The notes below the pieces were generated by a model. That model saw nothing but the letters and a program-made list of their open reading frames with translations. It did not search any database and had not been told where the DNA came from. Positions 1-64,000 of a stretch of DNA of 64,000 nt are shown piece after piece; position 1 is the stretch's first letter, and each line of letters starts with the position of its first letter. Where the stretch lies: the sequence record NC_052655.1. One strand, written 5' to 3'. Source of the DNA: Escherichia phage alia. The position numbers and the translations under genes were made by a program.

Positions 1-49
1 TTGTATATAGTGACAATATAATCTCAATAAAACATATATGAGGCAAGAA

Positions 50-451
50 ATGAAAAAATTATTGATCGCTGGTTTAATCTCTTTTGGCATGGTTGGAACA
101 TCTAGCGCGGCGATATCCTCCACAGTAGCAGAATTAAGCGCCGTTGATGCAATGGAAAACGTCATGCTTATTAATAATGCGATCCCCGATGAAATCATGG
201 AGGATTCACACATGATCGCTTATGGTGCTGTTACACAACTAACGGCAAAAATAGATAAATCTATTGCTAATGGCTTAAATGAAGATGTACCATGTGAAAT
301 TATTACCAGTGTGCTAACGACTCAAAATTTTACGCCGTGGTTAAAAAGTATTCAAAAGGTACACAGCACCGCCGCAGATCGTAGCAATGAAAAACTGGTG
401 TCAGCACTTGCAACGTATACCCTAGCAAAATGCACCGAAATAAAAGATTGA
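50..451 (+). CDS. hypothetical secreted/periplasmic protein (N-terminal signal peptide)
   Basis: ORF track 38..451; start moved to ATG 50 (GAGG about 8 nt upstream). N-terminus MKKLLIAGLISFGMVGTSSAA has the charge/hydrophobic/AxA pattern of a Sec signal peptide. Confidence 0.5.
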   Translation: MKKLLIAGLISFGMVGTSSAAISSTVAELSAVDAMENVMLINNAIPDEIMEDSHMIAYGAVTQLTAKIDKSIANGLNEDVPCEIITSVLTTQNFTPWLKSIQKVHSTAADRSNEKLVSALATYTLAKCTEIKD

Positions 452-476
452 CAACATAGAAAGCACGTTATAAGAT
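448..476 (+). promoter_or_regulatory. sigma70-like promoter (TTGACA, 17 nt spacer, TAAGAT)
   Basis: TTGACA at 448-453, 17-nt spacer, TAAGAT at 471-476, followed by AAGGAG RBS and ATG 499. Confidence 0.5.
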
Positions 477-498
477 ACACACAACAAAGGAGAACTAC

Positions 499-801
499 AT
501 GAACGGCATAGCTAAAACGTTTTTTCTTTTTTCTGGTGTAAATAATCCATCAATAAAAGTCGATAGTGTAAAAGAAAACAATACTATCACCGCTAAATTG
601 TTTCAAGATGAAACAAATAACGTGCTAATCATTAATCTTAAAGAAATAACGAAAGGTTATTATACTATTGCTTACCATGCGATCTATCATGCGGGTACTA
701 GTGAGGAAGTGCAAACAAGCAACAACGAAAGCGCGGCGCTACCTGGTGATCTGGTGCTGGGTGTTATCAGTTTAATTGTCAATGATTTTTTTAAGGAGTA
801 A
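499..801 (+). CDS. hypothetical protein (100 aa)
   Basis: ORF track; AAGGAG RBS 7 nt upstream of ATG. Confidence 0.55.
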   Translation: MNGIAKTFFLFSGVNNPSIKVDSVKENNTITAKLFQDETNNVLIINLKEITKGYYTIAYHAIYHAGTSEEVQTSNNESAALPGDLVLGVISLIVNDFFKE

Positions 802-805
802 AACC

Positions 806-901
806 ATGCCCTATTTACATTTATTTTTCGGGATCTTATTGTCAGGATCTTTTTTCTTCTGTATACTTGTTTCTATTGTAAACCACGTTTTAAGACATTA
901 A
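806..901 (+). CDS. small hydrophobic peptide (31 aa), candidate membrane peptide
   Basis: Not in ORF track (too short). AAGGAG 7 nt upstream of ATG 806; translation MPYLHLFFGILLSGSFFFCILVSIVNHVLRH is a single predicted TM helix. Confidence 0.3.
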   Translation: MPYLHLFFGILLSGSFFFCILVSIVNHVLRH

Positions 902-910
902 GGAAACAGC

Positions 911-1030
911 ATGAAAATTATTCCCGTACAATATAGCGTAATAAATCCAGCATACGAGGAAGGAAGGAAAACAAGCATGGCTTTATGTTGTATTGCTACT
1001 ATAGCCATGTTGTTATGCATTGTGTTTTAA
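911..1030 (+). CDS. small hydrophobic peptide (39 aa)
   Basis: Not in ORF track. AAGGAAACAGC precedes ATG 911; translation MKIIPVQYSVINPAYEEGRKTSMALCCIATIAMLLCIVF has a hydrophobic C-terminus. Confidence 0.3.
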   Translation: MKIIPVQYSVINPAYEEGRKTSMALCCIATIAMLLCIVF

Positions 1031-1059
1031 TAGGTTTTATAGTTGTACGCTTTAAAGGC

Positions 1060-1088
1060 TTGACAATTTTTTGTTATGCTTTAAACTA
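1060..1088 (+). promoter_or_regulatory. sigma70-like promoter candidate
   Basis: TTGACA at 1060-1065; weak -10 (AAACTA/TATATC) 17-18 nt downstream. Confidence 0.35.
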
Positions 1089-1130
1089 TATCTTGAAAAC
1101 GGCAAAGGCCGCAAACAAAAGGGTAAAATT

Positions 1131-1454
1131 ATGAAATCTGTGATCGGTGTTTATTTGGATAACTCTGATTTTTTCTATCATCGTGCTCGTTTCCTTGATG
1201 CGATTGAAATGATAGAATCAGGCTTTAAAGAGTATCGCCTTGCACATGATGACCTGGAAGCATTACAGGGCAATAGTGTTTTTACATTGCAAGCTAAAGC
1301 ACTATGCAAAAGCCGGATCGACATTGCGAGCAAAAAGATAGAACGCGGCATGTCCTGGTTACGCACCGCAGAAATCAACATGGGGCAATGGTACGGCGAA
1401 AACTTAGAAAATAAACATGCTTTTGTCAATGTAGAAAATATTGAAGATTATTGA
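1131..1454 (+). CDS. hypothetical protein (107 aa)
   Basis: ORF track 1071..1454; start moved to ATG 1131 because the track start lies inside the promoter. Confidence 0.5.
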   Translation: MKSVIGVYLDNSDFFYHRARFLDAIEMIESGFKEYRLAHDDLEALQGNSVFTLQAKALCKSRIDIASKKIERGMSWLRTAEINMGQWYGENLENKHAFVNVENIEDY

Positions 1455-1516
1455 TTGACAGCACACCTGATAAGGAGTATATTGTATCTCATAGAGCGGG
1501 GAAATGGTTTCCCCGC
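1455..1516 (+). promoter_or_regulatory. promoter plus 5' stem-loop cassette
   Basis: TTGACA 1455-1460, 17-nt spacer, TATATT 1478-1483, then GC-rich hairpin GCGGGG-AAATGGTTT-CCCCGC (1497-1516) with no U-tract, then RBS and ATG 1537. Confidence 0.55.
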
Positions 1517-1536
1517 CTTAACAGAAGAGATAAGAT

Positions 1537-1821
1537 ATGAAGATCACAAAAGCACTTTCCAACTATGCAGCACGTCGCGGATTATGCTTATCCGTTGAAA
1601 ACTTAGGGAAAGAAGATTTTTTGTGCTTTTGGGAGCTTGAGAATGATAATGAGTGGATCTTCTCTTATTCTATCTGCGAAGATCAAAACGGTTGTTTATT
1701 AACCTGGCGCGGTAATATCTATCTACCGGAAGAAATCAAAGAAGAATTGCCAGGCACGATCATGACTGAGAAACAGCTTAAGGAAGTGATTAATTTTGTA
1801 GGGCAAAACATTAAAAAATAA
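1537..1821 (+). CDS. hypothetical protein (94 aa)
   Basis: ORF track; preceded by promoter/stem-loop cassette and purine-rich RBS. Confidence 0.55.
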   Translation: MKITKALSNYAARRGLCLSVENLGKEDFLCFWELENDNEWIFSYSICEDQNGCLLTWRGNIYLPEEIKEELPGTIMTEKQLKEVINFVGQNIKK

Positions 1822-1822
1822 T

Positions 1823-1882
1823 TTGACACTAGGCAAACAACGTAGTAAAGTTTATCACATAGGGCGGGAAATGGTTTCCCGC
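1823..1882 (+). promoter_or_regulatory. promoter plus 5' stem-loop cassette
   Basis: TTGACA 1823-1828, 17-nt spacer, TAAAGT; hairpin GCGGG-AAATGGTTT-CCCGC at 1864-1882, near-identical to the hairpins at 1497 and 3509. Confidence 0.55.
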
Positions 1883-1905
1883 TCACAACAGAAGAGAAAC
1901 ACATC

Positions 1906-2076
1906 ATGATCCCGACTATGTTTTACGTATCGCGCAAAGGTCACAATATTTTTTGGTCTGAAGATTTAAATGAAGCCATGACGTTTGCCCGTGATCGTGT
2001 TGCTATCGGTGGCGTTAACATTACCGTAACCGATGAAAACGGCATTGAATACTATAACGGCGACGATGAAGAGTAA
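1906..2076 (+). CDS. hypothetical protein (56 aa)
   Basis: Not in ORF track (<60 aa). ATG 1906 follows cassette and AGAAGAG RBS; translation MIPTMFYVSRKGHNIFWSEDLNEAMTFARDRVAIGGVNITVTDENGIEYYNGDDEE. Confidence 0.45.
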   Translation: MIPTMFYVSRKGHNIFWSEDLNEAMTFARDRVAIGGVNITVTDENGIEYYNGDDEE

Positions 2077-2084
2077 TTAATAAG

Positions 2085-2105
2085 GCGGGGGAGTATTCCC
2101 CGCCG
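2085..2105 (+). promoter_or_regulatory. intergenic GC-rich stem-loop without promoter (RNA processing/stability element or weak terminator)
   Basis: GGCGGGG-GAGTATT-CCCCGCC hairpin between stop 2076 and ATG 2124; no TTGACA upstream and no U-run downstream. Confidence 0.4.
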
Positions 2106-2123
2106 TCAATAAAGAGGTAAATC

Positions 2124-2393
2124 ATGAAAATATCTTTGGACGTTGCAATCAAGGCCATCGAATCCGGTTACACCCTGGTAAAAGATGATAAGGCTAAAAC
2201 CGTGCACCACGTTAACAAGGAAACAGGCGAAAGCATGATCACATATAAAGCCGCCTACTTTCTCCAATCAGTAGCAGATCCGCGCGTACAACGCCAGGTT
2301 ACAGCGGCTATTGCTAAAAAATTATGTGCTTTACAGGGCACAAGTTTTAACGAGATCGCCCCGTGTTTTGACTGGTCGAGCTTGAAAAAATAG
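2124..2393 (+). CDS. hypothetical protein (89 aa)
   Basis: ORF track; AAGAGG RBS upstream. Confidence 0.55.
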   Translation: MKISLDVAIKAIESGYTLVKDDKAKTVHHVNKETGESMITYKAAYFLQSVADPRVQRQVTAAIAKKLCALQGTSFNEIAPCFDWSSLKK

Positions 2394-2394
2394 T

Positions 2395-2452
2395 TTGACA
2401 ACAATTATAAATCGGGTAGAATGTATTTCGTAGGGCGGCAATAGTGCCGCTC
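2395..2452 (+). promoter_or_regulatory. promoter plus 5' stem-loop cassette
   Basis: TTGACA 2395-2400, TAGAAT -10 near 2417-2422, hairpin GGGCGGCA-ATAG-TGCCGCTC at 2433-2452. Confidence 0.5.
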
Positions 2453-2473
2453 ACAACTAAAAGAGAAATCAGC

Positions 2474-2668
2474 ATGGCGCTTAAAAAACTAACAAGCAAT
2501 ACTCGTTGGGATGAAATCGACGGAGAAGTTTACATTTTCGCCCGTAAACCAGGTGATCAAAAATGGTCAAAGGCTTTTACTTGCCACCCTGCAACAATAG
2601 ATCTAATAAAAAGTAAAGGTTTACGTGAAGCAGTAGCGAGAAGTTTACTGATCCCTTATAAAAAATAG
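2474..2668 (+). CDS. hypothetical protein (64 aa)
   Basis: ORF track 2444..2668 starts at GTG inside the hairpin; ATG 2474 (AAAGAG RBS upstream) chosen instead. Confidence 0.5.
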   Translation: MALKKLTSNTRWDEIDGEVYIFARKPGDQKWSKAFTCHPATIDLIKSKGLREAVARSLLIPYKK

Positions 2669-2669
2669 T

Positions 2670-2731
2670 TTGACAATATGCTGTTATCTGGTAAAGTGTA
2701 CGACATAGGGCGGGGCAATAAGGCAACGCCC
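2670..2731 (+). promoter_or_regulatory. promoter plus 5' stem-loop cassette
   Basis: TTGACA 2670-2675, -10 TAAAGT, imperfect hairpin GGGCGGGGCAATAAGGCAACGCCC at 2708-2731. Confidence 0.5.
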
Positions 2732-2749
2732 ATTAATGAGGGTAGAATC

Positions 2750-2854
2750 ATGTTAGAGAAAATTTTCACGGTTGTAATAGTGGGCCTGGCGTTATCGGTT
2801 GGATTGGTTGCAACTATGGCTAACATGATCCTATCTTCCCACGGTATTGGATAA
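2750..2854 (+). CDS. small membrane peptide (34 aa)
   Basis: Not in ORF track. GAGGGTAGAATC precedes ATG 2750; translation MLEKIFTVVIVGLALSVGLVATMANMILSSHGIG is one hydrophobic helix. Confidence 0.35.
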   Translation: MLEKIFTVVIVGLALSVGLVATMANMILSSHGIG

Positions 2855-2864
2855 GGTGAATCAA

Positions 2865-3080
2865 ATGATCACGAATAAGACAGGTAAAACAGAATTTTTA
2901 CGCGGCTTGCAAATAGGTAAACCTGAGATCTGGCATTGCACTAAATCCGCGCATAATGAAATGAAAGATTTTACCGCTACTTTACAACGTGTTAAAATAT
3001 CTATCACACAGAAAAAAGCCTTGTTAGTAGTAGAAAACGAGATCCCGCAAACCATTATTATTGTCGAGCGTACAGCATGA
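2865..3080 (+). CDS. hypothetical protein (71 aa)
   Basis: ORF track 2847..3080; start moved to ATG 2865 (AAGGTG 6 nt upstream) to avoid overlap with the small upstream ORF. Confidence 0.45.
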   Translation: MITNKTGKTEFLRGLQIGKPEIWHCTKSAHNEMKDFTATLQRVKISITQKKALLVVENEIPQTIIIVERTA

Positions 3081-3463
3081 AAACTGAAATCATTAACGAA
3101 ATGATCAACGGCTATAAAGAAGCCTTTATTTTTGCCGAACCAGCGACGGATCACAATGGGGAATATATTGAGAATCTAGACGATTATGATTTTTCTCCTA
3201 GCGCCCTGAAACGTATTACCAGCGATGTGACCGCCTTTTGTAGTGCCAATGTTGCCGCTATCTCTGAGGCAATGAGCGACGGCGCAACAGCAAACCAGAT
3301 CGGGAATGACTTACATTTCACCCGTAACGGTCACGGCGTAGGCTTTTGGGATCGCCCTGAAATATACACTACTAACACCGCCAACCGCCTAACAAATGCA
3401 GCTAAATTAATGCCATCGGTGCATGCTTACATTGGTGAAGATAATTTGATTTATATTGAATAA
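3077..3463 (+). CDS. hypothetical protein (128 aa)
   Basis: ORF track; start overlaps upstream stop (ATGA coupling). Confidence 0.55.
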   Translation: MKTEIINEMINGYKEAFIFAEPATDHNGEYIENLDDYDFSPSALKRITSDVTAFCSANVAAISEAMSDGATANQIGNDLHFTRNGHGVGFWDRPEIYTTNTANRLTNAAKLMPSVHAYIGEDNLIYIE

Positions 3464-3469
3464 AAAGTA

Positions 3470-3529
3470 TTGACACCGATCCCCAATATGGTATTATTTA
3501 CCACGTAGGCGGGAAATGGTTTCCCGCCA
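3470..3529 (+). promoter_or_regulatory. promoter plus 5' stem-loop cassette
   Basis: TTGACA 3470-3475, 17-nt spacer, ATTATT/TATTAT -10, hairpin GGCGGG-AAATGGTTT-CCCGCC at 3509-3529. Confidence 0.55.
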
Positions 3530-3551
3530 GGTAATCAAAAAGGTAAATACT

Positions 3552-3941
3552 ATGCGCAACCTGGTTTCTGTTTCTAACGTTGAAAAATTCCAATCTTTAC
3601 AGGGTATCGTTAACAACGTAGCGCCTTTTTTAGTAAACGGCTTGATTGCAAAGATGAAAAATAAACATCATGCGGCATGGTCTGCTTATTGCTTTGATAA
3701 TGATGAAAAAGCGGCTGAAATGATGTTAGATATGCTGTTAGATAGTGTAGAAACATCTTTACCGGAAAACATCGCAGAAGAGATCACCTATCGTTATAAT
3801 ATGGCGATCACTTACCAGGAGGTTGCGCAATTCAACATGATGGATGATGACGAACAACAGGATCAAGAAATGTTTTGGGAGTATGCAGATCGTCAATCGG
3901 CTTTTGATGAAAAGTTAGCGATGTATTATAACGAATATTAA
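3552..3941 (+). CDS. hypothetical protein (129 aa)
   Basis: ORF track 3516..3941 begins inside the hairpin; ATG 3552 with AAAAAGG RBS chosen. Confidence 0.55.
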   Translation: MRNLVSVSNVEKFQSLQGIVNNVAPFLVNGLIAKMKNKHHAAWSAYCFDNDEKAAEMMLDMLLDSVETSLPENIAEEITYRYNMAITYQEVAQFNMMDDDEQQDQEMFWEYADRQSAFDEKLAMYYNEY

Positions 3942-3955
3942 TACACGGTAAAAGA

Positions 3956-3982
3956 AAGGGGCGCACTAAGCGCCCTTTTTTG
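3956..3982 (+). terminator. rho-independent terminator
   Basis: GGGGCGC-ACTAA-GCGCCCC hairpin followed by TTTTTT. Confidence 0.6.
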
Positions 3983-4326
3983 TATTCTTTTTTCACGATG
4001 GAAACAACACGTAAAGAATAGGCGTAAAGGTGGCGTAAAACAGTCTAAAACCGATTATAACCGCTTAAACAAGGTAACAATGACTAATCACCTTGCCAGG
4101 ATGAAAAAGCTGTTAGAAAGCTGTTTAGAGCGTTTAAAGCACATAGGAAATAACTTGCTTTTTATCTTGCCTTTTATCCTGCTTTTGATTATTATTATGG
4201 AACGGGCGGCACCTGGGGACAGGGGAAGATAATCACCGGAAGATCTTATCATATATTGATAGCTTCCCCCTATCAAACAACAAAACATTAAAGAGATAAA
4301 CTATCAAATCTTTACAATCCTACCTA

Positions 4327-4361
4327 TTGACCGATAAATCACAACAGTTTAATATTGTTTT
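4327..4361 (+). promoter_or_regulatory. sigma70-like promoter (TTGACC, 17 nt spacer, TAATAT)
   Basis: TTGACC at 4327-4332, 17-nt spacer, TAATAT; about 40 nt upstream of ATG 4404. Confidence 0.45.
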
Positions 4362-4403
4362 TAGAGGTTAGAATATTCCCCAAACGAAAACAGGAAAAAG
4401 AAA

Positions 4404-4640
4404 ATGAAAGAAGTCATGATCCTCAAAAAATCACCTATTTTACGTGGCGGTTTTATCGCTTACTCTGATGATCTGTTAATTGCAACAGTTGCAAAAATAC
4501 TAAAATCAGAAGAGGATAGTAAAAACGGCGTTTATCGTATCTGTTTCACCCGTGGAAAATTACAAGGCAAGATCGCCTATGCCTTTGATTTACAAGATGT
4601 AAATGATAAAATCTGCGCTGTTATTGATTATGCAAAATAA
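4404..4640 (+). CDS. hypothetical protein (78 aa)
   Basis: ORF track; purine-rich leader (ACAGGAAAAAGAAA). Confidence 0.5.
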   Translation: MKEVMILKKSPILRGGFIAYSDDLLIATVAKILKSEEDSKNGVYRICFTRGKLQGKIAYAFDLQDVNDKICAVIDYAK

Positions 4641-4652
4641 TTAACTTTCTTA

Positions 4653-4681
4653 TTGACACCGGATCACGCTTACATTATTAT
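4653..4681 (+). promoter_or_regulatory. sigma70-like promoter (TTGACA, 17 nt spacer, TATTAT)
   Basis: TTGACA 4653-4658, 17-nt spacer, TATTAT 4676-4681. Confidence 0.5.
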
Positions 4682-4727
4682 TTATCACGTAGGGCAAATC
4701 ATTTTAAACGGTAAACGAGGAAACACC

Positions 4728-5111
4728 ATGAGCAATATCATCAACCTGGCGGCTACTGTAAACGGTAAAGATTTTAACGGCGCTGTAGATCGTGATCCTA
4801 TGTGGTGCTTATCAGTGTTTAAAGGCGATCTGGTTGAAGTTAGAACAACCGAAGGGTATAGCGATGATTATAAATGCGAGATCCATTTACATAACTGGTA
4901 CACGGGTAAAACTTATGCGCTGAATCATGCGTTTATCGGGAAAATTGAATATCGCGAGATGATCGACGAAGAAACGGGGCAAGATTTTAGCGAGCATGTT
5001 TATATTCGTTCAGAAACATTAGCCGAACGTTTGATCGAGAAAATGAAAGCAAAAAATAAAATTAATTTATCTCATTGGATTGATATAACAAACGATCCGG
5101 CTTATCAGTAA
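4728..5111 (+). CDS. hypothetical protein (127 aa)
   Basis: ORF track 4653..5111 begins inside the promoter; ATG 4728 with GAGGAAACACC RBS chosen. Confidence 0.55.
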   Translation: MSNIINLAATVNGKDFNGAVDRDPMWCLSVFKGDLVEVRTTEGYSDDYKCEIHLHNWYTGKTYALNHAFIGKIEYREMIDEETGQDFSEHVYIRSETLAERLIEKMKAKNKINLSHWIDITNDPAYQ

Positions 5112-5127
5112 ATAACATTTCATACAA

Positions 5128-5153
5128 GGGCGCTTATTGCGCCCTTTCTTTTT
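5128..5153 (+). terminator. rho-independent terminator
   Basis: GGGCGC-TTATT-GCGCCC hairpin followed by TTTCTTTTT. Confidence 0.6.
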
Positions 5154-5357
5154 ACCTAAATAAAGATGATAGCTTTTACCTATCAAAAACGTTCACCGAA
5201 AAAAGTGAATAGATCGCGGTATCGAGCTAATCAAGGAGCAGATGAACAACCATACCATGAAGATCATAAGGCGCTTACAGCGTGTTTTAGACCGCTTATT
5301 TTTAATTTCTTCATGTAACTATCTGGCAAAAACAGCCTTTTTCTTGTCTTTCCTCTT

Positions 5358-6488
5358 AAATGATAATCATTCTTATTTATAGCTGATTATTTATGCAATA
5401 AACTGCATAATGCAATAATGATAATCATTCTTAACTTAAGACCATCTAACTTATAAAATAATAAGTTATCTAACTAAATTAAAGCTAATTATCTTACTTT
5501 TATTTATAACATACTGTTACTATCTTATTGATAACCTTATATTAAACAACAATAATCAATGTAAATCATTACTAAGCTAACTATAATCTATCTAACCCTT
5601 AAAACTACAATTATAATCTATCAAATTGTTGCACAAAGTAACTATTAAATTGTTAGTAACATTGCTAAATAATTAATATCCTATCTATTTATGATCTAAT
5701 CTTTACCTCCCTATCTATTACCTAAATAACCATTTCATGTGGTAATCATTTCATACAATAACTATAACAAGAAATATAATTCGCAAGCGTATCATTAGCA
5801 GCCTATGCCGGACACATAGGCGGCTAATAATAACGCAACTACACACCCCACATAATAACCATCACCGATAGTTATTATTTGTGCTTATGTAGCTTGCAAC
5901 AATTGCAAGCGCAACAATATACATGGTATATTGTATCCCTTACATTGTTGCGGTGCGTTATTATTAGCTAATGTTTAGAACATTGGCTATAATATAAGCT
6001 AAGTAATAAGCTAGTCAATAATAAACATAATGAATAATGACATTAATGATCATAATGCGCCACCCTCCAGGGGGCGCTATGTGAACACAAAGAAATCATT
6101 CTTGTCAAGAAAAATATCACCCTATTGCGCAAAATTATTTATATCTGAATAGATGATTTTTCATACTATTGCCCCCTATAACATACCTCATTTGTTGAGC
6201 CTACTTTCTTAAAAGCGCAATAAAGTAGAATTATCTTGATTTTTAGTCGGTTTTATAGTACAGAAAGTATGCAAATGATAATCATTATCAGCTATCCTCC
6301 AGGGTGGCACTATTTCACGCCAGATCATTTCATTTGGCAAGGTGTATATAGATGTTTAGAAATGCCAAGCCATTGATTTACTTAGAATTTATCTGTTTTG
6401 TTGTGAGTAGTACCTTTCTTGCTTAGAAAATAATCAAAAGTCTTATAAGTCATTGAATGATAATGCAAATGATAATTATTCTCATTGA
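5358..6488. repeat. AT-rich non-coding region with iteron-like repeats (core AATGATAATCATT) and repeated CCTCCAGGG(G/T)G(C/G)CAC motif
   Basis: Copies of (A)AATGATAATCATT(C/A)T near 5358, 5415, 6269 and 6455 (degenerate copy near 5741); CCTCCAGGGGGCGCTAT at 6064 and CCTCCAGGGTGGCACTAT at 6297. No credible ORF. Confidence 0.55.
5803..5965. repeat. palindrome-rich segment (hairpin GCCTATG...CATAGGC; inverted TAATAATAACGCAAC / GCGTTATTATTAGC)
   Basis: Read directly from sequence: 7-bp inverted repeat at 5803-5826 and longer inverted repeat arms flanking 5830-5960 with the central TTGCAACAATTGCAA palindrome. Confidence 0.45.
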
Positions 6489-6604
6489 TATTTGAGGGGG
6501 ACGGTCGGCAGAAATCGGGGGGCGCTGAAAATCGCGTTAAGCACCTCTCGCAAGCGAGCAGTATTTTGCGGCAAGTTATTGATATTATTGACTTTACGCT
6601 TATG

Positions 6605-6711
6605 AAAAGGGGTGTGTCGAAATAAATCGGGTATACCGGAAAATTTTTTGTGGCATAGATATTTATTTGTCTATATTATGTACAAAGGGGTGTGTTAAAA
6701 ATAATAGGTAT
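6605..6711. repeat. direct repeat AAAGGGGTGTGT-(N)-AAATAA-(N)-GGTAT, two copies
   Basis: AAAAGGGGTGTGTCGAAATAAATCGGGTAT (6605-6634) and CAAAGGGGTGTGTTAAAAATAATAGGTAT (6683-6711). Confidence 0.5.
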
Positions 6712-6779
6712 ATATAGAATAATTGATAGGGAAATCCTATACTAAATCCTTCATTAATGATGTTCCTATGTTGCTGTTC

Positions 6780-6808
6780 TTGTAACAGATGAAAAGACGC
6801 TGTATGAT
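6780..6808 (+). promoter_or_regulatory. candidate promoter for the downstream plus-strand gene array
   Basis: TTGTAA 6780-6785, 17-nt spacer, TATGAT 6803-6808; lies upstream of the first gene of the array (ATG 6932). Confidence 0.35.
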
Positions 6809-6931
6809 GTGTAGCATGAGACGTAAATTTATAAGATGCAAATAATGCTTGCATTGAATAGAAATGTCTGTACACTGTGTTCCATAAGATATGCAATATC
6901 GCGCATAACAAACTACTAATGAGAGGTGTAA

Positions 6932-7249
6932 ATGAGAACCTTAGCTTTGTATATTGATCCTCACTCCATTCGAGAAATGCGAGATGTACAACAGGATTAT
7001 GAATTCTACCCAGAAATTTGTGAACGCTATGAAACTATTCTTAGTTCTGTAGAAGATCCAGATACTAGTGAAACAGGTGCTTCCCACTTACTGTGGATGT
7101 TGAATGAAATTCAGGATGGGTGTAATGATATGTCTGAAACCAAACGCCATCGTTGGCTAGGCTATATTCAGGGTGTTATGGTTATGAAAAACCTTATTAC
7201 AGTGAACGATGAACGTAACGCTACACGCCCCGTCTTTAATGGAGCATAA
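6932..7249 (+). CDS. hypothetical protein (105 aa)
   Basis: ORF track; GAGAGG RBS; first gene of a co-directional packed array. Confidence 0.55.
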   Translation: MRTLALYIDPHSIREMRDVQQDYEFYPEICERYETILSSVEDPDTSETGASHLLWMLNEIQDGCNDMSETKRHRWLGYIQGVMVMKNLITVNDERNATRPVFNGA

Positions 7250-7250
7250 C

Positions 7251-7466
7251 ATGAAAAGCATTCAGGTGTGTATTGAAAATAATTGTGGTTATCTGGGATT
7301 GACACACGTTGCTTTCCCTCTTATGTTAAATGCCGATATCGCTTACAGCGGAGTTGCTTATGTGTCATTCAAGACAATGAGCCAAGTACCTGGCTGGAAG
7401 TGGGAAGTAGTTGATGTTGTTGAAGGAGAAGACTATGTTTTCCTTCCACACGAATATACTGTTTAA
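7251..7466 (+). CDS. hypothetical protein (71 aa)
   Basis: ORF track 7209..7466; start moved to ATG 7251 immediately after the upstream stop (GGAG upstream). Confidence 0.5.
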   Translation: MKSIQVCIENNCGYLGLTHVAFPLMLNADIAYSGVAYVSFKTMSQVPGWKWEVVDVVEGEDYVFLPHEYTV

Positions 7467-7481
7467 AGAGAGGAAAAGCAG

Positions 7482-7664
7482 ATGGATAAACAAACTACTG
7501 TGTACTTAGTAACAAAGAATACCCTAGACTGGAACCAATGCAGCACTGTCCCTTACAAGATCTGTGCAACATTAGAACTAGCACAACGCGCAGAAGCAGA
7601 AGTGGATGCCATGCAAATGCAACACAGCTATGGTGAGATCATTCCTCTTACTCTTGAACAATAA
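7482..7664 (+). CDS. hypothetical protein (60 aa)
   Basis: ORF track; GAGAGGAAAAG leader. Confidence 0.45.
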   Translation: MDKQTTVYLVTKNTLDWNQCSTVPYKICATLELAQRAEAEVDAMQMQHSYGEIIPLTLEQ

Positions 7665-7675
7665 GGATTTGTGTA

Positions 7676-8128
7676 ATGTTTGAAATTGGTAAAGTGTATC
7701 GTTTTAAGAACCCATCTTATATCCGTAAGTTTGCTAACATGTCTGAGTGCAATAGCAGGATTGCTTCTTTTTTAGGTGATTCCTATTTTCGTGTATTAGA
7801 TGTGGATGATTGGTATGGTGTCACTGCTTTGCAATCCTTAGCAGGAGAACAAGAAATTATCGCTCAAAATGAAGGAGACTTTCTTCAGTGTTACACGTTG
7901 CTTGCAAAAAGTGAGTTTGAGTATTTTGTAGAAGTCTTAGAGGAAGCACCAAAAAGTAAACACGAAGAGAAATACCTGCTTGTAGTGGATGGAGTTCCGA
8001 TCATGGAAACCATCTCCCGTGAGGAAGTTGAAAAAGAGGCGAAACGTTACAAGCTGGATCGTACACAGAGTGTAGTTGAAATCTATTCTCTTATTGGTGT
8101 TGCAGATATTAGTGTGAACATCGTATAA
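7676..8128 (+). CDS. hypothetical protein (150 aa)
   Basis: ORF track; AAGGA leader; packed array. Confidence 0.55.
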   Translation: MFEIGKVYRFKNPSYIRKFANMSECNSRIASFLGDSYFRVLDVDDWYGVTALQSLAGEQEIIAQNEGDFLQCYTLLAKSEFEYFVEVLEEAPKSKHEEKYLLVVDGVPIMETISREEVEKEAKRYKLDRTQSVVEIYSLIGVADISVNIV

Positions 8129-8131
8129 TAT

Positions 8132-8344
8132 ATGTGTAATGACAGATACATTCTTCGTGTATCTGATAAGTCTCCTATGTTTGACTGGCGGGGCTGGTGG
8201 CTACTAGCTCCGATGCAAGGTCTGACAGACGTGGAAAAGGAGGCTTATGTGTATACAAAAGAAGAGATAGAAGATAGTCTTTATTTGACAGATAACATTA
8301 AGAATGGTATCTTTGAGTGTAAATTGAAAGGAGAGGAAGAATGA
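8132..8344 (+). CDS. hypothetical protein (70 aa)
   Basis: ORF track; abuts neighbours. Confidence 0.45.
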   Translation: MCNDRYILRVSDKSPMFDWRGWWLLAPMQGLTDVEKEAYVYTKEEIEDSLYLTDNIKNGIFECKLKGEEE

Positions 8345-8640
8345 CTGTTACAGAAAAACTGCGTTGTATTGCAAAGCAAAGTGGAGAAGGCTTATGGTTT
8401 CCTATTGATGAAGTTATTCAGGACTGTTATGATCAGGCTAAGACTGGCAAATATTCCAAAGCATTTAAACCATCTGTTTTCGGTTTGGATGACTATCCGA
8501 CAAATGAACAAGCAAAGAAACGCCAAGTTGATTTGATTGATCTTGCTATGGAAGCACTACGAGAGCGTGGACTTAGTAAGGTGTATGCTTTAAACACCAA
8601 AGAGGGTTTTGTAGATTCAGTGATCGTAGACTGGTATTAA
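8341..8640 (+). CDS. hypothetical protein (99 aa)
   Basis: ORF track; ATGA overlap with upstream stop; GGAGAGGAAG upstream. Confidence 0.55.
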   Translation: MTVTEKLRCIAKQSGEGLWFPIDEVIQDCYDQAKTGKYSKAFKPSVFGLDDYPTNEQAKKRQVDLIDLAMEALRERGLSKVYALNTKEGFVDSVIVDWY

Positions 8641-8649
8641 GGAGAAGTC

Positions 8650-9018
8650 ATGCAAGAAAATAATAAAGTGTGTAACATGAAAAGCAGCCCCTATTTGCTA
8701 CAATTTTATGAGTGGTGGTTAGAACAAGAAGATACAAACTTTAGCAAAAAGCATTATGGTCTTTGCACGTGTCTTGTAGACTTCTTATACAATATTGCTT
8801 GGATAAAAGATGTTGAGAGTGTATCAAAGCTCCAATCCTCTGTACGAGAGGAAATGAAGGAACAATTTAAGAAAGCGGGTTTGAACCATTTACATCCGTT
8901 TAATACGGATTTCTCGCACTACTTTACGGAAACAGAGCTAGGCATTGCACACCTTAATAAAGAACGTGTACAATGGGTGATTGATCGTATTCGTGATATG
9001 GAGGAATACAATGGTTAA
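8650..9018 (+). CDS. hypothetical protein, paralogue family A (122 aa)
   Basis: ORF track; shares LLQFYxxxL...LHPFN...HLNxxRxxWVxxRI pattern with the 9928..10512 product. Confidence 0.55.
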   Translation: MQENNKVCNMKSSPYLLQFYEWWLEQEDTNFSKKHYGLCTCLVDFLYNIAWIKDVESVSKLQSSVREEMKEQFKKAGLNHLHPFNTDFSHYFTETELGIAHLNKERVQWVIDRIRDMEEYNG

Positions 9019-9220
9019 GTTTAAAACTTTCTGTGCAATCACTGTTTGTCTTATTCTTGCATACGTGTTATTCTCTGGTATCGTTCGTTTAGGTGAGTAT
9101 ATGGCAAGAGAAGCTCGTGAAAGTGCAGCTAAAAAAGAACAGTGTATTGTGTTCAAGCATCAAAGAGATGCTGAAAAATTTCTTGAACAGGATTGTGGGC
9201 GCTATGTGAATTATAATTAG
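9011..9220 (+). CDS. hypothetical membrane-anchored protein, paralogue family B (69 aa)
   Basis: ORF track 8981..9220; start moved to ATG 9011 (GGAGG upstream). N-terminal TM helix plus C-terminal C-I-V-F-K-H...AE-F-L...C motif shared with 13379..13603. Confidence 0.5.
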   Translation: MVKFKTFCAITVCLILAYVLFSGIVRLGEYMAREARESAAKKEQCIVFKHQRDAEKFLEQDCGRYVNYN

Positions 9221-9229
9221 GAGGGAGAT

Positions 9230-9478
9230 ATGTTAGATATTTTTACCTTTGATCGTGTTGGTACACCGATTACCGAAGAAGAACGTACCAAAATTGAACA
9301 AGAATTGGATGCTTTACGTGCGTCTCTTACAGACACAGCCTCACTACAACGTGAAGCTGCACATCTCACAGAGATCACTGGTATTCAGTGGAGCACGGAG
9401 TGGGTTGTAATTACAATTGAAGCGGATATTTGGGGACATGAAGAGACGCTACGTACCGGAGTAGTAACGATTTGGTGA
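9230..9478 (+). CDS. hypothetical protein (82 aa)
   Basis: ORF track; GGAGGGAG RBS. Confidence 0.55.
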   Translation: MLDIFTFDRVGTPITEEERTKIEQELDALRASLTDTASLQREAAHLTEITGIQWSTEWVVITIEADIWGHEETLRTGVVTIW

Positions 9479-9524
9479 TAGATGTTATTCTTTTGTGTTT
9501 CTTGATATATAAATAGGAGGACTT

Positions 9525-9749
9525 ATGGTAAAACGTTTGGAATGGGATGCGTGTACTGCTCACGCTTGTCACTGCGATATTGTTGAAGATCCTAATGGAG
9601 AGATGGTGTATTATGAGGATTACGAAGCATTGCACAATGCTGTGATTGCTTTACTGGATGACATTAGCTCACGCTATCCAGGACAACAGTTTACGTGTCC
9701 ACATATCCAACTATTAGCCAAACTTACGGAGTATCCAAGTGTTCCATAA
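9525..9749 (+). CDS. hypothetical protein, paralogue family C (74 aa)
   Basis: ORF track; AGGAGG RBS; shares CDIVxDPxG...YV...DY motif with 14264..14527. Confidence 0.55.
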   Translation: MVKRLEWDACTAHACHCDIVEDPNGEMVYYEDYEALHNAVIALLDDISSRYPGQQFTCPHIQLLAKLTEYPSVP

Positions 9750-9750
9750 T

Positions 9751-9918
9751 ATGGGTGTCCCTGAACAACTGCTCTTTATTGTAGGATTAGTAGGCTTATT
9801 GGCGGCTGGCGCTAAAGCCGCTTCTCACACGCATCACATAATGTTAAGATTTCTATTCCTGCTCCCTTCTATCCTCGTACTACTAGTCATACTGATCGAT
9901 AACATTTTTCACAATTAA
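9751..9918 (+). CDS. small hydrophobic protein (55 aa), candidate membrane protein
   Basis: Not in ORF track. ATG 9751 directly after upstream stop; translation contains LLFIVGLVGLLAAGA and LFLLPSILVLLVILI hydrophobic stretches; no clear SD. Confidence 0.3.
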   Translation: MGVPEQLLFIVGLVGLLAAGAKAASHTHHIMLRFLFLLPSILVLLVILIDNIFHN

Positions 9919-9927
9919 GGAGAGGCT

Positions 9928-10512
9928 ATGAGTAAAATTATACCAAGCAGTTATGAATTATTGCAGTTTTATGTATATTACTTAGACTGGGTTAATAGAT
10001 CGAATGTTAAAGACAATGCGATGTTTAGTAAAAACATCTGTTTAACAGAAAGTATCTTCCGTTATTGGCACACAGGCAGAAAGTGTACACACAGTGAAGC
10101 TATGCGTATTGTAGGTGAATACCTGGAGCAATTGCAAAAAGCAGAACTTCCTGTCCTTCACCCATTCAATGAATCTAAAGAAGAATTAGAACAAGAGTGT
10201 AGAGAAGGTAAGTGCCATTTGAATGAAAAACGTATCGAATGGGTGAGGCAACGTTTAGCCGATGCAGGAAAGACTCCTAGTGACTCTGACTATACGTGGT
10301 ATGATGTAGAGGGTTTAGTTCAAGGTTTTGAGGCTTGTGCTATAGATAATACAAACTTTGCCAAAGTTTTATGCGAGGCGTATGACCTGGCAGATAAAAT
10401 CCGAAATCACGGATGGAAACAAGAGCATAAAGAATCATATGAACGCCTTGACAAGATTTTCAAACAGATCTATTCTAACCACAAGAAGATGTTCCAAATG
10501 GAGGATGTGTAA
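9928..10512 (+). CDS. hypothetical protein, paralogue family A (194 aa)
   Basis: ORF track; AAGGAGAGG RBS; paralogue of 8650..9018. Confidence 0.6.
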   Translation: MSKIIPSSYELLQFYVYYLDWVNRSNVKDNAMFSKNICLTESIFRYWHTGRKCTHSEAMRIVGEYLEQLQKAELPVLHPFNESKEELEQECREGKCHLNEKRIEWVRQRLADAGKTPSDSDYTWYDVEGLVQGFEACAIDNTNFAKVLCEAYDLADKIRNHGWKQEHKESYERLDKIFKQIYSNHKKMFQMEDV

Positions 10513-10578
10513 TGAAAGAGATTATGTTTGAAGGGCATCGCATTGAATTGCTAAAACACGTTAAATAAGGAGAGTAAT

Positions 10579-10983
10579 ATGTGGTCTGTTAAAATCAAAT
10601 ATAATGCGCAGTATTATGGTGGAAAGCCTTACGAAGTTGTTATTTGTGACTGTATCTCTAAAGAAGTTGCACAGCTTTGTGGTGCTGGTGTTAGTGAAGC
10701 TATGAACAAAATGCATAACTCGACTGTGCGTTACCTGGATCAAGATATTCCAGAAGATGTAAATGACTATGCTTACGAAGTTATTTACAGTGAAGGTAAG
10801 AAGCTCTCTATTGAAGATGCACTTAAAGCACTACCTGTTATGTGCAGCCCAACACCAGAAGCAGTTAAAGAGATTTTACCAGAATCCAACCCCGATGAAT
10901 ATGCTTCTATGGTTGCTTCAGATATGTGGAATCTCTGTCGAGAAACTATGATTAAAAATCTTGTGGAAATGGCGCATGAGTAA
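10579..10983 (+). CDS. hypothetical protein (134 aa)
   Basis: ORF track; AAGGAGAG RBS. Confidence 0.55.
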   Translation: MWSVKIKYNAQYYGGKPYEVVICDCISKEVAQLCGAGVSEAMNKMHNSTVRYLDQDIPEDVNDYAYEVIYSEGKKLSIEDALKALPVMCSPTPEAVKEILPESNPDEYASMVASDMWNLCRETMIKNLVEMAHE

Positions 10984-11194
10984 AACACACTTTATACATC
11001 CGTTTGATCCAAAGAACAAGGCGGTTATACACCGCCGTTGGACTGAAACGCGCATTACAAAATGTCCTGTGCCAGCAGCACAGGAATATAACAAAACATA
11101 TAAAGCAGAATTTGTGGAGTACACCTTTGTAAATAACAAAGGGAAGGAGGTTTATGTTCCAGAATACTGCCTTTGGATAAAATGGGAGGAATAA
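10976..11194 (+). CDS. hypothetical protein (72 aa)
   Basis: ORF track 10961..11194; start moved to ATG 10976 overlapping the upstream stop. Confidence 0.45.
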   Translation: MSKTHFIHPFDPKNKAVIHRRWTETRITKCPVPAAQEYNKTYKAEFVEYTFVNNKGKEVYVPEYCLWIKWEE

Positions 11195-11361
11195 TGCAAA
11201 CATTTTTTATCGACAAGTTCAATAAAAGTATGAACACGTGGATGGCAACATTCACTATGCAATTTGCGTCATTTAAAGAAGCTCAAGAATGGTGCGATCA
11301 ACACAAGGATTTTGATTTTTACTATCAAGTTAATGCAAACCTTTCTCCAGAGGAGAAATAA
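11194..11361 (+). CDS. hypothetical protein (55 aa)
   Basis: ORF track 11173..11361; start moved to ATG 11194 (GGGAGG 4-5 nt upstream). Confidence 0.45.
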   Translation: MQTFFIDKFNKSMNTWMATFTMQFASFKEAQEWCDQHKDFDFYYQVNANLSPEEK

Positions 11362-11362
11362 T

Positions 11363-11707
11363 ATGTTAGCTGATATTGAAATCCTTATGTACCGACAAGG
11401 TATGATCAAAATGTGGCTAGATTCTTTTAGCAACATATACTGCACAGTACGATCAGCAGACGAGCGTAAAACGCTTATTTTATCTGCTATTGTTGATAAA
11501 CAACGTTTCTTCAAAGAAATTTTGCAAACAGGCTTCTCCGATGCAGGAGTAGAGATTGCAACGCTTAGTCTTGGAGTGCTGTCTTACTTGGAATCCGTTG
11601 TTTTATATGTCTTCTCTTTAGAAGAACACTTGCAATTTGAAGCATTAAAACTTATCTTAGATGCTGCAATTGACATAGAACAAAATCGAATTGATTCTTT
11701 TGAATAA
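11363..11707 (+). CDS. hypothetical protein (114 aa)
   Basis: ORF track 11264..11707; start moved to ATG 11363 (AGAGGAGAAATAAT upstream), giving a non-overlapping chain. Confidence 0.5.
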   Translation: MLADIEILMYRQGMIKMWLDSFSNIYCTVRSADERKTLILSAIVDKQRFFKEILQTGFSDAGVEIATLSLGVLSYLESVVLYVFSLEEHLQFEALKLILDAAIDIEQNRIDSFE

Positions 11708-11723
11708 AAATAAGGAGGAAACT

Positions 11724-12182
11724 ATGCAAGAGGTTAAACATTATCCACATGGTCGTAGTTTTGTAGCTGTATGGCATGTTCCTGCTCGTAATGAACTATT
11801 TTGTGCATCTTTTCATTACAAAGATGGACAATATTTCACCTATGACGAAACGATGGATGATTTTATCCCAGAGTGCGATCATGGGTATACACCAATGTTC
11901 TTTAAACGTATGAAAGCTCGTTTCTTCGTTACAGATGTTGATGGTGAACCTACTTGGCACATCGAAGAAGATTGGCAAGATTCTGTGGATATTAAAGAAG
12001 CCCCAGAATGGGCTACATTACTGGTACACGTCAAAACCCCTACTCTTGACGTTATGGCGTGGGTTAATCATGATGATACCCATTACCAATACATAAATGG
12101 TAGCACAGAGATTTCTGGTGAGATTATTGGTCGTTGGAAGCCTACGAATCAGGTTGCTATTGTCGGGTATAAGACAGTATAA
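11724..12182 (+). CDS. hypothetical protein (152 aa)
   Basis: ORF track 11691..12182; start moved to ATG 11724 (AAGGAGGAAACT upstream). Confidence 0.55.
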   Translation: MQEVKHYPHGRSFVAVWHVPARNELFCASFHYKDGQYFTYDETMDDFIPECDHGYTPMFFKRMKARFFVTDVDGEPTWHIEEDWQDSVDIKEAPEWATLLVHVKTPTLDVMAWVNHDDTHYQYINGSTEISGEIIGRWKPTNQVAIVGYKTV

Positions 12183-12183
12183 T

Positions 12184-12378
12184 ATGAAAAATAATGTAGA
12201 TTGGGATGATTTATCCGATTTTGAAAAATGGTTCTTAGGTAGTGGTTGTTATGCAGACGGGGATCTCGAAAGAGATCCTTCTGGAAACTACACTATGCCA
12301 TTAACCCAAGGTTTTTATGAGTGCTGGTGCGCAGCACAAAACAACGTACTGAATAAGGAGACAACACAATGCAATTAA
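12184..12378 (+). CDS. hypothetical protein (64 aa)
   Basis: ORF track 12097..12378; start moved to ATG 12184 after the upstream stop; SD weak. Confidence 0.4.
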   Translation: MKNNVDWDDLSDFEKWFLGSGCYADGDLERDPSGNYTMPLTQGFYECWCAAQNNVLNKETTQCN

Positions 12379-12608
12379 ACATCGGACAACCAATTTTTGA
12401 TGCAGATACTGGTCAATATGCAGTGATTGTTGCTCGTATGAGCGGTGATGACCTTATTGTTTCAGAACTACTCGGATCAGATCCGCAACTGCGCGTAGTA
12501 TGTGACCTATATCTTCGAGACGAAAGTGATCGCATTGCACTGAAAGAAGATGGTATGCTCTACTACACCTGGACTAGAGATCCTGGAGTAACGGAGGTAG
12601 AGGTATAA
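12369..12608 (+). CDS. hypothetical protein (79 aa)
   Basis: ORF track; AAGGAGACAAC upstream. Confidence 0.5.
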   Translation: MQLNIGQPIFDADTGQYAVIVARMSGDDLIVSELLGSDPQLRVVCDLYLRDESDRIALKEDGMLYYTWTRDPGVTEVEV

Positions 12609-12907
12609 TGGTAAGGAATAGGGGTTTACATAAAAGAAGACACCTTACTTACTGGCATCGTAAAGTACATGAACCTGTATCAAAGAAAGAATGGCAATAT
12701 CTGCCTTATGGGAAGGAGCGAAGAAAGTATTTGTTAGCTCATTTAAGGGTACATGGTTCTCTTCCTGTTAACAGTAAGTGGCAATTGCAAACAGCTTATG
12801 ACGAAGATATGAAATATCTGTTAAAGAGAGGCATTATTTGCCTTGTTAAGATCGGACGATGGAAATCTCGTCAATCTTATATCGTACTTAAACAGGAGAA
12901 ACGATGA
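12608..12907 (+). CDS. hypothetical basic protein (99 aa)
   Basis: ORF track; GGAGGTAGAGG upstream; K/R-rich. Confidence 0.5.
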   Translation: MVRNRGLHKRRHLTYWHRKVHEPVSKKEWQYLPYGKERRKYLLAHLRVHGSLPVNSKWQLQTAYDEDMKYLLKRGIICLVKIGRWKSRQSYIVLKQEKR

Positions 12908-13155
12908 ATATCAAAGATGTTGTAGCATACGTAGAAGATGAAGTTAAAAACCATACAAGTTTACTGAAAGTAATGGTTGTGGTTAAAGATGGTATTGGAC
13001 AAGTAAACGTACAACATGTCTTATCTGACACTGTATATAATGTGTTTGAATGTAAAGAAACACCTCATGGAGTACGTGTGGTTTATATTGATAACAATTT
13101 CAAAGAATGTGTGAGACATACCTTAGAAAATGAACTAAGGATCACAATCTTATGA
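12904..13155 (+). CDS. hypothetical protein (83 aa)
   Basis: ORF track; ATGA overlap; CAGGAG upstream. Confidence 0.5.
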   Translation: MNIKDVVAYVEDEVKNHTSLLKVMVVVKDGIGQVNVQHVLSDTVYNVFECKETPHGVRVVYIDNNFKECVRHTLENELRITIL

Positions 13156-13325
13156 GTTATTATGTTGTACCTTATGCCAATAAGTGGAGAGTAAGAGAAA
13201 CTTGTTTTCTATTCTCCTGGTGGGCTACGTTCGGAGATGGTTGTGGAAATGATACAGGGAAGCCTGTAGAGTACGACACAAAAGAAGAATGTGAACAGTG
13301 GATAAAATTAACACAAAGATGTTGA
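13152..13325 (+). CDS. hypothetical Cys-containing small protein (57 aa)
   Basis: Not in ORF track. ATGA-coupled to upstream stop; translation MSYYVVPYANKWRVRETCFLFSWWATFGDGCGNDTGKPVEYDTKEECEQWIKLTQRC. Confidence 0.35.
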   Translation: MSYYVVPYANKWRVRETCFLFSWWATFGDGCGNDTGKPVEYDTKEECEQWIKLTQRC

Positions 13326-13378
13326 CACGATCTTAACTTCTTGTTAGTATCAATGTGTACTAACGATAAGGAGGGTTT

Positions 13379-13603
13379 ATGAAGTCTGTAAACAAGTTGC
13401 AACAATTTTTGTTATCAACAGCAATCTTTTTGCTTTTGTTAATTGGTATTCTGTATGGTGCATCTAATTTGTACAATCTACATAATGATGTAGAACAGAA
13501 CAAAGAGAAGTGCATCATTCTAAAACACAATAAACAAGCAGAAGATTTCTTAAAGAATAAGTGTTACAACTACATTGATTATGAGGAGACAAACAATGAT
13601 TAA
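13379..13603 (+). CDS. hypothetical membrane-anchored protein, paralogue family B (74 aa)
   Basis: ORF track; AAGGAGGG RBS; TM helix plus C-I-I-L-K-H...AE-F-L...C motif as in 9011..9220. Confidence 0.55.
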   Translation: MKSVNKLQQFLLSTAIFLLLLIGILYGASNLYNLHNDVEQNKEKCIILKHNKQAEDFLKNKCYNYIDYEETNND

Positions 13604-13838
13604 AGAATTAGGTATGCGAGTATACAGTGAGTGGACTCCAAGCAATGGCCCAGGAGTTGTTGCAGCTAAATGTATCAATGGTCGTATTGAGTACCTGGAA
13701 GGGTATGAAGATAATGAAGAGTTAGTAGATTATGCTAAATCTTTTATTGAAGATGATACAGACTTTATTGTATTATATGATACAGGAGAGTTAGAGTATG
13801 GATATGATGGAGATGGGGATATCTTTGAACTTCAATAA
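13596..13838 (+). CDS. hypothetical protein (80 aa)
   Basis: ORF track 13575..13838; start moved to ATG 13596 (GAGGAG upstream). Confidence 0.5.
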   Translation: MIKELGMRVYSEWTPSNGPGVVAAKCINGRIEYLEGYEDNEELVDYAKSFIEDDTDFIVLYDTGELEYGYDGDGDIFELQ

Positions 13839-14045
13839 GAGTAGTAAGTAAGGTATAAAGAGTATATAGTTAGTTATAGAGTTAGTAACATTACATATAC
13901 TCTTTCCATGTATAACATGGAATATTCTCTACCTCGCTATCGCTCGGTATATAAGATTAGGGTAGCATGTTTTTTACGAAAAGTAAAACTGTTTATACCG
14001 ATTGATAGCAGGTTTTTAATAGATTTTATCTATGAGGAGTAGAAA

Positions 14046-14264
14046 GTGTACAAATTATATAAAGCAAAAGATAAGTTTACGGGTAATACATCTGGTTTCT
14101 ATGTAACACCACGTGGTGTTGCTGTGTTTGATTGGATCTCTGGTACGCCAGATCGTGAAATGATCTCTCTTGTAAAACTGTCAGAACAAGATTATACTTA
14201 CGGTGACATTACAACGTTCTATTCTCGTGCAGAAAATCCAAAACTAATTGCGGAGTGGGAATAA
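14046..14264 (+). CDS. hypothetical protein (72 aa), GTG start
   Basis: ORF track; GAGGAG 7 nt upstream of GTG 14046; follows a 200-nt AT-rich spacer. Confidence 0.45.
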   Translation: MYKLYKAKDKFTGNTSGFYVTPRGVAVFDWISGTPDREMISLVKLSEQDYTYGDITTFYSRAENPKLIAEWE

Positions 14265-14527
14265 TGGTTACACGATATGGCTTAGAGGTGTACAGTCAAG
14301 GTGCTGCTGGTCAATGTGATATTGTACCAGATCCAGAAGGAGATTATGTTCTCCTTGCCGATTACAATAAGCTAGAAGAAAGACTTCTGGCTGTGTATGC
14401 TAAAGAGAACAAAACAATCTGTCCTTATTGCAGTGGCATGGGTTGGGTGGTTGCAGATGTTGGACAAATGTACGAATGTGTACCTTGTAAAACCACAGGC
14501 TTTATTGAAAAGGATACTAACAAATGA
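14264..14527 (+). CDS. hypothetical protein, paralogue family C (87 aa)
   Basis: ORF track 14255..14527 (GTG); ATG 14264 chosen. C-terminal CxxC...CxxC cysteine pairs; shares CDIVPDPEGDYV motif with 9525..9749. Confidence 0.5.
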   Translation: MVTRYGLEVYSQGAAGQCDIVPDPEGDYVLLADYNKLEERLLAVYAKENKTICPYCSGMGWVVADVGQMYECVPCKTTGFIEKDTNK

Positions 14528-14772
14528 CTGTAGCAGATAGAATGAGAGAACTAGCAGAAAACGCAGAACTTAACAAAGCAAAGGATAGTCTACAAAATAT
14601 CTACTCGTATATTGAGAGAGCAGCTAAAGATGGAGACAGAGAAGTTGCTATATACACGCTTTATCCAACTTTTGTAAAAGTTAACTTGGATGCTGAAGGT
14701 TTTTCAACTTTTATTGATACAGAAACATCTCATTACGACGAAAACTTTACTCGAATAGTTATTCGATGGTAA
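14524..14772 (+). CDS. hypothetical protein (82 aa)
   Basis: ORF track; ATGA overlap. Confidence 0.5.
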   Translation: MTVADRMRELAENAELNKAKDSLQNIYSYIERAAKDGDREVAIYTLYPTFVKVNLDAEGFSTFIDTETSHYDENFTRIVIRW

Positions 14773-14877
14773 ATTTCTGACATTTATGCGCCCTGGCTAC
14801 CTGGGCGTAATAAATTCAGCTTATATTTGATCCGCGCCTTCGGCGCTTAGGCAAAGCCACGCCACACAGGAGGGTTT

Positions 14878-15288
14878 ATGTTCAAATGGTTAAAAGGGTT
14901 TCTAACATCTTTGGCAGAACCTAAGCAAGATGTTATTAAAAGCTCTATCACAGGGAAACCGCTTGTTATAGTTACAGGCGGCTTTGGTCATGGGTTTTCT
15001 CTTAAACAAACAGATATAGGCTTACAGGGGTGTCTGATTAGTTTTAGAATCACTCAATTAGGAGATAATAGACAAACAATCTTAGATCTTTTCAATGGGG
15101 AGTTTGATGATTATTTATCTAAGAGTGATAAAGAACGTCTGATCGAGCATATAAAACACCGCTATGAGCGTGGTGGTTACTATTTAGAGACAAAACGTAA
15201 TTCACAAGGTGATCTTGACATAGTTAGCATAGCGTGGGATAATGAATTTAAAACTAAACTTGGTAAACTTCTGGAGGAGTTATGGTAA
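14878..15288 (+). CDS. hypothetical protein (136 aa)
   Basis: ORF track; AGGAGGG RBS; follows GC-rich hairpins at 14790-14850. Confidence 0.55.
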   Translation: MFKWLKGFLTSLAEPKQDVIKSSITGKPLVIVTGGFGHGFSLKQTDIGLQGCLISFRITQLGDNRQTILDLFNGEFDDYLSKSDKERLIEHIKHRYERGGYYLETKRNSQGDLDIVSIAWDNEFKTKLGKLLEELW

Positions 15289-15464
15289 ATATTAAAACAG
15301 GTGATATTGTACGTCTTGCCAGCGAAGAAATGTTAATGACTGTAATGGTATCTACTTACGATACTTGCGAAGTGGTGTGGTTTGATGTTAATGAGCAACT
15401 ACAGAAAGCTACATTTGATAAACGTATGCTTCGTAAAGTTGAAGAAGTGAAGGAGGAAGAATAA
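15282..15464 (+). CDS. hypothetical protein (60 aa)
   Basis: ORF track; GGAGGAG upstream. Confidence 0.45.
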   Translation: MVNIKTGDIVRLASEEMLMTVMVSTYDTCEVVWFDVNEQLQKATFDKRMLRKVEEVKEEE

Positions 15465-15465
15465 T

Positions 15466-15678
15466 ATGGGAATGTTGCTTCGTGTTTTTGTGTTTCTTAT
15501 GTTCTGGATTATCGTTGGTAACGGTATTGTATTTTTGATTTTTCCTGAAGTGATGACAGGTAATGAAAATAAGGCAGTGCCTTACATTATGCTTATCGGT
15601 TACGGTATTGGTACACTTGGACTACTGTTTGCTGATTGGTTAATCAATACTTTGTTCTCTAAGTACAGGAACAACTAA
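15466..15678 (+). CDS. hypothetical membrane protein (70 aa, two predicted TM helices)
   Basis: ORF track; translation has two hydrophobic stretches (VFVFLMFWIIVGNGIVFLIF and YIMLIGYGIGTLGLLFADWLI). Confidence 0.5.
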   Translation: MGMLLRVFVFLMFWIIVGNGIVFLIFPEVMTGNENKAVPYIMLIGYGIGTLGLLFADWLINTLFSKYRNN

Positions 15679-15679
15679 T

Positions 15680-15952
15680 ATGTCGGAAAACTTACCTAAT
15701 GTTTTCTTTTGTTTTGTAGATTGTGTTACACAAGAAATTATAGTTGACGAAGAAGGTATGTTTACTTATTTTGCATCTGAAGAAGAGGCAAAACTATCAG
15801 CTATGAAATGTATAAGCCAAATGTCAGTATCTGCTGTCAACAGGTTCGGTATTGCCCAGGTGTATAAAACAGTAACAGAGTTTACACCAGATCGAAAACT
15901 AACTTTTCTTAACGTTCACTTTGTTTGTAAGTTTAGTGAACTACGACATTAA
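15680..15952 (+). CDS. hypothetical protein (90 aa)
   Basis: ORF track. Confidence 0.5.
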   Translation: MSENLPNVFFCFVDCVTQEIIVDEEGMFTYFASEEEAKLSAMKCISQMSVSAVNRFGIAQVYKTVTEFTPDRKLTFLNVHFVCKFSELRH

Positions 15953-15966
15953 AAGCAGGAGTAAAA

Positions 15967-16566
15967 ATGAAAGAATATTGGAGTGGTGAGAAGGGCTTGC
16001 TAAAGCCAGGGATGCTTTTGCGAGTAAAGAACATGTTGATCACACAAGATTACATAATGCCTAATCCTGGAGCATTAGTAGAATTCCTTACTGCGCGAGA
16101 TCAACCTGGGGTTGGTGAAATGTGGATTGTAACGTGGATATCTCTCGATAGTAAATTGCGCGTTGCTCCTATTGACCCAAAACACTTGGAATCTCCTTAC
16201 GCCAGCATTGATTCTCGGATCATAGATTTGGCTAGAGTTTATAAGGCTAGGACTGGTGTAGAATTAGATGTAGAAATTTTAAATCAATGTATTGACTTCT
16301 TACCTGAAAAAGTGCATAATGCACAACAAGAAGATAGCAGTTTAGAAGTTATTCTTCTGAATGATGGGATGTTCTCTGGTTTGGCATCTGTAGATTTTCC
16401 AATAACATTAAGATTGTTACCTGGAGAATACGTACTAGATGAAGATACTATTGCTATATCCTCTAAAATTTTAGAACTCATTCCAGGTGCAAGGTGTGTT
16501 GGTGATACATCTTCCTTGCTGTTTACTCTGAATGAAGAAGCCGTTATAGTTAAAAAGGAGAAGTAA
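15967..16566 (+). CDS. hypothetical protein (199 aa)
   Basis: ORF track; AGCAGGAG RBS. Confidence 0.6.
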   Translation: MKEYWSGEKGLLKPGMLLRVKNMLITQDYIMPNPGALVEFLTARDQPGVGEMWIVTWISLDSKLRVAPIDPKHLESPYASIDSRIIDLARVYKARTGVELDVEILNQCIDFLPEKVHNAQQEDSSLEVILLNDGMFSGLASVDFPITLRLLPGEYVLDEDTIAISSKILELIPGARCVGDTSSLLFTLNEEAVIVKKEK

Positions 16567-16671
16567 ATGATGACGTTTATTGTTGGTGTTGTTGTTGGTT
16601 ATTTTGGTCACAAGTATCAGGATGTTATCATCGCTAAAGTTGACGAAGTAATCGAAAAATTTAAACACTAA
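16567..16671 (+). CDS. small membrane peptide (34 aa)
   Basis: Not in ORF track. ATG directly after upstream stop with AAGGAGAAG upstream; translation MMTFIVGVVVGYFGHKYQDVIIAKVDEVIEKFKH. Confidence 0.35.
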   Translation: MMTFIVGVVVGYFGHKYQDVIIAKVDEVIEKFKH

Positions 16672-16722
16672 TTTTCTAAAAGGCTGTACTATTGTGCAGC
16701 CTATCTTTCAAAGGAGAGTAAA

Positions 16723-16896
16723 ATGTTCAAAGATACCAATTATAAATGTGTACATTGTGGTAAATCTTTTGGTGATCACCAAGCTAAGACGTTCAATTGT
16801 CCACGAAAAGGGCGAGGTAGCTTTAAAGGTTTTAATCCATCCCACGTTTATTCTCCCAACTACGAGAAACCAGAAGAAGAAAAATTTGTAATCTGA
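16723..16896 (+). CDS. small Cys-pair protein (57 aa), possible zinc-ribbon
   Basis: AAGGAGAG 6 nt upstream of ATG 16723; translation MFKDTNYKCVHCGKSFGDHQAKTFNCPRKG... has CxxC plus a third Cys. Preferred over the overlapping track ORF 16694..16891 (different frame, no RBS). Confidence 0.45.
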   Translation: MFKDTNYKCVHCGKSFGDHQAKTFNCPRKGRGSFKGFNPSHVYSPNYEKPEEEKFVI

Positions 16897-16905
16897 GGAG
16901 GCAAT

Positions 16906-17193
16906 ATGGAACTAGTACAAGAAGTTTATGAAAAACTAAAAGAAGAGAATCTTGATTGGCCTGAACATGCTCTTATTGTCGTCAAAGATACTAATGGTGA
17001 AATAAAATTCTCAAGTGTAAGTGAAGACGATGTTGTTTTAAGTCCTACAGGATATTATATGAGAGGTGTTACGTGTCTATTCAACACCAAAGTGTATCCT
17101 GAAGTTAAACTTAGTTACGGTGAACCTGATCATCCAGAAATCGTTACACGTAATGAATATGAAAATTATTATTTTGCTCGTGAAAGCAAATAA
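16906..17193 (+). CDS. hypothetical protein (95 aa)
   Basis: ORF track; GAGGAGG RBS. Confidence 0.55.
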   Translation: MELVQEVYEKLKEENLDWPEHALIVVKDTNGEIKFSSVSEDDVVLSPTGYYMRGVTCLFNTKVYPEVKLSYGEPDHPEIVTRNEYENYYFARESK

Positions 17194-17201
17194 GGAAAAC
17201 T

Positions 17202-17525
17202 ATGCAAAAAATAAACACTGGTTCTCGTCCTAAACAGAAGCAAACAAAAGCAAGGGTATCTTATGTTGATAACTCTTGTTATAATTTTAAAAATGTTAAA
17301 GAAGTCATCATTGACGAAAAAGAAGGTTTGATTCACATTTCATCTGAACGTTTGAAAGGTAGTGTTACTCTTCGTGAGAATGTATCTATACCTATGAAAG
17401 TTGTGGTTACACTCTGTGTTGATAAGCCAGATGTTGTTAACTATTATGTGTTCCGTGATAGTTGTATTTCATCACATAATAAGATTTTTAAATCTTCGCA
17501 CGTTAAAACAAAACACATTGTATAA
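17202..17525 (+). CDS. hypothetical protein (107 aa)
   Basis: ORF track; AAGGAAAACT upstream; followed by terminator. Confidence 0.55.
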   Translation: MQKINTGSRPKQKQTKARVSYVDNSCYNFKNVKEVIIDEKEGLIHISSERLKGSVTLRENVSIPMKVVVTLCVDKPDVVNYYVFRDSCISSHNKIFKSSHVKTKHIV

Positions 17526-17531
17526 CACATA

Positions 17532-17553
17532 AACCCGCTTCGGCGGGTTTTCT
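17532..17553 (+). terminator. rho-independent terminator
   Basis: AACCCGC-TTCG-GCGGGTT hairpin followed by TTCTTG. Confidence 0.5.
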
Positions 17554-17610
17554 TGTATGTATGCTCTTTATCTGTTATAAACACTTTTAGCATAAACAAT
17601 AGGAGGTATT

Positions 17611-17832
17611 ATGTCTGTAGTTGTAGAAGGTAGTATTGGTTTCTTAGTAGATAATCCTCACCCTTTCGTGGTTAAGGTTCATATTCAAGAAAAGGTAAGC
17701 AACAATACGTGGCTGTGCTTGTTAGATAGTAAGATACACTCTTATACAGAGGTTTATCTTCACACTTGGCAAATTGGTACAATAACAGCAGAGGATGAAT
17801 TGATAATTGAACTATATGAACGAGATCTATAG
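17611..17832 (+). CDS. hypothetical protein (73 aa)
   Basis: ORF track; AGGAGG RBS. Confidence 0.5.
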   Translation: MSVVVEGSIGFLVDNPHPFVVKVHIQEKVSNNTWLCLLDSKIHSYTEVYLHTWQIGTITAEDELIIELYERDL

Positions 17833-17910
17833 ATGACTTTACTAGAGAGTATTGTAGTGTTAATCATCTTTATCATTATTGTCATAGGATATTTTACAGA
17901 AGACTAAAAT

Positions 17911-17946
17911 AAAGCCCCTAGAAGCGATTCTAGGGGCTTTTGTTTG
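17911..17946. terminator. bidirectional rho-independent terminator at the plus/minus strand switch
   Basis: GCCCCTAG-AAGCGATT-CTAGGGGC hairpin flanked by an A-run upstream and a T-run downstream; sits between convergent gene ends 17832(+) and 18008(-). Confidence 0.6.
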
Positions 17947-18007
17947 CATTAGGTAGGGAAACGTATTACTAGAATAAAAAGTGCGTTAGAATGCGTTACA
18001 GGAGGTT

Positions 18008-18265
18008 TTAAGAATGCATAAAATCTTCTTCAGGGCAGGTTGAGAGATAAGAGATGCACGTTGGGACAACAACAACATTATCTTTAAGGTTTTCAACCAA
18101 GCCTTTTGTAATCCCAGCCACTGCCCCGTTAATATCTGCTTGACGGATACCAAAGCCTTGTTGTGCGGATAGATAACAAAATCCCTCACCTTTCTGTTGA
18201 TTGTTATTGAAGTAATAAACGTAGTGCATCATAAAATGGTCTTTAACGATTTGCTCTGTGGTCAT
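18008..18265 (-). CDS. hypothetical protein (85 aa)
   Basis: ORF track; minus-strand AGGAG RBS upstream of ATG; last gene of the minus-strand block. Confidence 0.5.
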   Translation of the reverse strand: MTTEQIVKDHFMMHYVYYFNNNQQKGEGFCYLSAQQGFGIRQADINGAVAGITKGLVENLKDNVVVVPTCISYLSTCPEEDFMHS

Positions 18266-18282
18266 AATATTCTCCTATAAGA

Positions 18283-18300
18283 AAAGGGGCTTTCGCCCCC
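18283..18300 (-). terminator. rho-independent terminator (GGGGCTTTCGCCCC family)
   Basis: Minus-strand RNA would form GGGGGCGAAAGCCCC followed by UUUU; downstream of the Sir2-like gene. The same core recurs at 29567 and 42655. Confidence 0.5.
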
Positions 18301-18309
18301 TTGGTTAAG

Positions 18310-19122
18310 TTATTTAGTCAAATGATCTTCTATCATTTTTATGAAAGCAGGATTGCTAAAAGCATCTGCGGCTTTTTCTCGATAAACAAAGACTCCTCTA
18401 TCTTCGTAAAGAAGAGTTTCTTCGTAATTAATTCCTGGGTTAACAACAATCATTTTTGTACCCATATTAAGTGCAGGGAATAATTCCCAATTAAAATTAA
18501 TAACTTGGTTTGAACATCCTACTACAACAACCAAATCTTGCATGGTCAAAGTATCAAACAAGTGAGCCATATCTGCATACAAAGGTGCAGCCTCACCAAA
18601 AAATACAACATTAGGCTTCACCCAGTTATAATCATCTATGTTTATATTGTTGTAACCGATATCTACCAGTGTCTTGTAATCTCCAGGATGCATACGATAA
18701 ACTACTTCAGGAAGATATCCGTGCACGTGAATAACAGAATTTCTGTCTACACCTGCTCGCTCTAGTAGATCATCAACGTTTGTTGTCAAGTTTACTATTT
18801 GGTTAGGATATTCCTTAAACCACTTTGCTATTTGAATATGTGCAGCATTAGGTTGTACATCTTTAAGCTCAACACGTCTTTTGTTATAAAATTCGTGTGT
18901 TTTGGCATACAAATCCATACCGTTTTCGTCTACACCACCAACCACTGGAAGATCTGGAGATGTTCTCACACGATAACCTGCTTGGAAAGCTCCAATATCG
19001 CAGATCTCTTCTAAATCATATTCTTCCCATAAAGCACGACCACTATCTGTGTCTGTTCGGAATGTTCGAATCCCACTGTCTGCACTTAAACCTGCGCCAC
19101 TGACAAAAATTACTCTTCGCAT
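18310..19122 (-). CDS. Sir2-family NAD-dependent deacylase/ADP-ribosyltransferase-like protein
   Basis: N-terminus VIFVSGAGLSADSGIRTFR matches the Sir2 Rossmann signature GAGIS-x3-GIP-x-FR; 270 aa. Confidence 0.7.
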   Translation of the reverse strand: MRRVIFVSGAGLSADSGIRTFRTDTDSGRALWEEYDLEEICDIGAFQAGYRVRTSPDLPVVGGVDENGMDLYAKTHEFYNKRRVELKDVQPNAAHIQIAKWFKEYPNQIVNLTTNVDDLLERAGVDRNSVIHVHGYLPEVVYRMHPGDYKTLVDIGYNNINIDDYNWVKPNVVFFGEAAPLYADMAHLFDTLTMQDLVVVVGCSNQVINFNWELFPALNMGTKMIVVNPGINYEETLLYEDRGVFVYREKAADAFSNPAFIKMIEDHLTK

Positions 19123-19664
19123 TCAATATCCTCTTCGTAATCATCATACCAAGAAGATGCGTCGTAACGCTCTTCCTCTTCGAAATCCCAATTAATTTCT
19201 ACTCCAAAATCTAAAAACAATTTAACAATGTTTTCTGTAGAGTAGTATTTATCATAAGCATTAGCTAGTTCCCAATACTTATCACTCAATTTTTTATAAT
19301 TAGGATCATTGTAATCATGAGCTACTTTATCACCATAATCATACATCTCTTCTTCAGCTTTAAGCATAGCTTCTGGTGTAAGAAGATTAGGGAACGGACG
19401 ATTTCTTTCTTTTAACTTAGAAGCAATCCAGTTTGCAACATTCGCCACTTCACCATCTCGATTATCACCTAAACAACTTGCATAATCTCCATCTTCGTAA
19501 GTGCCTAAATCCCCACTGACTTCATGTACAATAGATGAATACGATCCACACGTTTCACAATCTGAAAAAGTGTCTACTGTTGTAATATCAATAGATAAAA
19601 CTGGTAAAGCCATAGCTTCTTTCACACAAGCCTCCTCATATAATAACATATCATCAAAACCCAT
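19110..19664 (-). CDS. hypothetical acidic protein (184 aa)
   Basis: ORF track 19110..19679 (TTG start); ATG 19664 with GGAGGA RBS chosen. Very acidic, Tyr/Asp/Glu-rich. Confidence 0.5.
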   Translation of the reverse strand: MGFDDMLLYEEACVKEAMALPVLSIDITTVDTFSDCETCGSYSSIVHEVSGDLGTYEDGDYASCLGDNRDGEVANVANWIASKLKERNRPFPNLLTPEAMLKAEEEMYDYGDKVAHDYNDPNYKKLSDKYWELANAYDKYYSTENIVKLFLDFGVEINWDFEEEERYDASSWYDDYEEDIECEE

Positions 19665-19682
19665 ATATCCTCCAGACAAATA

Positions 19683-19702
19683 AAGCCCCTGGTTGGGGCT
19701 TT
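19683..19702 (-). terminator. rho-independent terminator candidate
   Basis: AAGCCCC-TGGTT-GGGGCTT hairpin; minus-strand transcript has a U-rich tail; the RBS of the next gene follows. Confidence 0.4.
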
Positions 19703-19718
19703 GGTTAAGTTTTATGGA

Positions 19719-20330
19719 TTATACCAGACTTTTAAGGTACTTGTCAAGGGCTTCTTGATCACCTTGACAAACATAGCAACGGAAGTCTTGAGCAGAAGGT
19801 TCTTTATCCTCTTCCCAATCCCAATAGACAGTACCTTTATAGCGTGAGCCTGGGAACTCGAAGTATGCTACATGGGTAATATGGTGTGGGCCACCCCAAA
19901 ACTCTGTAAAAGTAAATTGAGGATACGCTGCTTTAACTGTATTTTCAAACCAAGTTTTACGATCTAATGCTTCGTTTATAAAATAAGCATGGCGTTCCAT
20001 TTCATCCCAATCTTTCCAAACGCATTTTTCATCCAGAGAAAAAACAAAATTCTCACTGTTAAAATCGTCTGTATCTGATTCCAAAATATCATAATCATGT
20101 GCGCTAGGTATCCACCATCCAGCTTCTAATAGGGCTTTCGCAGGTACAAAACCTTTTTCAGCGTATTGATCAAATTCTTTTACTCTACGTACAGTGCAGT
20201 ATTCATCTTCACCACCAATATCCAGTATACAAGCGCCTTTGCGTCTTGCTGCAAGACCATGTGTATCAAAAACTACAACACTACCTTCACCATCTTCACG
20301 ATCTACTTGATATGCAACTTTTTGAGTCAT
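19719..20330 (-). CDS. hypothetical protein (203 aa)
   Basis: ORF track. Confidence 0.55.
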   Translation of the reverse strand: MTQKVAYQVDREDGEGSVVVFDTHGLAARRKGACILDIGGEDEYCTVRRVKEFDQYAEKGFVPAKALLEAGWWIPSAHDYDILESDTDDFNSENFVFSLDEKCVWKDWDEMERHAYFINEALDRKTWFENTVKAAYPQFTFTEFWGGPHHITHVAYFEFPGSRYKGTVYWDWEEDKEPSAQDFRCYVCQGDQEALDKYLKSLV

Positions 20331-20453
20331 ATTACCCCCAATGTATATGGGAAATTAACCAAAAGATAAATTCCCAAAAACACCAACCAAGAAAAGTTAA
20401 TGGAATTATAAAAGCTATCAGAGCAGTCTTCCAGCCTTTCCACAATGTTTCCA

Positions 20454-21443
20454 TCATTCCTCCATACACTTAAGAATATGTGCAATGACAGGTATAGTCC
20501 AACCATTACCTAACATCTTATATGCTTGTGTGTTACTACTCACTTTAAAGTAATCATCAGGAACACCTTGCAAGCGGCAACACTCTTTAACCGTTAACTT
20601 TCTATAATGTACACCTTCACTCAATTTTTCAAAGGCATCCAGATATCTTCCAGGTGGAATGTAAGCTAATAGTACGTCTTTCGGCACAGTCGTGAGGCAA
20701 CGAGTTTTTTCACTGTCCTGAACTTCCAAGCAATGTACCAAACGATCAGTTTTAGATGTACTACGTTTGCCATTTTCATTAATTCTACGCCCATATATTG
20801 CTGCTGGATAAAAAACCAGTTGTCTGCGACTCTTTTCAAAATATTGTTCTATATTACCACCTTTGGCATAATTTGCATCTATGCAATAAGCCTTATCCCT
20901 GTCTACAATACTATCATCTTCAATGATATCTTGCAACACTTCATTGGTAATATCCCAAGGTTTTATTTCCCAATTGCACCAGTATAAACGTTGTCTATTC
21001 TGTGCAGTGAAATCTGCGGAGTTAATGAATACGGGATCAACACCTAAGTAACTTGTGATCACGTTTTCCCACTCCACCTTCATCTTAACGTTTTCAAGCA
21101 TGAACTTAACATTAGGGTTAAACTTTTTAATATGTTCAAGAATTTCAACATATTCAAAGAACAGTTTAGATCGCGGATCTTGAAAGTTCAAACCCTTACC
21201 AGAAGAAGAGAAGCCTTGGCACGGGCTACCACCTAACAAAAGATCAATTTCTCCCCACGGGATATCCCATTCTCTCCATTTTGTAACATCACCTAATTGA
21301 ATAATATCTGGAAAATTGGCTTGGCTTTCAGCTATGGCAAATTTATCCAATTCTGAGGCATAATACTTATCTACTTCAATACCTGCACTTTTTAGTGCAA
21401 GCATTCCTCCTGACATACCATCAAAAAGACTTAAAACTTTCAT
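20454..21443 (-). CDS. DNA cytosine-5 methyltransferase
   Basis: Motif I LSLFDGMSGG (FxGxG), motif IV GGSPCQGFSSSG (PCQ), motif VI ENV, motif VIII QNRQRLYW and motif X GNGWTIPV seen in order in the translation. Confidence 0.85.
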   Translation of the reverse strand: MKVLSLFDGMSGGMLALKSAGIEVDKYYASELDKFAIAESQANFPDIIQLGDVTKWREWDIPWGEIDLLLGGSPCQGFSSSGKGLNFQDPRSKLFFEYVEILEHIKKFNPNVKFMLENVKMKVEWENVITSYLGVDPVFINSADFTAQNRQRLYWCNWEIKPWDITNEVLQDIIEDDSIVDRDKAYCIDANYAKGGNIEQYFEKSRRQLVFYPAAIYGRRINENGKRSTSKTDRLVHCLEVQDSEKTRCLTTVPKDVLLAYIPPGRYLDAFEKLSEGVHYRKLTVKECCRLQGVPDDYFKVSSNTQAYKMLGNGWTIPVIAHILKCMEE

Positions 21444-21856
21444 TATTGCTTCTTCTCCTTAACACTAGCTGGTAATTCTGCCTTAAGGCAGAAGTTTAAA
21501 CGGTAAGCCTCATTTTCATTTAAAAGTACAGATTCACACGACAACCAGAACAAGAGATCCTCAATACTAGGACTGTGAAGCCAACAGTGCAGAAGAGAAT
21601 GTTGTTCTATATCAATGTAATTTAGCAACAAGCCTTGTAAGGCGTAACTAGTTCCTGTCGTTTTTGCTTTTTCAAGGATGATATTGTGTTTACTAACAAC
21701 CTTCTTTCTAAGACCAAACCATTTACTAACAACAACAGTTTCTTCTTGTAGTTGTTTTCTTATTTTCTCACATTCTTTAACTACAATCTGCATCTTATCC
21801 ACTGCTGATTGAAGTTGTTCTTTTGTTGGGTTTACAAAATAGTCACTATAATACAT
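21443..21856 (-). CDS. hypothetical protein (137 aa)
   Basis: ORF track; ATGA-type overlap with the MTase gene. Confidence 0.5.
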   Translation of the reverse strand: MYYSDYFVNPTKEQLQSAVDKMQIVVKECEKIRKQLQEETVVVSKWFGLRKKVVSKHNIILEKAKTTGTSYALQGLLLNYIDIEQHSLLHCWLHSPSIEDLLFWLSCESVLLNENEAYRLNFCLKAELPASVKEKKQ

Positions 21857-21879
21857 GCTAATCTCCTCTTCTGTTTTTG

Positions 21880-21935
21880 TGTAGTTTATTCGAAAAGACT
21901 GGTGTTGTCAACAAAAAACCCGCCGAAGCGGGTTT
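21880..21935 (-). promoter_or_regulatory. intrablock terminator hairpin followed by candidate minus-strand promoter
   Basis: Minus-strand AACCCGC-TTCG-GCGGGTT plus U-run (plus 21911-21935), then minus-strand TTGACA, 17-nt spacer, TAAACT within plus 21880-21910. Confidence 0.4.
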
Positions 21936-21938
21936 ATA

Positions 21939-22196
21939 TTATTCTACAGGAATTTCTTCACCAAGAGAAACTTCCAAACGGAATGCTTTACTTTCAATAC
22001 ATTCACTACCTTTTAAGAAATCGAATTGCACTATAGACTGACTTAATAGAATAGATAGAATCACATCGCAATCTTCACTAGGAGCCAGATGTTTGTATTC
22101 TTCCTTCAAGGTAACATCATAAAAACATAAATCCCCTACTCCTAGTTCATCCCATCCTTCCCACGCATCTACAAAGTTAAACTCTAAACCTTTCAT
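21939..22196 (-). CDS. hypothetical protein (85 aa)
   Basis: ORF track. Confidence 0.5.
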   Translation of the reverse strand: MKGLEFNFVDAWEGWDELGVGDLCFYDVTLKEEYKHLAPSEDCDVILSILLSQSIVQFDFLKGSECIESKAFRLEVSLGEEIPVE

Positions 22197-22717
22197 ACAA
22201 CCTCCTCGTAATTGTTATTGTGTTTTACTGTCTCAACATACAATAAAGATTCCATCTGTAAGACATTACCAGAAATAATAAACCCATAAGCCATTTCAGA
22301 TGTGTCTATATCATACGCCCCGTCTTCCGGTTTGGCAAAGTGTAAAACTATTTCATCTGGGTTTTCTTCATCCCATATTTTAGAAATTTTCCGAACCAGA
22401 ATATTAGCTAAAATAGTTGACATTCGGGATAAAGCTGTATCCTCGTATCTTTTAAAACCTAACCAATAGAGATTAAGAATTTCTACTTCTTCTTGTGTTA
22501 AGTTTTTGTCTAAAGTAATCAGATCTGTAGGATACATCGTTTTTGTTGAATCTACTATTACAAAACCTGGAGTGTTATGAAAAACAATCTTAACTTTATC
22601 ACGTATGAAGTTTAAACCTTGTGCCTCAACTATGTATTGTATTGTAGGTACAATATCGTTTGTTACATCAATAAAGCTATCTTTAATGACGCTTATATTA
22701 TTTCTGGACAAGACCAT
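22193..22717 (-). CDS. hypothetical protein (174 aa)
   Basis: ORF track. Confidence 0.55.
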   Translation of the reverse strand: MVLSRNNISVIKDSFIDVTNDIVPTIQYIVEAQGLNFIRDKVKIVFHNTPGFVIVDSTKTMYPTDLITLDKNLTQEEVEILNLYWLGFKRYEDTALSRMSTILANILVRKISKIWDEENPDEIVLHFAKPEDGAYDIDTSEMAYGFIISGNVLQMESLLYVETVKHNNNYEEVV

Positions 22718-23276
22718 TCTCCTCTAAAATAGGTTTAATAAATTCGAAGATTTGTTTTTTACTTTTACCTCGAATATTAAAACAAGGAACATTAAACTTT
22801 TTAGCCAACATCCAAGCTGTTCTTGTACCACCTAAAGGATCTCCATTTTTATCTGTATTTGCACAAGCTAAAAGAAAACAAGATGGTTTTGGATTCTCAA
22901 GATCTCTGCCAAGAACTTGGTGGATATTCCTTTGATGTAATTTTTTAGCACCTTGGGATAATCTGTCCCAAGCTGGATGCAATTCTTTTGCATATTGCAA
23001 AGTTAGAGCATAGTTCACACTGTCTGGTCTGTCAAGAACAATAACCTCTCCCTCTATCTCATTACCTTTAAACGAAGGCCAAGGAATGTATATTTCTTTC
23101 TTTGTATTGTTTCCACTATCATATACCCCGCATTCAAATGCGGAATCTGCACCTTCTGCTTTACCAGATCGCAAAATGAACCATGTAGATAACCATTTTG
23201 CAACAGCTACCATAGTGTCCCATTCTTCGTCTGTAATATCTCTGCTACCAACACCTGTGTAGAATAAATCGCTCAT
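22698..23276 (-). CDS. SLOG/DprA-like Rossmann-fold protein
   Basis: ORF track 22698..23393; start moved to the internal ATG (MSDLFYTGVGSRD...). GxGSR...SGxAxGADxA pattern resembles the DprA/Smf/LOG (SLOG) nucleotide-binding fold. Confidence 0.45.
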   Translation of the reverse strand: MSDLFYTGVGSRDITDEEWDTMVAVAKWLSTWFILRSGKAEGADSAFECGVYDSGNNTKKEIYIPWPSFKGNEIEGEVIVLDRPDSVNYALTLQYAKELHPAWDRLSQGAKKLHQRNIHQVLGRDLENPKPSCFLLACANTDKNGDPLGGTRTAWMLAKKFNVPCFNIRGKSKKQIFEFIKPILEENGLVQK

Positions 23277-23286
23277 GGTTTTCTCC

Positions 23287-23607
23287 TTAACAAGTAATAT
23301 TAGGAATAATACTGGGAGTAACAATTGGAGTAATAGGGTACGTAAACCAAGGGCTTCCAATTTCCCAAGGACTATAAGGTGTACGAGGATCAAATGGAGG
23401 CGTTACTTGAGGCTTTTTCCAAATCTCCGCTAGTTGTTTCTTCCATTTATCCCTTGCTGTATCGTTATCTTCATCCAACTGTTCGTCATTATCTTTTATT
23501 TCTGATTTTGGAAATAAAAGCTCTTTGACTAACTCAACGTCTTCCGTTTCAATAGTAGTTTCTTTCGTAATATTCCCTACCGTCTCTTTAATTGTGACTT
23601 TATACAT
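23287..23607 (-). CDS. hypothetical protein (106 aa)
   Basis: ORF track. Confidence 0.45.
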   Translation of the reverse strand: MYKVTIKETVGNITKETTIETEDVELVKELLFPKSEIKDNDEQLDEDNDTARDKWKKQLAEIWKKPQVTPPFDPRTPYSPWEIGSPWFTYPITPIVTPSIIPNITC

Positions 23608-24353
23608 TAGTCCTCCTCTAAAGTAGAATAAAATTGTAACGTATTTGAATCATCAAAATATGCAAAGGTTAAATTACCATTGAAGCAAGATCCTGTATCC
23701 ATATATACCCTATTACTGCTAATTACAGGTTTAGGAACATAAGAATGCCCGTGAAATACATAATCTACTCCTGAAACTCTAGGAAGAAGAATCCCTTCAA
23801 GGGCGCAATCTATCATATCACGATCCCACATTAAAGATTCTGTGAATCGAGATACTTGTTCTTTATTCATATTCGAACAAAATGGCAAAACTTCCGTCAC
23901 TGGTAGATGTTCCAAAACTGAAGGATATCCTCCGTGAATAAAGCCTAGTTTCATATTACGATAATTGACAACAAGTACAACAGGTAAGTCTTCTAGCATC
24001 AAAGCAAGAGCAGTTGCACCTTCTTCTCCACACTCGTTTAGAACTGTATGGCCTCCGTTCTGAAACCAACATTCGTAATATCGCCTATCACCTTCTAGCA
24101 ACCCTTTAATCATCATATCTTCGTGATTTCCACGAATAGCATAGCGATTTAGCTTTCTGGTGAATTCAACGGTACAACGAAAATTCTGCTTGCCGCGATC
24201 TGTAAGATCTCCTAAAGATACAACAACATCTTGATCTCGAATACCTAAAGTATTAACACCTTTCTGGTATAAATCAAAGCAACCATGTAAATCACCAATA
24301 ATAAACAGGTCTTGATCATCTTTTACACTAATTTCTTGATATACTAGCATCAA
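23607..24353 (-). CDS. Ser/Thr protein phosphatase (calcineurin-like metallophosphatase, PPP family)
   Basis: GDLHG, GDLTDRG and GNHE metal-binding motifs in canonical order and spacing. Confidence 0.8.
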   Translation of the reverse strand: MMLVYQEISVKDDQDLFIIGDLHGCFDLYQKGVNTLGIRDQDVVVSLGDLTDRGKQNFRCTVEFTRKLNRYAIRGNHEDMMIKGLLEGDRRYYECWFQNGGHTVLNECGEEGATALALMLEDLPVVLVVNYRNMKLGFIHGGYPSVLEHLPVTEVLPFCSNMNKEQVSRFTESLMWDRDMIDCALEGILLPRVSGVDYVFHGHSYVPKPVISSNRVYMDTGSCFNGNLTFAYFDDSNTLQFYSTLEED

Positions 24354-24676
24354 CTCTCCTCAAAATCCATAAGTATAAAGATATTAACTTTACCTTCTAT
24401 ATTATGTTCTACAACAAGATCTGCAAATTCTTTGTAGGCTTTTTCTTCTATTTGTTCAATGTGAGACGCTACATCTTTGTATATAGCGTCACCATCTACT
24501 TTAACAAGGAGGAATAGAGATCTTACCTCAATCTCTTTATTTTTGCGGGGTAGAAAATCGACGGCTTCTTGTATACGCCAGCCGAGATACCCTGGAGTCC
24601 TTTGAATATCCTCCAAATGACTTTCTAAGATTTCCCTTCCTTTGTCTATTAAAGCCTGTTCTGTCGTTATTTTCAT
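24350..24676 (-). CDS. hypothetical protein (108 aa)
   Basis: ORF track; ATGA overlap. Confidence 0.5.
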   Translation of the reverse strand: MKITTEQALIDKGREILESHLEDIQRTPGYLGWRIQEAVDFLPRKNKEIEVRSLFLLVKVDGDAIYKDVASHIEQIEEKAYKEFADLVVEHNIEGKVNIFILMDFEES

Positions 24677-24686
24677 CCCCTTCTCC

Positions 24687-25259
24687 TTAATGTGTTAATG
24701 AAACTGCGTAACTAAACACAGGTTCAGATATTACATCGGCTACAGTAATAAAAACGTCCTCATCTTGCGTTGTTTCTACACGACATACAGTTACACCATT
24801 TACTACAAATTCAACGCAATGTGGAATATCTTCACAAACGAATGTAGTGTAAGTAACACCCAAAGCATCATACAAAGATTTAACAGTATTTGCAAGTGCC
24901 GCAGTTTCTTCTTTTTCTGAGACAATGAATGCTGTAACAACAAGATTGTTTGCATAGTTTAGACTGTCCTCTATAGCCAATGATTTACAAGGTAGTAATG
25001 CAAAATATTTACCTGGTTTAATCAGACCTGCTTCCCATTGATTCAAAATTGCCTGGGATGGTTTAGTAATATAAAACAGATTTTCACTTGGGTTATCAAT
25101 ATTACTTCTGGCGATACAACGTGAAGGATTATTAATATCAAACACATGATCAAAATCTACACAAACTGGTAAACTGAAAGGTGTAAATTTTTTACCTAAT
25201 AATCCTACTGCTGACAATATGTTTGCTGTGCTTATCTTCCCGTTAAAAGCTAAACGCAT
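24687..25259 (-). CDS. hypothetical protein (190 aa)
   Basis: ORF track. Confidence 0.55.
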   Translation of the reverse strand: MRLAFNGKISTANILSAVGLLGKKFTPFSLPVCVDFDHVFDINNPSRCIARSNIDNPSENLFYITKPSQAILNQWEAGLIKPGKYFALLPCKSLAIEDSLNYANNLVVTAFIVSEKEETAALANTVKSLYDALGVTYTTFVCEDIPHCVEFVVNGVTVCRVETTQDEDVFITVADVISEPVFSYAVSLTH

Positions 25260-25270
25260 ATTTAACTCCT

Positions 25271-25474
25271 TTAACTAGCAACCGTAACTTCCGAACTTTC
25301 TTCTTTCGTACTGTCTACGATATGCCTGGTGGCAATATACGAGACTTGCCAGTTACCATCTGGTGTAGTCTCAATAAGTACCCTATCTACTTCGAGAAAA
25401 TGCAAAAATTCAACCATCGCTCGCTTCGATAGGAATTGTTTTTTAACAGTCTCCTCAAAAGATTGAACTGCCAT
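25271..25474 (-). CDS. hypothetical protein (67 aa)
   Basis: ORF track. Confidence 0.45.
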   Translation of the reverse strand: MAVQSFEETVKKQFLSKRAMVEFLHFLEVDRVLIETTPDGNWQVSYIATRHIVDSTKEESSEVTVAS

Positions 25475-25483
25475 GTTTCCTCC

Positions 25484-26146
25484 TTATTTAATATTCAATT
25501 TTGCACAAAGACGTTGTACCGCTTTGGCATCGAACAAACTCCCACGAATAGTTCTCTTTCCTGATTCATTCAGATGCTTTGCAATCGTCATATATGGCGT
25601 TTTACAAGCTCTGTATGCAACTAAAGAATCTTTTAAAGAAAGTGCAAACTCTTTTGAGCGTTTTGCTTCTTCCGTTTTCGTATAATCTGTTCTTTTGTAT
25701 TTAGGGTTTGCTGCACCAAGAAGCGTTCCCTTCGCTTTTGCTACCTTAAGGCTCTTCTTAACACGATCAGATATTGCACGAGCCTCTTCTTCTGCCAGAA
25801 CTGCTAAAATATTTATTATCATATTTTCAGCGGAGGGCATAGTGGCTATCCGTACATTAATCATCTCTAACAAGGTTGCAACAGAAGCTGTGTTACGTCC
25901 AAGACGGTCAACCTTAGCAACAACAAGTGTAGCACCTGTTTCTTTGCAAAGATTAACAGCTTTTACAAGCTCTCTACGTTGCTTCCAATCGCCTTTACCA
26001 GAATAAAACTCTGCAAAGCTACCTACAATAGTATAATTTTCTTGTGAATCCAGGAAGCGTTGGATATCTGCTTCCTGTGATTCTATACCATACTGGTTGC
26101 CTTGTTGTTTCTTCTTAGAAAGTCGATGATACAGTACAAACTTCAT
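25484..26146 (-). CDS. serine recombinase (resolvase/invertase family) with C-terminal HTH
   Basis: ORF track 25484..26200; start moved to ATG 26146 (AGGAGG upstream). Catalytic YHRLSKKKQ (Y-x-R-x-S) and ATLVVAKVDRLGRN motifs. Confidence 0.7.
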   Translation of the reverse strand: MKFVLYHRLSKKKQQGNQYGIESQEADIQRFLDSQENYTIVGSFAEFYSGKGDWKQRRELVKAVNLCKETGATLVVAKVDRLGRNTASVATLLEMINVRIATMPSAENMIINILAVLAEEEARAISDRVKKSLKVAKAKGTLLGAANPKYKRTDYTKTEEAKRSKEFALSLKDSLVAYRACKTPYMTIAKHLNESGKRTIRGSLFDAKAVQRLCAKLNIK

Positions 26147-26203
26147 AATACCCTCCTGTTCTGTTGCAGGAAGTATGCACGACCTTAACGCTAAAGTCAA
26201 CAG

Positions 26204-26407
26204 TTAAGTAGTGGTAATATCATCTTCTTGAATATCAGGGTCAACTTCTGCAAAGATAGCCTCTACAGGAATTTCTTCACCTGCTATTCTAGAAAGAAGC
26301 ACTGAACCAATAGCTTTTGCGTGTTCTTCGGATTCCGCATAAACATTAGTTCCTGTGTCTTTTTTCTTAGTTTCGTTAAAATATACCAGATAGTAATTGT
26401 ATGCCAT
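26204..26407 (-). CDS. hypothetical protein (67 aa)
   Basis: ORF track. Confidence 0.45.
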   Translation of the reverse strand: MAYNYYLVYFNETKKKDTGTNVYAESEEHAKAIGSVLLSRIAGEEIPVEAIFAEVDPDIQEDDITTT

Positions 26408-26658
26408 TATTCATCCCAATCGTTGTTGCGAGCACTTTCAAGAACCTTGACAACTTCTGCGTACTCTACAGCTAAACCAGCACACACTTCAGCTTGTTTT
26501 GCAATTGCTTGCTTAAAGAACATAGCGATTGCAACACTCTGTGTTGTGTGAATGTTATCTGCTTTAGTTGATACATGAAGATCAAAATCTTCTTCATCAA
26601 AGGTGAGTTCCATAGTAACAATAAATTTCTCGGTCATAAAAATGCTCCTCTTAAACAA
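26407..26658 (-). CDS. hypothetical protein (83 aa)
   Basis: ORF track. Confidence 0.45.
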   Translation of the reverse strand: MFKRSIFMTEKFIVTMELTFDEEDFDLHVSTKADNIHTTQSVAIAMFFKQAIAKQAEVCAGLAVEYAEVVKVLESARNNDWDE

Positions 26659-27160
26659 AATAGAAAGGTTGAGTTAAACCCAGCCTGTTTTTTGGGTCGT
26701 AGACGTACCAAGCATATGCTGTCTTATCAGTACCACCTGCAACAAAAGATGGTCGTTCAGAAAGAACAATCAAATTTGTTGGTGGGTTCTGTTTATGGAA
26801 TTCCCTTCGTTTAATAGACTCTAGGAATCCAAGACGCAACAAGTATATGCAAACGTCTGCTTCTTTTAAGCTCTTTTGCAAGAACTCAAGTGCAAGTCTG
26901 AATGGTGGATTTGTGATTATAATATCCGGCTTAGTATGCCATTCGTGGTTAAAATAATCCTTCCCCTCTTCTAACTCACAATATTCTGATCCTTCTGGAA
27001 AATGTTGATAAATTGCAGCAGCAGCGCCTTTACACGGTTCTGCAAAAATAAAACCTTCTTCTTTAAGGTTATTAAAATCTATTACACTAAATAATGCATT
27101 TATACATTTTTGTGGAGTAGGATAGTAATCAGTTGGTGGACGATCATACTTATTTGCCAC
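26651..27160 (-). CDS. DNA N6-adenine (or N4-cytosine) methyltransferase, small
   Basis: DYYPTP near N-terminus and TNPPF (D/NPPY/F catalytic motif IV) in a 169-aa protein. Confidence 0.65.
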   Translation of the reverse strand: MANKYDRPPTDYYPTPQKCINALFSVIDFNNLKEEGFIFAEPCKGAAAAIYQHFPEGSEYCELEEGKDYFNHEWHTKPDIIITNPPFRLALEFLQKSLKEADVCIYLLRLGFLESIKRREFHKQNPPTNLIVLSERPSFVAGGTDKTAYAWYVYDPKNRLGLTQPFYFV

Positions 27161-27578
27161 TACTTAAAATCTCCTCTTTTGTGATTTCAGGGTTTTCTTC
27201 AAAAACCATAATATCTCTTAAGAATGTTAATTCTTCCATAGATACTGGTATTGTATCTTCTTCTGTTTTTCGTTTACATAAGTCGTCAAGAAAGTTTTTA
27301 ACGCTTTCTGACACATCGTAAAATTTCAACAGTTGATAATCACAGGAGGAGATCCTATCTAGTTCTAACATTCTTTCTAAGATATTTTCTGTGTTGCCGT
27401 ACAACACACGAACTTCTCCGAAAGGGTTGACTAAATATTGTGAAGTTCTGAACCATCCCTTTTTAGATACAGTGTAACGCTGTTCTGCTAAACTTTCAAT
27501 AAAATTTTTAGCCCTTTTACAGTTTTGTTCTAAAGAGTAGTAGGCTTTTTCTACAAAGATTACAGGTACTGGTAACAT
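27150..27578 (-). CDS. hypothetical protein (142 aa)
   Basis: ORF track. Confidence 0.5.
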   Translation of the reverse strand: MLPVPVIFVEKAYYSLEQNCKRAKNFIESLAEQRYTVSKKGWFRTSQYLVNPFGEVRVLYGNTENILERMLELDRISSCDYQLLKFYDVSESVKNFLDDLCKRKTEEDTIPVSMEELTFLRDIMVFEENPEITKEEILSSGK

Positions 27579-27617
27579 ATCTCCTCCTAATAACCCCGTG
27601 AGGGGGTTTATGTTAGA

Positions 27618-28271
27618 TTAATTATCAGAGGATACTTTATCAAGTTTTTCAGAGACTGTCAATACTTTTTCTTGTGATTCTTTCATTTCTGCTAAAATAC
27701 TTTCAGCTTCATCACTATCAGGATCACCAGTCAACAGCATACTAATTAGTTGCTCCTTGCTGAAGTTCAGAATATCTTCCGCTGTTAGCTCCAGTTGTTC
27801 TTCGATCTCTTCGACAAAAGTTTCACCGCCTGAAAAAGCATCTCGTAGTTTTGCAACTTCCATCGCTTCTTCTGGGGTTGCCCCAGCGTCTAAAGCTGCT
27901 AAAGCAAAATCTGCCCCACTACCAACAGCATAGTAATCTTCAGTTAAAGGATATGCTCGCGTTGGATTATTACCCTCGTGCATATAAATTTTACCGTCTG
28001 GGTGAACAACCAATGCCACAAACTCTTCATCTTCTTTATCAGGATCTGACTGGATCACCAAACCTGGGATTGTCTCTTGTGCTGCCTGGCACTGTAAGTT
28101 TTGTTCGAACCAAGAAAAGAAAGTCAGGATAGAAGACAGACGTCCTGCACCACCAACAAGGTAATCCCCAATTTTACGCACTTTCTTGAAATTTAAAGTG
28201 TCTACTCGATTACCTACTGTTACTTTACCATCAGATAGAATTTTGTTATGTGTTGCAATAATTGTTGTCAT
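27618..28271 (-). CDS. HslV-like N-terminal-threonine peptidase with acidic C-terminal extension
   Basis: Begins MTTIIA (Thr2 as candidate nucleophile, as in HslV MTTIVSV); KKVRKIG and AVGSGADFALAA align by eye with HslV KKVRRL and AIGSGGPYAQAA; acidic tail of about 50 aa. Confidence 0.6.
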   Translation of the reverse strand: MTTIIATHNKILSDGKVTVGNRVDTLNFKKVRKIGDYLVGGAGRLSSILTFFSWFEQNLQCQAAQETIPGLVIQSDPDKEDEEFVALVVHPDGKIYMHEGNNPTRAYPLTEDYYAVGSGADFALAALDAGATPEEAMEVAKLRDAFSGGETFVEEIEEQLELTAEDILNFSKEQLISMLLTGDPDSDEAESILAEMKESQEKVLTVSEKLDKVSSDN

Positions 28272-28762
28272 TGTACTTCCTCCTGTAGTGTTTTAAGGAC
28301 TGCTTTACCACCGCTTACATACTTACGTAGGTAATCAATAGCTCTTAGTGTTTCTTTATCCACAAGAATCTTATTAGTTCTTGTCAATGGGTGATTCAGT
28401 AAGTCACTGCAATTTCTTACTAACATAGATTTCTTGTGAAAGATACTGCTAAGAAAAAGAAGTTTAGAATCTTCTTCATCAATCAGGAGTAGTTCTGAAT
28501 TAGACCCAGCTACATTTATTATACACTCAAACAAGCCTTCTTGACTATCAGATAATTCCTGGTAATATTTAGTTAGCCAATCCTCTCCTTTTAACCAACT
28601 AAAAAACATCTGAACTTTTTGCAAAGTTGTCATGTTCTCTAAACGAAGAGATATTTCTTTTTCAATCTTGTCAATATAAATCTGTCTAAACTCATTCGGC
28701 TTAACTAAGCCAGCTTGATAGCATTCATCAATACCATTGCGATCAATCTCAATTAGCGTCAT
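28268..28762 (-). CDS. hypothetical protein (164 aa)
   Basis: ORF track; ATGA overlap. Confidence 0.5.
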   Translation of the reverse strand: MTLIEIDRNGIDECYQAGLVKPNEFRQIYIDKIEKEISLRLENMTTLQKVQMFFSWLKGEDWLTKYYQELSDSQEGLFECIINVAGSNSELLLIDEEDSKLLFLSSIFHKKSMLVRNCSDLLNHPLTRTNKILVDKETLRAIDYLRKYVSGGKAVLKTLQEEVQ

Positions 28763-28798
28763 TTAACCTCCATAACAGGCATCCTTGCCTTGTAATTA

Positions 28799-29551
28799 TT
28801 AATATACTTCCGTGATGAACTGAGACAAACGGGAACGTTGGTTATCAGCAGTTGTCATTTCAACATAACCAATAAAATCTACAATAGCTTCCCTTTCTCC
28901 TTCTTCGTTAATAGGAACAACACGATCTAACAAATCACCTAACCCGTTAGCTCTTCGTTTAATTGCATATGTTTGATTAACATCACCCATAATGACAATA
29001 CGTGTATTAAGACCTGCTCGCTCAAGGAGAAGTTTTACTGTGTTTGGTGACATAAGTTGAACTTCATCAATAAGAATAATGCTGTTATCCCACGTAGCAC
29101 CTAGTGCATAGTTCGGAATATTAAGTTCAATTTTTCCACTTGCAATATCGTTTTCCAATTTATTTGCAGTCATAAACTGTTGGAAAATTCTTTTAGTTGA
29201 CTCGTAGTGTGCTGCTAGTTTATCAGTCTTATCTCCAGATAAGAAACCGATTTGGTCATCACCTACTTCTGTCGGGTTTTTAAGGAAAATCAACTTTCTG
29301 AAGTCACCAGCTTTAAGCATTTGCAATGCTTTCCATAGTGCTGTTGTCGTTTTTCCTGTTCCTGCTGGGGCATTAACAATGGTTAAATCATTCCAAACCA
29401 TGCTTCTTACAATAGCTTCTTGATTCCCAACAGGGGTAAATTCATCAAGACGGTAATCATCATTTCCTACTGCTTTAGCCGCATAACGACTGGCACGTTT
29501 GTCATCATTGGCTGCTGATTGACGACGAGCCTTTGCGGTTTTATTTCCCAT
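28799..29551 (-). CDS. phoH: PhoH-like ATPase
   Basis: Walker A NAPAGTGKTT, Walker B IILIDEVQ, and MGDVNQT motif typical of the PhoH family. Confidence 0.85.
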   Translation of the reverse strand: MGNKTAKARRQSAANDDKRASRYAAKAVGNDDYRLDEFTPVGNQEAIVRSMVWNDLTIVNAPAGTGKTTTALWKALQMLKAGDFRKLIFLKNPTEVGDDQIGFLSGDKTDKLAAHYESTKRIFQQFMTANKLENDIASGKIELNIPNYALGATWDNSIILIDEVQLMSPNTVKLLLERAGLNTRIVIMGDVNQTYAIKRRANGLGDLLDRVVPINEEGEREAIVDFIGYVEMTTADNQRSRLSQFITEVY

Positions 29552-29566
29552 GTTTGCACTCCTTAT

Positions 29567-29588
29567 AAAAGGGGCTTTCGCCCCTTTG
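29567..29588 (-). terminator. terminator hairpin (GGGGCTTTCGCCCC family) directly followed by RBS
   Basis: AAAGGGGC-TTTC-GCCCCTTT between lysozyme stop and phoH start; minus-strand U-run then AAGGAG RBS. Confidence 0.45.
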
Positions 29589-29589
29589 T

Positions 29590-30090
29590 TTAGTTATAAG
29601 CGTCTAATGTTCCAGTTTTAAGCACCTGAATTACACGCTCTGCGCGATTAGGCGTTTGGCGATACCATTTACTTTTACGTAAATTTATAGAGGCTTGAGT
29701 ATAATATGAATTACTCACTAAAGTCAAGCTATTTTTGAAAGATTCTGCACCTTTCAATCCCATTTGAAATACCATATTAATAATAGCCATTTTACGATTA
29801 GGACTTACTTTATCGTAAATAGGAGATAGTATGGTACTTGAATGGATTTGTTGTATCGCTTTCTTTACGTCACCCTCAAAGATTTTTCTAGCTTCCGCTT
29901 CAGTAATAACCCCATTAGTTTTTCTACCTACTAAGTTATCAAGAATGCGTATAGCTTCTGATTTATCTTTAAGTTTTGTCAGAAGGTGTCCAATACCAAC
30001 CGTCCAATACCCTTCGGTATCAGTATATACAGTTAGCTTTAGTCCTTCATCAAAACGTAACATATCAAACACATCAACTACTTTAGCCAT
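29590..30090 (-). CDS. T4-type lysozyme (GH24 endolysin)
   Basis: MLRFDEGLKLTVYTDTEGYWTVGIGHLLT and C-terminal KSKWYRQTPNRAERVI are near-identical in pattern to phage T4 lysozyme (catalytic Glu/Asp/Thr triad positions conserved). Confidence 0.9.
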   Translation of the reverse strand: MAKVVDVFDMLRFDEGLKLTVYTDTEGYWTVGIGHLLTKLKDKSEAIRILDNLVGRKTNGVITEAEARKIFEGDVKKAIQQIHSSTILSPIYDKVSPNRKMAIINMVFQMGLKGAESFKNSLTLVSNSYYTQASINLRKSKWYRQTPNRAERVIQVLKTGTLDAYN

Positions 30091-30102
30091 GTTTTCCTTA
30101 TA

Positions 30103-30246
30103 TTAGTCGCCCTCCCCATGATCTAGCTCTTGAAACAGTAGGTGTTCAGGAGACATTTCACGTTTAGGCTTCGTCTTTTTAGTTTGGGACTTAAGCTCTG
30201 TTGCCAAAGCACGAGAAAAGATCTTACGTTTCTGTTTACCTTTCAT
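30103..30246 (-). CDS. small basic protein (47 aa)
   Basis: Not in ORF track. Minus-strand GGAG RBS then ATG; translation MKGKQKRKIFSRALATELKSQTKKTKPKREMSPEHLLFQELDHGEGD. Confidence 0.35.
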   Translation of the reverse strand: MKGKQKRKIFSRALATELKSQTKKTKPKREMSPEHLLFQELDHGEGD

Positions 30247-30250
30247 ATTG

Positions 30251-30517
30251 TTACTCCGCAATCTGAGCCATGAATTCACGTAGTTCAGAAAAACCTCCTA
30301 CGTGGGTTAGCTGTTCACCATCTTCCACAAAAATCTGAGGGAATGTGCGTGGTAGAACACCTGTTTTCTCTAAAACCAGATTCTGAAGCTGATCTAAAGA
30401 ATAGTCTTCATCTAAGGTAAGATATTTAAAATCCTGTTCACGCTGTTCCAGTAGAATCTTAGCGTTAGTGCAGAAAGGACAATTTGGTTTACCGTAGATA
30501 ATAAAATTCATTTTCAC
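30251..30517 (-). CDS. glutaredoxin/NrdH-like redoxin
   Basis: Active-site CPFC at residues 13-16 in an 88-aa thioredoxin-fold-sized protein; located beside the nucleotide-metabolism genes. Confidence 0.8.
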   Translation of the reverse strand: MKMNFIIYGKPNCPFCTNAKILLEQREQDFKYLTLDEDYSLDQLQNLVLEKTGVLPRTFPQIFVEDGEQLTHVGGFSELREFMAQIAE

Positions 30518-31344
30518 TCCTTGTTTAAAAGTATAGTTAAAGTTCTTACAATACCGCTATCAACACTTCGCGGATTTAAAGTAGGATCTGTTTTTAAATA
30601 AGATGTTGCTGGTCTGACTGCTTTAGAATTATAGGTTGAAGCAGATACAGGATTAACTGTAACAGATAAATCTATAACAAGAAATATCTTACGTGCAAAA
30701 TCATACCAAGAAATATAATCTGCACCTGCATAGTGTACAATTTTACTATTTACACCATCTTTTACAAGTTTAAAAATTGTTTCTGCCAGATCAGGTGCAT
30801 AAGTAGGACATGATAAATGATCACATACTACATTAAATTCTTTTTGACCACCGTTGTAGCGTTCCAACATAGTTTTCAAAAAGTTATGTCCAAATTCACT
30901 ATAAACAGAAGCTGTTCTGATAATAAGTGCTGTAGGACAAACTGTTTGTACTAAAGTTTCACCTAATTGTTTACTGTAACCGTAGGTGTTCAAGGGGTTT
31001 GTTTCACTATCTTCTGTGCCAGCAACATGCCCATCAAAAACATAGTCTGTTGAAATATGTACAAACTGTATCAGTAAATCATTACATGCTTTGGCAATGT
31101 TTGTTGCACCGTATGCATTAACATTTATACAGGTGTTAACATCTTCTTCAGCTTTATCTACTGCTGTGTAAGCCGCACAATTCACAACAACATCAGGCAC
31201 ATGCTGTACAAGACTATTCATAACATCTTTAAAGTTGGTAATGTCTACATCACTTGCTTCAATCAAAATAACATCTTCGGGCGCAACTTTTGCCAAAGAC
31301 TGTCCTAATTGACCTTTTGAACCAAAGATTAAAAATTTTGTCAA
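30514..31344 (-). CDS. rmlD: dTDP-4-dehydrorhamnose reductase
   Basis: N-terminal FLIFGSKGQLGQ Rossmann motif, length 276 aa, last gene of the rmlB-A-C-D order. Confidence 0.8.
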   Translation of the reverse strand: MTKFLIFGSKGQLGQSLAKVAPEDVILIEASDVDITNFKDVMNSLVQHVPDVVVNCAAYTAVDKAEEDVNTCINVNAYGATNIAKACNDLLIQFVHISTDYVFDGHVAGTEDSETNPLNTYGYSKQLGETLVQTVCPTALIIRTASVYSEFGHNFLKTMLERYNGGQKEFNVVCDHLSCPTYAPDLAETIFKLVKDGVNSKIVHYAGADYISWYDFARKIFLVIDLSVTVNPVSASTYNSKAVRPATSYLKTDPTLNPRSVDSGIVRTLTILLNKE

Positions 31345-31895
31345 AATATGATCTCCTTTAGTGTTTTGGCTTGCTGATCTTTTTGTGACAAGATAGGTTT
31401 AAAATTAATATCATTAAAGATTAAATCAAAACCCCAATCTATATTGATATCTGGATCATTCCACGCAAGACTACACTCTGAAGTCGGATCGTAATATTCT
31501 GTACATTTATATTCAAAATCAGCAATGTCGCTAATCACAACAAAGCCATGAGCGAAACCAGGAGGAATCCAAAATTGTGTTTTATTCTTTTCAGATAAGA
31601 GAACACCTACCCATTCTCCAAATGTTGGACTACCAACCCTAATATCTACAGCAACATCATAAACTTCACCACGAACACAACGTACTAACTTCCCTTGTGG
31701 GTTTTTCTTTTGAAAATGAAGCCCACGTAGAACTCCTCGAATAGAACGTGAATGGTTATCTTGGACAAAGTTTTGTTTACCTATGTATTGATCATATAAA
31801 GCCTGATTAAAACTTTCTAAGAAAAAACCACGTTCATCTCCGTAAACGTCAGGTTGAATGATCAACAAATCTTCGATTTTTGTTGCTTGAATCAT
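31341..31895 (-). CDS. rmlC: dTDP-4-dehydrorhamnose 3,5-epimerase
   Basis: 184-aa cupin; ERGFFLESF and LRGLHFQ motifs characteristic of RmlC. Confidence 0.85.
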   Translation of the reverse strand: MIQATKIEDLLIIQPDVYGDERGFFLESFNQALYDQYIGKQNFVQDNHSRSIRGVLRGLHFQKKNPQGKLVRCVRGEVYDVAVDIRVGSPTFGEWVGVLLSEKNKTQFWIPPGFAHGFVVISDIADFEYKCTEYYDPTSECSLAWNDPDINIDWGFDLIFNDINFKPILSQKDQQAKTLKEIIF

Positions 31896-31906
31896 TTAAT
31901 TCCCCC

Positions 31907-32776
31907 TTATTTTAATTTAAGTAAATACTTACCGTAGTCTGTTTTACTTAAAACCTCTCCAGAACTTTTTACAGAGTCTAAAGTAATCCATTCATTTTTA
32001 AAAGCAATCTCTTCTAGGCATGCAACCTTCATACCTTGTTGCTTTTCTATTGCATGAACAAATTGAGATGCTTCCATAAGACTTTCATGTGTTCCTGTAT
32101 CCAGCCAAGTGAAACCTCTTCCTAGTTTACAGACACGTAAAGCCTTTTCTTTCCAGTACATCTCATTTATATCTGTAATCTCTAACTCCCCTCTAGCAGA
32201 AGGTTTAACGCTCTTAGCTTTCTGTATAACAGAATTATCGTAAAAGTACAAGCCTGTAATTGCATAGTTGCTTTTTGGTGCTTTTGGTTTTTCCTCAATA
32301 CTCACCACTGTACCTTCAGAATCAAACTCAACAACACCAAATCTTTCAGGATCATTTACGTGATACCCAAAAATATTAGCTCCACCATTCTTTTCAATAT
32401 GTTCTTTAGCAGAATCTAAAATGCTACCAAAACTCTGACCAAAGAATAAATTATCACCTAGCACAAGTGCTACAGAATCTTCACCAATAAAGTTCTCACC
32501 AATAATAAAGGCTTCTGCTAAACCTTTTGGACTGTTCTGTACTGCATACTGTAGGGAAACACCAAAAGAAGAACCATCACCTAAAAGATTTACAAAATTA
32601 ATTTGATCTTCTGGTGTTGTAATTATTAGTATTTCCCTAATTCCAGAAAGCATTAGGACAGAGAGTGGATAATAAATCATAGGCTTATCGTAAATTGGTA
32701 ATAGTTGTTTACTAACCCCTTTAGTAACTGGGTAAAGTCTTGTTCCGCTACCACCTGCTAAGATAATACCTTTCAT
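31907..32776 (-). CDS. rmlA: glucose-1-phosphate thymidylyltransferase
   Basis: N-terminal [18 protein letters not shown] (G-x-G-T-R-L nucleotidyltransferase signature), 289 aa. Confidence 0.9.
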
Positions 32777-32784
32777 ACTCCTCC

Positions 32785-33774
32785 TTAAACTTTATTTTCC
32801 CACCACTCTTTGTTATCTACATACCAATCAATGGTTGAATAAAGTTTTTCTTCAAATGTGCCTTTAGCTTTCCACCCTAATTCCTTTTCGATCTTATAAG
32901 GATTCACTTCATATCTCAGATCATGCCCAGGTCTATCTGTAACCATCTCAATTAGGCTACAAGCATCTGTTTCAGATGGATACACCGCATCCATATAATC
33001 ACAAATCATATAGATTACATCAATATTAGTTCTAGGGTTTCTGCTCCCAATATTATATGTTTCTCCAGATTTGCCTTTAGTTACTACTAGGTGTAATGCT
33101 TCTGCGTGATCGTCAACGTATAACCAGTCTCTTACTTGAAGACCATTGCCATAAACAGGGATTGGTTTATTCATCAAGATATTTGTTATCGTTTTAGGTA
33201 TTAGTTTTTCTGGATGATGATATGCTCCAAAATTATTTGAACAATTTGTTAGAACTGTCGGAATACCATAAGTACGATGCCACGCTCTTACCAAATGATC
33301 GCTTGCTGCCTTAGATGCAGCATATGGACTACTTGGCTTATAAGGATTCTGTTCTGTAAACGGATAATCCCCCTCTTCCATATCACCATATACTTCATCT
33401 GTTGAAATATGATGGAACATTTTAAGATTTGATTTATCTCCCATTAAACGAACAGCTTCTAGGAGATTAAATGTCCCAACAATATTTGAATTTATAAAAA
33501 CACTCGGTGATGCTATTGAATTATCTACGTGACTTTCTGCTGCAAGATGCATTATATAATCTGGATTAACATCTGCCACAATCTTAGCAGTTAACTGCGC
33601 ATTTGTCAAGTCAACACGACAAAACTTTACATTGGGTGTTTCTGATAAATTTCTAGGGTCTGAAGCGTAACCCCATTTATCTATAACGTAAATATCATTT
33701 TTAGTATTTTTAGCCAGGAAACGAACTACCGCACTTCCAATAAAGCCTAAACCACCTGTTACTAAGTATTTCAT
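32785..33774 (-). CDS. rmlB: dTDP-glucose 4,6-dehydratase
   Basis: N-terminal [12 protein letters not shown] Rossmann motif; SDR Tyr/Lys catalytic pair (YAASKAA); 329 aa. Confidence 0.85.
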
Positions 33775-33968
33775 TTAGTCTCCTTCCAATTATTCCCTTC
33801 AGTAAAAATAATACCTTCATAAAACAACCATCTGGAACCTTTTTCAACAGGAACAGGAATCTCTTCTTCAGTAAAGTTATAAACCTCTCTAGCATCTTCT
33901 AAAAGTGATGCAAATGTTTTTGGACTTACTGTTACGCGAGGAGCATTGATCAGTTGATCTAGCATCAT
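33771..33968 (-). CDS. hypothetical protein (65 aa)
   Basis: ORF track 33771..34061; start moved to the internal ATG-ATG preceded by minus-strand AAGGAGG. Confidence 0.4.
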   Translation of the reverse strand: MMLDQLINAPRVTVSPKTFASLLEDAREVYNFTEEEIPVPVEKGSRWLFYEGIIFTEGNNWKETK

Positions 33969-33981
33969 TCTACTATCCTCC

Positions 33982-34308
33982 TTACCAAACGTGTTGAGAA
34001 ATAATAGTTTCCGTTTCAATGTTATATTTTTCAAGAAGTTGTGCGTAGGCTTCTTTTGCATTCTTATTTAGTTGCTCAAGATCTACAGCTATACTTCCTT
34101 CGCCACCTTCTAAATAAATGCCATATATGCAATAAGATTCATCAGCATCATAGAAAGGAGAGATACGGCTTAAATCAAGACCTTCTTGTAAGAACCAATT
34201 AAGATCTCCATCAAATTCTTCTTCAATTCTAGGATCTTCTCCTACAGCCTCTTCCCATTTATTAAAAGGTGCACCCTGTAACATACGCCATGCAATATCA
34301 ACCCCCAC
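33982..34308 (-). CDS. hypothetical acidic protein (about 100-108 aa)
   Basis: ORF track (GTG start at 34308); the alternative in-frame ATG at 34284 would remove the overlap with the small upstream ORF. Confidence 0.45.
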   Translation of the reverse strand: MGVDIAWRMLQGAPFNKWEEAVGEDPRIEEEFDGDLNWFLQEGLDLSRISPFYDADESYCIYGIYLEGGEGSIAVDLEQLNKNAKEAYAQLLEKYNIETETIISQHVW

Positions 34309-34443
34309 TATCTTCCTCCTCTTCTTTTTCTTCTATATGAACGAAACCTAAACCGTTACAATTCCAACAAGGAATAAATTGTTCCATACTAACAATAAAA
34401 TTCCCAGTGCCGCCGCAGATAGGACAAATACTTACATCGTCCA
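34297..34443 (-). CDS. small zinc-ribbon protein (48 aa)
   Basis: Not in ORF track. Minus-strand GAGGAG RBS then ATG; translation MDDVSICPICGGTGNFIVSMEQFIPCWNCNGLGFVHIEEKEEEEDSGG has CxxC...CxxC. Confidence 0.4.
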
Positions 34444-34446
34444 TTA

Positions 34447-34629
34447 TTAAAGCTCCTCAATCTTTTCTAACATCTGTTTTAACTCATTCTCTGTTAACAG
34501 AATTTCTGTGATACCATCATAAGTTTCTACCATCAGAGTAAAACATTTCTCTCCATCTGAACACACAAAAGCACCACCTTCATCTTCTGTTAAGTCAGAA
34601 TTAATATCTACATCAACAAAATCAATCAT
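34447..34629 (-). CDS. hypothetical protein (60 aa)
   Basis: ORF track 34447..34653; start moved to the internal ATG preceded by AAGGAG. Confidence 0.45.
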   Translation of the reverse strand: MIDFVDVDINSDLTEDEGGAFVCSDGEKCFTLMVETYDGITEILLTENELKQMLEKIEEL

Positions 34630-34840
34630 CTTTTTCTCCTTTGATAATTTCAAACTTGGCTACACCATTAACTATAATATGACCGCAAGACATAACTCCT
34701 AGCCAATGATCACCATTCTTTTTTAAACGTTTGCCGTAAACATCACAGAAACCATTCTGTAATTCGGAAGCCTCATAAGAGGCTCCCTTTTCGAAAACGT
34801 CTTTGAAGTCAGAAATTAATCCAACACAAAGTAGTTTCAT
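34622..34840 (-). CDS. hypothetical protein (72 aa)
   Basis: ORF track; start abuts the nrdB stop. Confidence 0.45.
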   Translation of the reverse strand: MKLLCVGLISDFKDVFEKGASYEASELQNGFCDVYGKRLKKNGDHWLGVMSCGHIIVNGVAKFEIIKGEKDD

Positions 34841-35925
34841 TAGAAGTCTAACTCCTCGTCATCACTTACATCTTTATTTGCTGAATTCAGTTTGTAAGCT
34901 GTAATTTGGATCTCTTGTGCTGCTGCTTGAATTTGGTCTGGATTTAACCAAACATCCATCCAAGGCAGTGGACTTTTCTTCGGTGCACGGAATTTGTGTT
35001 TCATTTTCAGTCTGCGATAGATAGGCGCAGCATTGAAGTAAACCCAAAGTTTGAACAACTCTGCGTTACCACCAACGATAATCCTTCCTTCACTAAACAG
35101 ATAGTCACACCAATCTTCCTCTTGTCCAACTACCGTGTCAAGAATTTCTGTCAGAACGTCGATATTATCTTCGTATACTTTTCTCCAGACAGGATCTTTC
35201 AGCAGTGCATCAATAATAGCATAATCCATTTTAACGTGCAATAGTTCATCCAACATAATTTTTTGAATGAGTTTAGCTGCACCTACAAACAGTTGCTGCT
35301 CTGCTAAGGCAAATGTTGCAGCAAAAGATGATATGAATTGAATGCCTTCCAGACCGATAAGTGCAATCATTCCTTTCAGAATCAGTAGACGAAGGTTATC
35401 ATCCTTCTCAATCAGACCTAGAGCATATTTATGTCCTGCCTCTGCCAGATCACTCATTATCTCTTCAACTATACCCATCCTCTGGAAGATTCTTTCGTTC
35501 TCCATAATCTGATCGATAACTTCATTTGGATTAGGGATACACTGACGAATAATTTCAGAATATGTCAAAGCGTGTAAAACTTCCATTTCTGATTGCTTCA
35601 TCATCATTGCACATGCTTCGTTGTTGCTTAAAAATGGTGCAAACAAAGTGATGATTGATTTAGCAAGTGAATCATTTTCCCATTGGAAGGATAGGTTTTT
35701 GATCATAACATCATAGTTGCTTTTAGAACAAGCTACGAAATCTTTTCGTGTCTGATCTAAGTTTACTTCGTTTTCATCCCAATCTTGCTGTTTTTGTAGT
35801 TTGTACAGACGATGCATTTCTGGGTATGTTACATTAATAGAATCAAAAATACCTAACTGTTCTCCCAAAAATACAGGATAGAAACCTTCTTTGTAAGTGT
35901 CGTTGTATAAATTAATCGCTGCCAT
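34840..35925 (-). CDS. nrdB: ribonucleotide reductase class Ia small (beta) subunit
   Basis: 361 aa; di-iron ligand pattern (EVLHALTYSE...; ExxH motifs) and acidic C-terminal tail (DDEELDF) typical of NrdB; directly downstream of nrdA. Confidence 0.85.
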   Translation of the reverse strand: MAAINLYNDTYKEGFYPVFLGEQLGIFDSINVTYPEMHRLYKLQKQQDWDENEVNLDQTRKDFVACSKSNYDVMIKNLSFQWENDSLAKSIITLFAPFLSNNEACAMMMKQSEMEVLHALTYSEIIRQCIPNPNEVIDQIMENERIFQRMGIVEEIMSDLAEAGHKYALGLIEKDDNLRLLILKGMIALIGLEGIQFISSFAATFALAEQQLFVGAAKLIQKIMLDELLHVKMDYAIIDALLKDPVWRKVYEDNIDVLTEILDTVVGQEEDWCDYLFSEGRIIVGGNAELFKLWVYFNAAPIYRRLKMKHKFRAPKKSPLPWMDVWLNPDQIQAAAQEIQITAYKLNSANKDVSDDEELDF

Positions 35926-36247
35926 TTAAATCCTCCACAATATCACACATTGCTTTTATTGTATCAATGTGTTTTCTCTCCATACCATTCTCTATGTAAG
36001 CCTTCTCTAATGCGTTCCATACACTCTTTGTGAGTAGTACAGTAACCTCTCCATCATATCTTGCCCTGGTTAAAGCATACCAGGTAGCTTCTGGATCATT
36101 GGAAGCCCATATTTCAACACTGGAAAATTGAAAACCTGCAATATGATGACAACACCAATCGAATGTAAAATCTTTACTATCTACCAGTGTATAATTGCCC
36201 CAACGCCTTTGTGGTGTTGCCCCAGGTAATACAACTAATGTAGGCAT
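35912..36247 (-). CDS. hypothetical protein (111 aa)
   Basis: ORF track 35912..36289; start moved to the internal ATG preceded by AAGGAGG and located after the terminator-like hairpin GGGGGCTTTGTCCCCC. Confidence 0.5.
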   Translation of the reverse strand: MPTLVVLPGATPQRRWGNYTLVDSKDFTFDWCCHHIAGFQFSSVEIWASNDPEATWYALTRARYDGEVTVLLTKSVWNALEKAYIENGMERKHIDTIKAMCDIVEDLNGSD

Positions 36248-36288
36248 ATTCCTCCTTAAGAAATGGGGGACAAAGCCCCCTAGCTTCA

Positions 36289-38550
36289 TTACATCTTACA
36301 AGCCTCACAACCGGATTCTTCATCCTCTTGAGCGAGTGAGGTTGCTGATTTTGTTCGACTATTTAGATAGTACAAAGATTTACCACCAAGTTTTGCAAAC
36401 TGAAGGATATATTGCATTTCTGATTTAATGGATAAACGACCACCTTCCATCTTAGAATAGTCAATCCACTTGTCACATGATGCACCTTGATCTAAGAATT
36501 TAGTCAACAGTCCATATGCTTCAGCCATATCTTTATCTGGCGTATCCCAAGCCGATTGGTAAATATCTTTTAGTTTATCGTAATCTGGCACAATAAACAA
36601 GACATTACCTTTTTGGCTTTGTTTATAAACTATAGTATCACGTACAGGATACACAGAGTTAGTCGTATTACTTACAAGACTACTGGACTCATTCGGAGCA
36701 ATAGCTGCTAATACACTATTTCGGATACCACCTTGTGCAATTATATCTTGTCGTAAACCTTCCCAATCCATTTTAAGTTTAAAATTGCCAATATCGTCTA
36801 CAGCTTTAGCGTAGGTATCAATAGGCAACCATCCTTCAGGCCATTTGGTTTTATGCATCCATTCTGCATTACCTTTCTCTTTTGCCAAACGAAGAGAAGC
36901 TCTTGCTAACCAGTAATAATGTCTTTCTGCTAATTCGTGAATTAGTTTTTTGCCGTAAGGATCTGAATAAGTAACAAAATTACTTGCCAGATAATGTGCC
37001 AGGTTTGTAATACCTACACCGATAGACCTACGTGCTTTAGCAGTGATTTCGTTATGTTTGAACGGATACTGCATTGTTTCAATAACATTATCAATAGTTA
37101 GAACGGTATAATATGCAACATCTTCATATTCTTCTGGTGTAACACGACCAGCTACAATAGAAGACAGGAAGCATAATGCCAATTCTTGATCTTCTGTATT
37201 CTCACCTGTGAAAAGATCAGTCATACTGTGAAATGCTTTCGTAGGTAAGAAAATTTCTTGGCACAAGTTTGACTGATAAATAACATCCTTAAACGGAGTA
37301 TGCTTATTAGCATTATCCGCAAAGAACATATAAATACGTCCTGTCTCTGCTCTTTGTGTAATAATTTCTGCCAGAAGATCTCGTGCTTTTACAAACTTCT
37401 TCTTAATTCGTTTGCGACTAACTTTTTCATATACTTCTTCAAACTCTTCCTCGCTTTTATAAAGCGCCTCATAGAGTTCTGGTGCTTCGTCATAACTGAC
37501 TAGCATCCAATCTTTGCCTTTTGCTGCACGGCGCAGGAAAGCATTGTTTACTACAATAGAGTAATCAAGTTTATCTACTCGTTTTTCACTAACAGTAGTT
37601 GGGTTTTTCAAACGTACCAGATCTTCAAAATCAGGTTCTAATATTGTAAACGTTACTGTTGCACTTCCACCACGACTTGCTTGTTTTGATGCTCCAACAC
37701 TTGTTTCCATCCATTTCAGATATGGTAAAAGACCACCGTGAACGATACGGTTGTTCTTAACACCTTGTCCTGTAGCACGGGTTTGTAGGTTAACACCAAT
37801 ACCTGCATTATTCAAGGTATATTCATGAGCAAGATAGTTAGCAATTGCTAAAGATTCTGCTGTATCATCTGCTCTAAACAGACAACAAGAAGCACTACCT
37901 TTAATCTTAGTACGCAAAGTTGTTAAATAAGGTGATGGTAAATTAATCTTAAGATCACTTACGTAGGTATATAGACGTTTAATGTCTTCTACTCTGCGAT
38001 CTTTTGGTTGGATTTCCATTACCTTCATTGCTACACCAATGAATAAAAACTGTGGTGATTCAAAAACCACATCATTGATCGCATCTTTCACAAGATACTT
38101 ATCAACCATCTGACGCAGTACGGAATAACCATAAGTTAGGTTTTTATCATGATTGATAATTTTACCAATCTCAATAATTTCTTCTTCTGTATAATCCATT
38201 TTCCCCCAATAGCCTTTACTTACAGACATATTGTAGAAATCCAGGAGGGAGGGGATATTGTGATATCCCCCATGAGCCTGTTTATAGATCATACCAAGAA
38301 GTAACCGACCTGCCATATCACTATATGCCTGATCTTTCTTATCAATACATGCTGCTATCATAGCTTTATGTAAATCACGAGTAGGCACACCGTCGTAACA
38401 ACGTTTAACAGCTTCGAGTTCTATTTCAGACCAATTTAATTTACCAGCAGCAAACTCTGACCATTTACGAAGTTTTTCTGGATTAAATTCTTCTTTCTTG
38501 CCGTTTGTTTTTGTTACATAACGGATAGATTTGCTTAGATACTGAGTCAC
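36289..38550 (-). CDS. nrdA: ribonucleotide reductase class Ia large (alpha) subunit
   Basis: 753 aa; N-terminal ATP-cone-like region (VTKTNGKKEEFNPEKL), active-site Cys/Asn/Glu context (NLCQEIFLP) and C-terminal redox cysteine pair (SGCEACKM). Confidence 0.9.
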   Translation of the reverse strand: MTQYLSKSIRYVTKTNGKKEEFNPEKLRKWSEFAAGKLNWSEIELEAVKRCYDGVPTRDLHKAMIAACIDKKDQAYSDMAGRLLLGMIYKQAHGGYHNIPSLLDFYNMSVSKGYWGKMDYTEEEIIEIGKIINHDKNLTYGYSVLRQMVDKYLVKDAINDVVFESPQFLFIGVAMKVMEIQPKDRRVEDIKRLYTYVSDLKINLPSPYLTTLRTKIKGSASCCLFRADDTAESLAIANYLAHEYTLNNAGIGVNLQTRATGQGVKNNRIVHGGLLPYLKWMETSVGASKQASRGGSATVTFTILEPDFEDLVRLKNPTTVSEKRVDKLDYSIVVNNAFLRRAAKGKDWMLVSYDEAPELYEALYKSEEEFEEVYEKVSRKRIKKKFVKARDLLAEIITQRAETGRIYMFFADNANKHTPFKDVIYQSNLCQEIFLPTKAFHSMTDLFTGENTEDQELALCFLSSIVAGRVTPEEYEDVAYYTVLTIDNVIETMQYPFKHNEITAKARRSIGVGITNLAHYLASNFVTYSDPYGKKLIHELAERHYYWLARASLRLAKEKGNAEWMHKTKWPEGWLPIDTYAKAVDDIGNFKLKMDWEGLRQDIIAQGGIRNSVLAAIAPNESSSLVSNTTNSVYPVRDTIVYKQSQKGNVLFIVPDYDKLKDIYQSAWDTPDKDMAEAYGLLTKFLDQGASCDKWIDYSKMEGGRLSIKSEMQYILQFAKLGGKSLYYLNSRTKSATSLAQEDEESGCEACKM

Positions 38551-38561
38551 TTCCTCTCCTA

Positions 38562-38822
38562 TTAATTGTGCATGTTTAGAACATCTACATCATAACCGCC
38601 ACGCATCTCATTATATAAGCCATTTGCGTATAGAAAACCTTCAAAATGATCTATACCTTCAAAACCTTTTGCCTTTGCTTTGCGGTCTGCTTCTTGTCTT
38701 TTTGGGGATAATCTTTTAGATGTATCAAGGATAACTGTTACATTGCAACCTAATGTTTCATCAAAATAGACTTCAATTTCACAGCCTTCATATTTATTAC
38801 TTTCTGTCATTTGGCCTCTCAA
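38562..38822 (-). CDS. hypothetical protein (86 aa)
   Basis: ORF track. Confidence 0.5.
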   Translation of the reverse strand: MRGQMTESNKYEGCEIEVYFDETLGCNVTVILDTSKRLSPKRQEADRKAKAKGFEGIDHFEGFLYANGLYNEMRGGYDVDVLNMHN

Positions 38823-39233
38823 TTAGAATTCAGAATCATCATCTCGTGATGGATCATGTTCATTTCCGAAGTCTTCCATTTTGATATGAGAGCTACCCCA
38901 ACCTGTAAAATCTTCTTCTCCAAAGTGCAAAATATCTACACCTTGATAGATTCGCTTATATTTATAGTCTTGTCGAACTGGGAAAGTATACAATGTAGTA
39001 TTTGCAAACACCACACGTCGATTATTGTTACTACGAATATTAACACCACGTTCTACTGTATAATGTCCATCGGTAGACATACCAAGCATTACTAATGCTG
39101 CTCGCAATGTAGTGTTATGATACTCGTGAGGAATTTTTCCTCCGTGCTTTTTAGCCATTTCTTTCCAGATCGGTGTAGCCTTAATGGTAGACATACTTAC
39201 GGTCGCCCAAATGGTTGTATTAATTAGTGACAT
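38823..39233 (-). CDS. hypothetical protein (136 aa)
   Basis: ORF track. Confidence 0.5.
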   Translation of the reverse strand: MSLINTTIWATVSMSTIKATPIWKEMAKKHGGKIPHEYHNTTLRAALVMLGMSTDGHYTVERGVNIRSNNNRRVVFANTTLYTFPVRQDYKYKRIYQGVDILHFGEEDFTGWGSSHIKMEDFGNEHDPSRDDDSEF

Positions 39234-39330
39234 AAATTCTCCTTCTCTCTTTTAAGGAGAGCATAGCTCTCCTAACGTTAGCCTATACTACACGAATCTC
39301 AATTAAAAGTCAACTATAATTTTAAGTTGA

Positions 39331-40302
39331 TTACCATTTTGTATGGTTAGTCAAAAGTTGACGATGTTGAATCCAACCACAGAAGTTTCCACTCCACAAA
39401 CGATGTTTACGATCCATATGTGTAATACCTTCTTCCCAAGAAGTAGGGAACGGAGGAATATTAATACCACCTTTCTGTTGTTTTAATCCTGACAAATCCA
39501 TTTCTTTCATTGGCGTTGCCTGGTGTTCAAACGGAGATGCATGTACCTTTTGTCCAGACAGCAAACGAGAATAGATATCCAATGCTTTATCTTTAGTATC
39601 ATTCAATTTACGATAACTTACCTGAGCGCAACAAGAAGCTGAAATAGCTTTTGCTTCCTCTTCTGTCAACATTTTCTCGTTGGAGAAGGTTTCACCTAAG
39701 AAATAACGGATCATACCAGTTTCTGGATCTCGATCACGATTAACGTAAGGTGTATGCCATTCCCCTGGGAAAAGAAGATATGGTTCAGAAGATTCATACA
39801 GTTTTTTAATTTCTTTAGCAAGAGCCTCAATAGTAGGATCTGCATCAGCATCTACGCGCAACCACAAGAAGTTTTCTAGCTCTGTAGCGGTGACTACAGT
39901 CTTCATACGCTGGAATGGTTCTAGTAGGCGGTTTGCAACCTGTTTATGATAACCAGCAAGGGCAAACTCTTCTGCAAAACGTGCAGCACTTAGTGCAGCC
40001 AAGTCCCACCATTCTTTTGCAGTGTAACCTGCATCAATCAGGGCATCGTGATCTGTGCCTTTATCTTGCATACCTGGTTGGTTAGCACCAAAACGATAAG
40101 GACGTGCTGGAGATTGCCGTACCATTTCAATTAGAGTTTTAACAGGGATAGCTCGACTTGATGCAGCATTACGAGAAAACAAACGATGCGTCATCAATTC
40201 AGAGTGAATGATTCGGGGATATTCAAGTTCAAAGGTAACAATATCCTTACCTTCAGATGTTTGAGAGTGTGCAATAATTTTTGCTGAAATAGAGTTTGTC
40301 AT
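39331..40302 (-). CDS. ThyX-like flavin-dependent thymidylate synthase family protein
   Basis: THRLFSRNAASSR segment fits the ThyX signature (R/T)HR-x7-S-x-R; 323 aa, longer than typical ThyX; lies next to tdk and nrdAB. Confidence 0.6.
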   Translation of the reverse strand: MTNSISAKIIAHSQTSEGKDIVTFELEYPRIIHSELMTHRLFSRNAASSRAIPVKTLIEMVRQSPARPYRFGANQPGMQDKGTDHDALIDAGYTAKEWWDLAALSAARFAEEFALAGYHKQVANRLLEPFQRMKTVVTATELENFLWLRVDADADPTIEALAKEIKKLYESSEPYLLFPGEWHTPYVNRDRDPETGMIRYFLGETFSNEKMLTEEEAKAISASCCAQVSYRKLNDTKDKALDIYSRLLSGQKVHASPFEHQATPMKEMDLSGLKQQKGGINIPPFPTSWEEGITHMDRKHRLWSGNFCGWIQHRQLLTNHTKW

Positions 40303-40311
40303 TATTTCTCC

Positions 40312-40902
40312 TTAAGGTAGTAAAATACTTTCAATTTCTTCCCACTGATTATCTAAACCAGTGATAATTACATTAGGAAGTTTCTTTAACTCTTCCAAGT
40401 ATGGATCTTCGTAAATAGTGTTGAAATATATTTTCAACGTTTCATCTGGAAATAGGACAAGATTTTCAGCCCTATCGTCAATAGTTACGTCGCAAGGTAA
40501 TAAGTATTTTTCTTTTGTTGCGAAAAAGCCATTACCAGATGTTCTACTAAAGTCCACTTTATCTAAAGATCGTGTTACGTGTCTATATTTAGAACTAAGG
40601 TGTCCACCCTTAGTGTGGCTTGCTATAGATATATTAGCTCCATTTGCAATTATACGATGAACAACATCTGTACTATTAGGTACTACTCCCATAGTATCAT
40701 ATAGATGTTGGTTATCCCAAAAAGAGTAAGGATCTACACCAAATTGCTTTTTAAAATCAGGAAAATATTTCGTAATATCATAATGCACAGTCTTTTGTGC
40801 CTTATCAAACTTGATATTAGATCTACTTACCGCATTTAACCAACTCAACCATTCTATATCGGCAGGAGCTATTACTAAATCCCAATCACATACTAGACGC
40901 AT
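40312..40902 (-). CDS. putative 5'(3')-deoxyribonucleotidase-like HAD-family protein
   Basis: ORF track 40312..41016; start moved to ATG 40902 to limit overlap with tdk. N-terminal LVCDWDLVIAPAD resembles the DxD nucleophile motif of HAD-type deoxynucleotidases. Weak call. Confidence 0.4.
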   Translation of the reverse strand: MRLVCDWDLVIAPADIEWLSWLNAVSRSNIKFDKAQKTVHYDITKYFPDFKKQFGVDPYSFWDNQHLYDTMGVVPNSTDVVHRIIANGANISIASHTKGGHLSSKYRHVTRSLDKVDFSRTSGNGFFATKEKYLLPCDVTIDDRAENLVLFPDETLKIYFNTIYEDPYLEELKKLPNVIITGLDNQWEEIESILLP

Positions 40903-41449
40903 TATTTCTCCTGTTATAACATTTTCTACACATTGTTTCGTAAATGTCTTCTCCTCCAATAACAATCTGTTCTTTAGAGTCGATAAGTCTAGCATTGAAA
41001 ATAGCTTTTCTTCCACATTTACAAATGCTTTTCAATTCTGTAATTGAATCTGCTATGGCTAATAACCGTTCAGAACCTTCAAACAATTCTGTAGCAAAAT
41101 CTGTTTTAAGCCCATAACAGAATACAGGAATATCGTAATTATCTACCACATCTCCAAGAATGTCAACCATATCTTTAGTTAGGAATTGTGATTCGTCCAC
41201 AAATACTGCATCTACTGGATTTTCTTTAAGCTGTGTATAAATTTCCAGCATATCTTCTTTTGTTTTAACTGGTTTTGCTTCCTCTTTAATACCTATCCTA
41301 GAAGCAATAGCACAACCAGATCTGGTATCTAAAGCTGAAGTTAAAAGAAGAACTTTCATATTTCTTTCTTTATAGTTCCAAGCTGTTTGTAGCAGATGTG
41401 TGCTTTTACCACTGTTCATCGGACTATATCGGAAATAAAGTTTAGCCAT
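40886..41449 (-). CDS. tdk: thymidine kinase
   Basis: MAKLYFRYSPMNSGKSTHLLQ (P-loop), VFVDESQFL, and C-terminal zinc-ribbon cysteines (CxCG...C..C) align position by position with bacterial/T4 Tdk. Confidence 0.9.
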   Translation of the reverse strand: MAKLYFRYSPMNSGKSTHLLQTAWNYKERNMKVLLLTSALDTRSGCAIASRIGIKEEAKPVKTKEDMLEIYTQLKENPVDAVFVDESQFLTKDMVDILGDVVDNYDIPVFCYGLKTDFATELFEGSERLLAIADSITELKSICKCGRKAIFNARLIDSKEQIVIGGEDIYETMCRKCYNRRNNASSM

Positions 41450-41494
41450 ATTTTCTCCTCTAACGCTCCCATTTGTGGGAGCGATAATACTTTA

Positions 41495-42070
41495 TTATTT
41501 CTCTTCGTCAAGAAGAATTTTTACTATTTGTTTTCTTCGCTTACTTACTGTACTTTCTGGTGAAATTCCGCGCTTCGTTAGCCAATTTTTATCCTTTTTA
41601 GACTGGCATAAAGCTATCGCTTCCTTCTCCGCTTTTGCTTCCCTGAATGTCATATCGTGCTTGTCAGCATAAGCCAGGATAGCGTTACACTGCTTACAAA
41701 CTACACGCAGGTCGTCTTCTGTTACATACAATAGGCGTAAAACAAAACTTGGGATATCTTCATAACAGGTTAATGTACCTGCTGCATTGATATGGTCTAC
41801 TTGAAAGTCTTTCATACCTCCTGTGTGTCCACACAATTCACACTTACAATTCCAAACCTGTTTCGGTTTGCCTGTTTTCTTATCTAAAACTACATTGCCA
41901 TCTTTGTCCAACCTATCGGCTTTAAATCGTACAGATTGGATCTTTTTTATCTTATTCGGGTGTCTCACCCATGCTTTCCTTAAGCAACCCCTTAAATATG
42001 TATAAAAGGCTGCTTGAGTTTTCCAAGGTGTTCCATCTCCCCAAATAACTTTAGGTTCTTTATTTTCCAA
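41495..42070 (-). CDS. HNH endonuclease family protein
   Basis: CKCELCGHTG...QVDHINAAG...CKQCN: the Cys pairs and His-Asn-His spacing of an HNH nuclease. Confidence 0.65.
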   Translation of the reverse strand: MENKEPKVIWGDGTPWKTQAAFYTYLRGCLRKAWVRHPNKIKKIQSVRFKADRLDKDGNVVLDKKTGKPKQVWNCKCELCGHTGGMKDFQVDHINAAGTLTCYEDIPSFVLRLLYVTEDDLRVVCKQCNAILAYADKHDMTFREAKAEKEAIALCQSKKDKNWLTKRGISPESTVSKRRKQIVKILLDEEK

Positions 42071-42254
42071 TAGTGCTCACCTTTTTAGCTACATAATCTC
42101 CAGGTGGGATGTTATATTTAAAGAAAAGCATACGGTCTAAACCAGCCTTACACATGTTTTCTGGGATTGTGATTGTATATAGGAGTTTATCTCCACGTTT
42201 ATTGTATATTTTATATACTTCACCCTCTCCGTATTGTTTACCGTGAGAAGCCAT
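42060..42254 (-). CDS. hypothetical protein (64 aa)
   Basis: ORF track. Confidence 0.4.
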   Translation of the reverse strand: MASHGKQYGEGEVYKIYNKRGDKLLYTITIPENMCKAGLDRMLFFKYNIPPGDYVAKKVSTIGK

Positions 42255-42639
42255 CTACACTCTCCTTCAATTGTTCAATAGCATCTGCTGCTTCAATGTA
42301 CTTACCTTTATACATTGCTTTTAAAGCCTTACGAACAAGATCATCGTCTGTGTATAAATCAATTAGCTGATTAGCTAACTCAATTTTTACAGGGTTTTTT
42401 AGATTAGGGTAGGCTTCATACAACATATTGTAATACTTATCACTTAATTCTTTTTCAATATGAATAACGTGAATCGCTTTGTTTAGGTTGATCACACGAT
42501 CACCTTTGTTTCGACAAGCATACTTAGCTAACTTAGTGAAACAAGGAGTTGCACCAATTAGATATGCAAGTTCCAGAGGTTGCATACGCATACGTTTGTA
42601 GTGATCACCATCAATTTGAATATCCAGTGCTGTAGTCAT
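42238..42639 (-). CDS. hypothetical protein (133 aa)
   Basis: ORF track. Confidence 0.5.
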   Translation of the reverse strand: MTTALDIQIDGDHYKRMRMQPLELAYLIGATPCFTKLAKYACRNKGDRVINLNKAIHVIHIEKELSDKYYNMLYEAYPNLKNPVKIELANQLIDLYTDDDLVRKALKAMYKGKYIEAADAIEQLKESVDGFSR

Positions 42640-42654
42640 AAATCCTCCAAAAAT

Positions 42655-42675
42655 AAAGGGGCTTTCGCCCCTTTT
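42655..42675 (-). terminator. terminator hairpin (GGGGCTTTCGCCCC family)
   Basis: AAAGGGGC-TTTC-GCCCCTTTT; on the minus strand it follows the stop of the exonuclease gene and precedes the RBS of the next gene. Confidence 0.45.
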
Positions 42676-42677
42676 TA

Positions 42678-43640
42678 TTAAATTCCAATAACAGTATTTA
42701 CACGCTTCTCTTTGCTACGCAAATTAACACGTCCACGAGACAGGCTATTACATGATGTGCATCTTAGCACTTGGAATGTACTAACCGCTGTTGTGTAAAC
42801 CTTACCAGGAACAACTTCAAGGTGCTCTTTACCGCAACGAGGACAACGAAGTTTTTCATCGTCATAGAATGCAGATACGTTAGGATGTTGTGGAATCCAT
42901 GCACGAAGTTTGATGTAAAGATCTCTAAGAGAAACAACATCACCATCATTGTATGTTTGCATACGGAAGAAGGCATGTCTATCTCCTTCACAACATGCTT
43001 TCCACAAAGGAAAACCTTCATTATCAAGTTTAAAGTTTTCTGTATCAAAATACAAACACATTTCTTTAAGCGCATTAGAAGGTAGTGCAAACTGCTTCTT
43101 AGCTGCCTTGAGTGTATCAATTACAACATAATGTGATGGTGGCTCCATACCGTGAAAAGCAAAACGTTGGTTAATATAAGCCTTATCAAACTTAATACCG
43201 TTGTGCGCGATCACAATATCTGCATCGTCAAGCAAGTGCCAGAGATCTTGACATAATTCCCAATCATCTGTATGATCTATGTCAAACAAAGGGTAATTAC
43301 TAAGGTTCTTACCTTCTACTTCCCCTGTTTCTAAATCAGCAGATGAATAGGAAAGCAAGTAACCTCGACGAATAACTTGTTCAGGCGCAATAAAGGCTTT
43401 GAAACGTGAGAAGCTATACACAATCTCCGGTGCTGTCTCTACGTCAATAATTTTAATTACTGGCCCACCTTTATCTTGCGGAGCACCTCGATGTGGTGAA
43501 TTTACACGAGCTAAGTAATCATTTACTGTGCTCTTCTTAGTAGAACTTCCCAACACCTCTTGTGCAATCTTACGCGAAGAATAACCTTGTGCTTTCATAG
43601 ATACAATCAAGGCTTTCTGTTCGTCTGTTAATTTACTCAA
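42678..43640 (-). CDS. DnaQ-like (DEDD) 3'-5' exonuclease with N-terminal HTH
   Basis: N-terminal HTH-like segment (GYSSRKIAQEV); Exo I IIDVETAP (DxE), Exo II IVIAHNGIKFD; C-terminal Cys cluster (CPRCG...CTSC). Confidence 0.6.
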   Translation of the reverse strand: MSKLTDEQKALIVSMKAQGYSSRKIAQEVLGSSTKKSTVNDYLARVNSPHRGAPQDKGGPVIKIIDVETAPEIVYSFSRFKAFIAPEQVIRRGYLLSYSSADLETGEVEGKNLSNYPLFDIDHTDDWELCQDLWHLLDDADIVIAHNGIKFDKAYINQRFAFHGMEPPSHYVVIDTLKAAKKQFALPSNALKEMCLYFDTENFKLDNEGFPLWKACCEGDRHAFFRMQTYNDGDVVSLRDLYIKLRAWIPQHPNVSAFYDDEKLRCPRCGKEHLEVVPGKVYTTAVSTFQVLRCTSCNSLSRGRVNLRSKEKRVNTVIGI

Positions 43641-44671
43641 TGTTCCTCCTGCTCTGAAATATATGCTTGTAGCATACTTTCAAAAGTTGTTTCATCATTC
43701 GCCCAACGTTTCATATATACCAACTGAAAAATTGTCTCTATCCATTCATCAGTTGTCATTTCTACTTCTTCACCATCCCAAGAAGTAAATTTAACGCCAT
43801 CTGGGAACCATTCATAATACTGATCTTTAACTGTCTGAAAAAGTTCAGCCTGTGTTTTACATTTGGAAATAAGATTAAAGCAAGTAATATCTCCAAACTT
43901 AACATCGAAATCTTGGTAAGGTCGAATACTATCTGTCTTATCGCCCATTAGCATTTGATAAGCTAACCAGTAACTACCCCAACCCTTAACTTCTTTTTTC
44001 TTACCTTTTTCTACGATCCAGATATCACCGATAGATTCATCAATCAGAATAACACAAGGATTTTTATAAACACCATCCTCTTTATAAAAGTTAAAGAGTA
44101 AACTTGGTGTGTGTAAGCTATCTTTGTCGATAGATGCTACAATATGAGAAAACTTACCAGTTTCCTTGTAGGCTTTATACCCTGCATATCCATAGATTTC
44201 TAAAGCATCATCTGCCTCAATACCAGTAACAACGTCACCGTTATGTTTTTCAACTAGATAATCTTTAGTATCTGATAATTGGATTGGTCTTAAATCTGAT
44301 CGTTCTGATTTATATTCTTTTGGCATTTTGAAAGAATGCCGGAAGGTTTTTCCTACCCCGATGACACCGCAATACTTTTGAAGTTTTAGGTGATCCACCA
44401 TCTGGGTTATTTTTGTCTTTGCAGCTTGAAACGTAAAAGAAATATTCTCTGGGACTATTTGAACATCTTTTATTTCAAAATCTTCCTTGGAGAACAACTT
44501 CTTACCAGCAGCTTCGCGTTGCGCGTTAAGTGCTCCTAACCATCCCCCAATATTTTTTGAAGATTTACCCCAAAAATCTGTTCTTGTTTCAAACTCTTTT
44601 ACATTACCGGAAGCCTTGTGTACAGCGTGGATTTTTCTTTGTTCTAAAGCTGAAGATGCTTGGAACGCCAC
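43637..44671 (-). CDS. 5'-3' exonuclease / flap endonuclease (FEN/RNase H-like)
   Basis: VTGIEADDALEIYGYAG matches the G-x-EADD motif of Pol I-type 5' nucleases and phage RNase H/FEN; 344 aa. Confidence 0.65.
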   Translation of the reverse strand: MAFQASSALEQRKIHAVHKASGNVKEFETRTDFWGKSSKNIGGWLGALNAQREAAGKKLFSKEDFEIKDVQIVPENISFTFQAAKTKITQMVDHLKLQKYCGVIGVGKTFRHSFKMPKEYKSERSDLRPIQLSDTKDYLVEKHNGDVVTGIEADDALEIYGYAGYKAYKETGKFSHIVASIDKDSLHTPSLLFNFYKEDGVYKNPCVILIDESIGDIWIVEKGKKKEVKGWGSYWLAYQMLMGDKTDSIRPYQDFDVKFGDITCFNLISKCKTQAELFQTVKDQYYEWFPDGVKFTSWDGEEVEMTTDEWIETIFQLVYMKRWANDETTFESMLQAYISEQEEH

Positions 44672-44763
44672 TTGATCGTAGTCTATTGCAAGAATTGTGT
44701 TCTCGTCAACATATTTGTGCAGGTCTTCCGGTTGGATTAAAATGTAACCGCTAATATTACCTC

Positions 44764-44976
44764 CTATTCATCATCTGAACTCTCTGTTGAGAATGTTCGT
44801 GTGTAGGGACACTGACGACTTGCAGAAACCTCTATAACCTTGTCGTACATACCGTTAGAGTAAAAACAGTATTTTGTACTTCCAGAAACTTGTTCTCTAG
44901 AATTAATTAAAGTTATTTGACCAGCATAAGAATAAGAACTGATTACTAAAAGTAAACCGACAAGAAGTTTTTTCAT
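44764..44976 (-). CDS. small secreted protein (signal peptide)
   Basis: MKKLLVGLLLVISSYSYAGQ N-terminus; no Cys at the cleavage region, so probably not a lipoprotein. Confidence 0.5.
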   Translation of the reverse strand: MKKLLVGLLLVISSYSYAGQITLINSREQVSGSTKYCFYSNGMYDKVIEVSASRQCPYTRTFSTESSDDE

Positions 44977-45051
44977 TGGTGTGTCTCCTTAAAAGCCCAC
45001 CTAACTAAGTAGGTAGGCATATTAACACATATTAAATTAGTAAGTCAAGTA

Positions 45052-45936
45052 TTATTTTTGAATAGTTGACTTAATAAGGTCTTGCATAATACCACGGATT
45101 TCATTAAAGCACAGAAGGACAGATGCTTCAAAAGATCCTTCTTCATCGTTAAAGTATTTAGGGAATTTAATACCACTCAACTTAAATTCTTTATCAACAA
45201 TAAAGTTAACGAAACCGTCATATTCCAGGCCAATGGCAACAACGTGCTTACCATCTTCCATAAGTTCTACTGCACGAGATTCATAAAGGGATTCTTTACT
45301 CCATACAACCACACCTTCAGAATCTTCAAGTTTAATATAGTTACCAAGGGTCAGTCGTTCAGCCTCATGTTCTTCTAAGATGGTATCAAAACCTTTAATA
45401 ATGGCTTCTTCGTGTACACTAAACGGCAGGACTGGGAAAGTACCCAACACCTCACGAAGAAACACAGCAATATCTTCACTAATTTTCTTAGTACCATTAA
45501 GAACGTAGGTAATACTGTTTTCAGTGTCTACAACAACATAGTTATAGAAATCATCTGCCTCTGTTTCTGGGAGCAGAGAAAACACGATATCAGCCTCAAT
45601 TGCTTTTTTACTTTCTTTGTCCAAGAAGAACTCTTTAGTAGGATTTGCAGCAATAAACTCTTGTTCCATCTCTTGGAGTTTTTCATTAAGAATGCGTTTA
45701 ACTTTTTTCTTGTTAACTTTCTTAACAGATTGCCCTACTTTAATAACCTCTAAACCAGAGAACACTTTTACATAGGAACCATCATCTTCAAAACGAACAA
45801 GACCAATGGTATGTGCTTGTTGACCCTGTGCCACAACAAAATCCAGCGGTTTGTCTGTTACTGTGTTCAGTGCGGAAATAGACAGACCATCACCAGAAAT
45901 CAGGGTTACGCAAGATTTGAAATTTTTAGCAAACAT
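45052..45936 (-). CDS. rdgC: RdgC-like recombination-associated protein
   Basis: 294 aa; MFAKNF N-terminus and central LPETEADDFY...VVDTENS...GTFPVLPFSVHEE region parallel E. coli RdgC (MLWFKNL...IDTVNG...GSLPVVPLSMENP). Confidence 0.65.
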   Translation of the reverse strand: MFAKNFKSCVTLISGDGLSISALNTVTDKPLDFVVAQGQQAHTIGLVRFEDDGSYVKVFSGLEVIKVGQSVKKVNKKKVKRILNEKLQEMEQEFIAANPTKEFFLDKESKKAIEADIVFSLLPETEADDFYNYVVVDTENSITYVLNGTKKISEDIAVFLREVLGTFPVLPFSVHEEAIIKGFDTILEEHEAERLTLGNYIKLEDSEGVVVWSKESLYESRAVELMEDGKHVVAIGLEYDGFVNFIVDKEFKLSGIKFPKYFNDEEGSFEASVLLCFNEIRGIMQDLIKSTIQK

Positions 45937-45946
45937 AGTTTTCTCC

Positions 45947-46225
45947 TCAAATAATAACTACAAAATATTTTACACCATCATATTCGACAATATGATCAGG
46001 ATATTTAAATCCTTTATAAGATTTACCAAACAGACTAACAGCCTCATTAGCTTTGTTTTGCGGATTACTCAGCCACTGTTCTTCTGTGTAAAACTTAAAC
46101 TCTGTTCTCTTACCTTCTTTTTCTAAACCAACAATTTCCTGTGTGATATCTTCAATACCTGCATTCTTCAAGGATTTGATTACCTGACGCAAACCGTGTT
46201 TAAAGATATCTTCTGCTGTTAACAT
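45947..46225 (-). CDS. hypothetical protein (92 aa)
   Basis: ORF track; preceded on the minus strand by hairpin and GGAGG RBS. Confidence 0.5.
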   Translation of the reverse strand: MLTAEDIFKHGLRQVIKSLKNAGIEDITQEIVGLEKEGKRTEFKFYTEEQWLSNPQNKANEAVSLFGKSYKGFKYPDHIVEYDGVKYFVVII

Positions 46226-46261
46226 AATACCTCCAATAAGCCCCCGAAGGGGCTTTATTTC

Positions 46262-46984
46262 TTAAGCAATGATTGCTGCGATATTAGGTTTAACAAAGGT
46301 AGATGGTTTCATAATTTTACCTTTGTCATCAAAGAATACGTACACCTTTTGAACTTCGTTATATACAGCATGTACCCCAGTATAAGAACCTTCTGCACGA
46401 TCTTTGCTTCGCATCTCGATAGCATCGCACTCTTTTTCAAGAGCTTCAATAATATCCTTAGTTTCCCAAATAGCCAGGAGTTGCTTCTTGGTAGGATACT
46501 TGGACTCATTGCTATTCAACACTTCACGCATAACCTTCTTCTCGTTATAAACAGAACGCACCAAAGTATCTCGTGCCATACGGGTAAGTGTAAGAGACAT
46601 TAAGGCAAATTGCAAGTCATTTTCTACCATTTTATCAAATTCAATGATAACATCGTAAATGTTCTCTGCCAGAACATCTCCTGTCGGCATTTCCAGAGCT
46701 TTATCAACACCTTCTTTACCAAAGAACATAAACGCCAGGTAGGATGCTACCACAAAAATATCTGCTGCTGCATCAAGTAATTCAACGTGATCATTTTCCT
46801 GTGCTGCTGCTTGAAACTCTTTAAGTTCTTCTCGTACAAAAGAAAGTTGAGCTTCAAACATCTCTTGAGTAAATTCTGGAGTTACTCCACCACGCGCCTT
46901 AGCATTCCAAGCAACAATTTGATCGGCAGCTTTGATAAAGAAGCTATTGTCCACTTTTACTTGTTTGAAAAAATTCTCGATCAT
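46262..46984 (-). CDS. MazG-like nucleoside triphosphate pyrophosphohydrolase
   Basis: REELKEF...ELLDAAADIFVVA fits the EExxE-x(n)-ExxD metal-binding pattern of all-alpha MazG/dUTPase-like NTP pyrophosphatases. Confidence 0.5.
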   Translation of the reverse strand: MIENFFKQVKVDNSFFIKAADQIVAWNAKARGGVTPEFTQEMFEAQLSFVREELKEFQAAAQENDHVELLDAAADIFVVASYLAFMFFGKEGVDKALEMPTGDVLAENIYDVIIEFDKMVENDLQFALMSLTLTRMARDTLVRSVYNEKKVMREVLNSNESKYPTKKQLLAIWETKDIIEALEKECDAIEMRSKDRAEGSYTGVHAVYNEVQKVYVFFDDKGKIMKPSTFVKPNIAAIIA

Positions 46985-46993
46985 TGTTTCTCC

Positions 46994-47200
46994 TTATTTA
47001 AAATATTGTTCTAACAAAACACTAATGCGAACTACCGATTCGCCCATATACGCCCCAGCACAAAGGAAAACAACAAATCTACAAAAATTGCAGTACCATT
47101 TGTCCACTGGAAACGAGGCTAACATTATAATTGCAATAGCAATTAACATCATAAGAACTGTTACTAATACCATATTACCTCTTACTCTGCTGGTTCCCAA
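46994..47200 (-). CDS. hypothetical membrane protein (68 aa)
   Basis: ORF track; hydrophobic stretch VLVTVLMMLIAIAIIMLASF. Confidence 0.4.
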   Translation of the reverse strand: MGTSRVRGNMVLVTVLMMLIAIAIIMLASFPVDKWYCNFCRFVVFLCAGAYMGESVVRISVLLEQYFK

Positions 47201-48297
47201 GTACCTGGAATCATCTTACGTACACGTACCCCAACAGGTTTGGTAGGAATACCTTCGTCTGAAAATTCTTCGTACTCAATTTCAACAAATTGACCAATAA
47301 GTGTCAAAGCATTTTCTTCTTTACGATAGTTAATGGTTTCATCTGAATCCTTACGCATCAGGAATTCGACTACTTTACCATTTTCCATCTCTCCTGTCAA
47401 TACCCCGTCACCATTTTTATCACGCTTTGCACTTACCACTTTAACTTCAAGCGTCTGACGTGGTTTACGTTTAATAACATCATAAGAACGTTTATCGAAT
47501 TCGTAAACACCTTTTGCGTTACGATACACCACACCTTCCGCTTTCTCATGTAGGGCTTTTGCATAGAAAGCATCAAACTGTTCTTGGTTTTCAATGTACT
47601 CTGTATGTACTACACAAATAAGTTCATCTAAACCTTTATCTTCAACAACTTCTTTTAGAGCAGCCAAAACTTGAACCCTCTTCTCAAATGGTACAGATGC
47701 CACAGGAACATCATATACATAGTATTTAAGAAGCGGTGTGTTAGCATTATGCTTTTTCCACGCACTATTAATTTGTTGAAGGCTAAGGACACCCAAGCCA
47801 GCAAAAACTTCACCGTCAAGAGGATGACCAACTACTTCTTTAATGAAGGTTGGAATTTCTTCCCAGTGAGGTGGAAGTTTATATACCTCCCCAGCTTTAG
47901 ATAAACATTCACCTTGCATGTTAATCATTGAACGTAGACCATTCAATTTATATTGTGCATAACCTGGGAACAAAACACGATCAGCATAATCTTTATAATC
48001 CTGACATTTCATGGGTGTGGAAGGAACATGGTTTTCAGCTTCCTCTTTTGTTTTATAATACCCATTCTTAAGTTGCTTTGTCCATTTGGCAAGAGCTTCT
48101 ATTTCAGCTTGTTCTTCTGCTGTTGTTTCATTTGAGCGACCAATATTTTTAGGTTCTGCTGTATAAGATTTGCTAGTAATTTTTCCACCTAATTGACCAT
48201 GAGCAACAGTTACAACACTACCTTCGGTATAGACTGACCACTGTTTAATTTTACCTGTAGAAGTTTTACCATATAATGTAGGATTAGTTTGTTTCAT
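47182..48297 (-). CDS. ATP-dependent nucleic acid ligase (likely DNA ligase)
   Basis: ORF track 47182..48345; start moved to ATG 48297 (GGAGG upstream). Nucleotidyltransferase motif I KLNGLR (KxNGxR), motif IV EGVVYRN, motif V-like VIKRK. Confidence 0.6.
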   Translation of the reverse strand: MKQTNPTLYGKTSTGKIKQWSVYTEGSVVTVAHGQLGGKITSKSYTAEPKNIGRSNETTAEEQAEIEALAKWTKQLKNGYYKTKEEAENHVPSTPMKCQDYKDYADRVLFPGYAQYKLNGLRSMINMQGECLSKAGEVYKLPPHWEEIPTFIKEVVGHPLDGEVFAGLGVLSLQQINSAWKKHNANTPLLKYYVYDVPVASVPFEKRVQVLAALKEVVEDKGLDELICVVHTEYIENQEQFDAFYAKALHEKAEGVVYRNAKGVYEFDKRSYDVIKRKPRQTLEVKVVSAKRDKNGDGVLTGEMENGKVVEFLMRKDSDETINYRKEENALTLIGQFVEIEYEEFSDEGIPTKPVGVRVRKMIPGTWEPAE

Positions 48298-48487
48298 CTT
48301 TAACCTCCAGTTGCGAAAGAACCCATTTAGCCATTTCAATTTCACCGTGCAGTCTGCCTAGTTCATAGGCATCATCAATATTACCACCAGTGTAATCATC
48401 CACCATAAAGTAAGGATCTTCGCTACTGTTAGGTGCGTTTGCAATTCTCGTTAGTTCTTCAATAAATGTCATAGTTACCCTTACCAA
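48284..48487 (-). CDS. hypothetical protein (67 aa)
   Basis: ORF track. Confidence 0.4.
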   Translation of the reverse strand: MVRVTMTFIEELTRIANAPNSSEDPYFMVDDYTGGNIDDAYELGRLHGEIEMAKWVLSQLEVKDETN

Positions 48488-48705
48488 TTATACACAAGAG
48501 TTTGAATCTCTTCCATCAAGTCTTCAAGATCTGTATCAACGTATTCAGAAGATGTTGCCATAAAGTATGTAATCATTGTGAACCCTTCCGAAGAAAGGGC
48601 ATCAAGGATATCATTAAACATATCTTCCATTTCAGTATTCTCACCAAATGAGAATAACATTTGTTGATCTTCGCTTACACCTTTAACATAGATAGCTGTA
48701 CTCAT
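48481..48705 (-). CDS. hypothetical acidic protein (74 aa)
   Basis: ORF track. Confidence 0.45.
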   Translation of the reverse strand: MSTAIYVKGVSEDQQMLFSFGENTEMEDMFNDILDALSSEGFTMITYFMATSSEYVDTDLEDLMEEIQTLVYNW

Positions 48706-48708
48706 ATA

Positions 48709-49029
48709 TTAATCCTTAAGACGTTCATTTAAATCTGCAATAACATCACCTAAATCTTCACATTCCAGTGTTAACTCTGAAACTTGTTCATTCAAACAAG
48801 AAACTTCTTCGTTTAGATCTGAAATAATATTTTCTAATGAATCTACTTGGTCATCATATGCACGTTTTGTTTCTTCAAGTTCTTCCGTAAGATCATTAAT
48901 CAAACGGAGCAAAGATAAGATATAGCCGTCTCCTGTCTCGTTCCTCCACTCACTTCCGTAGCGATAAATAATAATTTCACCATCATCGACTACTGTAAAA
49001 TACTTACCTTCACCAGAATAAATTTCCAT
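48709..49029 (-). CDS. hypothetical coiled-coil protein (106 aa)
   Basis: ORF track; C-terminal heptad-like acidic repeats (LEETKRAYDDQVDSLENIISDLNEEVSCLNEQVSELTLE). Confidence 0.5.
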   Translation of the reverse strand: MEIYSGEGKYFTVVDDGEIIIYRYGSEWRNETGDGYILSLLRLINDLTEELEETKRAYDDQVDSLENIISDLNEEVSCLNEQVSELTLECEDLGDVIADLNERLKD

Positions 49030-49038
49030 ACACTCTCC

Positions 49039-49443
49039 TTATTGTAGCTTAAGTGAACTGCGAAGACGTTTCTCTTGCTGATCACGAATATGTTGTGGAA
49101 CATCATGAATTGAGTCGTTACCGTGCCTATTTTCAACAACTAAAGAGATAACTTGATAACCAAACTCTTCAGCAAGAGTTAAATAAGGTTTAAGTTCTTT
49201 CTCTGTGGTTGAAGTGTTAGAGACAATAATCTTTTCAACACCATACTGCATATATTTTTGTACTTTGACACGACACCATTGGTGTGCTTTATGGATATTC
49301 TCTTCCTTCCACTCATACACACCATCTTCAGTGTAGTGGTATTGATCTGCCTCACAAATAGGCCAATGATTTTCAGAAATAATTTCTGCTACTGTAGATT
49401 TACCTGCACCTGAAACACCACGTAAAATGATAAGTTGTTTCAT
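49039..49443 (-). CDS. P-loop kinase, polynucleotide 5'-kinase-like
   Basis: ILRGVSGAGKSTVAE Walker A and IIVSNTSTT parallel the T4 Pnk kinase domain (ILTIGCPGSGKSTWA...VIISDTNL); 134 aa, kinase only. Confidence 0.65.
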   Translation of the reverse strand: MKQLIILRGVSGAGKSTVAEIISENHWPICEADQYHYTEDGVYEWKEENIHKAHQWCRVKVQKYMQYGVEKIIVSNTSTTEKELKPYLTLAEEFGYQVISLVVENRHGNDSIHDVPQHIRDQQEKRLRSSLKLQ

Positions 49444-50376
49444 TTAGCCTCCAAAGAAGTTTTCTATTTCTTTACGTCGCTCTTGTGGATCTAGAGCAGC
49501 CCATTGAACCTTCGTAAAGTTATTTCGAAGCCATTCTAGCAAAGTATAATATTCTTCGTCAACAATTTGTTTAGCATTGTTTGGGTTGTCCCAAATCATA
49601 TCCCACTTCTTATTGCCACCACGCATAAGGAATTTCTTAGCAAGATAGTATGGTGACTTAATCTTTAAGAGTAAGTTAAACGGATAGTTTGTTTCACGAA
49701 CAACAAAGCCTTCGTGTCTACAATGTTTAGACATTTCAACAACATCTGAAAATTTAATCATCGGATAAACTTCAGGACGTTTAAACTTTGTAACAGATGC
49801 AATCCCATCAAGAACACCTTCAGGTAACATGAAACTTGTCCCATCAAGATTTTGAATTCTTGCTCCAATTAAGTATGCGCCTGGTTCTTCTTCGACAATA
49901 TGTGGATCAGAAGGATCACAGATTTCAAAAAGGAAAGTTGCTTTTGCACTTTCTGTCCACTTAATGAAATACTCTATGTCGTCACACTCGGAAACAATAC
50001 GGTTCTTTGCCATAATTGCAAAATCTGATTCTAGGCTCCCTGTTGTTGATACAACAAGTTTCCCTTTGTACACACCTACAGATGCCATAAAACCGTTTAC
50101 TTTACGGACAGCATCTACAAGTTCATCTGCTGGAAGATCTGTACCATTCTCAAAACGATTAAAGATTTTAGTAAAAGGCCAAACAACAACATTGTCTTCT
50201 GAGTCAACAACCAACCCACGACAATCTAGAAGTCGTTTGTCAACGTTCCACAAATTATCCCAGAATACATTGTTTTTGTATTTAAGTACAGCAAGACCAG
50301 CATACTCTCCAGATTTAACTTCTTTTTTATGCACTAAACCTTTTGCAATCAGGTCATCACAATTGAACTTAGCCAC
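49444..50376 (-). CDS. RNA ligase (Rnl-type nucleotidyltransferase)
   Basis: Motif I RKVNGF (KxNG), motif IV EGFVVRE, motif V LLLKIK; 310 aa; immediately between the kinase and phosphoesterase genes. Confidence 0.65.
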   Translation of the reverse strand: MAKFNCDDLIAKGLVHKKEVKSGEYAGLAVLKYKNNVFWDNLWNVDKRLLDCRGLVVDSEDNVVVWPFTKIFNRFENGTDLPADELVDAVRKVNGFMASVGVYKGKLVVSTTGSLESDFAIMAKNRIVSECDDIEYFIKWTESAKATFLFEICDPSDPHIVEEEPGAYLIGARIQNLDGTSFMLPEGVLDGIASVTKFKRPEVYPMIKFSDVVEMSKHCRHEGFVVRETNYPFNLLLKIKSPYYLAKKFLMRGGNKKWDMIWDNPNNAKQIVDEEYYTLLEWLRNNFTKVQWAALDPQERRKEIENFFGG

Positions 50377-50377
50377 C

Positions 50378-50929
50378 TTAATCTCCTTTGATTATCTTAT
50401 GATGGTCTACAACAACAATATCACGTTTATCCATAATAGAGATGATTTCGTCAAAATGCAAGATTTTTCCGTGTGCATCCCAACCAACATCCAACATTTT
50501 CCCATACAAATGATCAGGGAATGATCCGTGAGAGTGTCCGTGTAGCATGATTGATCCATGCCCTTGTTTATTCCAGGCAGCCATAGGGTAATGGCTTAAG
50601 ACGAAAAACAGCTTCTGATATTTCACTTCGTCATAATAAATCACTTCTCCATACTCTGCAAGCACTTTTCTGTGTTTACTGTAATCATGATTCCCAACAC
50701 AGTAAGTAATATCCCCTTGGAGACGGGAAGCAATCTTACGGGTATCTTCTTCAGTCCCGAAACAGAAGTCCCCAAGATGGTACATCTTTACTCCTGGTGT
50801 TGTGGCACATTTATTCCATGCTTCGATCAGTGCTTCTGTCATATGTTCCATATCTTCCCACGGGCGATATTCAGGAGCAAACTCTCGAATACGTTTGTGC
50901 ATAAAATGCAAATCACTTGTAATAAACAT
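50378..50929 (-). CDS. calcineurin-like metallophosphoesterase
   Basis: DLHFMH...GDFCFG...GNHD...GHSH metal-ligand motifs; 183 aa. Confidence 0.75.
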   Translation of the reverse strand: MFITSDLHFMHKRIREFAPEYRPWEDMEHMTEALIEAWNKCATTPGVKMYHLGDFCFGTEEDTRKIASRLQGDITYCVGNHDYSKHRKVLAEYGEVIYYDEVKYQKLFFVLSHYPMAAWNKQGHGSIMLHGHSHGSFPDHLYGKMLDVGWDAHGKILHFDEIISIMDKRDIVVVDHHKIIKGD

Positions 50930-51288
50930 TAGTATAATCCCTCGCTGAATAGTTCACTGTCGTGACCATTTCTTTCATAGTTAATTTGTTTGGCGTTATC
51001 TGCAATGATATAAGCATCTTTGCGACTCCACCAATTATAATACTGATCAATAAACCCTTGATTATCAGGTAAGCAAAACAGTTTATCGATCAATCCTGCA
51101 TCTTTTAAAACATTAAGTTGTGCAGATAGTACAGGATTTGCATGCCTAACACAAGGAATAATTAACTCTTCGCCATTGTTGAGAATATACTTATTCGCAG
51201 CGCAGACTATAACACGTTGAGCATAGTGATCCTCACCAATCCAAGTAAGAGGTTGGTAACAAATATCATGTTGATTAGTAGCGCACAT
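50929..51288 (-). CDS. hypothetical protein (119 aa)
   Basis: ORF track 50929..51291 (alternative start); ATG 51288 chosen. Confidence 0.5.
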   Translation of the reverse strand: MCATNQHDICYQPLTWIGEDHYAQRVIVCAANKYILNNGEELIIPCVRHANPVLSAQLNVLKDAGLIDKLFCLPDNQGFIDQYYNWWSRKDAYIIADNAKQINYERNGHDSELFSEGLY

Positions 51289-51446
51289 CAATTTTCTCCA
51301 TACTCTTTTAATTTATCAGCGAAAAAACTGTAATCAGGAAGTAAAAGATCATTACTCGTATCGCTCCAGTTTTCTTCCTCTCTATAGATAAAATGCCCTT
51401 CATCCTCTTCTTGCTCTGACCAAACTGAGTAATGCATAACACCTAC

Positions 51447-51821
51447 TTAGTAGTTAACACGTTTAATTTCAACACCATAGGATGAAATAAAATTTTCCTT
51501 GGCTAACATATATTTACCAGCAGCAGAAGGATTTGATGTATGAACATAGATAGTTTTAAGAGCATCCCATTCACCCGCGTACAACATACATTCTACGTCT
51601 AAGAACGCATGATATCCTTCTTGATCTTCTCCAAGATCATTATCGAAGTGTATCTCTGAGATATTATTGAAATTATCTTCATCTGAAACAAAAGATGACC
51701 AATCCCCAAAAGATTTTAACCAAATGGCATCCTCATAACCATAATCTTTAGGATCTCTTAAATCGTCTAACCAAAGAATTTTAGCCACTATCAACCCCCT
51801 TCCTGTTTCTCTTCTTTCCAA
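51447..51821 (-). CDS. hypothetical protein (124 aa)
   Basis: ORF track. Confidence 0.5.
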   Translation of the reverse strand: MERRETGRGLIVAKILWLDDLRDPKDYGYEDAIWLKSFGDWSSFVSDEDNFNNISEIHFDNDLGEDQEGYHAFLDVECMLYAGEWDALKTIYVHTSNPSAAGKYMLAKENFISSYGVEIKRVNY

Positions 51822-51982
51822 GTTTTACCTTTATCTACCAATTGCTTAGAAACAGCAAATCTTTCTCCATTGACATAAAACAGATAAAGAATAAAGGATT
51901 TTCCTATAGTTACAGTATCTACTACTTCTACACGCTTTACACCTTGCATGTATTTGGCTTTACCTGAATAAATAAGGAACAT
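51791..51982 (-). CDS. hypothetical protein (63 aa)
   Basis: ORF track; overlaps downstream start by 31 nt. Confidence 0.4.
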   Translation of the reverse strand: MFLIYSGKAKYMQGVKRVEVVDTVTIGKSFILYLFYVNGERFAVSKQLVDKGKTWKEEKQEGG

Positions 51983-52260
51983 TATTTATTCCTTTTGTTG
52001 TTGATTACATCTAAAGCTGTGTAAGGTTTGTTTGTACCGCTGTATTCAAGAATAATTGGTGCATGTTCATAGACAAACTCAAAAGTACCATACACAGAAT
52101 CTGCAACTGAAATAAGCATTTCAGTGTCTTCATCGTTCTTAATTAATGAAAACCTTGCCCCTGGTTTATTGAGCACTTCATATTTCTTACCTGCTGTCAG
52201 CAAACCTGAATACCATTCATTTTGCACAACAGACAAACACTTCAGATAGGTTTTTCTCAT
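51982..52260 (-). CDS. hypothetical protein (92 aa)
   Basis: ORF track. Confidence 0.5.
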   Translation of the reverse strand: MRKTYLKCLSVVQNEWYSGLLTAGKKYEVLNKPGARFSLIKNDEDTEMLISVADSVYGTFEFVYEHAPIILEYSGTNKPYTALDVINNKRNK

Positions 52261-52598
52261 TTCTTTTTGCTCCTTCTTTTAGGCTTCTCGTATAAACCTA
52301 ACACAGCAGACTCTTTTGCACAGATAGGAACTGACTTCATTCCTCGTTTTTTGGCTTCTGGTAGATTCAAAACCCACCAGCCAAACCAATACAATTCATC
52401 TTCTGTGAAAGGATCTGCCATAGGATCTGCATCACGTTCTTCAAATTTAGCAAGAGCTTCTTCTATCTTTTCTATTGGAGTGTCAAAGACAAAAGCCTCT
52501 GTGTCAAATTTTTGTTTCTTAGGAGCGGCCTTTGCCGCCCCATCTTTAGATGCGTGCTTTGTTACGGATCGCTTCTTCGGTGTTTTCGCCATCAACAA
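52257..52598 (-). CDS. hypothetical basic protein (113 aa)
   Basis: ORF track; Lys-rich N- and C-termini. Confidence 0.45.
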   Translation of the reverse strand: MLMAKTPKKRSVTKHASKDGAAKAAPKKQKFDTEAFVFDTPIEKIEEALAKFEERDADPMADPFTEDELYWFGWWVLNLPEAKKRGMKSVPICAKESAVLGLYEKPKRRSKKK

Positions 52599-52785
52599 CC
52601 TCCATACGGTGTAAGAAATCTTGCTGGAATCGCCAATACTGTTGACCAGTCCTTACATCTTCGTAGATCACAACAGGATCAAACACTTTAGATACACCCG
52701 CTGGTTTAGGAAAACCAACTACACGATATAAACCACCTTTACTAATACAAGAATATGTTACATCAGTTAAAATTTCTTTTTTCAT
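52546..52785 (-). CDS. hypothetical protein (79 aa)
   Basis: ORF track. Confidence 0.45.
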   Translation of the reverse strand: MKKEILTDVTYSCISKGGLYRVVGFPKPAGVSKVFDPVVIYEDVRTGQQYWRFQQDFLHRMEVVDGENTEEAIRNKARI

Positions 52786-52979
52786 TTTTTAATAAACTCC
52801 AAAACAGGTACGTGATCAGCAGTCAAAGTTACACAATTGTAACTTACCTTTTCAACTTCAGAGAATGCTTCAACCCAAAGCAAGAAATTCTCTTTAGCTT
52901 CTTCATAATTCAATGTTGACTTAACAACATGGAACTCACCAAGAATTACTCTATAGATTGTTTGCATAGTTTGATTCAT
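52782..52979 (-). CDS. hypothetical protein (65 aa)
   Basis: ORF track. Confidence 0.45.
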   Translation of the reverse strand: MNQTMQTIYRVILGEFHVVKSTLNYEEAKENFLLWVEAFSEVEKVSYNCVTLTADHVPVLEFIKK

Positions 52980-53045
52980 TTATTTTTCCTTTGTTTAAAA
53001 TGTGTTAAACAATCGCAAATGCTTGTGACGCACTTTGTGATCCCA

Positions 53046-53414
53046 CTAATTAACGTCAGCACTATGATTGTTGAGAGTATAGGATACTCCATCGCCCAAG
53101 TCAACATGAATCTCAACTCCTAACTGTCTGTCTAATGGTAAACGTTTTGAGAATTGATAATTACAAAGTTTGCAATCTAAGTCAAGCAACTCATGTTTGC
53201 TTAGGCCTGGAATGATAACTTTGCTTCCCACTGTCCACTCAATACCTTCAAAGTTATCTCTTCTTTTCAAAATGTCAAGTAAGAAGATGATTTGTTGCCA
53301 TTCCGTAGACAAGTCTTCTTCATAGAATGCTGAACAAAAAGTTTTATCATCGTAGAAAGCATACATTATGCCTCCATCTATTGTTTCACTTCTAACGTAA
53401 CGTGTGACCCTCAT
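53046..53414 (-). CDS. hypothetical protein (122 aa)
   Basis: ORF track; first gene of the minus-strand block. Confidence 0.5.
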   Translation of the reverse strand: MRVTRYVRSETIDGGIMYAFYDDKTFCSAFYEEDLSTEWQQIIFLLDILKRRDNFEGIEWTVGSKVIIPGLSKHELLDLDCKLCNYQFSKRLPLDRQLGVEIHVDLGDGVSYTLNNHSADVN

Positions 53415-53545
53415 TATTCCCTCCTGTATGGCTCTGTAACGAGCTAATAGCCTCTAAGATATGCAATCACCTTACCTCACAGTAAAACTCGTTACAATCG
53501 TTTTTAGGAGGTTTAGGTTGTACTTAAAAATAATCCAAAAAGGTG

Positions 53546-53606
53546 TTGACAAACGCAAAAAAGTATGCTACCCTAACCCCCGAAAAACGCCGAGCGCAGC
53601 GAGGGG
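53546..53606 (+). promoter_or_regulatory. promoter plus 5' stem-loop with no downstream ORF
   Basis: TTGACA 53546-53551, 17-nt spacer, TACCCT; hairpin CCCCC-GAAAAACGCCGAGCGCAGCGA-GGGGG at 53576-53606; the next 150 nt are AT-rich with no ORF before the promoter at 53756. Confidence 0.35.
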
Positions 53607-53755
53607 GTGTTATCTAATCTTGTGATACATGATCTAACAGACAACTGAGTAGTCTACATATAGCACTATGTTATGTCTATAATACTAACATACGTACTCT
53701 ATACTAACAATAGATTCTTTATTAATTTTATTATTAATTAAATAATAAATATCTA

Positions 53756-53784
53756 TTGACTTTAGATCTATCTGTATGTAGAGT
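53756..53784 (+). promoter_or_regulatory. sigma70-like promoter (TTGACT, 17 nt spacer, TAGAGT)
   Basis: TTGACT 53756-53761, 17-nt spacer, TAGAGT; AAGGAG RBS then ATG 53824. Confidence 0.5.
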
Positions 53785-53823
53785 AGAGAACATAAAGTCC
53801 TAACTCAACTAAGGAGATAAACA

Positions 53824-54717
53824 ATGAAAGTTAGTATTCTACATGGTGTTGACTGTTATGTTACTGATGTAGACGTTAAAGTCTTTACATTCTCTGGTGG
53901 AGAACAACATGTTCAACTAGACACGAATCTATCAGGTTTCAATCATGCTACAGACAGAATCTTACTCTCTTTAGAAGTAAGATCTGCTAAAGACTTGATG
54001 ACTTTGGTTATGACTAAGAATGCATTGGACAATATGCTATATCATAAACCATATTGTGTTGATTTGCTCATGTTGTATGTGCCATATGCACGACAAGACA
54101 GAGTGTGTGAACCTGGGGAAGCATTCGGAGTTAAAGCATTTGCTTCTATAATTAATTCATTAAATTTCTCACGTGTTATCGTTGCTGATCCACATAGTGA
54201 TGTTACTCCAGCGGTGTTTGACAGACTCTGTGTAATACCTCAAGAAGAGATTGCTTACGAAACTTTAAAGTGGAAGTTACGTATGGAGAATTTTGCTCTT
54301 GTTAGTCCTGATGGTGGTGCTCTTAAGAAAATATTTAAATTATCTAAGAAAATGTCTTTAGATGTGTTCTGTGCAGAGAAGGTTAGAGATACTGCAACAG
54401 GTGCTATTGTTCGTACAGACATTTCTGTACAGGATTTCAATAAGCGTAACCTGATGATCGTAGATGATATCTGTGACGGCGGTAGAACTTTTATTGAATT
54501 GGCTAAAGTGCTACGTGCTCGTAACGCAGGTAAGATTGAGTTATATGTTACACACGGTATCTTTTCTAAAGGTCTTAAAGAGTTAAGTGAGCACTTTGAC
54601 TGCATTCATTCTCTTAATGTGTGGGAAGATAACATCCAAGAAGATTCCGGTGTTCTTGTTAAGAATCAGTCAGATTTGCAACAACAAATTGTATCTCCAT
54701 ACGTGTGGAATTTTTAA
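53824..54717 (+). CDS. ribose-phosphate pyrophosphokinase (PRPP synthetase)-like protein
   Basis: 297 aa; phosphoribosyl-binding loop MIVDDICDGGRT (compare Prs VDD-x-x-DTGGT); N-terminal half parallels Prs. Confidence 0.7.
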   Translation: MKVSILHGVDCYVTDVDVKVFTFSGGEQHVQLDTNLSGFNHATDRILLSLEVRSAKDLMTLVMTKNALDNMLYHKPYCVDLLMLYVPYARQDRVCEPGEAFGVKAFASIINSLNFSRVIVADPHSDVTPAVFDRLCVIPQEEIAYETLKWKLRMENFALVSPDGGALKKIFKLSKKMSLDVFCAEKVRDTATGAIVRTDISVQDFNKRNLMIVDDICDGGRTFIELAKVLRARNAGKIELYVTHGIFSKGLKELSEHFDCIHSLNVWEDNIQEDSGVLVKNQSDLQQQIVSPYVWNF

Positions 54718-54727
54718 ATAATAAGTG

Positions 54728-54762
54728 TTGACAATAGGGAGTATGCTTAGTAAGATACTCCC
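54728..54762 (+). promoter_or_regulatory. promoter overlapping a stem-loop
   Basis: TTGACA 54728-54733, 17-nt spacer, TAAGAT 54751-54756; inverted repeat GGGAGTAT...ATACTCCC (54737-54762) encloses the -10. Confidence 0.45.
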
Positions 54763-54788
54763 ACACTAACAAACAAGGAGACATAACT

Positions 54789-56522
54789 ATGAATATTTTT
54801 GCACCTTTTGCTACTGATTGGTATAAACCTGGTCACAAGCAGATGTACAACCAAAATACAAAACTTATTTTCTCTAATTTAACTCCTCGTAATGATAAAA
54901 ACTTTGCACACTATGCAGATCGTGAAGCACGTGGTGTAATTGTTTTAGGTATTCGTCGAGCAGTTACTGATGCTCTTGTAACTATGTGGGATAGCTTCTT
55001 TAAAATGTCTCGTAGTGCAGCAGTAAATAAGTTTTATCGTATGTCTAAAAATGCATTAGGTGCTTCTGCTCCTTCTGCTGAATGTTGGGGAGAATTGCAC
55101 GATTTAGGTTATCTTCCGCTGGAAGTTCGATCTCTGCCAGAAGGTGTTTTGTGTCCTATTGGTGTTCCTGTGTTTACTGTGCATAATACTTTAGAAAAAT
55201 TCTTTTGGTTAACTAACTATGTGGAAACACTATTGTCAGATGAAACTTGGAAGACAATGACTAATGCTACAGCAGCTTTTCAGTATAAGCGTATTGCTAT
55301 GGCATATGCGATGGCAACGTGTGATAATATTGATCACGTTAACTTCCAGTGTCATGATTTTAGCCTACGTGGTTTAAGTAATATCGAAGATGGTTATAAG
55401 AGTGGTATCGCTCATTTGGCATCTTTCACAGGAACAGATAACATTCTGGCTATTGAGACTGTGCATGATTATTATGGTATTGATTATGATCAGTTTGTTG
55501 CAGGTTCTATTCCGGCAACAGAACATTCAGTAGCAACGACTAACATTGGAGCTATTGTTGAAGATCTGAAGAAACATTTCCCACATCTTAAAGATGATGT
55601 TGATGGGCTTCGTTATGTAGCAGAGAAAGAGTTTCTTCGCCGCTATATCGAAGAAATTGTTCCAGAAGGTTTTTGTTCATATGTAGCAGATTCTTATGAC
55701 TACTGGGCTGTCTTGACTCGCATTCTGGTAGAATTGAAAGAATCCATTATGTCACGAAATGGTCGTCTTGTTATTCGTCCAGATTCAGGAGATCCGGTTA
55801 AAGTTGTTGCAGGATACAATGTTGAATCTTTTGATAACTATGAAGACCTTTTAAATAATGGTATTGCTACAGCCACTGAAGTAGTTCATTTGGCTGATGT
55901 TAATAAGTATTACAATGTTCTTCAGGATTGCAGTGTTGCTGATTGTATTGATGAAACTTATGAGATTCCTTATTGTGAAGCAGTAGGTTCTATTCAAATC
56001 CTTTGGGAAGTGTTTGGTGGTACTATCAACCGAAAAGGCTACAAGGTTCTTGATCAGCACATCGGTATGATTTATGGTGATTCTATTACTGTTGAACGAG
56101 AACACGAGATCTTACGCCGACTGAAGAAGAAAGGTTTTGCAGCTTCCAATATTGTATTTGGTGTTGGTAGTTATACTTATCAGTTCAATACACGAGATAC
56201 TTTTGGTTTTGCTGTTAAAGCAACAGGTAGTATCATCGGTGAACACGAAATTTTGGTAAGTAAGGAGCCTAAAACTGATCCTGGTAAACGTTCTGCAAAA
56301 GGTTTTATTAAGGTTGTTAAGGATACAAACGGTAAACTTTCTCTCGTGGATAATCTTTCTTTTAAAGATATTCAAGATGAAGACAATGAGTTAAAAGTTA
56401 TCTTCAGGGATGGTACGGTTATTACACCACAAGTAGAAGGACGTGATGAAACATTTACGGATATCCGCAACCGTGTTGATGTAGAGGTTCTTCGTACTAT
56501 GGGAACCATCCAGGTTGACTAA
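54789..56522 (+). CDS. nicotinamide phosphoribosyltransferase (NAMPT/NadV)-like protein
   Basis: 577 aa; N-terminal FATDWYKPGHKQMY parallels the NAMPT TDSYK-x-x-H motif; size and glycine-rich central segments are consistent with the type II phosphoribosyltransferase fold. Confidence 0.7.
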   Translation: MNIFAPFATDWYKPGHKQMYNQNTKLIFSNLTPRNDKNFAHYADREARGVIVLGIRRAVTDALVTMWDSFFKMSRSAAVNKFYRMSKNALGASAPSAECWGELHDLGYLPLEVRSLPEGVLCPIGVPVFTVHNTLEKFFWLTNYVETLLSDETWKTMTNATAAFQYKRIAMAYAMATCDNIDHVNFQCHDFSLRGLSNIEDGYKSGIAHLASFTGTDNILAIETVHDYYGIDYDQFVAGSIPATEHSVATTNIGAIVEDLKKHFPHLKDDVDGLRYVAEKEFLRRYIEEIVPEGFCSYVADSYDYWAVLTRILVELKESIMSRNGRLVIRPDSGDPVKVVAGYNVESFDNYEDLLNNGIATATEVVHLADVNKYYNVLQDCSVADCIDETYEIPYCEAVGSIQILWEVFGGTINRKGYKVLDQHIGMIYGDSITVEREHEILRRLKKKGFAASNIVFGVGSYTYQFNTRDTFGFAVKATGSIIGEHEILVSKEPKTDPGKRSAKGFIKVVKDTNGKLSLVDNLSFKDIQDEDNELKVIFRDGTVITPQVEGRDETFTDIRNRVDVEVLRTMGTIQVD

Positions 56523-56593
56523 ATAAAAACTTCGTGATAAGATTAAGGTAAGGAGAGCCTGCAACTGCCCTGGATGGGCTTCACGAAGGATTT

Positions 56594-56815
56594 ATGAAAC
56601 AACATAATTTTTATTTTCGTTGCCGAGCCTGTAACAGACACTTGACTAATCATTCCCGTAGAGACAGGAATGGTAATATTCAAGAGTCGGATCTATGCTC
56701 GATTTGTACAAGTTTGGCATTCGACGACAGTCCCGAAAGGGTTTATCAACATCAAAGTGTAACTGATCTTCTTCTAAATTACACAGCACCAGAGGAGGAA
56801 TTAGATTTCACATAA
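56594..56815 (+). CDS. small zinc-finger-like protein (73 aa)
   Basis: ORF track; CRACNRH...CSICTS Cys pairs. Confidence 0.45.
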   Translation: MKQHNFYFRCRACNRHLTNHSRRDRNGNIQESDLCSICTSLAFDDSPERVYQHQSVTDLLLNYTAPEEELDFT

Positions 56816-56828
56816 TTAAGGAAACAGT

Positions 56829-56936
56829 ATGTCTACAGAAATTATTTTTGGCTTATCTGTTTTTATTGCTATTGTATCTTTTGTATGCGGTTATACACTA
56901 GGTTACAGATCAAGAAAAAATATTGTAAAAAACTAG
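56829..56936 (+). CDS. small membrane peptide (35 aa)
   Basis: Not in ORF track. AAGGAAACAGT precedes ATG; translation MSTEIIFGLSVFIAIVSFVCGYTLGYRSRKNIVKN. Confidence 0.3.
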   Translation: MSTEIIFGLSVFIAIVSFVCGYTLGYRSRKNIVKN

Positions 56937-56966
56937 TTGACAACATAGCTAGTTATTTGCTAAGAT
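56937..56966 (+). promoter_or_regulatory. sigma70-like promoter (TTGACA, 18 nt spacer, TAAGAT)
   Basis: TTGACA 56937-56942; TAAGAT -10; AAAGGAG RBS then ATG 56997. Confidence 0.45.
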
Positions 56967-56996
56967 AAGCACAAGTTAAACAAAAAGGAGAAAACT

Positions 56997-57263
56997 ATGA
57001 CAGAAAAGACTTATGGTAAAGAATTGATTGAGAAGCACGTATTGATTGATAATAAAGGTGGAGCAATCTTTATTTTTGAACCTGAATCAGTTCTTACTGA
57101 AAACGAAAATGGTAGCGTTAGCCTTAAAACAGAAAGTTTGGTAATTGACTTCCTTGCTCTTCTGGATGAAATGGGGCTTCCTCACGAAGAAGAAGCAGCT
57201 ATTGCTTTGATTGCAGTTCTTCTGGAGAAACGCGAAGCTGGTGAAATGACCCAGTATGCTTAA
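56997..57263 (+). CDS. hypothetical acidic protein (88 aa)
   Basis: ORF track; AAGGAG RBS. Confidence 0.55.
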   Translation: MTEKTYGKELIEKHVLIDNKGGAIFIFEPESVLTENENGSVSLKTESLVIDFLALLDEMGLPHEEEAAIALIAVLLEKREAGEMTQYA

Positions 57264-57271
57264 TATTCAAG

Positions 57272-57347
57272 GTTCCATAGCTCACTGACGAGAGCGCACA
57301 CCTCATAAGTGTCGAGGGCAGGGATTGTAACCCTGGGGAACCACCAT
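57272..57347 (+). tRNA. tRNA-Met/Ile2 (anticodon CAT)
   Basis: Hand-folded cloverleaf: acceptor GGTTCCA/GGGAACC (one mismatch), anticodon loop CTCATAA, 3' CCA encoded. Confidence 0.55.
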
Positions 57348-57377
57348 TTAAAAGGAGGTGCTATGCATCTCCTATAT

Positions 57378-57463
57378 GCAAGTGTGGTGGAATTGGTGAT
57401 ACACATTGTGCTTAAAACGCAACGCTTAAATGCTTGAGGGTTCGAATCCCTCCACTTGCACCA
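57378..57463 (+). tRNA. tRNA-Leu (anticodon TAA)
   Basis: Acceptor GCAAGTG/CACTTGC, anticodon stem TTGTG/CGCAA with loop CTTAAAA, long variable arm, T-loop GGTTCGAATCC, CCA encoded. Confidence 0.7.
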
Positions 57464-57478
57464 ACACCTAAAAATATC

Positions 57479-57507
57479 TTGACATTTACTTAGTTTTTTG
57501 TTATAGT
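57479..57507 (+). promoter_or_regulatory. sigma70-like promoter inside the tRNA cluster
   Basis: TTGACA 57479-57484, 17-nt spacer, TATAGT. Confidence 0.5.
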
Positions 57508-57518
57508 CGTTATGAAAA

Positions 57519-57600
57519 CGGGGTGTATCTCACCTGACTTCTAATCAGGCGTTAACCGAGTAATTGGAGTATGCAGGTTCGAATCCTGTCACCCCGGCCA
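57519..57600 (+). tRNA. atypical tRNA-like gene (possible anticodon TCT)
   Basis: Perfect acceptor CGGGGTG/CACCCCG and T-arm GCAGG-TTCGAAT-CCTGT with CCA, but only one internal hairpin (CCTGA-CTTCTAA-TCAGG) and no recognisable D-arm; isotype uncertain. Confidence 0.4.
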
Positions 57601-57618
57601 AAAAGTTTTAAAAACTAC

Positions 57619-57647
57619 TTGACAAGCAAGATAGTTTTATGTTAGAT
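57619..57647 (+). promoter_or_regulatory. sigma70-like promoter inside the tRNA cluster
   Basis: TTGACA 57619-57624, 17-nt spacer, TTAGAT. Confidence 0.45.
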
Positions 57648-57663
57648 TTAAAGTATGATAACG

Positions 57664-57753
57664 GGAAGGTAGGGCGCAGCGGTGCGCAACCAGGTTTGAA
57701 CCCTGGCCCATTGTAGCGATACGGTGATGGTTCGACTCCATTATCTTCCTCCA
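57664..57753 (+). tRNA. tRNA-Ser (anticodon TGA)
   Basis: Acceptor GGAAGGT/ATCTTCC (G-U at pair 6), anticodon stem CCAGG/CCTGG with loop TTTGAAC, long variable arm, T-loop GGTTCGACTCC, CCA encoded. Confidence 0.65.
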
Positions 57754-57798
57754 AATTCAATTAGTAACAGATTCAGGTTGTTTTGAATAATTAAAAAT

Positions 57799-57884
57799 GG
57801 TAGATTGGTGAAATGGTAGCCACAACAGTTTGCTAAACTGTCGTCGGAAACGGCGTGTAGGTTCAAGTCCTACATCTACCGCCA
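57799..57884 (+). tRNA. tRNA-Ser (anticodon GCT)
   Basis: Acceptor GGTAGAT/ATCTACC, anticodon stem ACAGT/ACTGT with loop TTGCTAA, long variable arm, T-loop GGTTCAAGTCC, CCA encoded. Confidence 0.7.
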
Positions 57885-58054
57885 AGTTATCTTTAATGTA
57901 GCTTGTTGCTCTTAGTTGCTTGGTGTAACTTTTTGGAAGAATGGCTGCAACCATCTTACTTTAATAGAGTAAACTTTCGGCAGATGGCCCCCACCATCTT
58001 ACCGATACCTCATAGTCAGTGGTGCGAACACTGGCTATTTTAAAGATAATTTAT

Positions 58055-58129
58055 ACATCGTTAGCCAAGCGGTAAGGCACTTGACTTTTAATCAAGGGAG
58101 CGAAGGTTCGAATCCTTCACGATGTACCA
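58055..58129 (+). tRNA. tRNA-Lys (anticodon TTT)
   Basis: Acceptor ACATCGT/ACGATGT, anticodon stem CTTGA/TCAAG with loop CTTTTAA, T-loop GGTTCGAATCC, CCA encoded. Confidence 0.65.
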
Positions 58130-58134
58130 AACAC

Positions 58135-58221
58135 GTAGGTATCGCATAGCGGCAATTGCTGGAGACTGTAAATCTCCTGCCCTTCGGGGCTTCGTTGGTT
58201 CGAGTCCAACTACCTGCACCA
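58135..58221 (+). tRNA. tRNA-Tyr (anticodon GTA)
   Basis: Acceptor GTAGGTA/TACCTGC (one G-U), anticodon stem GGAGA/TCTCC with loop CTGTAAA, long variable arm, T-loop GGTTCGAGTCC, CCA encoded. Confidence 0.65.
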
Positions 58222-58228
58222 AATTAAA

Positions 58229-58313
58229 GATGGATTGGCCTAGTGGTTGGGCGACGGACTGTTAATCCGTGAACGAAAGTTCTAGCAAGGTTCAAATCCT
58301 TGATCCATCGCCA
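58229..58313 (+). tRNA. tRNA-Asn (anticodon GTT) with unusually long variable region
   Basis: Acceptor GATGGAT/ATCCATC, anticodon stem ACGGA/TCCGT with loop CTGTTAA, extra hairpin GAAC-GAAA-GTTC in the variable region, T-loop GGTTCAAATCC, CCA encoded. Confidence 0.55.
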
Positions 58314-58392
58314 AATAGTGCTTGTAGAGTTAATAGAAACCTCTAGAATTTTCTAGAATTGTAGGTATCAAACCCTACCAAGCAAATATTTT

Positions 58393-58467
58393 GCTCCTAT
58401 CGTATAACGGCTATTACGGTTGCCTTGTAAGCAACTTATCAGGGTTCGAGTCCTTGTGGGAGCACCA
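58393..58467 (+). tRNA. tRNA-Thr (anticodon TGT)
   Basis: Acceptor GCTCCTA/TGGGAGC (one G-U), anticodon stem GTTGC/GCAAC with loop CTTGTAA, T-loop GGTTCGAGTCC, CCA encoded. Confidence 0.7.
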
Positions 58468-58489
58468 ATTTAACTCTAAAGGAGTGTAT

Positions 58490-58813
58490 GTGACAGAAAA
58501 AGAGTTAGAGAAATATTTTAATATCAATGTTTTCGATGGTTTTGATGCTATTGAAGATGTTGAAAGATATTATGAAGTAGAGTTAGATAAGGATAACATT
58601 GTAATTCTTTCTGCCACTTATGATTGTGCATATTATGAAGGCGAATCTCACGTTTATTTCTATGATATGAAAACATCTTTGTTTTATGAAGTACACGCAT
58701 ATCATTGTTCTTGTTATGGCTTAGAAGGTCAGTGGGAACCTGAAGAAATAGGTGATTTGAGCTTTACGGTTGCATATCTAAACAGACGTGGCGCATCTAC
58801 TATTTTAAAATAA
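58490..58813 (+). CDS. hypothetical Cys-rich protein embedded in the tRNA cluster (107 aa, GTG start)
   Basis: ORF track 58391..58813 overlaps tRNA-Thr; start moved to GTG 58490, 5 nt after AAGGAG. C-terminal YHCSCYG cysteines. Confidence 0.5.
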   Translation: MTEKELEKYFNINVFDGFDAIEDVERYYEVELDKDNIVILSATYDCAYYEGESHVYFYDMKTSLFYEVHAYHCSCYGLEGQWEPEEIGDLSFTVAYLNRRGASTILK

Positions 58814-58827
58814 ATATTAAAAGCCTC

Positions 58828-58856
58828 TTGACAAAGGGGCTAATAATATGTTAGAG
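58828..58856 (+). promoter_or_regulatory. sigma70-like promoter inside the tRNA cluster
   Basis: TTGACA 58828-58833, 17-nt spacer, TTAGAG (TAATAT alternative). Confidence 0.45.
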
Positions 58857-58868
58857 TAATATTGTTAA

Positions 58869-58943
58869 GCGGGTATAGTGTTAATGGTAGCATATGAGGT
58901 TTCCACCCTCCAGGTGCAGGTTCAAGTCCTGTTACTCGCTCCA
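58869..58943 (+). tRNA. tRNA-Gly (anticodon TCC)
   Basis: Acceptor GCGGGTA/TACTCGC (one G-U), anticodon loop TTTCCAC, T-loop GGTTCAAGTCC, CCA encoded. Confidence 0.6.
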
Positions 58944-59042
58944 AGATTATTTAAATGGAATCGCTAGAGAAAATTTCTCTTTTCGCTCATGGTTTTCTCC
59001 TTCAAACTCTAGCGGTTCTTTTTAAGTGATTTTTAGTTTTAT

Positions 59043-59117
59043 TGGAGATTAGCCTAGTGGGAAGGCAACGGCCTTTGAAGTCGTGATGACTAGGTTCGAT
59101 TCCTAGATCTCCAGCCA
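59043..59117 (+). tRNA. tRNA-Gln (anticodon TTG)
   Basis: Acceptor TGGAGAT/ATCTCCA, anticodon stem ACGGC/GTCGT with loop CTTTGAA, T-loop GGTTCGATTCC, CCA encoded. Confidence 0.65.
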
Positions 59118-59124
59118 ATATTTA

Positions 59125-59200
59125 CAGTGCGTAGCGCAGTTGGTAGCGTGGGAGCTTTGGATGCTTCGGGTCGCAGGTTCGAGTCCTGCCGCACTGACCA
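59125..59200 (+). tRNA. tRNA-Pro (anticodon TGG)
   Basis: Acceptor CAGTGCG/CGCACTG, anticodon stem GGAGC/GCTTC with loop TTTGGAT, T-loop GGTTCGAGTCC, CCA encoded. Confidence 0.7.
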
Positions 59201-59205
59201 AATTT

Positions 59206-59280
59206 GCAGAGATAGCTGAGACGGATTAGTGCTACCCTGAAAAGGTAGAAAGGATGGATCGTTACCATCTCTCTGCACCA
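59206..59280 (+). tRNA. tRNA-Phe (anticodon GAA) with non-canonical T-loop
   Basis: Acceptor GCAGAGA/TCTCTGC, anticodon stem CTACC/GGTAG with loop CTGAAAA, T-arm GATGG-ATCGTTA-CCATC (not the usual TTCGAAT), CCA encoded. Confidence 0.55.
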
Positions 59281-59357
59281 AATAACACCATCCAAGGAGT
59301 AGACTTGGTTAACTGTCAATAGCACATTGAGGCTTCTTACAGTGGTGTACTTATTAT

Positions 59358-59442
59358 GGCTAAGTGGTGGAATGGTATACACGATACGCTTAGAACGTAT
59401 TGCCCCAAGGGATTGTGAGTTCGAGTCTCACCTTAGCTACCA
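59358..59442 (+). tRNA. tRNA-Leu (anticodon TAG)
   Basis: Acceptor GGCTAAG/CTTAGCT (G1-U72), anticodon stem ATACG/CGTAT with loop CTTAGAA, long variable arm, T-loop GAGTTCGAGTCTC, CCA encoded. Confidence 0.65.
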
Positions 59443-59457
59443 AATTATTACAGGTTT

Positions 59458-59536
59458 CGCGGGATAGAGGAGTCTGGTCGTCCTCGCCAGTTTCATATGC
59501 TGGAGATCATCGGTTCGAATCCGATTTCCGCCTCCA
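59458..59536 (+). tRNA. tRNA-Met/Ile (anticodon CAT), C1/C72 mismatch
   Basis: Anticodon stem CCAGT/GCTGG with loop TTCATAT, T-arm ATCGG-TTCGAAT-CCGAT, CCA encoded; first acceptor pair is C-C, and D-loop is long. Confidence 0.5.
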
Positions 59537-59613
59537 ATAAATACCTCCATTCTGGTGTAATGATTAAATTACATTGACACTTCAAGGAACTCATAGCCGG
59601 GTAGATTTAAAAG

Positions 59614-59680
59614 AGTATGGTACTCAATATGGCTCCAAACCATAGATCAGGGGGTTCGATTCCTCACCTTGCTGCCAATT
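59614..59680 (+). tRNA. degenerate or D-arm-less tRNA-like element (possible anticodon CCA, Trp)
   Basis: Canonical T-loop GGTTCGATTCC and 3' GCCA, internal hairpin TATGG-CTCCAAA-CCATA, but acceptor pairing is imperfect and no D-arm fits; only about 64 nt before CCA. Confidence 0.3.
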
Positions 59681-59682
59681 AT

Positions 59683-59758
59683 TGTGGTATCGTACAGATG
59701 GTTAGTACACTCGACCGATAATCGAGAAACAACGGTTCGACTCCGTTTACCACGACCA
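59683..59758 (+). tRNA. tRNA-Ile (anticodon GAT)
   Basis: Acceptor TGTGGTA/TACCACG (T1-G72), anticodon stem CTCGA/TCGAG with loop CCGATAA, T-loop GGTTCGACTCC, CCA encoded. Confidence 0.6.
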
Positions 59759-59869
59759 AACTCCGTGCCAGCGGTGTCTTCGAAGAACAAGCCTAGTTCC
59801 TTCTGAGATGGAGGGGTGCGACTCCTTAACGCACAACATACTACTACTAAATACTTATCAGGAGATATC

Positions 59870-60139
59870 ATGTATACTTTAAAAGTAATTCGCAAGTTTC
59901 CTCAAGAAGAGGAAGTAAGAATTTATAACACTGTACCATTCGTAGTAAATGAAGAAGAATTCTTTTATTGCTTAGAAGATGAAGTAATTATTCAATATCA
60001 TTGGGAAGGTTACGACAGACAAGATGGTGTTGTAGCTTCTGTGCTTGCTGGTGACAGAGTGTTATTCATTCACAAAACTGAATCAGCATATTTAATGAAT
60101 GATAAAGGACAAACTGTTAAAGTAATTAACAGACCATAA
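59870..60139 (+). CDS. hypothetical protein (89 aa)
   Basis: ORF track 59816..60139; start moved to ATG 59870 (CAGGAG upstream) to clear the tRNA region. Confidence 0.5.
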   Translation: MYTLKVIRKFPQEEEVRIYNTVPFVVNEEEFFYCLEDEVIIQYHWEGYDRQDGVVASVLAGDRVLFIHKTESAYLMNDKGQTVKVINRP

Positions 60140-60149
60140 AGAATTTTAT

Positions 60150-60176
60150 AAAAGCCTCCTTTTTGGAGGTTTTTTA
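60150..60176 (+). terminator. rho-independent terminator
   Basis: AAAGCCTCC-TTTTT-GGAGGTTTTTT. Confidence 0.6.
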
Positions 60177-60245
60177 TTATCTATAAAATAAAGATCTTTA
60201 CAAAACGTATAAAATATGTTATCCTTAAGTAAGGAGGTGCATATT

Positions 60246-60536
60246 ATGCCTAAATTGAAAAGAGGTCGAGGTAGACCTACAGCCGAAATGCAACAGATTT
60301 ATGCTATGGATGCTGCACAGGCGCAAGTAAAAGAAATTTTTGCTGGTCGTTATTTAGATGCTATGCGTTACATTGCAGATCTTGTTGTAGATGAAAAGGC
60401 TTCTGCTAATATTAAGTTGACTGCTTCTAAGATCATCAAAGAACAAGTAGAAGAATGGCTGGAAGAACATTATGAATCTATGGAAGAAGAAGATATTCTT
60501 CCAGAAAATTCTCCCCCTCAAAAAATCGTTATCTAA
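60246..60536 (+). CDS. hypothetical protein with AT-hook-like basic N-terminus (96 aa)
   Basis: ORF track 60216..60536; start moved to ATG 60246 (AAGGAGG 8 nt upstream). N-terminal PKLKRGRGRPT resembles an AT-hook. Confidence 0.5.
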   Translation: MPKLKRGRGRPTAEMQQIYAMDAAQAQVKEIFAGRYLDAMRYIADLVVDEKASANIKLTASKIIKEQVEEWLEEHYESMEEEDILPENSPPQKIVI

Positions 60537-60584
60537 TTCTCCTCTCTTGGGAACTTTGTTCCCCCTCTCCTTGTTAATTAACAC

Positions 60585-60612
60585 CCCTTTCCGAAAGGTT
60601 AGGGGGTTTTTT
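60585..60612 (+). terminator. rho-independent terminator candidate
   Basis: CCTTT-CCG-AAAGG hairpin then TTAGGGGGTTTTTTATTTT. Confidence 0.45.
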
Positions 60613-60674
60613 ATTTTATACCTATTGCTTTTATATATGTTTTTATGATATGATTAATACAGGAGGACTATAAA

Positions 60675-60848
60675 ATGAGAAACTATGTAGCTAAACACGA
60701 TTTTAATAGGGCTTCTTATCACAGAGATAAGAAGAACAGTTATTCGCGTAAATGGGATCTGGAGGAAGAGTTAGATTATGATTACAGAAGAACAATGGAA
60801 GGAGATTTTGGAGAATGCACAACCGATGGTAGTGAAGAAGATAGTTAA
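60675..60848 (+). CDS. hypothetical protein (57 aa)
   Basis: Not in ORF track. AGGAGGA 8 nt upstream of ATG 60675; translation MRNYVAKHDFNRASYHRDKKNSYSRKWDLEEELDYDYRRTMEGDFGECTTDGSEEDS. Confidence 0.4.
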   Translation: MRNYVAKHDFNRASYHRDKKNSYSRKWDLEEELDYDYRRTMEGDFGECTTDGSEEDS

Positions 60849-60883
60849 TAATTCACCAAATCTGCCTAAAGTAAAATTTAAAG

Positions 60884-61315
60884 ATGATGATACTGACTAT
60901 GTTAATAAACCTACTGAAGAATAAATGGGTTAGGTATTTTGTTCTTATTATAGCACTGTTTGGTGGTTTGTATGTTGGTTTAAACAAATTACACGATGAC
61001 GTGTATGCACAAGGCTACAACGCAGGTATTGCTAAACAAGAACAAATATTACAACAAAACCAAATTAAAGCAAAACAGCAATTCGATATCTTACAAGCAA
61101 AAGCAGATTCAGAAAGATCTAAATTGAATGAAAAAATTCATTCACTAACGAAAGAAAGAAATGATCTTCTTACACAACTGGATAAGAAGAGTAATAACAT
61201 AACACAAGAGAGAATAGATTATGCGAAAACATCTTCTGGCGCTATGTCTTGTTTTAGCCCTAATGATGACGGGTTGCGCATCATCAACAACAGCTTCCCA
61301 GCCTCTACTGATTGA
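60884..61315 (+). CDS. i-spanin-like (Rz-like) inner-membrane-anchored coiled-coil protein
   Basis: N-terminal TM segment (WVRYFVLIIALFGGLYVGL), then Q/K-rich coiled-coil region; the downstream lipoprotein ORF is embedded in its 3' end in another frame. Confidence 0.55.
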   Translation: MMILTMLINLLKNKWVRYFVLIIALFGGLYVGLNKLHDDVYAQGYNAGIAKQEQILQQNQIKAKQQFDILQAKADSERSKLNEKIHSLTKERNDLLTQLDKKSNNITQERIDYAKTSSGAMSCFSPNDDGLRIINNSFPASTD

Positions 61316-61550
61316 GCAGTGTAAAGCTGTAGCAACACAACAAATAAAAGCCCCTGATTCTGTCAGTATGGAAAAACCATCTACCCCTGTTTTATATACC
61401 CCTAATCAAATAAAGAAAGGAGTTACAAGATCAGAGGTAGTTGATAATCAAACTTTAAACAACGCTTTGTGGGAAAAAGATAGGATAAAACTTATCAGTT
61501 TACAAAACTATATTAAAACATTACAAAGTGAAGGAATAATTTCTAATTAG
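61221..61550 (+). CDS. o-spanin-like (Rz1-like) outer-membrane lipoprotein
   Basis: Lipobox LALMMTGC in MRKHLLALCLVLALMMTGCASS; starts 95 nt inside the i-spanin gene in a different frame. Confidence 0.6.
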   Translation: MRKHLLALCLVLALMMTGCASSTTASQPLLIEQCKAVATQQIKAPDSVSMEKPSTPVLYTPNQIKKGVTRSEVVDNQTLNNALWEKDRIKLISLQNYIKTLQSEGIISN

Positions 61551-61558
61551 GAGGAGAT

Positions 61559-63643
61559 GTGGCAAGGAAACCTGTCAAACAATCTTTTGAAAATGTAGAT
61601 ATTGAAGTTAAAGCCCAACCTGGCAAACAAACACTAGCTATGGATCTTATGCCTGAAGTAATGATTTATGGTGGTGCGGCAGGTTGTGTTTCAGCAGAAA
61701 CAGAATACCTAACAAGAGACGGTTGGAAACAAATAAGTGAATATGATGGTGAGGATATTTATCAATACAATCCAAGAAATAAACGTCTTGAATTAGTTAC
61801 ACCATCTTTTGTAGAATACGATGCTAAAGATAATCTGTATTGTATCACAAACGGAGTAGGTGTCTTCCAAGAATTAAGTATGGAACATCGCTTTGTTTTC
61901 TACAAGAAGAAAAAATCCAAAAAACATTTTGAAATTCTTGTTGGGGATCTTATTGCACTACAGCAAGCAGGACACCCATTACGAGGATATATTGAAAATC
62001 CTTTTGGTAAACGTGTTCCGTTTAACATTCAAGGTAAACCTAACACATACCTAAAAATTCATGAGGTAATGACAAGTGATGATAAGAAATATTGCTTTGA
62101 AACTCCAAGCAGTTATGTCGTGTTTAGACGTGGCGATCACATCTTCGTTACTGGGAATAGCGGCAAAAGCCGTCTGCTACTTCTAAAGGCACTTAAATAC
62201 GCATATAAAGATCCCCTGTTTGGTGGTATTCTTTTCCGTAAAAATACAACAGCTTTGCGTAAATCTGGTGGTTTGTTTACTGAAGCTAAAAAACTTTATC
62301 TACCATTAAAGCCTCACGTAAGAGAACAAGCTATGGAGATGGAGTTCAGAGCCACAAAAGGTGGTACACTTAAATTTGACCATCTTGAAAATGATAACGT
62401 AACTGCTGAAACTAACCATCAAGGTACACAGTATTCGATGGTGGGGTTTGACGAACTTACACATTTTACACAATATGAAATGCTATATCTGTTAGGGCGT
62501 ATGCGTTCCGAATCAGAAACGTCTTTTATGCTGTGTACTTGTAACCCTGATGCGGATAGTTGGGTGTTAAAGTGGGTACTTCCTTATTTGGATGAAGCTG
62601 GTTATCCACGAGAAGATATGTGTGGCAAACAGTTATACTTCCTTATTGTGCAAGATGAACCAGTATTTGCTGAAACAGCAGAAGAGTTGAAAGAAAAGTA
62701 TCCTGAAAACTGTTTTATGCAAAACCCAAACACAGGTGAAACAGTGGTTATTGAACCACAAACATTTGTGTTCATTGGTGGTACTATCTTTGATAACCCT
62801 GAACTAATAAGACTTAACCCTAAATACTTAGCTTCTTTGAAGGCTCAAACCGCCGTTAAGAGAGCACAGCTTTTAGATGGTTGTTGGTTTGCTCGTGCAC
62901 AAGAAGAGAGTTTCTTTAATAGAGAATGGTTACACGTTATCAAGTTTAAAGATTTACCAAACAATCTTAAATATATGCGAGCGTGGGATAAAGCAGTATC
63001 TGTTCCAACAGAATCTTATCGTTATCCTGACTACACAACATCTGTTAAAATGGCTAAAGACTCTGATGGAAATTATTACATTTTTGGTGATTATGATTAT
63101 GATGCTCACGATGAAGGTAGTAAAATTTTTGGTAGATTCAGAAGACTACCAGGTGATCGAGATAATTTAATTCTAAACCAATGTAAGATTGATGGAGATG
63201 AAGTTACAGTTGTATTGCCAAAAGATCCTTCTGGTGCTGGTTTGATTGAATATACAGAATCAGCTAAAAAACTAATTGCTGAAGGGTTTGTTGTTAAACC
63301 AGATGCTATGCCTGGTAACAAGAAAAAATTACAACGCTTTATGCCATTTAGTAGTGCTTGTCAAAATGGTTTTGTTTATATTGTAGAAGAATCTTTCCCT
63401 AACAAAGAAACTCTTGATCATTTCTATAAAGAGATGGAGTCATTTAATGGAGAAAGATCTACGGCAACATTAAAAGATGATATTCCAGATGCTGCTGCAT
63501 CTTGCTTTAATACTTTGTCAAAAGAACAGATGTTTAAAGCAGTAGCAATACCTTCTGCAACAAATGCATTAACAGGGTACGGTAAGATGGGTGGAAGATC
63601 AAGAAACTCTTTATCTTCTCCATATAGTATCAGAGGAAGATAA
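61559..63643 (+). CDS. terL: terminase large subunit (ATPase + nuclease), interrupted by a putative mini-intein
   Basis: Walker A split as YGGAAG | (158-aa insert) | SGKSRLLL; Walker B MVGFDELTHF; C-terminal acidic nuclease-like motifs. GGAGGAG RBS upstream. Confidence 0.75.
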   Translation: MARKPVKQSFENVDIEVKAQPGKQTLAMDLMPEVMIYGGAAGCVSAETEYLTRDGWKQISEYDGEDIYQYNPRNKRLELVTPSFVEYDAKDNLYCITNGVGVFQELSMEHRFVFYKKKKSKKHFEILVGDLIALQQAGHPLRGYIENPFGKRVPFNIQGKPNTYLKIHEVMTSDDKKYCFETPSSYVVFRRGDHIFVTGNSGKSRLLLLKALKYAYKDPLFGGILFRKNTTALRKSGGLFTEAKKLYLPLKPHVREQAMEMEFRATKGGTLKFDHLENDNVTAETNHQGTQYSMVGFDELTHFTQYEMLYLLGRMRSESETSFMLCTCNPDADSWVLKWVLPYLDEAGYPREDMCGKQLYFLIVQDEPVFAETAEELKEKYPENCFMQNPNTGETVVIEPQTFVFIGGTIFDNPELIRLNPKYLASLKAQTAVKRAQLLDGCWFARAQEESFFNREWLHVIKFKDLPNNLKYMRAWDKAVSVPTESYRYPDYTTSVKMAKDSDGNYYIFGDYDYDAHDEGSKIFGRFRRLPGDRDNLILNQCKIDGDEVTVVLPKDPSGAGLIEYTESAKKLIAEGFVVKPDAMPGNKKKLQRFMPFSSACQNGFVYIVEESFPNKETLDHFYKEMESFNGERSTATLKDDIPDAAASCFNTLSKEQMFKAVAIPSATNALTGYGKMGGRSRNSLSSPYSIRGR
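61685..62158 (+). other. putative mini-intein within the terminase P-loop
   Basis: Insert begins with Cys (CVSAETEYLTRDG, block-A-like), contains SMEH (block-B-like T/S-x-x-H), ends ...DHIFVTGN with Ser as the +1 residue; removing it restores GGAAGSGKS. No homing-endonuclease domain (158 aa). Confidence 0.5.
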
Positions 63644-63646
63644 ATC

Positions 63647-63708
63647 TTGACAAAACTATTTAAAATATGTTAAAGTAGCATTATATGTCTACCCCTTCAA
63701 TGGGGTAG
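63647..63708 (+). promoter_or_regulatory. promoter plus 5' stem-loop cassette
   Basis: TTGACA 63647-63652, 17-nt spacer, TTAAAG/TAAAGT; hairpin TCTACCCC-TTCAA-TGGGGTAGA at 63687-63708; then GGAGG RBS. Confidence 0.5.
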
Positions 63709-63740
63709 AGTCATTTGTCCAGCATTAGCGGAGGTTCTGA

Positions 63741-64000
63741 GTGTCTACAGGTAAGCGTAAGTACACTAAAAGATCGGATTACTGGAACAAAGGCTCAACT
63801 GAAAAAGCTGCACTGTCTCCAACACAAAGTGCAACTAAAGAGAAGAACTTGGTACTTTCACCAGAAATAGGTACTATTGGTCTTAATTCGATTAAAGCCT
63901 TTACGAACTTCATGCAACCGTATGAAACTCGCTTCCCAGAAAACATCCGAACATACAAAGAAATGGGTGAAGACCCTGACGTAGCTACTGCTCTTGATGC
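63741..64000 (+). CDS. hypothetical protein, 3'-truncated by window end (position after terminase suggests portal)
   Basis: GTG 63741 seven nt after GGAGG; open to the end of the window (86 codons). Functional guess is positional only. Confidence 0.4.
   Translation, partial: MSTGKRKYTKRSDYWNKGSTEKAALSPTQSATKEKNLVLSPEIGTIGLNSIKAFTNFMQPYETRFPENIRTYKEMGEDPDVATALD

Follow-up and report, generated by a model that had tools for sequence, protein, structure and literature searches.

The window analyzed here, a stretch of 64,000 nucleotides, comes from the genome of a Justusliebigvirus (phi92-like) coliphage that shares 98-99% nucleotide identity with SD2, PaulScherrer (Bas60) and many other GenBank records. 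Two DNA methyltransferase (MTase) ORFs, both on the minus strand, are located in it with 5.2 kb between them, and the features of the region are the following.

20332..20457, minus strand: 41-aa ORF with a 4-nt overlap with the stop of the C5-MTase gene; annotated in SD2 and PaulScherrer
20454..21443, minus strand: orphan C5-cytosine DNA methyltransferase, 329 aa, with a DNMT3-like catalytic core and a target-recognition region (TRD) of about 120 aa (residues ~159-279)
21216..21224, minus strand: motif IV Pro-Cys-Gln (PCQ) of the C5-MTase, read from the translation, with Cys75 as the catalytic nucleophile; invariant in 39 homologues
21443..21856, minus strand: 137-aa ORF directly upstream of the C5-MTase gene, its stop overlapping the MTase start; phrog_16551 (unknown function), no PADLOC match
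21915..21937, minus strand: intrinsic-terminator-like hairpin, CCCGC-TTCG-GCGGG followed by TTTT; a perfect 23-nt self-complementary element
26651..27160, minus strand: probable orphan N6-adenine DNA methyltransferase of minimal size (169 aa; GTG start), gamma-type in motif order and lacking a separate TRD; homologous to, and syntenic with, the Bas51 GATC m6A MTase
26900..26911, minus strand: motif IV Asn-Pro-Pro-Phe (NPPF) of the small MTase, the catalytic tetrapeptide, read from the translation; T83-N84-P85-P86 invariant in 50 homologues
27113..27130, minus strand: N-terminal DYYPTP of the small MTase, the counterpart of motif X (FYTP/TP) in gamma-class N6-MTases, read from the translation; T15 invariant
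27150..27578, minus strand: 142-aa ORF with an 11-nt overlap with the start of the small MTase gene; phrog_15078 (unknown function), no PADLOC match

The gene pair and its surroundings

The first-pass annotation had assigned the two DNA MTases to separate chemical classes, one acting on C5 of cytosine and one on an exocyclic amino group. This is borne out, and the ORFs lie exactly where they had been placed. Each start is preceded by a Shine-Dalgarno sequence (AAGGAG..ATG for the C5-MTase, GAGGAG..GTG for the small MTase). More than 50 genomes of related phages encode both proteins at 98-100% identity, which places the pair far beyond chance. Dozens of near-identical genomes already carry annotations for both, and a 47%-identical relative of the small MTase has been shown by experiment to methylate GATC; the finding is real but largely ordinary. 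Both MTases are orphans without a partner nuclease, as had been suggested: in the flanks of the two genes, no neighbor matched a defence or nuclease model of PADLOC. The two genes sit in an extended minus-strand block whose genes are early ones and ones for DNA metabolism, and a third MTase of the phage, of the beta class, is encoded outside the window.

The terminator-like hairpin, of which an identical copy is present at 17529-17551, is located just upstream of the 137-aa ORF and the C5-MTase gene. This position suggests that these two genes form a separate transcription unit, and they are probably co-transcribed. The 137-aa ORF shares only 24% identity with its counterpart in Phapecoctavirus, and the 41-aa ORF, which has no tblastn match in that sister genus, is missing there along with the C5-MTase. 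The 142-aa ORF, on the other hand, is conserved beside the small MTase gene in Phapecoctavirus, at a syntenic position and with 46% identity; translational coupling between the two is possible.

The C5-cytosine methyltransferase and its target site

The 329-aa protein passes the thresholds of both PF00145 (E 3.4e-43, 148.7 bits against a threshold of 22, residues 1-327) and TIGR00675 (140.1 bits, cut-off 100.65). The complete set of conserved motifs that had been claimed for it was located in the canonical order: I (6-13, LFDGMSGG), IV (71-79, GGSPCQGFS), VI (115-119, ENV), VIII (148-155, QNRQRLYW), IX (281-298) and X (310-319, GNG). In an alignment of 39 homologues, 59 columns do not vary, among them those of the G71-S79 block (GGSPCQGFS), ENV and GN, and the structure model shows the two-domain fold of C5-MTases. 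Compared with M.HaeIII, M.HhaI, M.MpeI and the catalytic domain of DNMT3A/3B, the phage enzyme differs in its TRD, to which no solved structure is detectably related in sequence and of which residues 177-208 are modeled with low confidence, and it lacks the eukaryotic regulatory domains of DNMT3A/3B.

Within Justusliebigvirus, 53 records have the gene at ≥95% identity, the next-best matches reaching at most 52%. Genomes of Phapecoctavirus and Vequintavirus lack it despite synteny of the block around it, and it occupies a genus-specific variable slot downstream of the terminator. The enzyme would write 5mC at a short motif that is not readable from the sequence.

Two proposals for this motif can be considered, both of which we regard as improbable. 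According to one, the C5-MTase is a Dcm-type enzyme that methylates CCWGG and guards against EcoRII-type restriction. It is annotated as "Dcm-like" in the BASEL GenBank records, and there is no avoidance of CCWGG (85 sites in the window; observed/expected ratio (O/E) 0.91 genome-wide). Moreover, CmCWGG is not an RmC site and would therefore escape McrBC in K-12 hosts. Small coliphage "Dcm" enzymes have also been assumed to target CCWGG (bioRxiv 10.1101/2023.08.16.553469). However, the enzyme does not belong to the E. coli Dcm subfamily: the NF007772 cut-off is 710 bits, whereas the protein scores 29.9, and this from the C-terminal motifs only (residues 280-328); nor does the TRD show detectable similarity to that of any solved enzyme. 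Furthermore, the CCWGG O/E is likewise 0.91 in Phapecoctavirus, which does not have the C5-MTase gene, and tolerance of CCWGG is therefore not attributable to this enzyme. There is also no C-to-T hotspot at CCWGG (0.96x).

According to the other proposal, GTAC is methylated, either by the C5-MTase or by the third MTase, the beta-class one encoded outside the window, and its avoidance has been relaxed in Justusliebigvirus as a result. GTAC does provide the strongest single contrast between the genera, with 427 sites (O/E 0.77) in Justusliebigvirus and 134 (0.31) in Phapecoctavirus (z ~9). This contrast cannot be pinned on one gene, however, since at least three MTase genes differ between the two: a PF01555 enzyme is also present in Justusliebigvirus, and a different candidate of 267-287 aa is common to the other two genera. 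In addition, GTAC is still mildly depleted in Justusliebigvirus, and C-to-T changes at this site exceed expectation by only 1.3x (p = 0.08). GTA(m5C) would moreover be an RmC site that McrBC should cut, yet relatives of the phage were isolated on MG1655.

The small methyltransferase

The DYYPTP and NPPF motifs reported earlier for the 169-aa protein were verified; the class first given to it had been read from motifs, and no curated family threshold was reached. No Pfam or NCBIfam match was found at E<=0.01, and the best Pfam score, for EcoRI_methylase (PF13651), was 13.4 bits against a gathering threshold of 26.4. Fifty members of the family likewise gave sub-threshold Pfam matches only, EcoRI_methylase being the most consistent (46/50). 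The family profile has weak but consistent matches to HsdM, DpnA, EcoRI_methylase, N6_Mtase (PF02384) and Eco57I (PF07669), and the protein itself matches phrog_799, "DNA methyltransferase", at 1.7e-56. In a profile search, DYYPTP aligned with "QYFTP" of the StySJI HsdM subunit.

The small MTase shows the gamma-class motif order X (TP) - I - II (acidic) - IV - VIII on a class I Rossmann fold. The structure model is confident, and the nearest folds are those of N6-adenine MTases. Taken together, sequence and model depict what appears to be a minimal, Rossmann-only N6-adenine MTase, with TP in motif X, EPCxG in motif I, an acidic motif II, NPPF in motif IV and a VIII-like RPSF. According to the model, the Rossmann core fills all 169 aa, leaving no separate TRD, and no conserved partner gene that could provide specificity was found across the contexts of the homologues. 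Target reading would have to depend on short loops, above all the one that follows RPSF, which in some homologues contains a Zn-ribbon insert. Across the Stephanstirmvirinae/Vequintavirinae group the gene is core and syntenic, and its distant homologues are also orphans in phage-like contexts.

The motif order X - I - II - IV (NPPF/Y) - VIII is shared with M.TaqI, HsdM subunits and the MTase domains of MmeI and BseCI, and the "YxTP" element aligns with HsdM. Unlike these enzymes, the small MTase has neither a C-terminal TRD nor a specificity subunit and is less than half their size, and unlike the M.TaqI/HsdM gamma class it remains under every Pfam gathering threshold. It also differs in motif order and class from classical Dam (alpha-class PF02086; E. 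coli Dam and T4 Dam) and from phage Dam (PF05869). It has no PF02086 match, and weak, sub-threshold matches to PF05869 (best 0.006) are confined to 13/50 homologues, which do not include the protein from the window. What it probably shares with classical Dam is the product, G-m6A-TC, in addition to the orphan lifestyle; if GATC specificity holds, this would represent convergence with Dam, not membership.

The closest characterized relative is bas51_0176 of phage Bas51 (WalterGehring), with 47% identity over the full length (E 8e-46). It has been reported that bas51_0176 is an N6-adenine methyltransferase, that D69G, D79G and T83P are loss-of-function mutations, and that nanopore sequencing no longer detects m6A at GATC once T83P is introduced (Nakamura et al., PLoS Biol 2025, PMC12548924). 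These residues align with D68, D79 and T83 of the small MTase and are all kept. The two proteins are similar in size (169 versus 177 aa), motif set and fold class, and both are orphans of large lytic coliphages encoded in a PhoH - protease - MTase gene order that is common to both across genera; the phages belong to different subfamilies, and the N-terminal and recognition-loop sequences differ. By analogy with the Bas51 enzyme, the small MTase would transfer a methyl group from SAM to N6 of adenine in double-stranded DNA, most likely at GATC, and would keep the DNA of the fast-replicating phage fully Dam-type methylated, for which host Dam alone would fall short.

That the substrate would be DNA and not RNA is drawn solely from this homologue in the literature. 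Nevertheless, we consider it very unlikely that the 169-aa protein is an rRNA or tRNA N6-adenine or related amino-methyltransferase. An RNA enzyme would fit the lack of a TRD and the presence of 15 tRNA genes within the window, and the top structural neighbor is the RNA m6A MTase PH1948/METTL5. NPPF-type motifs also occur in RsmC/RsmD/TrmN6-type enzymes. On the other hand, the TP motif X ahead of motif I fits gamma-class DNA MTases such as HsdM, the most consistent of the sub-threshold Pfam matches are to DNA MTase families, as seen with EcoRI_methylase, and m6A at the GATC sites of phage DNA depends on the Bas51 homologue, which is syntenic (PMC12548924).

A less remote possibility, though still an unlikely one, is that the small MTase of Justusliebigvirus is a DNA N6-adenine MTase with a motif other than GATC or with relaxed specificity. 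MTase specificity can differ at a distance of 47% identity, and the putative recognition loop after RPSF reads VAGG-TDKT in one and QSNGRTDGQ in the other. In one metagenomic phage, classical Dam-type MTases are encoded beside distant members of the small-MTase family, which implies varied specificities within the family. Furthermore, expression of the Bas51 enzyme was toxic to E. coli (PMC12548924), an effect that would not be anticipated in a Dam+ host if the enzyme acted strictly on GATC. Against this stand the positional orthology with the Bas51 gene in related subfamilies infecting the same host and the conservation of the catalytic and published loss-of-function residues. In addition, GATC has an O/E of 1.0 in all three genera that possess the small MTase, whereas most other palindromes, including most 4-bp ones, are depleted; host Dam alone would give this tolerance too, making it weak evidence.

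On balance, we think it likely that this lytic phi92-like phage has two orphan DNA MTases, a minimal N6-adenine enzyme, most likely specific for GATC, and a canonical C5-cytosine enzyme. To judge from the two genes, m6A and m5C are probably both present in virion DNA. A more far-reaching combined view is possible but doubtful. It holds that the 169-177-aa family is among the smallest sequence-specific DNA MTases, a TRD-less gamma-type core that reads GATC via surface loops, a convergent alternative to Dam and core in two large-coliphage subfamilies, and that it is accompanied by a genus-specific DNMT3-like C5-MTase whose TRD specificity is uncharacterized and possibly tied to GTAC relaxation. 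If true, the small family would be a structurally unexplained alternative to classical Dam.

Restriction avoidance, rml genes and retrons

It had been proposed that the MTases provide general protection from host restriction, a view that is weakened by two observations. In plating experiments, phi92-like phages are "exceptionally susceptible" to RM systems (PMC8594841), and palindromic sites are strongly avoided in the genome, AAGCTT being absent against 47 sites expected. Palindrome avoidance, and not modification, is the dominant anti-restriction signal in the sequence. Each MTase would shield one specific class of sites from cognate type II enzymes, and most other sites are handled by avoidance. 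Since the clade is restriction-sensitive in plating, protection by the MTases would be limited to few sites and its benefit narrow.

The rml and nucleotide-metabolism genes had also been linked to DNA modification, and this link is unsupported. It is extremely improbable that the MTases are one layer of hypermodification in which the rml genes supply dTDP-rhamnose for glycosylation of phage DNA, an idea floated earlier (bioRxiv 10.1101/2020.01.19.911818). The RmlABCD set is genuine, complete at equivalog level and located 3-6 kb from the MTases in the same transcriptional block. However, the susceptibility to RM systems persists despite the rml genes, and a phage with hypermodified DNA would have no need to avoid restriction sites so strongly. 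The thymidylate synthase, moreover, is ThyX-like and not a ThyA-family dUMP/dCMP hydroxymethylase; thus, the ORFs scanned, a subset of those in the window, give no sign of a hydroxymethyl-pyrimidine acceptor pathway, and none of these matched a DNA glycosyltransferase or hydroxymethylase.

Phage MTases of the Dam and Dcm types are known from the literature as triggers of retrons, and in the case of Bas51, methylation of retron DNA by its enzyme is the proposed trigger (PMC12548924). Because of this triggering, the m6A and 5mC marks would also be costly for the phage.

Two orphan methyltransferases in a conserved gene block

The first-pass annotation had described two DNA methyltransferases (MTases) of different classes in the window, and both open reading frames were recovered as follows:

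20454-21443, minus strand: C5-MTase, 329 aa, matching PF00145 end to end (E 3.4e-43) and scoring above the TIGR00675 cut-off
26651-27160, minus strand: small MTase, 169 aa, with a GTG start, a GAGGAG Shine-Dalgarno sequence and, as described, the motifs DYYPTP and TNPPF

The division into two classes holds, as does the orphan status of both enzymes, no neighbour of which matches a defence or nuclease model. The two genes sit inside one long minus-strand block, extending from about 18 to 53 kb according to the GC skew, which also carries genes for Sir2, a DprA-like protein, a phosphatase, PhoH, an endolysin, RmlABCD, ribonucleotide reductase, thymidylate synthase, exonucleases and a ligase. At positions 20000-28000 the window shares 98-99% identity with over 50 complete phi92-like coliphage genomes (Justusliebigvirus, Stephanstirmvirinae), among them SD2, VEcB and the BASEL phage PaulScherrer/Bas60, and annotated related records contain the same genes in the same positions. 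Deposited proteins that already carry the annotation cytosine or N6-adenine MTase match the two enzymes at 99-100% identity, and orphan MTases have been discussed for another phage of the same genus (PMC12210895). The presence of two MTases is therefore real but already known, and holds nothing unexpected for a specialist.

Class and target of the small methyltransferase

Searches with the small MTase gave nothing at E ≤ 0.01 in Pfam and NCBIfam and no match among PDB sequences (phmmer), and its class therefore needed independent support. The protein does match PHROG 799, "DNA methyltransferase" (1.7e-56), and phage and metagenome data contain at least 237 homologues, about 160-200 aa in length. 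In an alignment of 50 homologues, T15, E41-P42, T83-N84-P85-P86, R136-P137-x-F139 and D145 are invariant, and P16, C43, G45, E62, D68, D79 and F87 nearly so. The motif order X, I, II, IV, VIII is that of the gamma class. The profile of these 50 homologues gave weak or marginal, yet coherent, matches to HsdM, DpnA, EcoRI_methylase, N6_Mtase and Eco57I; the EcoRI_methylase match, itself marginal, was obtained with 46 of the 50 members, and in the weak match to the StySJI HsdM subunit the QYFTP and NPPF motifs line up with the family profile. The AF2 model has high confidence (pLDDT 91) and shows a Rossmann core alone. This fold supports the earlier designation "amino-MTase" and is neutral between a DNA and an RNA substrate, as N6-adenine MTases of both kinds were interleaved in the match lists of the fold search.

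An experimentally studied relative is encoded by Bas51 (phage WalterGehring), an rV5-like Vequintavirus analyzed by Nakamura et al. (PLoS Biol 2025; PMC12548924). Bas51 variants that escaped two retrons were mutated in the phage "N6 adenine methyltransferase", and the substitutions D69G, D79G and T83P, when engineered in this MTase, led to escape from defence. Native nanopore sequencing revealed m6A at GATC throughout the Bas51 genome, which was almost completely gone in the T83P mutant; the methods of that paper mention GTAC besides GATC for m6A (PMC12548924). We found that residues D69, D79 and T83 of bas51_0176 (177 aa), the N6-adenine MTase of this phage, match the published positions. The small MTase of the window is 47% identical to bas51_0176 over essentially the full length (E 8e-46), and the three residues align to its D68, D79 and T83, the last being the threonine of TNPPF. 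The gene order PhoH, protease (ClpP-like or HslV-like), MTase is common to the window phage and Bas51, and the small MTase of Phapecoctavirus is syntenic and 87% identical. From the Bas51 homology, the conserved residues, the gene order and the synteny, we infer that the small MTase is an orphan DNA N6-adenine MTase belonging to the core genes of this phage supergroup. Its target is most likely GATC, by extrapolation from the 47%-identical Bas51 enzyme. One distant homologue adjoins classical Dam-type MTases, so that specificity probably differs across the wider family; no conserved partner gene was found in the genomic contexts of distant homologues.

Several minor observations concern this family. 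A subset of the aligned homologues (P0057, P0061, P0073, P0117 and others) carries a Cys-rich (CG..C.CG), Zn-ribbon-like insert of about 25 aa directly after RPSF. As gamma-class enzymes attach their target-recognition domain (TRD) at this site, the loop after RPSF may be the recognition element of the family. In Citrobacter phage Tr1 (OR515479.1:144276-144782), the annotation of the small-MTase locus also includes a homing endonuclease. For several Phapecoctavirus records the tblastn alignment begins only at residue 17; the N-terminus may vary here, or the locus may contain an insertion.

The C5-methyltransferase and restriction-site avoidance

The C5-MTase has the full canonical motif set, including PCQ with the catalytic Cys75, and these motifs are invariant across 39 homologues. 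Within Justusliebigvirus, 53 records contain it at ≥95% identity, whereas the next-best matches (Vibrio phage ICP1, jumbo coliphages and others) do not exceed 52% identity. Complete genomes of Phapecoctavirus and Vequintavirus lack the gene, yet the genes of the flanking block are syntenic there one by one, which indicates that the C5-MTase and a 41-aa downstream ORF occupy a variable slot. Although annotated as "Dcm-like", the enzyme falls outside the E. coli Dcm subfamily (29.9 versus 710 bits). For its TRD of about 120 aa, no sequence relative could be detected among solved structures, and the model is poor over part of this region. The gene lies downstream of the following element:

21915-21937: perfect terminator hairpin

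An identical 23-nt hairpin (AAAACCCGCCGAAGCGGGTTTAT and its complement) occurs on the opposite strand at 17529-17551, 4.4 kb away; one of the two ends the plus-strand block and the other is located just upstream of the C5-MTase unit.

Site frequencies were compared between the window, Justusliebigvirus VEcB, Phapecoctavirus and Vequintavirus. AAGCTT, CTGCAG, GGATCC, GGTACC, GAGCTC and GGWCC are all missing from the 64-kb window. Genome-wide, AAGCTT has 0 sites against 47 expected and 113 in Phapecoctavirus; GGWCC has 2 sites against 69 and GGYRCC 1 against 38 in that genus. Depletion of CTSAG and GTAC, on the other hand, is far stronger in Phapecoctavirus. Restriction-site avoidance is thus extreme and genus-specific, sister genera on the same host species having evolved different spectra.

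How far do these frequencies bear on the methylation targets? GATC is unavoided (observed/expected 1.0) in all three genera with the small MTase, which is consistent with GATC methylation, although the activity of host Dam would by itself produce the same result. CCWGG and GCGC are tolerated alike in genomes with and without the C5-MTase gene, and are therefore uninformative on the C5 target. The same applies to CpG depletion as a signature of deamination, which is similar in the three genera (0.71, 0.76 and 0.68). The contexts of 1,430 C/T polymorphisms among related genomes revealed no convincing motif hotspot, codon effects (GAC, CGA) being dominant. The largest contrast between genera is that of GTAC, with 427 sites in Justusliebigvirus versus 134 in Phapecoctavirus (z ~9). 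GTA(m5C) would be an RmC site open to cleavage by McrBC, whereas MG1655 served as isolation host for relatives. Moreover, the contrast is not assignable to one gene, because the MTase repertoires of the genera differ in at least three genes. A third DNA MTase is encoded by VEcB in a part of the genome that the window does not cover (L004:36717-37472, minus strand); it belongs to the beta class (N6/N4; PF01555, 2.2e-30; DPPY near the N-terminus) and among the three genera is restricted to Justusliebigvirus. Phapecoctavirus and Vequintavirus have another, gamma-like candidate of 267-287 aa with YYTNP..EPSAGxG..GNPPFG (L007:41133-41933, L012:19625-20485) and no Pfam match.

Possible roles of methylation and neighbouring genes

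In this phage group, both m6A and 5mC are probably present in the DNA. These modifications would affect restriction mapping, nanopore base-calling and cloning, as well as the host range on strains with methylation-dependent nucleases (DpnI-like, McrBC, Mrr), and the group is widely isolated and therapy-relevant. Retrons that respond to DNA methylation are known to be triggered by either mark. Phage Dam-type and Dcm-type MTases are documented retron triggers (PMC12548924; bioRxiv 10.1101/2023.08.16.553469), so that both genes would carry a cost besides their benefit. The anti-restriction role proposed in the first-pass annotation is plausible as narrow, site-specific protection; broader protection finds no support in Maffei et al. 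(PMC8594841), according to whom phi92-like phages are "exceptionally susceptible" to restriction-modification and apparently not shielded effectively, their putative dTDP glycosylation machinery notwithstanding. Narrow methylation, set against very strong genus-specific palindrome avoidance, offers a clean illustration of how one genome can combine two strategies against restriction. How a 169-aa, Rossmann-only enzyme without a TRD, from a family with one experimentally characterised member, achieves sequence specificity is of interest, as is the specificity of the DNMT3-like C5-MTase.

Other genes of the window considered here are:

30514-33774, minus strand: RmlD, RmlC, RmlA and RmlB, a complete dTDP-L-rhamnose pathway, all above NCBIfam equivalog cut-offs
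39331-40302, minus strand: "thymidylate synthase", 323 aa, weakly resembling FAD-dependent ThyX (35 bits, cut-off 87.9)
25484-26146, minus strand: serine recombinase/DNA invertase (PF00239, 9.8e-22), between both MTases in a lytic phage
18310-19122, 19110-19679, 24687-25259 and 27618-28271, all minus strand: an unusual set of accessory genes around the MTases
57271-59758, plus strand: 15 tRNA genes, including 2 tRNA-Met, 2 tRNA-Leu and 2 tRNA-Ser

It had also been suggested that the rml and nucleotide-metabolism genes point to further DNA modification. RmlABCD is genuine, but this link found no support, since hypermodified DNA would gain nothing from such heavy site avoidance; the published restriction-modification sensitivity of the clade likewise argues against DNA glycosylation by the rml pathway. 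The thymidylate synthase is, to judge from its sequence, a divergent ThyX-family protein and not ThyA-like, which rules it out as a hydroxymethylase feeding rhamnosylation.

The homologue of the serine recombinase in Phapecoctavirus (57% identity) has another location and the opposite orientation, and the gene therefore appears to be mobile. No inverted repeats flanking it were found within 17-30 kb, the sole perfect repeat pair being the two terminator-hairpin copies. The accessory set comprises a Sir2-family protein, two truncated aminoacyl-tRNA-synthetase-like proteins (phrog "histidyl tRNA synthetase"; one of 190 aa) and an HslV/proteasome-like peptidase, whose positional counterpart in Vequintavirus is ClpP-like.

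What the first reader, a model, noticed from the sequence alone, without database searches (positions are those of the whole stretch)
22698..23276. SLOG/DprA-like Rossmann protein of unclear role
The GxGSR ... SGKAEGADSA pattern resembles the DprA/Smf/LOG (SLOG) fold that binds nucleotides or single-stranded DNA and recurs in nucleotide-signalling and conflict systems. Its proximity to the Sir2-like protein and the phosphatase suggests a role in sensing or processing NAD- or nucleotide-derived signals, but the identification is weak.
Basis: inference. Interest (0 to 1): 0.45.

Follow-up and report, generated by a model that had tools for sequence, protein, structure and literature searches.

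The report
Phage DprA-like SLOG nucleotide-binding protein
This is a real, well-conserved phage gene for a small DprA-like (SLOG-fold) nucleotide-binding protein that is already annotated in relatives. No experimental test of its function was found, and its domain fusions point to ADP-ribose/NAD+ counter-defence rather than to the neighbouring Sir2 gene.

Summary
Window 22698..23276 (minus strand) is a 192-aa gene with its own ribosome-binding site. It is identical to proteins in phi92-like E. coli phages (Phi92_gp047) and matches PHROG 768, "DprA-like DNA recombination-mediator protein", at E = 2e-60.

A confident AlphaFold model (pLDDT 96.7) has the SLOG fold. DprA is the nearest family by sequence. 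Both published DprA ssDNA-binding motifs are present and invariant: G-S-R, and L-x-x-R-N. The LOG catalytic motif is absent.

The protein is a bare domain. It misses Pfam's DprA threshold, and no RecA/UvsX is annotated in a close relative's genome.

Relatives are repeatedly fused to NADAR, to DUF4326 and to other SLOG domains. A NADAR, Macro or DUF4326 gene lies within 3 kb in 9 of 34 lineages. A phi92-like relative carries all three as separate genes.

The Sir2 neighbour is specific to one lineage and sits in a separate predicted transcription unit.

My best reading is a nucleotide-moiety binder, possibly a processor, in the phage's ADP-ribose/NAD+ counter-defence toolkit (about 0.45). A canonical ssDNA/RecA mediator is the main rival (about 0.25).

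The family and this prediction are already published, so interest is modest.

The parts
22698..23276 (-). CDS of the 192-aa stand-alone SLOG / DprA-like protein (Phi92_gp047 family, PHROG 768)
   Evidence: sequence; PHROG 768, E = 2e-60; 100% identical annotated proteins; structure
23283..23288 (-). Shine-Dalgarno sequence AAGGAG, 6 nt upstream of the ATG. It overlaps the TAA stop of the upstream 106-aa gene.
   Evidence: read directly from the sequence
23241..23249 (-). G10-S11-R12. This corresponds to DprA motif 1 (G-S/T/A-R), whose arginine gates the base pocket (R52 in H. pylori DprA).
   Evidence: G10 and R12 invariant, S11 97%; aligned to the DprA GSR/GTR motif; motif definition, PMC3950713
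23145..23168 (-). S37-G-K-A-E-G-A-D44. This is the SGxAxGxD loop/helix after strand 2, shared with DprA (SGlArGiD).
23070..23081 (-). W66-P-S-F69. [quoted passage not shown] I infer they are the counterpart of the Tyr108 stacking platform of H. pylori DprA.
   Evidence: W66 and F69 99% conserved; strand 60-64. The equivalence to Tyr108 is inferred, not superposed.
22974..22979 (-). H100-P101, a family-specific near-invariant motif (HPAW) that is not part of the DprA definition
22926..22940 (-). L113-H-Q-R116-N117. This corresponds to DprA motif 2 (F/L/Y-x-x-R-N/D), the residues that orient the inserted base in H. pylori DprA (F140, R143, N144).
   Evidence: H114, R116 and N117 invariant, L113 97%
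22818..22832 (-). G149-G-T-R-T153, a loop at the start of a helix. G150 aligns with Gly164 of H. pylori DprA, which contacts the bound base. The Glu of the LOG motif PGGxGTxxE is absent.
   Evidence: second aligned stretch to 5mll/4ljk
23607..24353 (-). Calcineurin-like (Metallophos) phosphoesterase, two genes upstream in the same predicted transcription unit
   Evidence: PF00149, E = 4e-14; (Metallophos within 10 kb in 12 of 34 lineages)
23287..23607 (-). 106-aa gene of unknown function (phrog_15301), immediately upstream
22193..22717 (-). 174-aa gene of unknown function (phrog_8569). Its start overlaps the SLOG gene's 3' end by 20 nt and has its own GAGGAG site, so the two are probably translationally coupled. 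It is lineage-specific.
21916..21935 (-). Terminator-like hairpin that closes the phosphatase / 106 aa / SLOG / 174 aa / 85 aa unit

Best explanation
The gene encodes a single-domain SLOG-superfamily protein of the widespread phage family PHROG 768 (Phi92_gp047). Its closest cellular relative is the Rossmann domain of DprA.

Shown:
- It has the SLOG fold.
- It retains the residues that form the nucleobase pocket in H. pylori DprA: the G-S-R gate arginine (R12), the L113-x-x-R116-N117 helix and the G149-G150-T151 loop.
- It carries conserved aromatics (W66, F69) after strand 3.
- It lacks the LOG catalytic motif.

Inferred:
- All invariant residues sit in loops at the C-terminal ends of the strands or on the capping helix. 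That is the canonical SLOG ligand site, so the protein binds one nucleotide-type moiety there.

Most likely mechanism (inferred from fusions, neighbourhoods and co-occurrence):
- It is a binding, and possibly N-glycoside-processing, module of the phage's NAD+/ADP-ribose counter-defence toolkit.
- Its ligand would be ADP-ribose-bearing, either ADP-ribosylated single-stranded DNA or a soluble ADP-ribose-derived molecule.
- It would work with NADAR, Macro, DUF4326 and phosphoesterase proteins.
- It would not be a canonical RecA loader.

In this phage the partner domains are separate genes elsewhere in the genome.

Confidence that the fold and family are right is about 0.95. The 0.45 given below applies to the functional reading.
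For: Fold and family:
- PHROG 768 at E = 2e-60.
- AF2 pLDDT 96.7.
- Foldseek top hits are H. pylori DprA at E = 7e-6.
- 58 of 73 members weakly hit PF02481, and none hit the LOG, YpsA or YAcAr models.

Pocket:
- Both DprA ssDNA-binding motifs as defined in PMC3950713 are present and invariant.

Link to ADP-ribose:
- Among the top 150 family representatives there are fusions NADAR+SLOG (P0139, P0203), DUF4326+SLOG in both orders (P0199, P0205, P0217, P0074), and giant polyvalent proteins combining this SLOG with YAcAr, SLOG-cluster4 and NADAR domains (P0121, P0122).
- A NADAR, DUF4326 or Macro gene lies within 3 kb in 9 of 34 lineages. Of 10 such genes found within 10 kb, 9 are within 3 kb, against 30% expected (binomial p about 1.4e-4, my arithmetic).
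- PRPP-synthetase-like plus NamPRT genes (the NAD+-reconstitution type) lie within 10 kb in 5-6 lineages and are adjacent in L022 and L053.
- In Xanthomonas phage XacN1, NADAR, an unnamed gene, Nudix and SLOG lie within 1.9 kb. In Vibrio phage VPMCC14, the two genes under the NADAR+SLOG query overlap by 4 nt.
- NADAR and SLOG co-occur in about 99-132 of 50,697 phage records, against about 14 expected.
- The phi92-like relative PHB05 encodes NADAR (E = 3e-36), DUF4326 (E = 1e-20), Macro (E = 2e-7), Sir2 and a PRPP-synthetase-like/NamPRT pair as separate genes.

Literature:
- Phage NADAR (T4 gp30.3/AdfN) removes ADP-ribose from DNA and defeats DarTG1 (PMC11257639).
- Iyer et al. 2022 (PMC9503650) predicted that viral SLOG domains fused to Macro, NADAR or DUF4326 process or sense ADP-ribose derivatives.
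- Knockout of a different viral SLOG (PhiDruSM1 ORF83) sensitises that phage to Avs type III (10.1101/2024.04.14.589459).

Against a classic recombination role:
- No RecA/UvsX is annotated in PHB05.
- The family's median pI is 7.1 and its net charge is 0.
Against: - No biochemical or genetic test of this family was found in the literature I could search.
- In the window itself no ADP-ribose-processing gene is adjacent. The partner genes lie outside the window in the relative's genome.
- Only 9 of 34 lineages show close linkage. The commonest neighbours are PhoH, phosphoesterases, ClpP-like, HslV-like and ribonucleotide reductase genes, the generic auxiliary block of large lytic phages.
- The co-occurrence counts are not corrected for phylogeny or genome size. 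The upper estimate of 132 is inflated by E-value differences between query lengths.
- The retained DprA motifs are equally what a plain ssDNA binder would keep.
- No catalytic residue can be named.
- I had no model coordinates, so the clustering of invariant residues around one pocket is inferred from topology rather than measured.
Confidence: 0.45

Rival explanations
1. Canonical DprA-like recombination mediator. The protein dimerises, binds phage single-stranded DNA through the conserved base pocket, and either loads host RecA or protects ssDNA intermediates during replication and recombination.
For: - PHROG and GenBank name it this way.
- DprA is the nearest family by sequence.
- Both DprA ssDNA-binding motifs and the Gly164 equivalent are invariant.
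- The isolated Rossmann domain of H. pylori DprA is sufficient to bind ssDNA (PMC3950713).
- The gene lies at the far end of a long leftward block that contains DNA polymerase exonuclease, recombination exonuclease, ligase and nucleotide-metabolism genes.
- Iyer et al. 2021 proposed DprA/Smf as an extra ssDNA-binding protein in jumbo phages.
- Conserved basic positions K111/K112, K143 and R152 lie near the pocket.
Against: - The query gets no Pfam PF02481 hit, and the members' hits were sub-threshold wherever bit scores were shown.
- Profile-profile alignment to Smf covers only the N-terminal 44 columns.
- There is no SAM or winged-helix domain.
- No recombinase is annotated in the phi92-like genome.
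- The identified fusion partners are NADAR, DUF4326 and other SLOG domains, none of them recombination proteins. Two further partners, phrog_2072 and phrog_9995, remain unidentified.
- Three different SLOG domains in one polyvalent protein are hard to explain as three ssDNA binders.
- The family's overall charge is neutral.
Confidence: 0.25
2. LOG-like nucleotide phosphoribohydrolase for nucleotide-pool remodelling. The protein would cleave the N-glycosidic bond of AMP or another (d)NMP as part of phage nucleotide metabolism.
For: - Neighbours in several lineages are ribonucleotide reductase, ThyX, dCMP deaminase and PhoH genes.
- The EVADES preprint predicts AMP binding for another viral SLOG, ORF83.
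Against: - The LOG signature PGGxGTxxE and its catalytic Glu are absent. The protein has GGTRTAW instead.
- No member hits Pfam LOG.
- ORF83 belongs to a different SLOG family that the window family's HMM does not detect.
Confidence: 0.1
3. Split ThsA-like pair. The SLOG protein would sense an ADP-ribose-derived signal and regulate the neighbouring Sir2-like protein.
For: - Sir2 is confirmed at 18310..19122 (PF02146, E = 1.6e-22).
Against: - Sir2 is a neighbour only in phi92-like loci, 1 of 34 lineages, and in L010-L015 it is on the opposite strand.
- Two terminator-like hairpins and a 12/12 sigma-70 consensus promoter separate the two genes.
- ThsA is the weakest of the SLOG structural matches.
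- PADLOC gives no hit.
Confidence: 0.05
4. Antitoxin mimic. The phage protein would substitute for the DprA-like antitoxin ShosA (or a similar host factor) to neutralise the ShosTA abortive-infection system.
For: - ShosA acts without binding ShosT and needs ssDNA binding and RecA interaction (PMC12961424).
- Phage orphan antitoxins have a precedent in AdfN (PMC11257639).
Against: - The protein lacks the SAM domain and helix alpha-14 that ShosA needs for stability and dimerisation.
- It is no closer to ShosA than to other SLOG families.
- The family occurs in hosts and phages well beyond the documented range of ShosTA.
Confidence: 0.05

Closest known systems
PHROG 768 / Phi92_gp047 family ('DprA-like DNA recombination-mediator protein' of tailed phages)
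   Same: Full-length match at E = 2e-60. Identical proteins are annotated in phi92-like phages. BFVD structural relatives have TM 0.7-0.87.
   Different: Nothing differs: the protein is a member. The family name is a homology label, not a tested function.
DprA/Smf Rossmann (DNA_processg_A, PF02481) domain, e.g. H. pylori DprA (4LJK, 4LJR, 5MLL)
   Same: SLOG fold. The G-S-R and L-x-x-R-N motifs, the SGxAxGxD loop and the Gly164 equivalent are all present. DprA is the best sequence-profile and Foldseek hit.
   Different: - Below the Pfam threshold.
- Only the N-terminal 44-45 residues align by profile methods.
- About 13 extra residues lie between the R-N motif and the GGT loop.
- Family-specific invariants include the HPAW motif, H114, Q120 and S132.
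- No SAM or winged-helix domains.
- A phage gene, not associated with competence genes.
- Dimerisation and RecA contacts are untested.
Viral SLOG domains fused to Macro, NADAR or DUF4326 (Iyer, Burroughs, Anantharaman, Aravind 2022, PMC9503650)
   Same: The same fusion partners (NADAR, DUF4326), Macro, Nudix and NAD-salvage neighbours, and co-occurrence with NADAR are found here for this family.
   Different: That paper assigns most viral SLOG domains to the YpsA-like clade. In my tests this family is nearest to DprA and does not hit the YpsA or YAcAr models. I could not check whether they counted Phi92_gp047, because no supplement is held.
PhiDruSM1 ORF83 / Seurat gp80 (compact YAcAr/DUF2493-type phage SLOG; its knockout is sensitive to Avs type III)
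   Same: A stand-alone phage SLOG with G-G-R, GxAxGxD, R-N and GGxGT motifs. Relatives are fused to DUF4326. It is the only viral SLOG I found with an anti-defence phenotype.
   Different: A different family. It is 130 aa long and the window family's HMM does not detect it. hhalign gives E = 3e-3 over 39 columns. BFVD YspA/DUF2493-type proteins match at TM of only about 0.45.
ThsA SLOG domain (Thoeris; binds 3'cADPR)
   Different: Not fused to Sir2. The Sir2 linkage is lineage-specific and in a separate transcription unit. ThsA is the weakest structural match among the SLOG families.
ShosA (DprA-like antitoxin of ShosTA)
   Same: A DprA-type SLOG domain used in a phage-bacterium conflict.
   Different: ShosA has a SAM domain and helix alpha-14 and is paired with the PRTase toxin ShosT. 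None of these is present here, and PADLOC gives no hit.

Membership tests
SLOG superfamily (SMF/DprA-LOG Rossmannoid fold) | Three-layer alpha/beta Rossmannoid fold with a parallel sheet, structurally matching several SLOG families | tested here: met
SLOG superfamily (SMF/DprA-LOG Rossmannoid fold) | Conserved Gly-rich or polar loops after strand 1 and before the last helices, forming the ligand site | tested here: met
   G8, G10, S11, R12; G38, A40, G42, D44; and G149, G150, T151 are invariant or nearly so.
PHROG 768 | Significant full-length match to the family profile | tested here: met
   E = 2.2e-60, residues 2-186 against profile positions 2-184 of 191.
DprA/Smf (DNA_processg_A, PF02481) | Motif 1, G-S/T/A-R, in the loop after the first core strand (Wang et al. 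2014) | tested here: met
   G10-S11-R12, invariant or 97% conserved, aligned to the DprA GSR/GTR motif.
DprA/Smf (DNA_processg_A, PF02481) | Motif 2, F/L/Y-x-x-R-N/D, in the pocket helix | tested here: met
   L113-H114-Q115-R116-N117, with L 97% conserved and H, R and N invariant. Placement rests on motif and secondary-structure position, not on a residue-level superposition.
DprA/Smf (DNA_processg_A, PF02481) | Score above the Pfam gathering threshold (29.6 bits) | tested here: not met
   The query has no hit at E <= 1. 58 of 73 members have weak hits, best E = 3.6e-6. The best bit score displayed for any relative was 29.2, for P0254. Matches cover only about 45-50 residues of the model.
DprA/Smf (DNA_processg_A, PF02481) | Accessory SAM (N-terminal) and/or winged-helix DML1 (C-terminal) domains, found in most cellular DprA proteins | tested here: not met
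   192 aa, with a single domain covering residues 4-186.
DprA/Smf (DNA_processg_A, PF02481) | ssDNA binding, homodimerisation and RecA interaction/loading | not testable with these tools
   These need EMSA or MST, AUC and pull-downs. No multimer prediction was available.
LOG (PF03641) phosphoribohydrolases | PGGxGTxxE motif with the catalytic Glu | tested here: not met
   The sequence is K/L-G-G-T-R-T-A-W with no Glu. No member hits the Pfam LOG model.
YpsA / YAcAr (DUF1273, DUF2493) viral SLOG clade | Match to PF06908 or PF10686, or to a phenotyped member (ORF83 / Seurat gp80) | tested here: not met
   None of 73 members hits these models. The family HMM finds nothing in phage Seurat. hhalign gives E = 3e-3 over 39 columns. 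BFVD YspA/DUF2493 proteins match at TM of about 0.45.
ThsA-type Sir2-SLOG effector (Thoeris) | SLOG covalently or operonically coupled to a Sir2 NADase, with a TIR partner | tested here: not met
   Sir2 is a separate gene 3.5 kb away in a separate predicted transcription unit and is a neighbour in 1 of 34 lineages. PADLOC gives no hit.
ShosTA antitoxin ShosA | SAM + DprA + alpha-14 architecture next to the PRTase toxin ShosT | tested here: not met
   Single-domain protein. Pfam scans of the flanking ORFs found only SIR2 and Metallophos domains, and GenBank annotation of the region shows no toxin-like PRTase partner. PADLOC gives no hit for the protein. Architecture.

The most novel reading that the evidence does not exclude
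The PHROG 768 proteins are a very widespread, still uncharacterised counter-defence module, found in more than 1,200 sequenced phages. On this reading a DprA-type pocket has been repurposed to recognise, and perhaps cleave, an ADP-ribose-bearing nucleotide. The most interesting version is recognition of ADP-ribosylated bases on single-stranded phage DNA. The protein would then cooperate with NADAR, Macro and DUF4326 enzymes to undo DarT-type DNA ADP-ribosylation, or to destroy ADP-ribose-derived immune signals.
Probability: 0.3. Interest if true: 0.65.

Novelty: already known. Interest (0 to 1): 0.33.

Why it matters
If the counter-defence reading is right, a gene routinely labelled "DprA-like recombination mediator" in well over a thousand phage genomes, many of them candidates for therapy, would be mis-described. 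It would instead belong to the NAD+/ADP-ribose arms race, alongside NADAR (AdfN), Macro and the NAD+-reconstitution pathways.

That would assign a biochemical role to a widespread viral SLOG family. It would also offer a test case for how the DprA base pocket can be reused.

If the protein is simply an ssDNA/RecA helper, the finding is ordinary.

Tried and rejected
- Direct sequence searches of the query against Pfam, NCBIfam, PADLOC and PDB found no usable hit.
- Profile against PDB: DprA chains come top, but only at E = 0.07-0.24 and only over the N-terminal motif.
- hhalign of the family against E. coli Smf alone, an alignment of Smf and 79 relatives found by a genome scan, almost all Enterobacteriaceae, and Seurat gp80 all gave short N-terminal alignments with E about 1e-3. 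These tests do not discriminate between subfamilies. The Smf set lacked diversity, and only three near-identical gp80 relatives were found.
- The apparent "nicotinamide-nucleotide adenylyltransferase" overlapping the homologue in Klebsiella phage OY979426 is rejected. That record's feature table is out of register with its ORFs. The real upstream neighbour there looks like a PhoH-type P-loop ATPase by its sequence.
- I asked whether the anti-Avs3 protein ORF83 belongs to this family. It does not. gp80 is a YAcAr-type SLOG and the family HMM does not detect it.
- Two further fusion partners, phrog_2072 and phrog_9995, have no Pfam or PDB sequence match. An AF2 model of the P0200 fusion from a four-sequence alignment gave pLDDT mostly below 60, with the highest 10-residue block at 66, in the extra domain, so I did not fold-search it.
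- No supplement was held for Iyer et al. 2022.
- I found no obligate neighbouring gene across 34 lineages.
Full report
**What is there**

Window 22698..23276 on the minus strand is a 192-aa gene, MSDLFYTGVGSR...SGKAEGADSA.... The mechanical ORF list extends the frame to a TTG at 23393, but the real start is the ATG at 23276. Three things show this:
- An AAGGAG ribosome-binding site lies 6 nt upstream.
- The upstream gene's stop codon overlaps that site.
- All homologues and database records begin at MSDLFYTG.

The window comes from a phi92-like Escherichia myophage (Justusliebigvirus). The surrounding 12 kb is 98-99% identical to phages AMO3598, SD2, W22 and PHB05. The protein is 99-100% identical to Phi92_gp047 and its orthologues. 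Many of these are already annotated "DprA-like DNA recombination-mediator protein".

**Fold and family**

The query alone hits nothing in Pfam, NCBIfam, PADLOC or PDB. It matches PHROG 768 over its full length at E = 2e-60.

A 73-sequence alignment (A1) gave an AlphaFold2 model with pLDDT 96.7 and pTM 0.92.
- Foldseek against PDB puts H. pylori DprA first (E = 7e-6). MoCo carrier protein, S. pneumoniae DprA, ShosA, ThsA SLOG, LOG enzymes and YpsA follow.

The fold is SLOG, but structure alone does not pick a subfamily. Sequence does, weakly:
- 58 of 73 members give sub-threshold hits to Pfam DprA (best E = 3.6e-6).
- 10 members hit SLOG cluster 4.
- None hits the LOG, YpsA or YAcAr models.
- The family profile's best PDB hits are all DprA chains.

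BFVD shows a coherent phage structural family with TM 0.7-0.87. It is distinct from the YspA/DUF2493-type viral SLOG proteins, which match at TM of about 0.45.

**The pocket**

Wang et al. (PMC3950713) define the DprA domain by two ssDNA-binding motifs:
- G-S/T/A-R, where R52 gates the pocket.
- F/L/Y-x-x-R-N/D, where F140, R143 and N144 hold the inserted thymine.

Tyr108 and Gly164 also contact the base. The phage family has invariant G10-S11-R12 and L113-x-x-R116-N117. G150 aligns with Gly164. Near-invariant aromatics W66 and F69 follow strand 3.

The LOG catalytic motif PGGxGTxxE is absent. The family adds invariants of its own: H100-P101, H114, Q120 and S132.

All invariant residues fall in loops at the C-terminal ends of the strands or on the capping helix. 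I infer a single nucleotide-type ligand site.

The family is charge-neutral overall, with a median pI of 7.1.

**Why it is not simply "a DprA"**

- It is a bare 192-aa domain.
- It misses Pfam's DprA threshold.
- Profile-profile alignment to Smf covers only the first 44 columns.
- The fully annotated relative PHB05 has no annotated RecA or UvsX.

**Context in the window**

Terminator-like hairpins are enriched in the region, 13 against 4.6 expected. They divide it into predicted units.
- The phosphatase (23607..24353; Metallophos, E = 4e-14), the 106-aa gene, the SLOG gene, the overlapping 174-aa gene and the 85-aa gene form one unit. It ends at the hairpin at 21935-21916.
- The Sir2 gene (18310..19122; PF02146, E = 1.6e-22) lies two terminators further on, behind a 12/12 sigma-70 consensus promoter at 19747-19718.

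**Context elsewhere**

I collected 80 IMG/VR loci. I called and clustered their ORFs and grouped 76 loci into 34 lineages by SLOG identity below 60%. There is no obligate partner gene. Recurrent neighbours are:

| Neighbour | Lineages of 34, within 10 kb | Within 3 kb |
|---|---|---|
| PhoH | 13 | 6 |
| Metallophos phosphoesterases | 12 | 7 |
| ClpP-like | 9 | not counted |
| HslV-like | 6 | not counted |
| PRPP-synthetase-like + NamPRT | 5-6 | 3-4 |
| Macro | 5 | 5 |
| DUF4326 | 3 | 2 |
| NADAR | 2 | 2 |
| Sir2 | 1 (the phi92-like lineage) | 1 |

Ribonucleotide reductase genes also recur.

A Macro, NADAR or DUF4326 gene lies within 3 kb in 9 lineages. Of the 10 such genes found within 10 kb, 9 are within 3 kb, against 30% expected (binomial p about 1.4e-4, a rough internal control).

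**Fusions**

A search of 1.84 billion cluster representatives found 6,045 clusters at E <= 1e-3. Among the best 150, the multidomain members are:
- NADAR+SLOG: P0139, P0203.
- DUF4326+SLOG in both orders: P0199, P0205, P0217, P0074.
- Two proteins of about 1,480 aa that combine this SLOG with YAcAr, SLOG-cluster4 and NADAR domains: P0121, P0122.
- Fusions to two unidentified domains: phrog_2072 (P0195, P0200, P0252; P0254 carries a shorter related tail that was not scanned) and phrog_9995 (P0211, P0228).

In isolated phages:
- XacN1 has NADAR, an unnamed gene, Nudix and SLOG within 1.9 kb.
- In VPMCC14 the two genes under the NADAR+SLOG query overlap by 4 nt.

From three tblastn counts, NADAR and SLOG co-occur in about 99-132 of 50,697 phage records, against about 14 expected. 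This is not corrected for phylogeny or genome size.

The phi92-like relative PHB05 encodes NADAR (E = 3e-36), DUF4326 (E = 1e-20; mis-annotated as NrdA-like) and Macro (E = 2e-7; annotated "phosphatase") as separate genes outside the window. It also has a PRPP-synthetase-like/NamPRT pair, which lies inside the window at 53824..56522.

**Literature**

- Iyer et al. 2021 (PMC7824862) suggested that DprA/Smf in jumbo phages acts as an extra ssDNA-binding protein.
- Iyer et al. 2022 (PMC9503650) described viral SLOG domains fused to Macro, NADAR and DUF4326. They predicted that these sense or cleave ADP-ribose derivatives.
- Phage NADAR (T4 gp30.3/AdfN) is a DNA ADP-ribosylglycohydrolase that defeats DarTG1 (PMC11257639).
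- A knockout screen found that PhiDruSM1 ORF83, described as "Smf/DprA-like", is needed against Avs type III (10.1101/2024.04.14.589459). I inferred its Seurat ortholog to be gp80 from four identically placed residues. That protein is a different, YAcAr-type SLOG family.
- I found no experiment on PHROG 768 itself.

**Interpretation**

The fold and family assignment are secure. For function, two lines of evidence point in different directions.
- The retained DprA pocket indicates that the protein binds a nucleobase or nucleotide moiety.
- The fusions, close linkage and co-occurrence place the family in the NAD+/ADP-ribose conflict toolkit rather than in recombination.

The reading I favour, at about 0.45, is a binder and possibly a processor of an ADP-ribose-bearing ligand. 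That ligand could be ADP-ribosylated ssDNA or a soluble derivative. The protein would work with NADAR, Macro, DUF4326 and phosphoesterase proteins.

The rivals are:
- Canonical ssDNA/RecA mediator, about 0.25.
- LOG-type hydrolase, about 0.1.
- Split ThsA-like pair with the neighbouring Sir2, about 0.05.
- ShosA mimic, about 0.05.

**Novelty**

The exact protein, the family label and the ADP-ribose prediction are all already published or deposited. What is missing is an experiment. Interest is therefore modest.

Noticed in passing
window 18310-19747 (minus strand): The Sir2-family gene (18310..19122) and an overlapping 189-aa gene (19110..19679) appear to form their own unit. A perfect TTGACA-18-TATAAT promoter lies at 19747-19718. 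Terminator-like hairpins lie at 19702-19682 and 18302-18284.
   Followed up: partly
window 53824-54717 and 54789-56522 (plus strand): A ribose-phosphate-pyrophosphokinase-like gene and a nicotinamide phosphoribosyltransferase gene lie side by side. This pair resembles the gene pair published as phage NAD+ reconstitution pathway 1 (Adps/Namat; that comparison is from my own knowledge). It lies 30 kb from the SLOG gene.
   Followed up: partly
L086 (NC_052652 PHB05): 15600-16316, 28148-28534, 36523-37074: The close relative's genome encodes three relevant proteins outside the window. They are a Macro-domain protein annotated 'phosphatase', a DUF4326 protein annotated 'ribonucleotide reductase NrdA-like', and a NADAR protein annotated 'hypothetical'. 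All three are domains that are fused or linked to this SLOG family in other phages.
   Followed up: yes
P0195, P0200, P0252 (C-terminal domain; P0254 has a shorter related tail); P0211, P0228 (N-terminal domain): Two further recurrent fusion partners of the family have no Pfam or PDB sequence match. They are phrog_2072 (motif VFVFGSN..G.HGAGAA ... SYAIPT) and phrog_9995. An AF2 model of the phrog_2072 domain from four sequences was too poor to search.
   Followed up: partly
P0121 (1475 aa), P0122 (1488 aa): These are giant polyvalent-type proteins. They carry the window's SLOG type, a YAcAr SLOG, a SLOG-cluster4 domain and a C-terminal NADAR in one chain.
   Followed up: partly
L089 5156-5548 (Escherichia phage Seurat gp80, NC_027378 53155..53547): This protein is annotated 'GTP-binding domain'. 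It is a compact YAcAr/DUF2493-type SLOG with R89, N90, T112 and D114, the residues reported for ORF83. I infer it is the ortholog of PhiDruSM1 ORF83, whose knockout is sensitive to Avs type III. An HslV-family peptidase gene lies four genes away, as one also does near the window's SLOG gene.
   Followed up: yes
L003 (OY979426.1, Klebsiella phage vB_Kpl_K54lambda1.1.1): The deposited feature table is out of register with the actual ORFs. The SLOG ORF (4995..5633) falls under a CDS labelled 'nicotinamide-nucleotide adenylyltransferase'. A PhoH-type P-loop ATPase ORF, judged from its sequence only, sits under 'unknown function' entries.
   Followed up: partly
hits H19-H22, H49-H52 (MG065639, MG065645, MG065656, MG065689): Four records named 'Campylobacter phage' with host C. 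jejuni are 98-99% identical to this E. coli phi92-like phage over 12 kb. The host or organism labels look doubtful.
   Followed up: no
window 17531-17550 and 21916-21935; also 17911-17940 and 19681-19703: Two pairs of terminator-like hairpins share a stem sequence. One pair has an AAACCCGC stem and the other an AAAGCCCC stem. Within each pair the loops are the same or reverse-complemented. The hairpins punctuate the leftward gene block and several score on both strands.
   Followed up: no
window 27618-28271 and about 28.8-29.6 kb; loci L069, L077, L051 and others: PhoH-like and HslV-like genes recur near the SLOG gene across Vequintavirinae-like and Aeromonas phages. PhoH is the immediate upstream neighbour in several lineages. 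The meaning of this synteny is unknown.
   Followed up: partly
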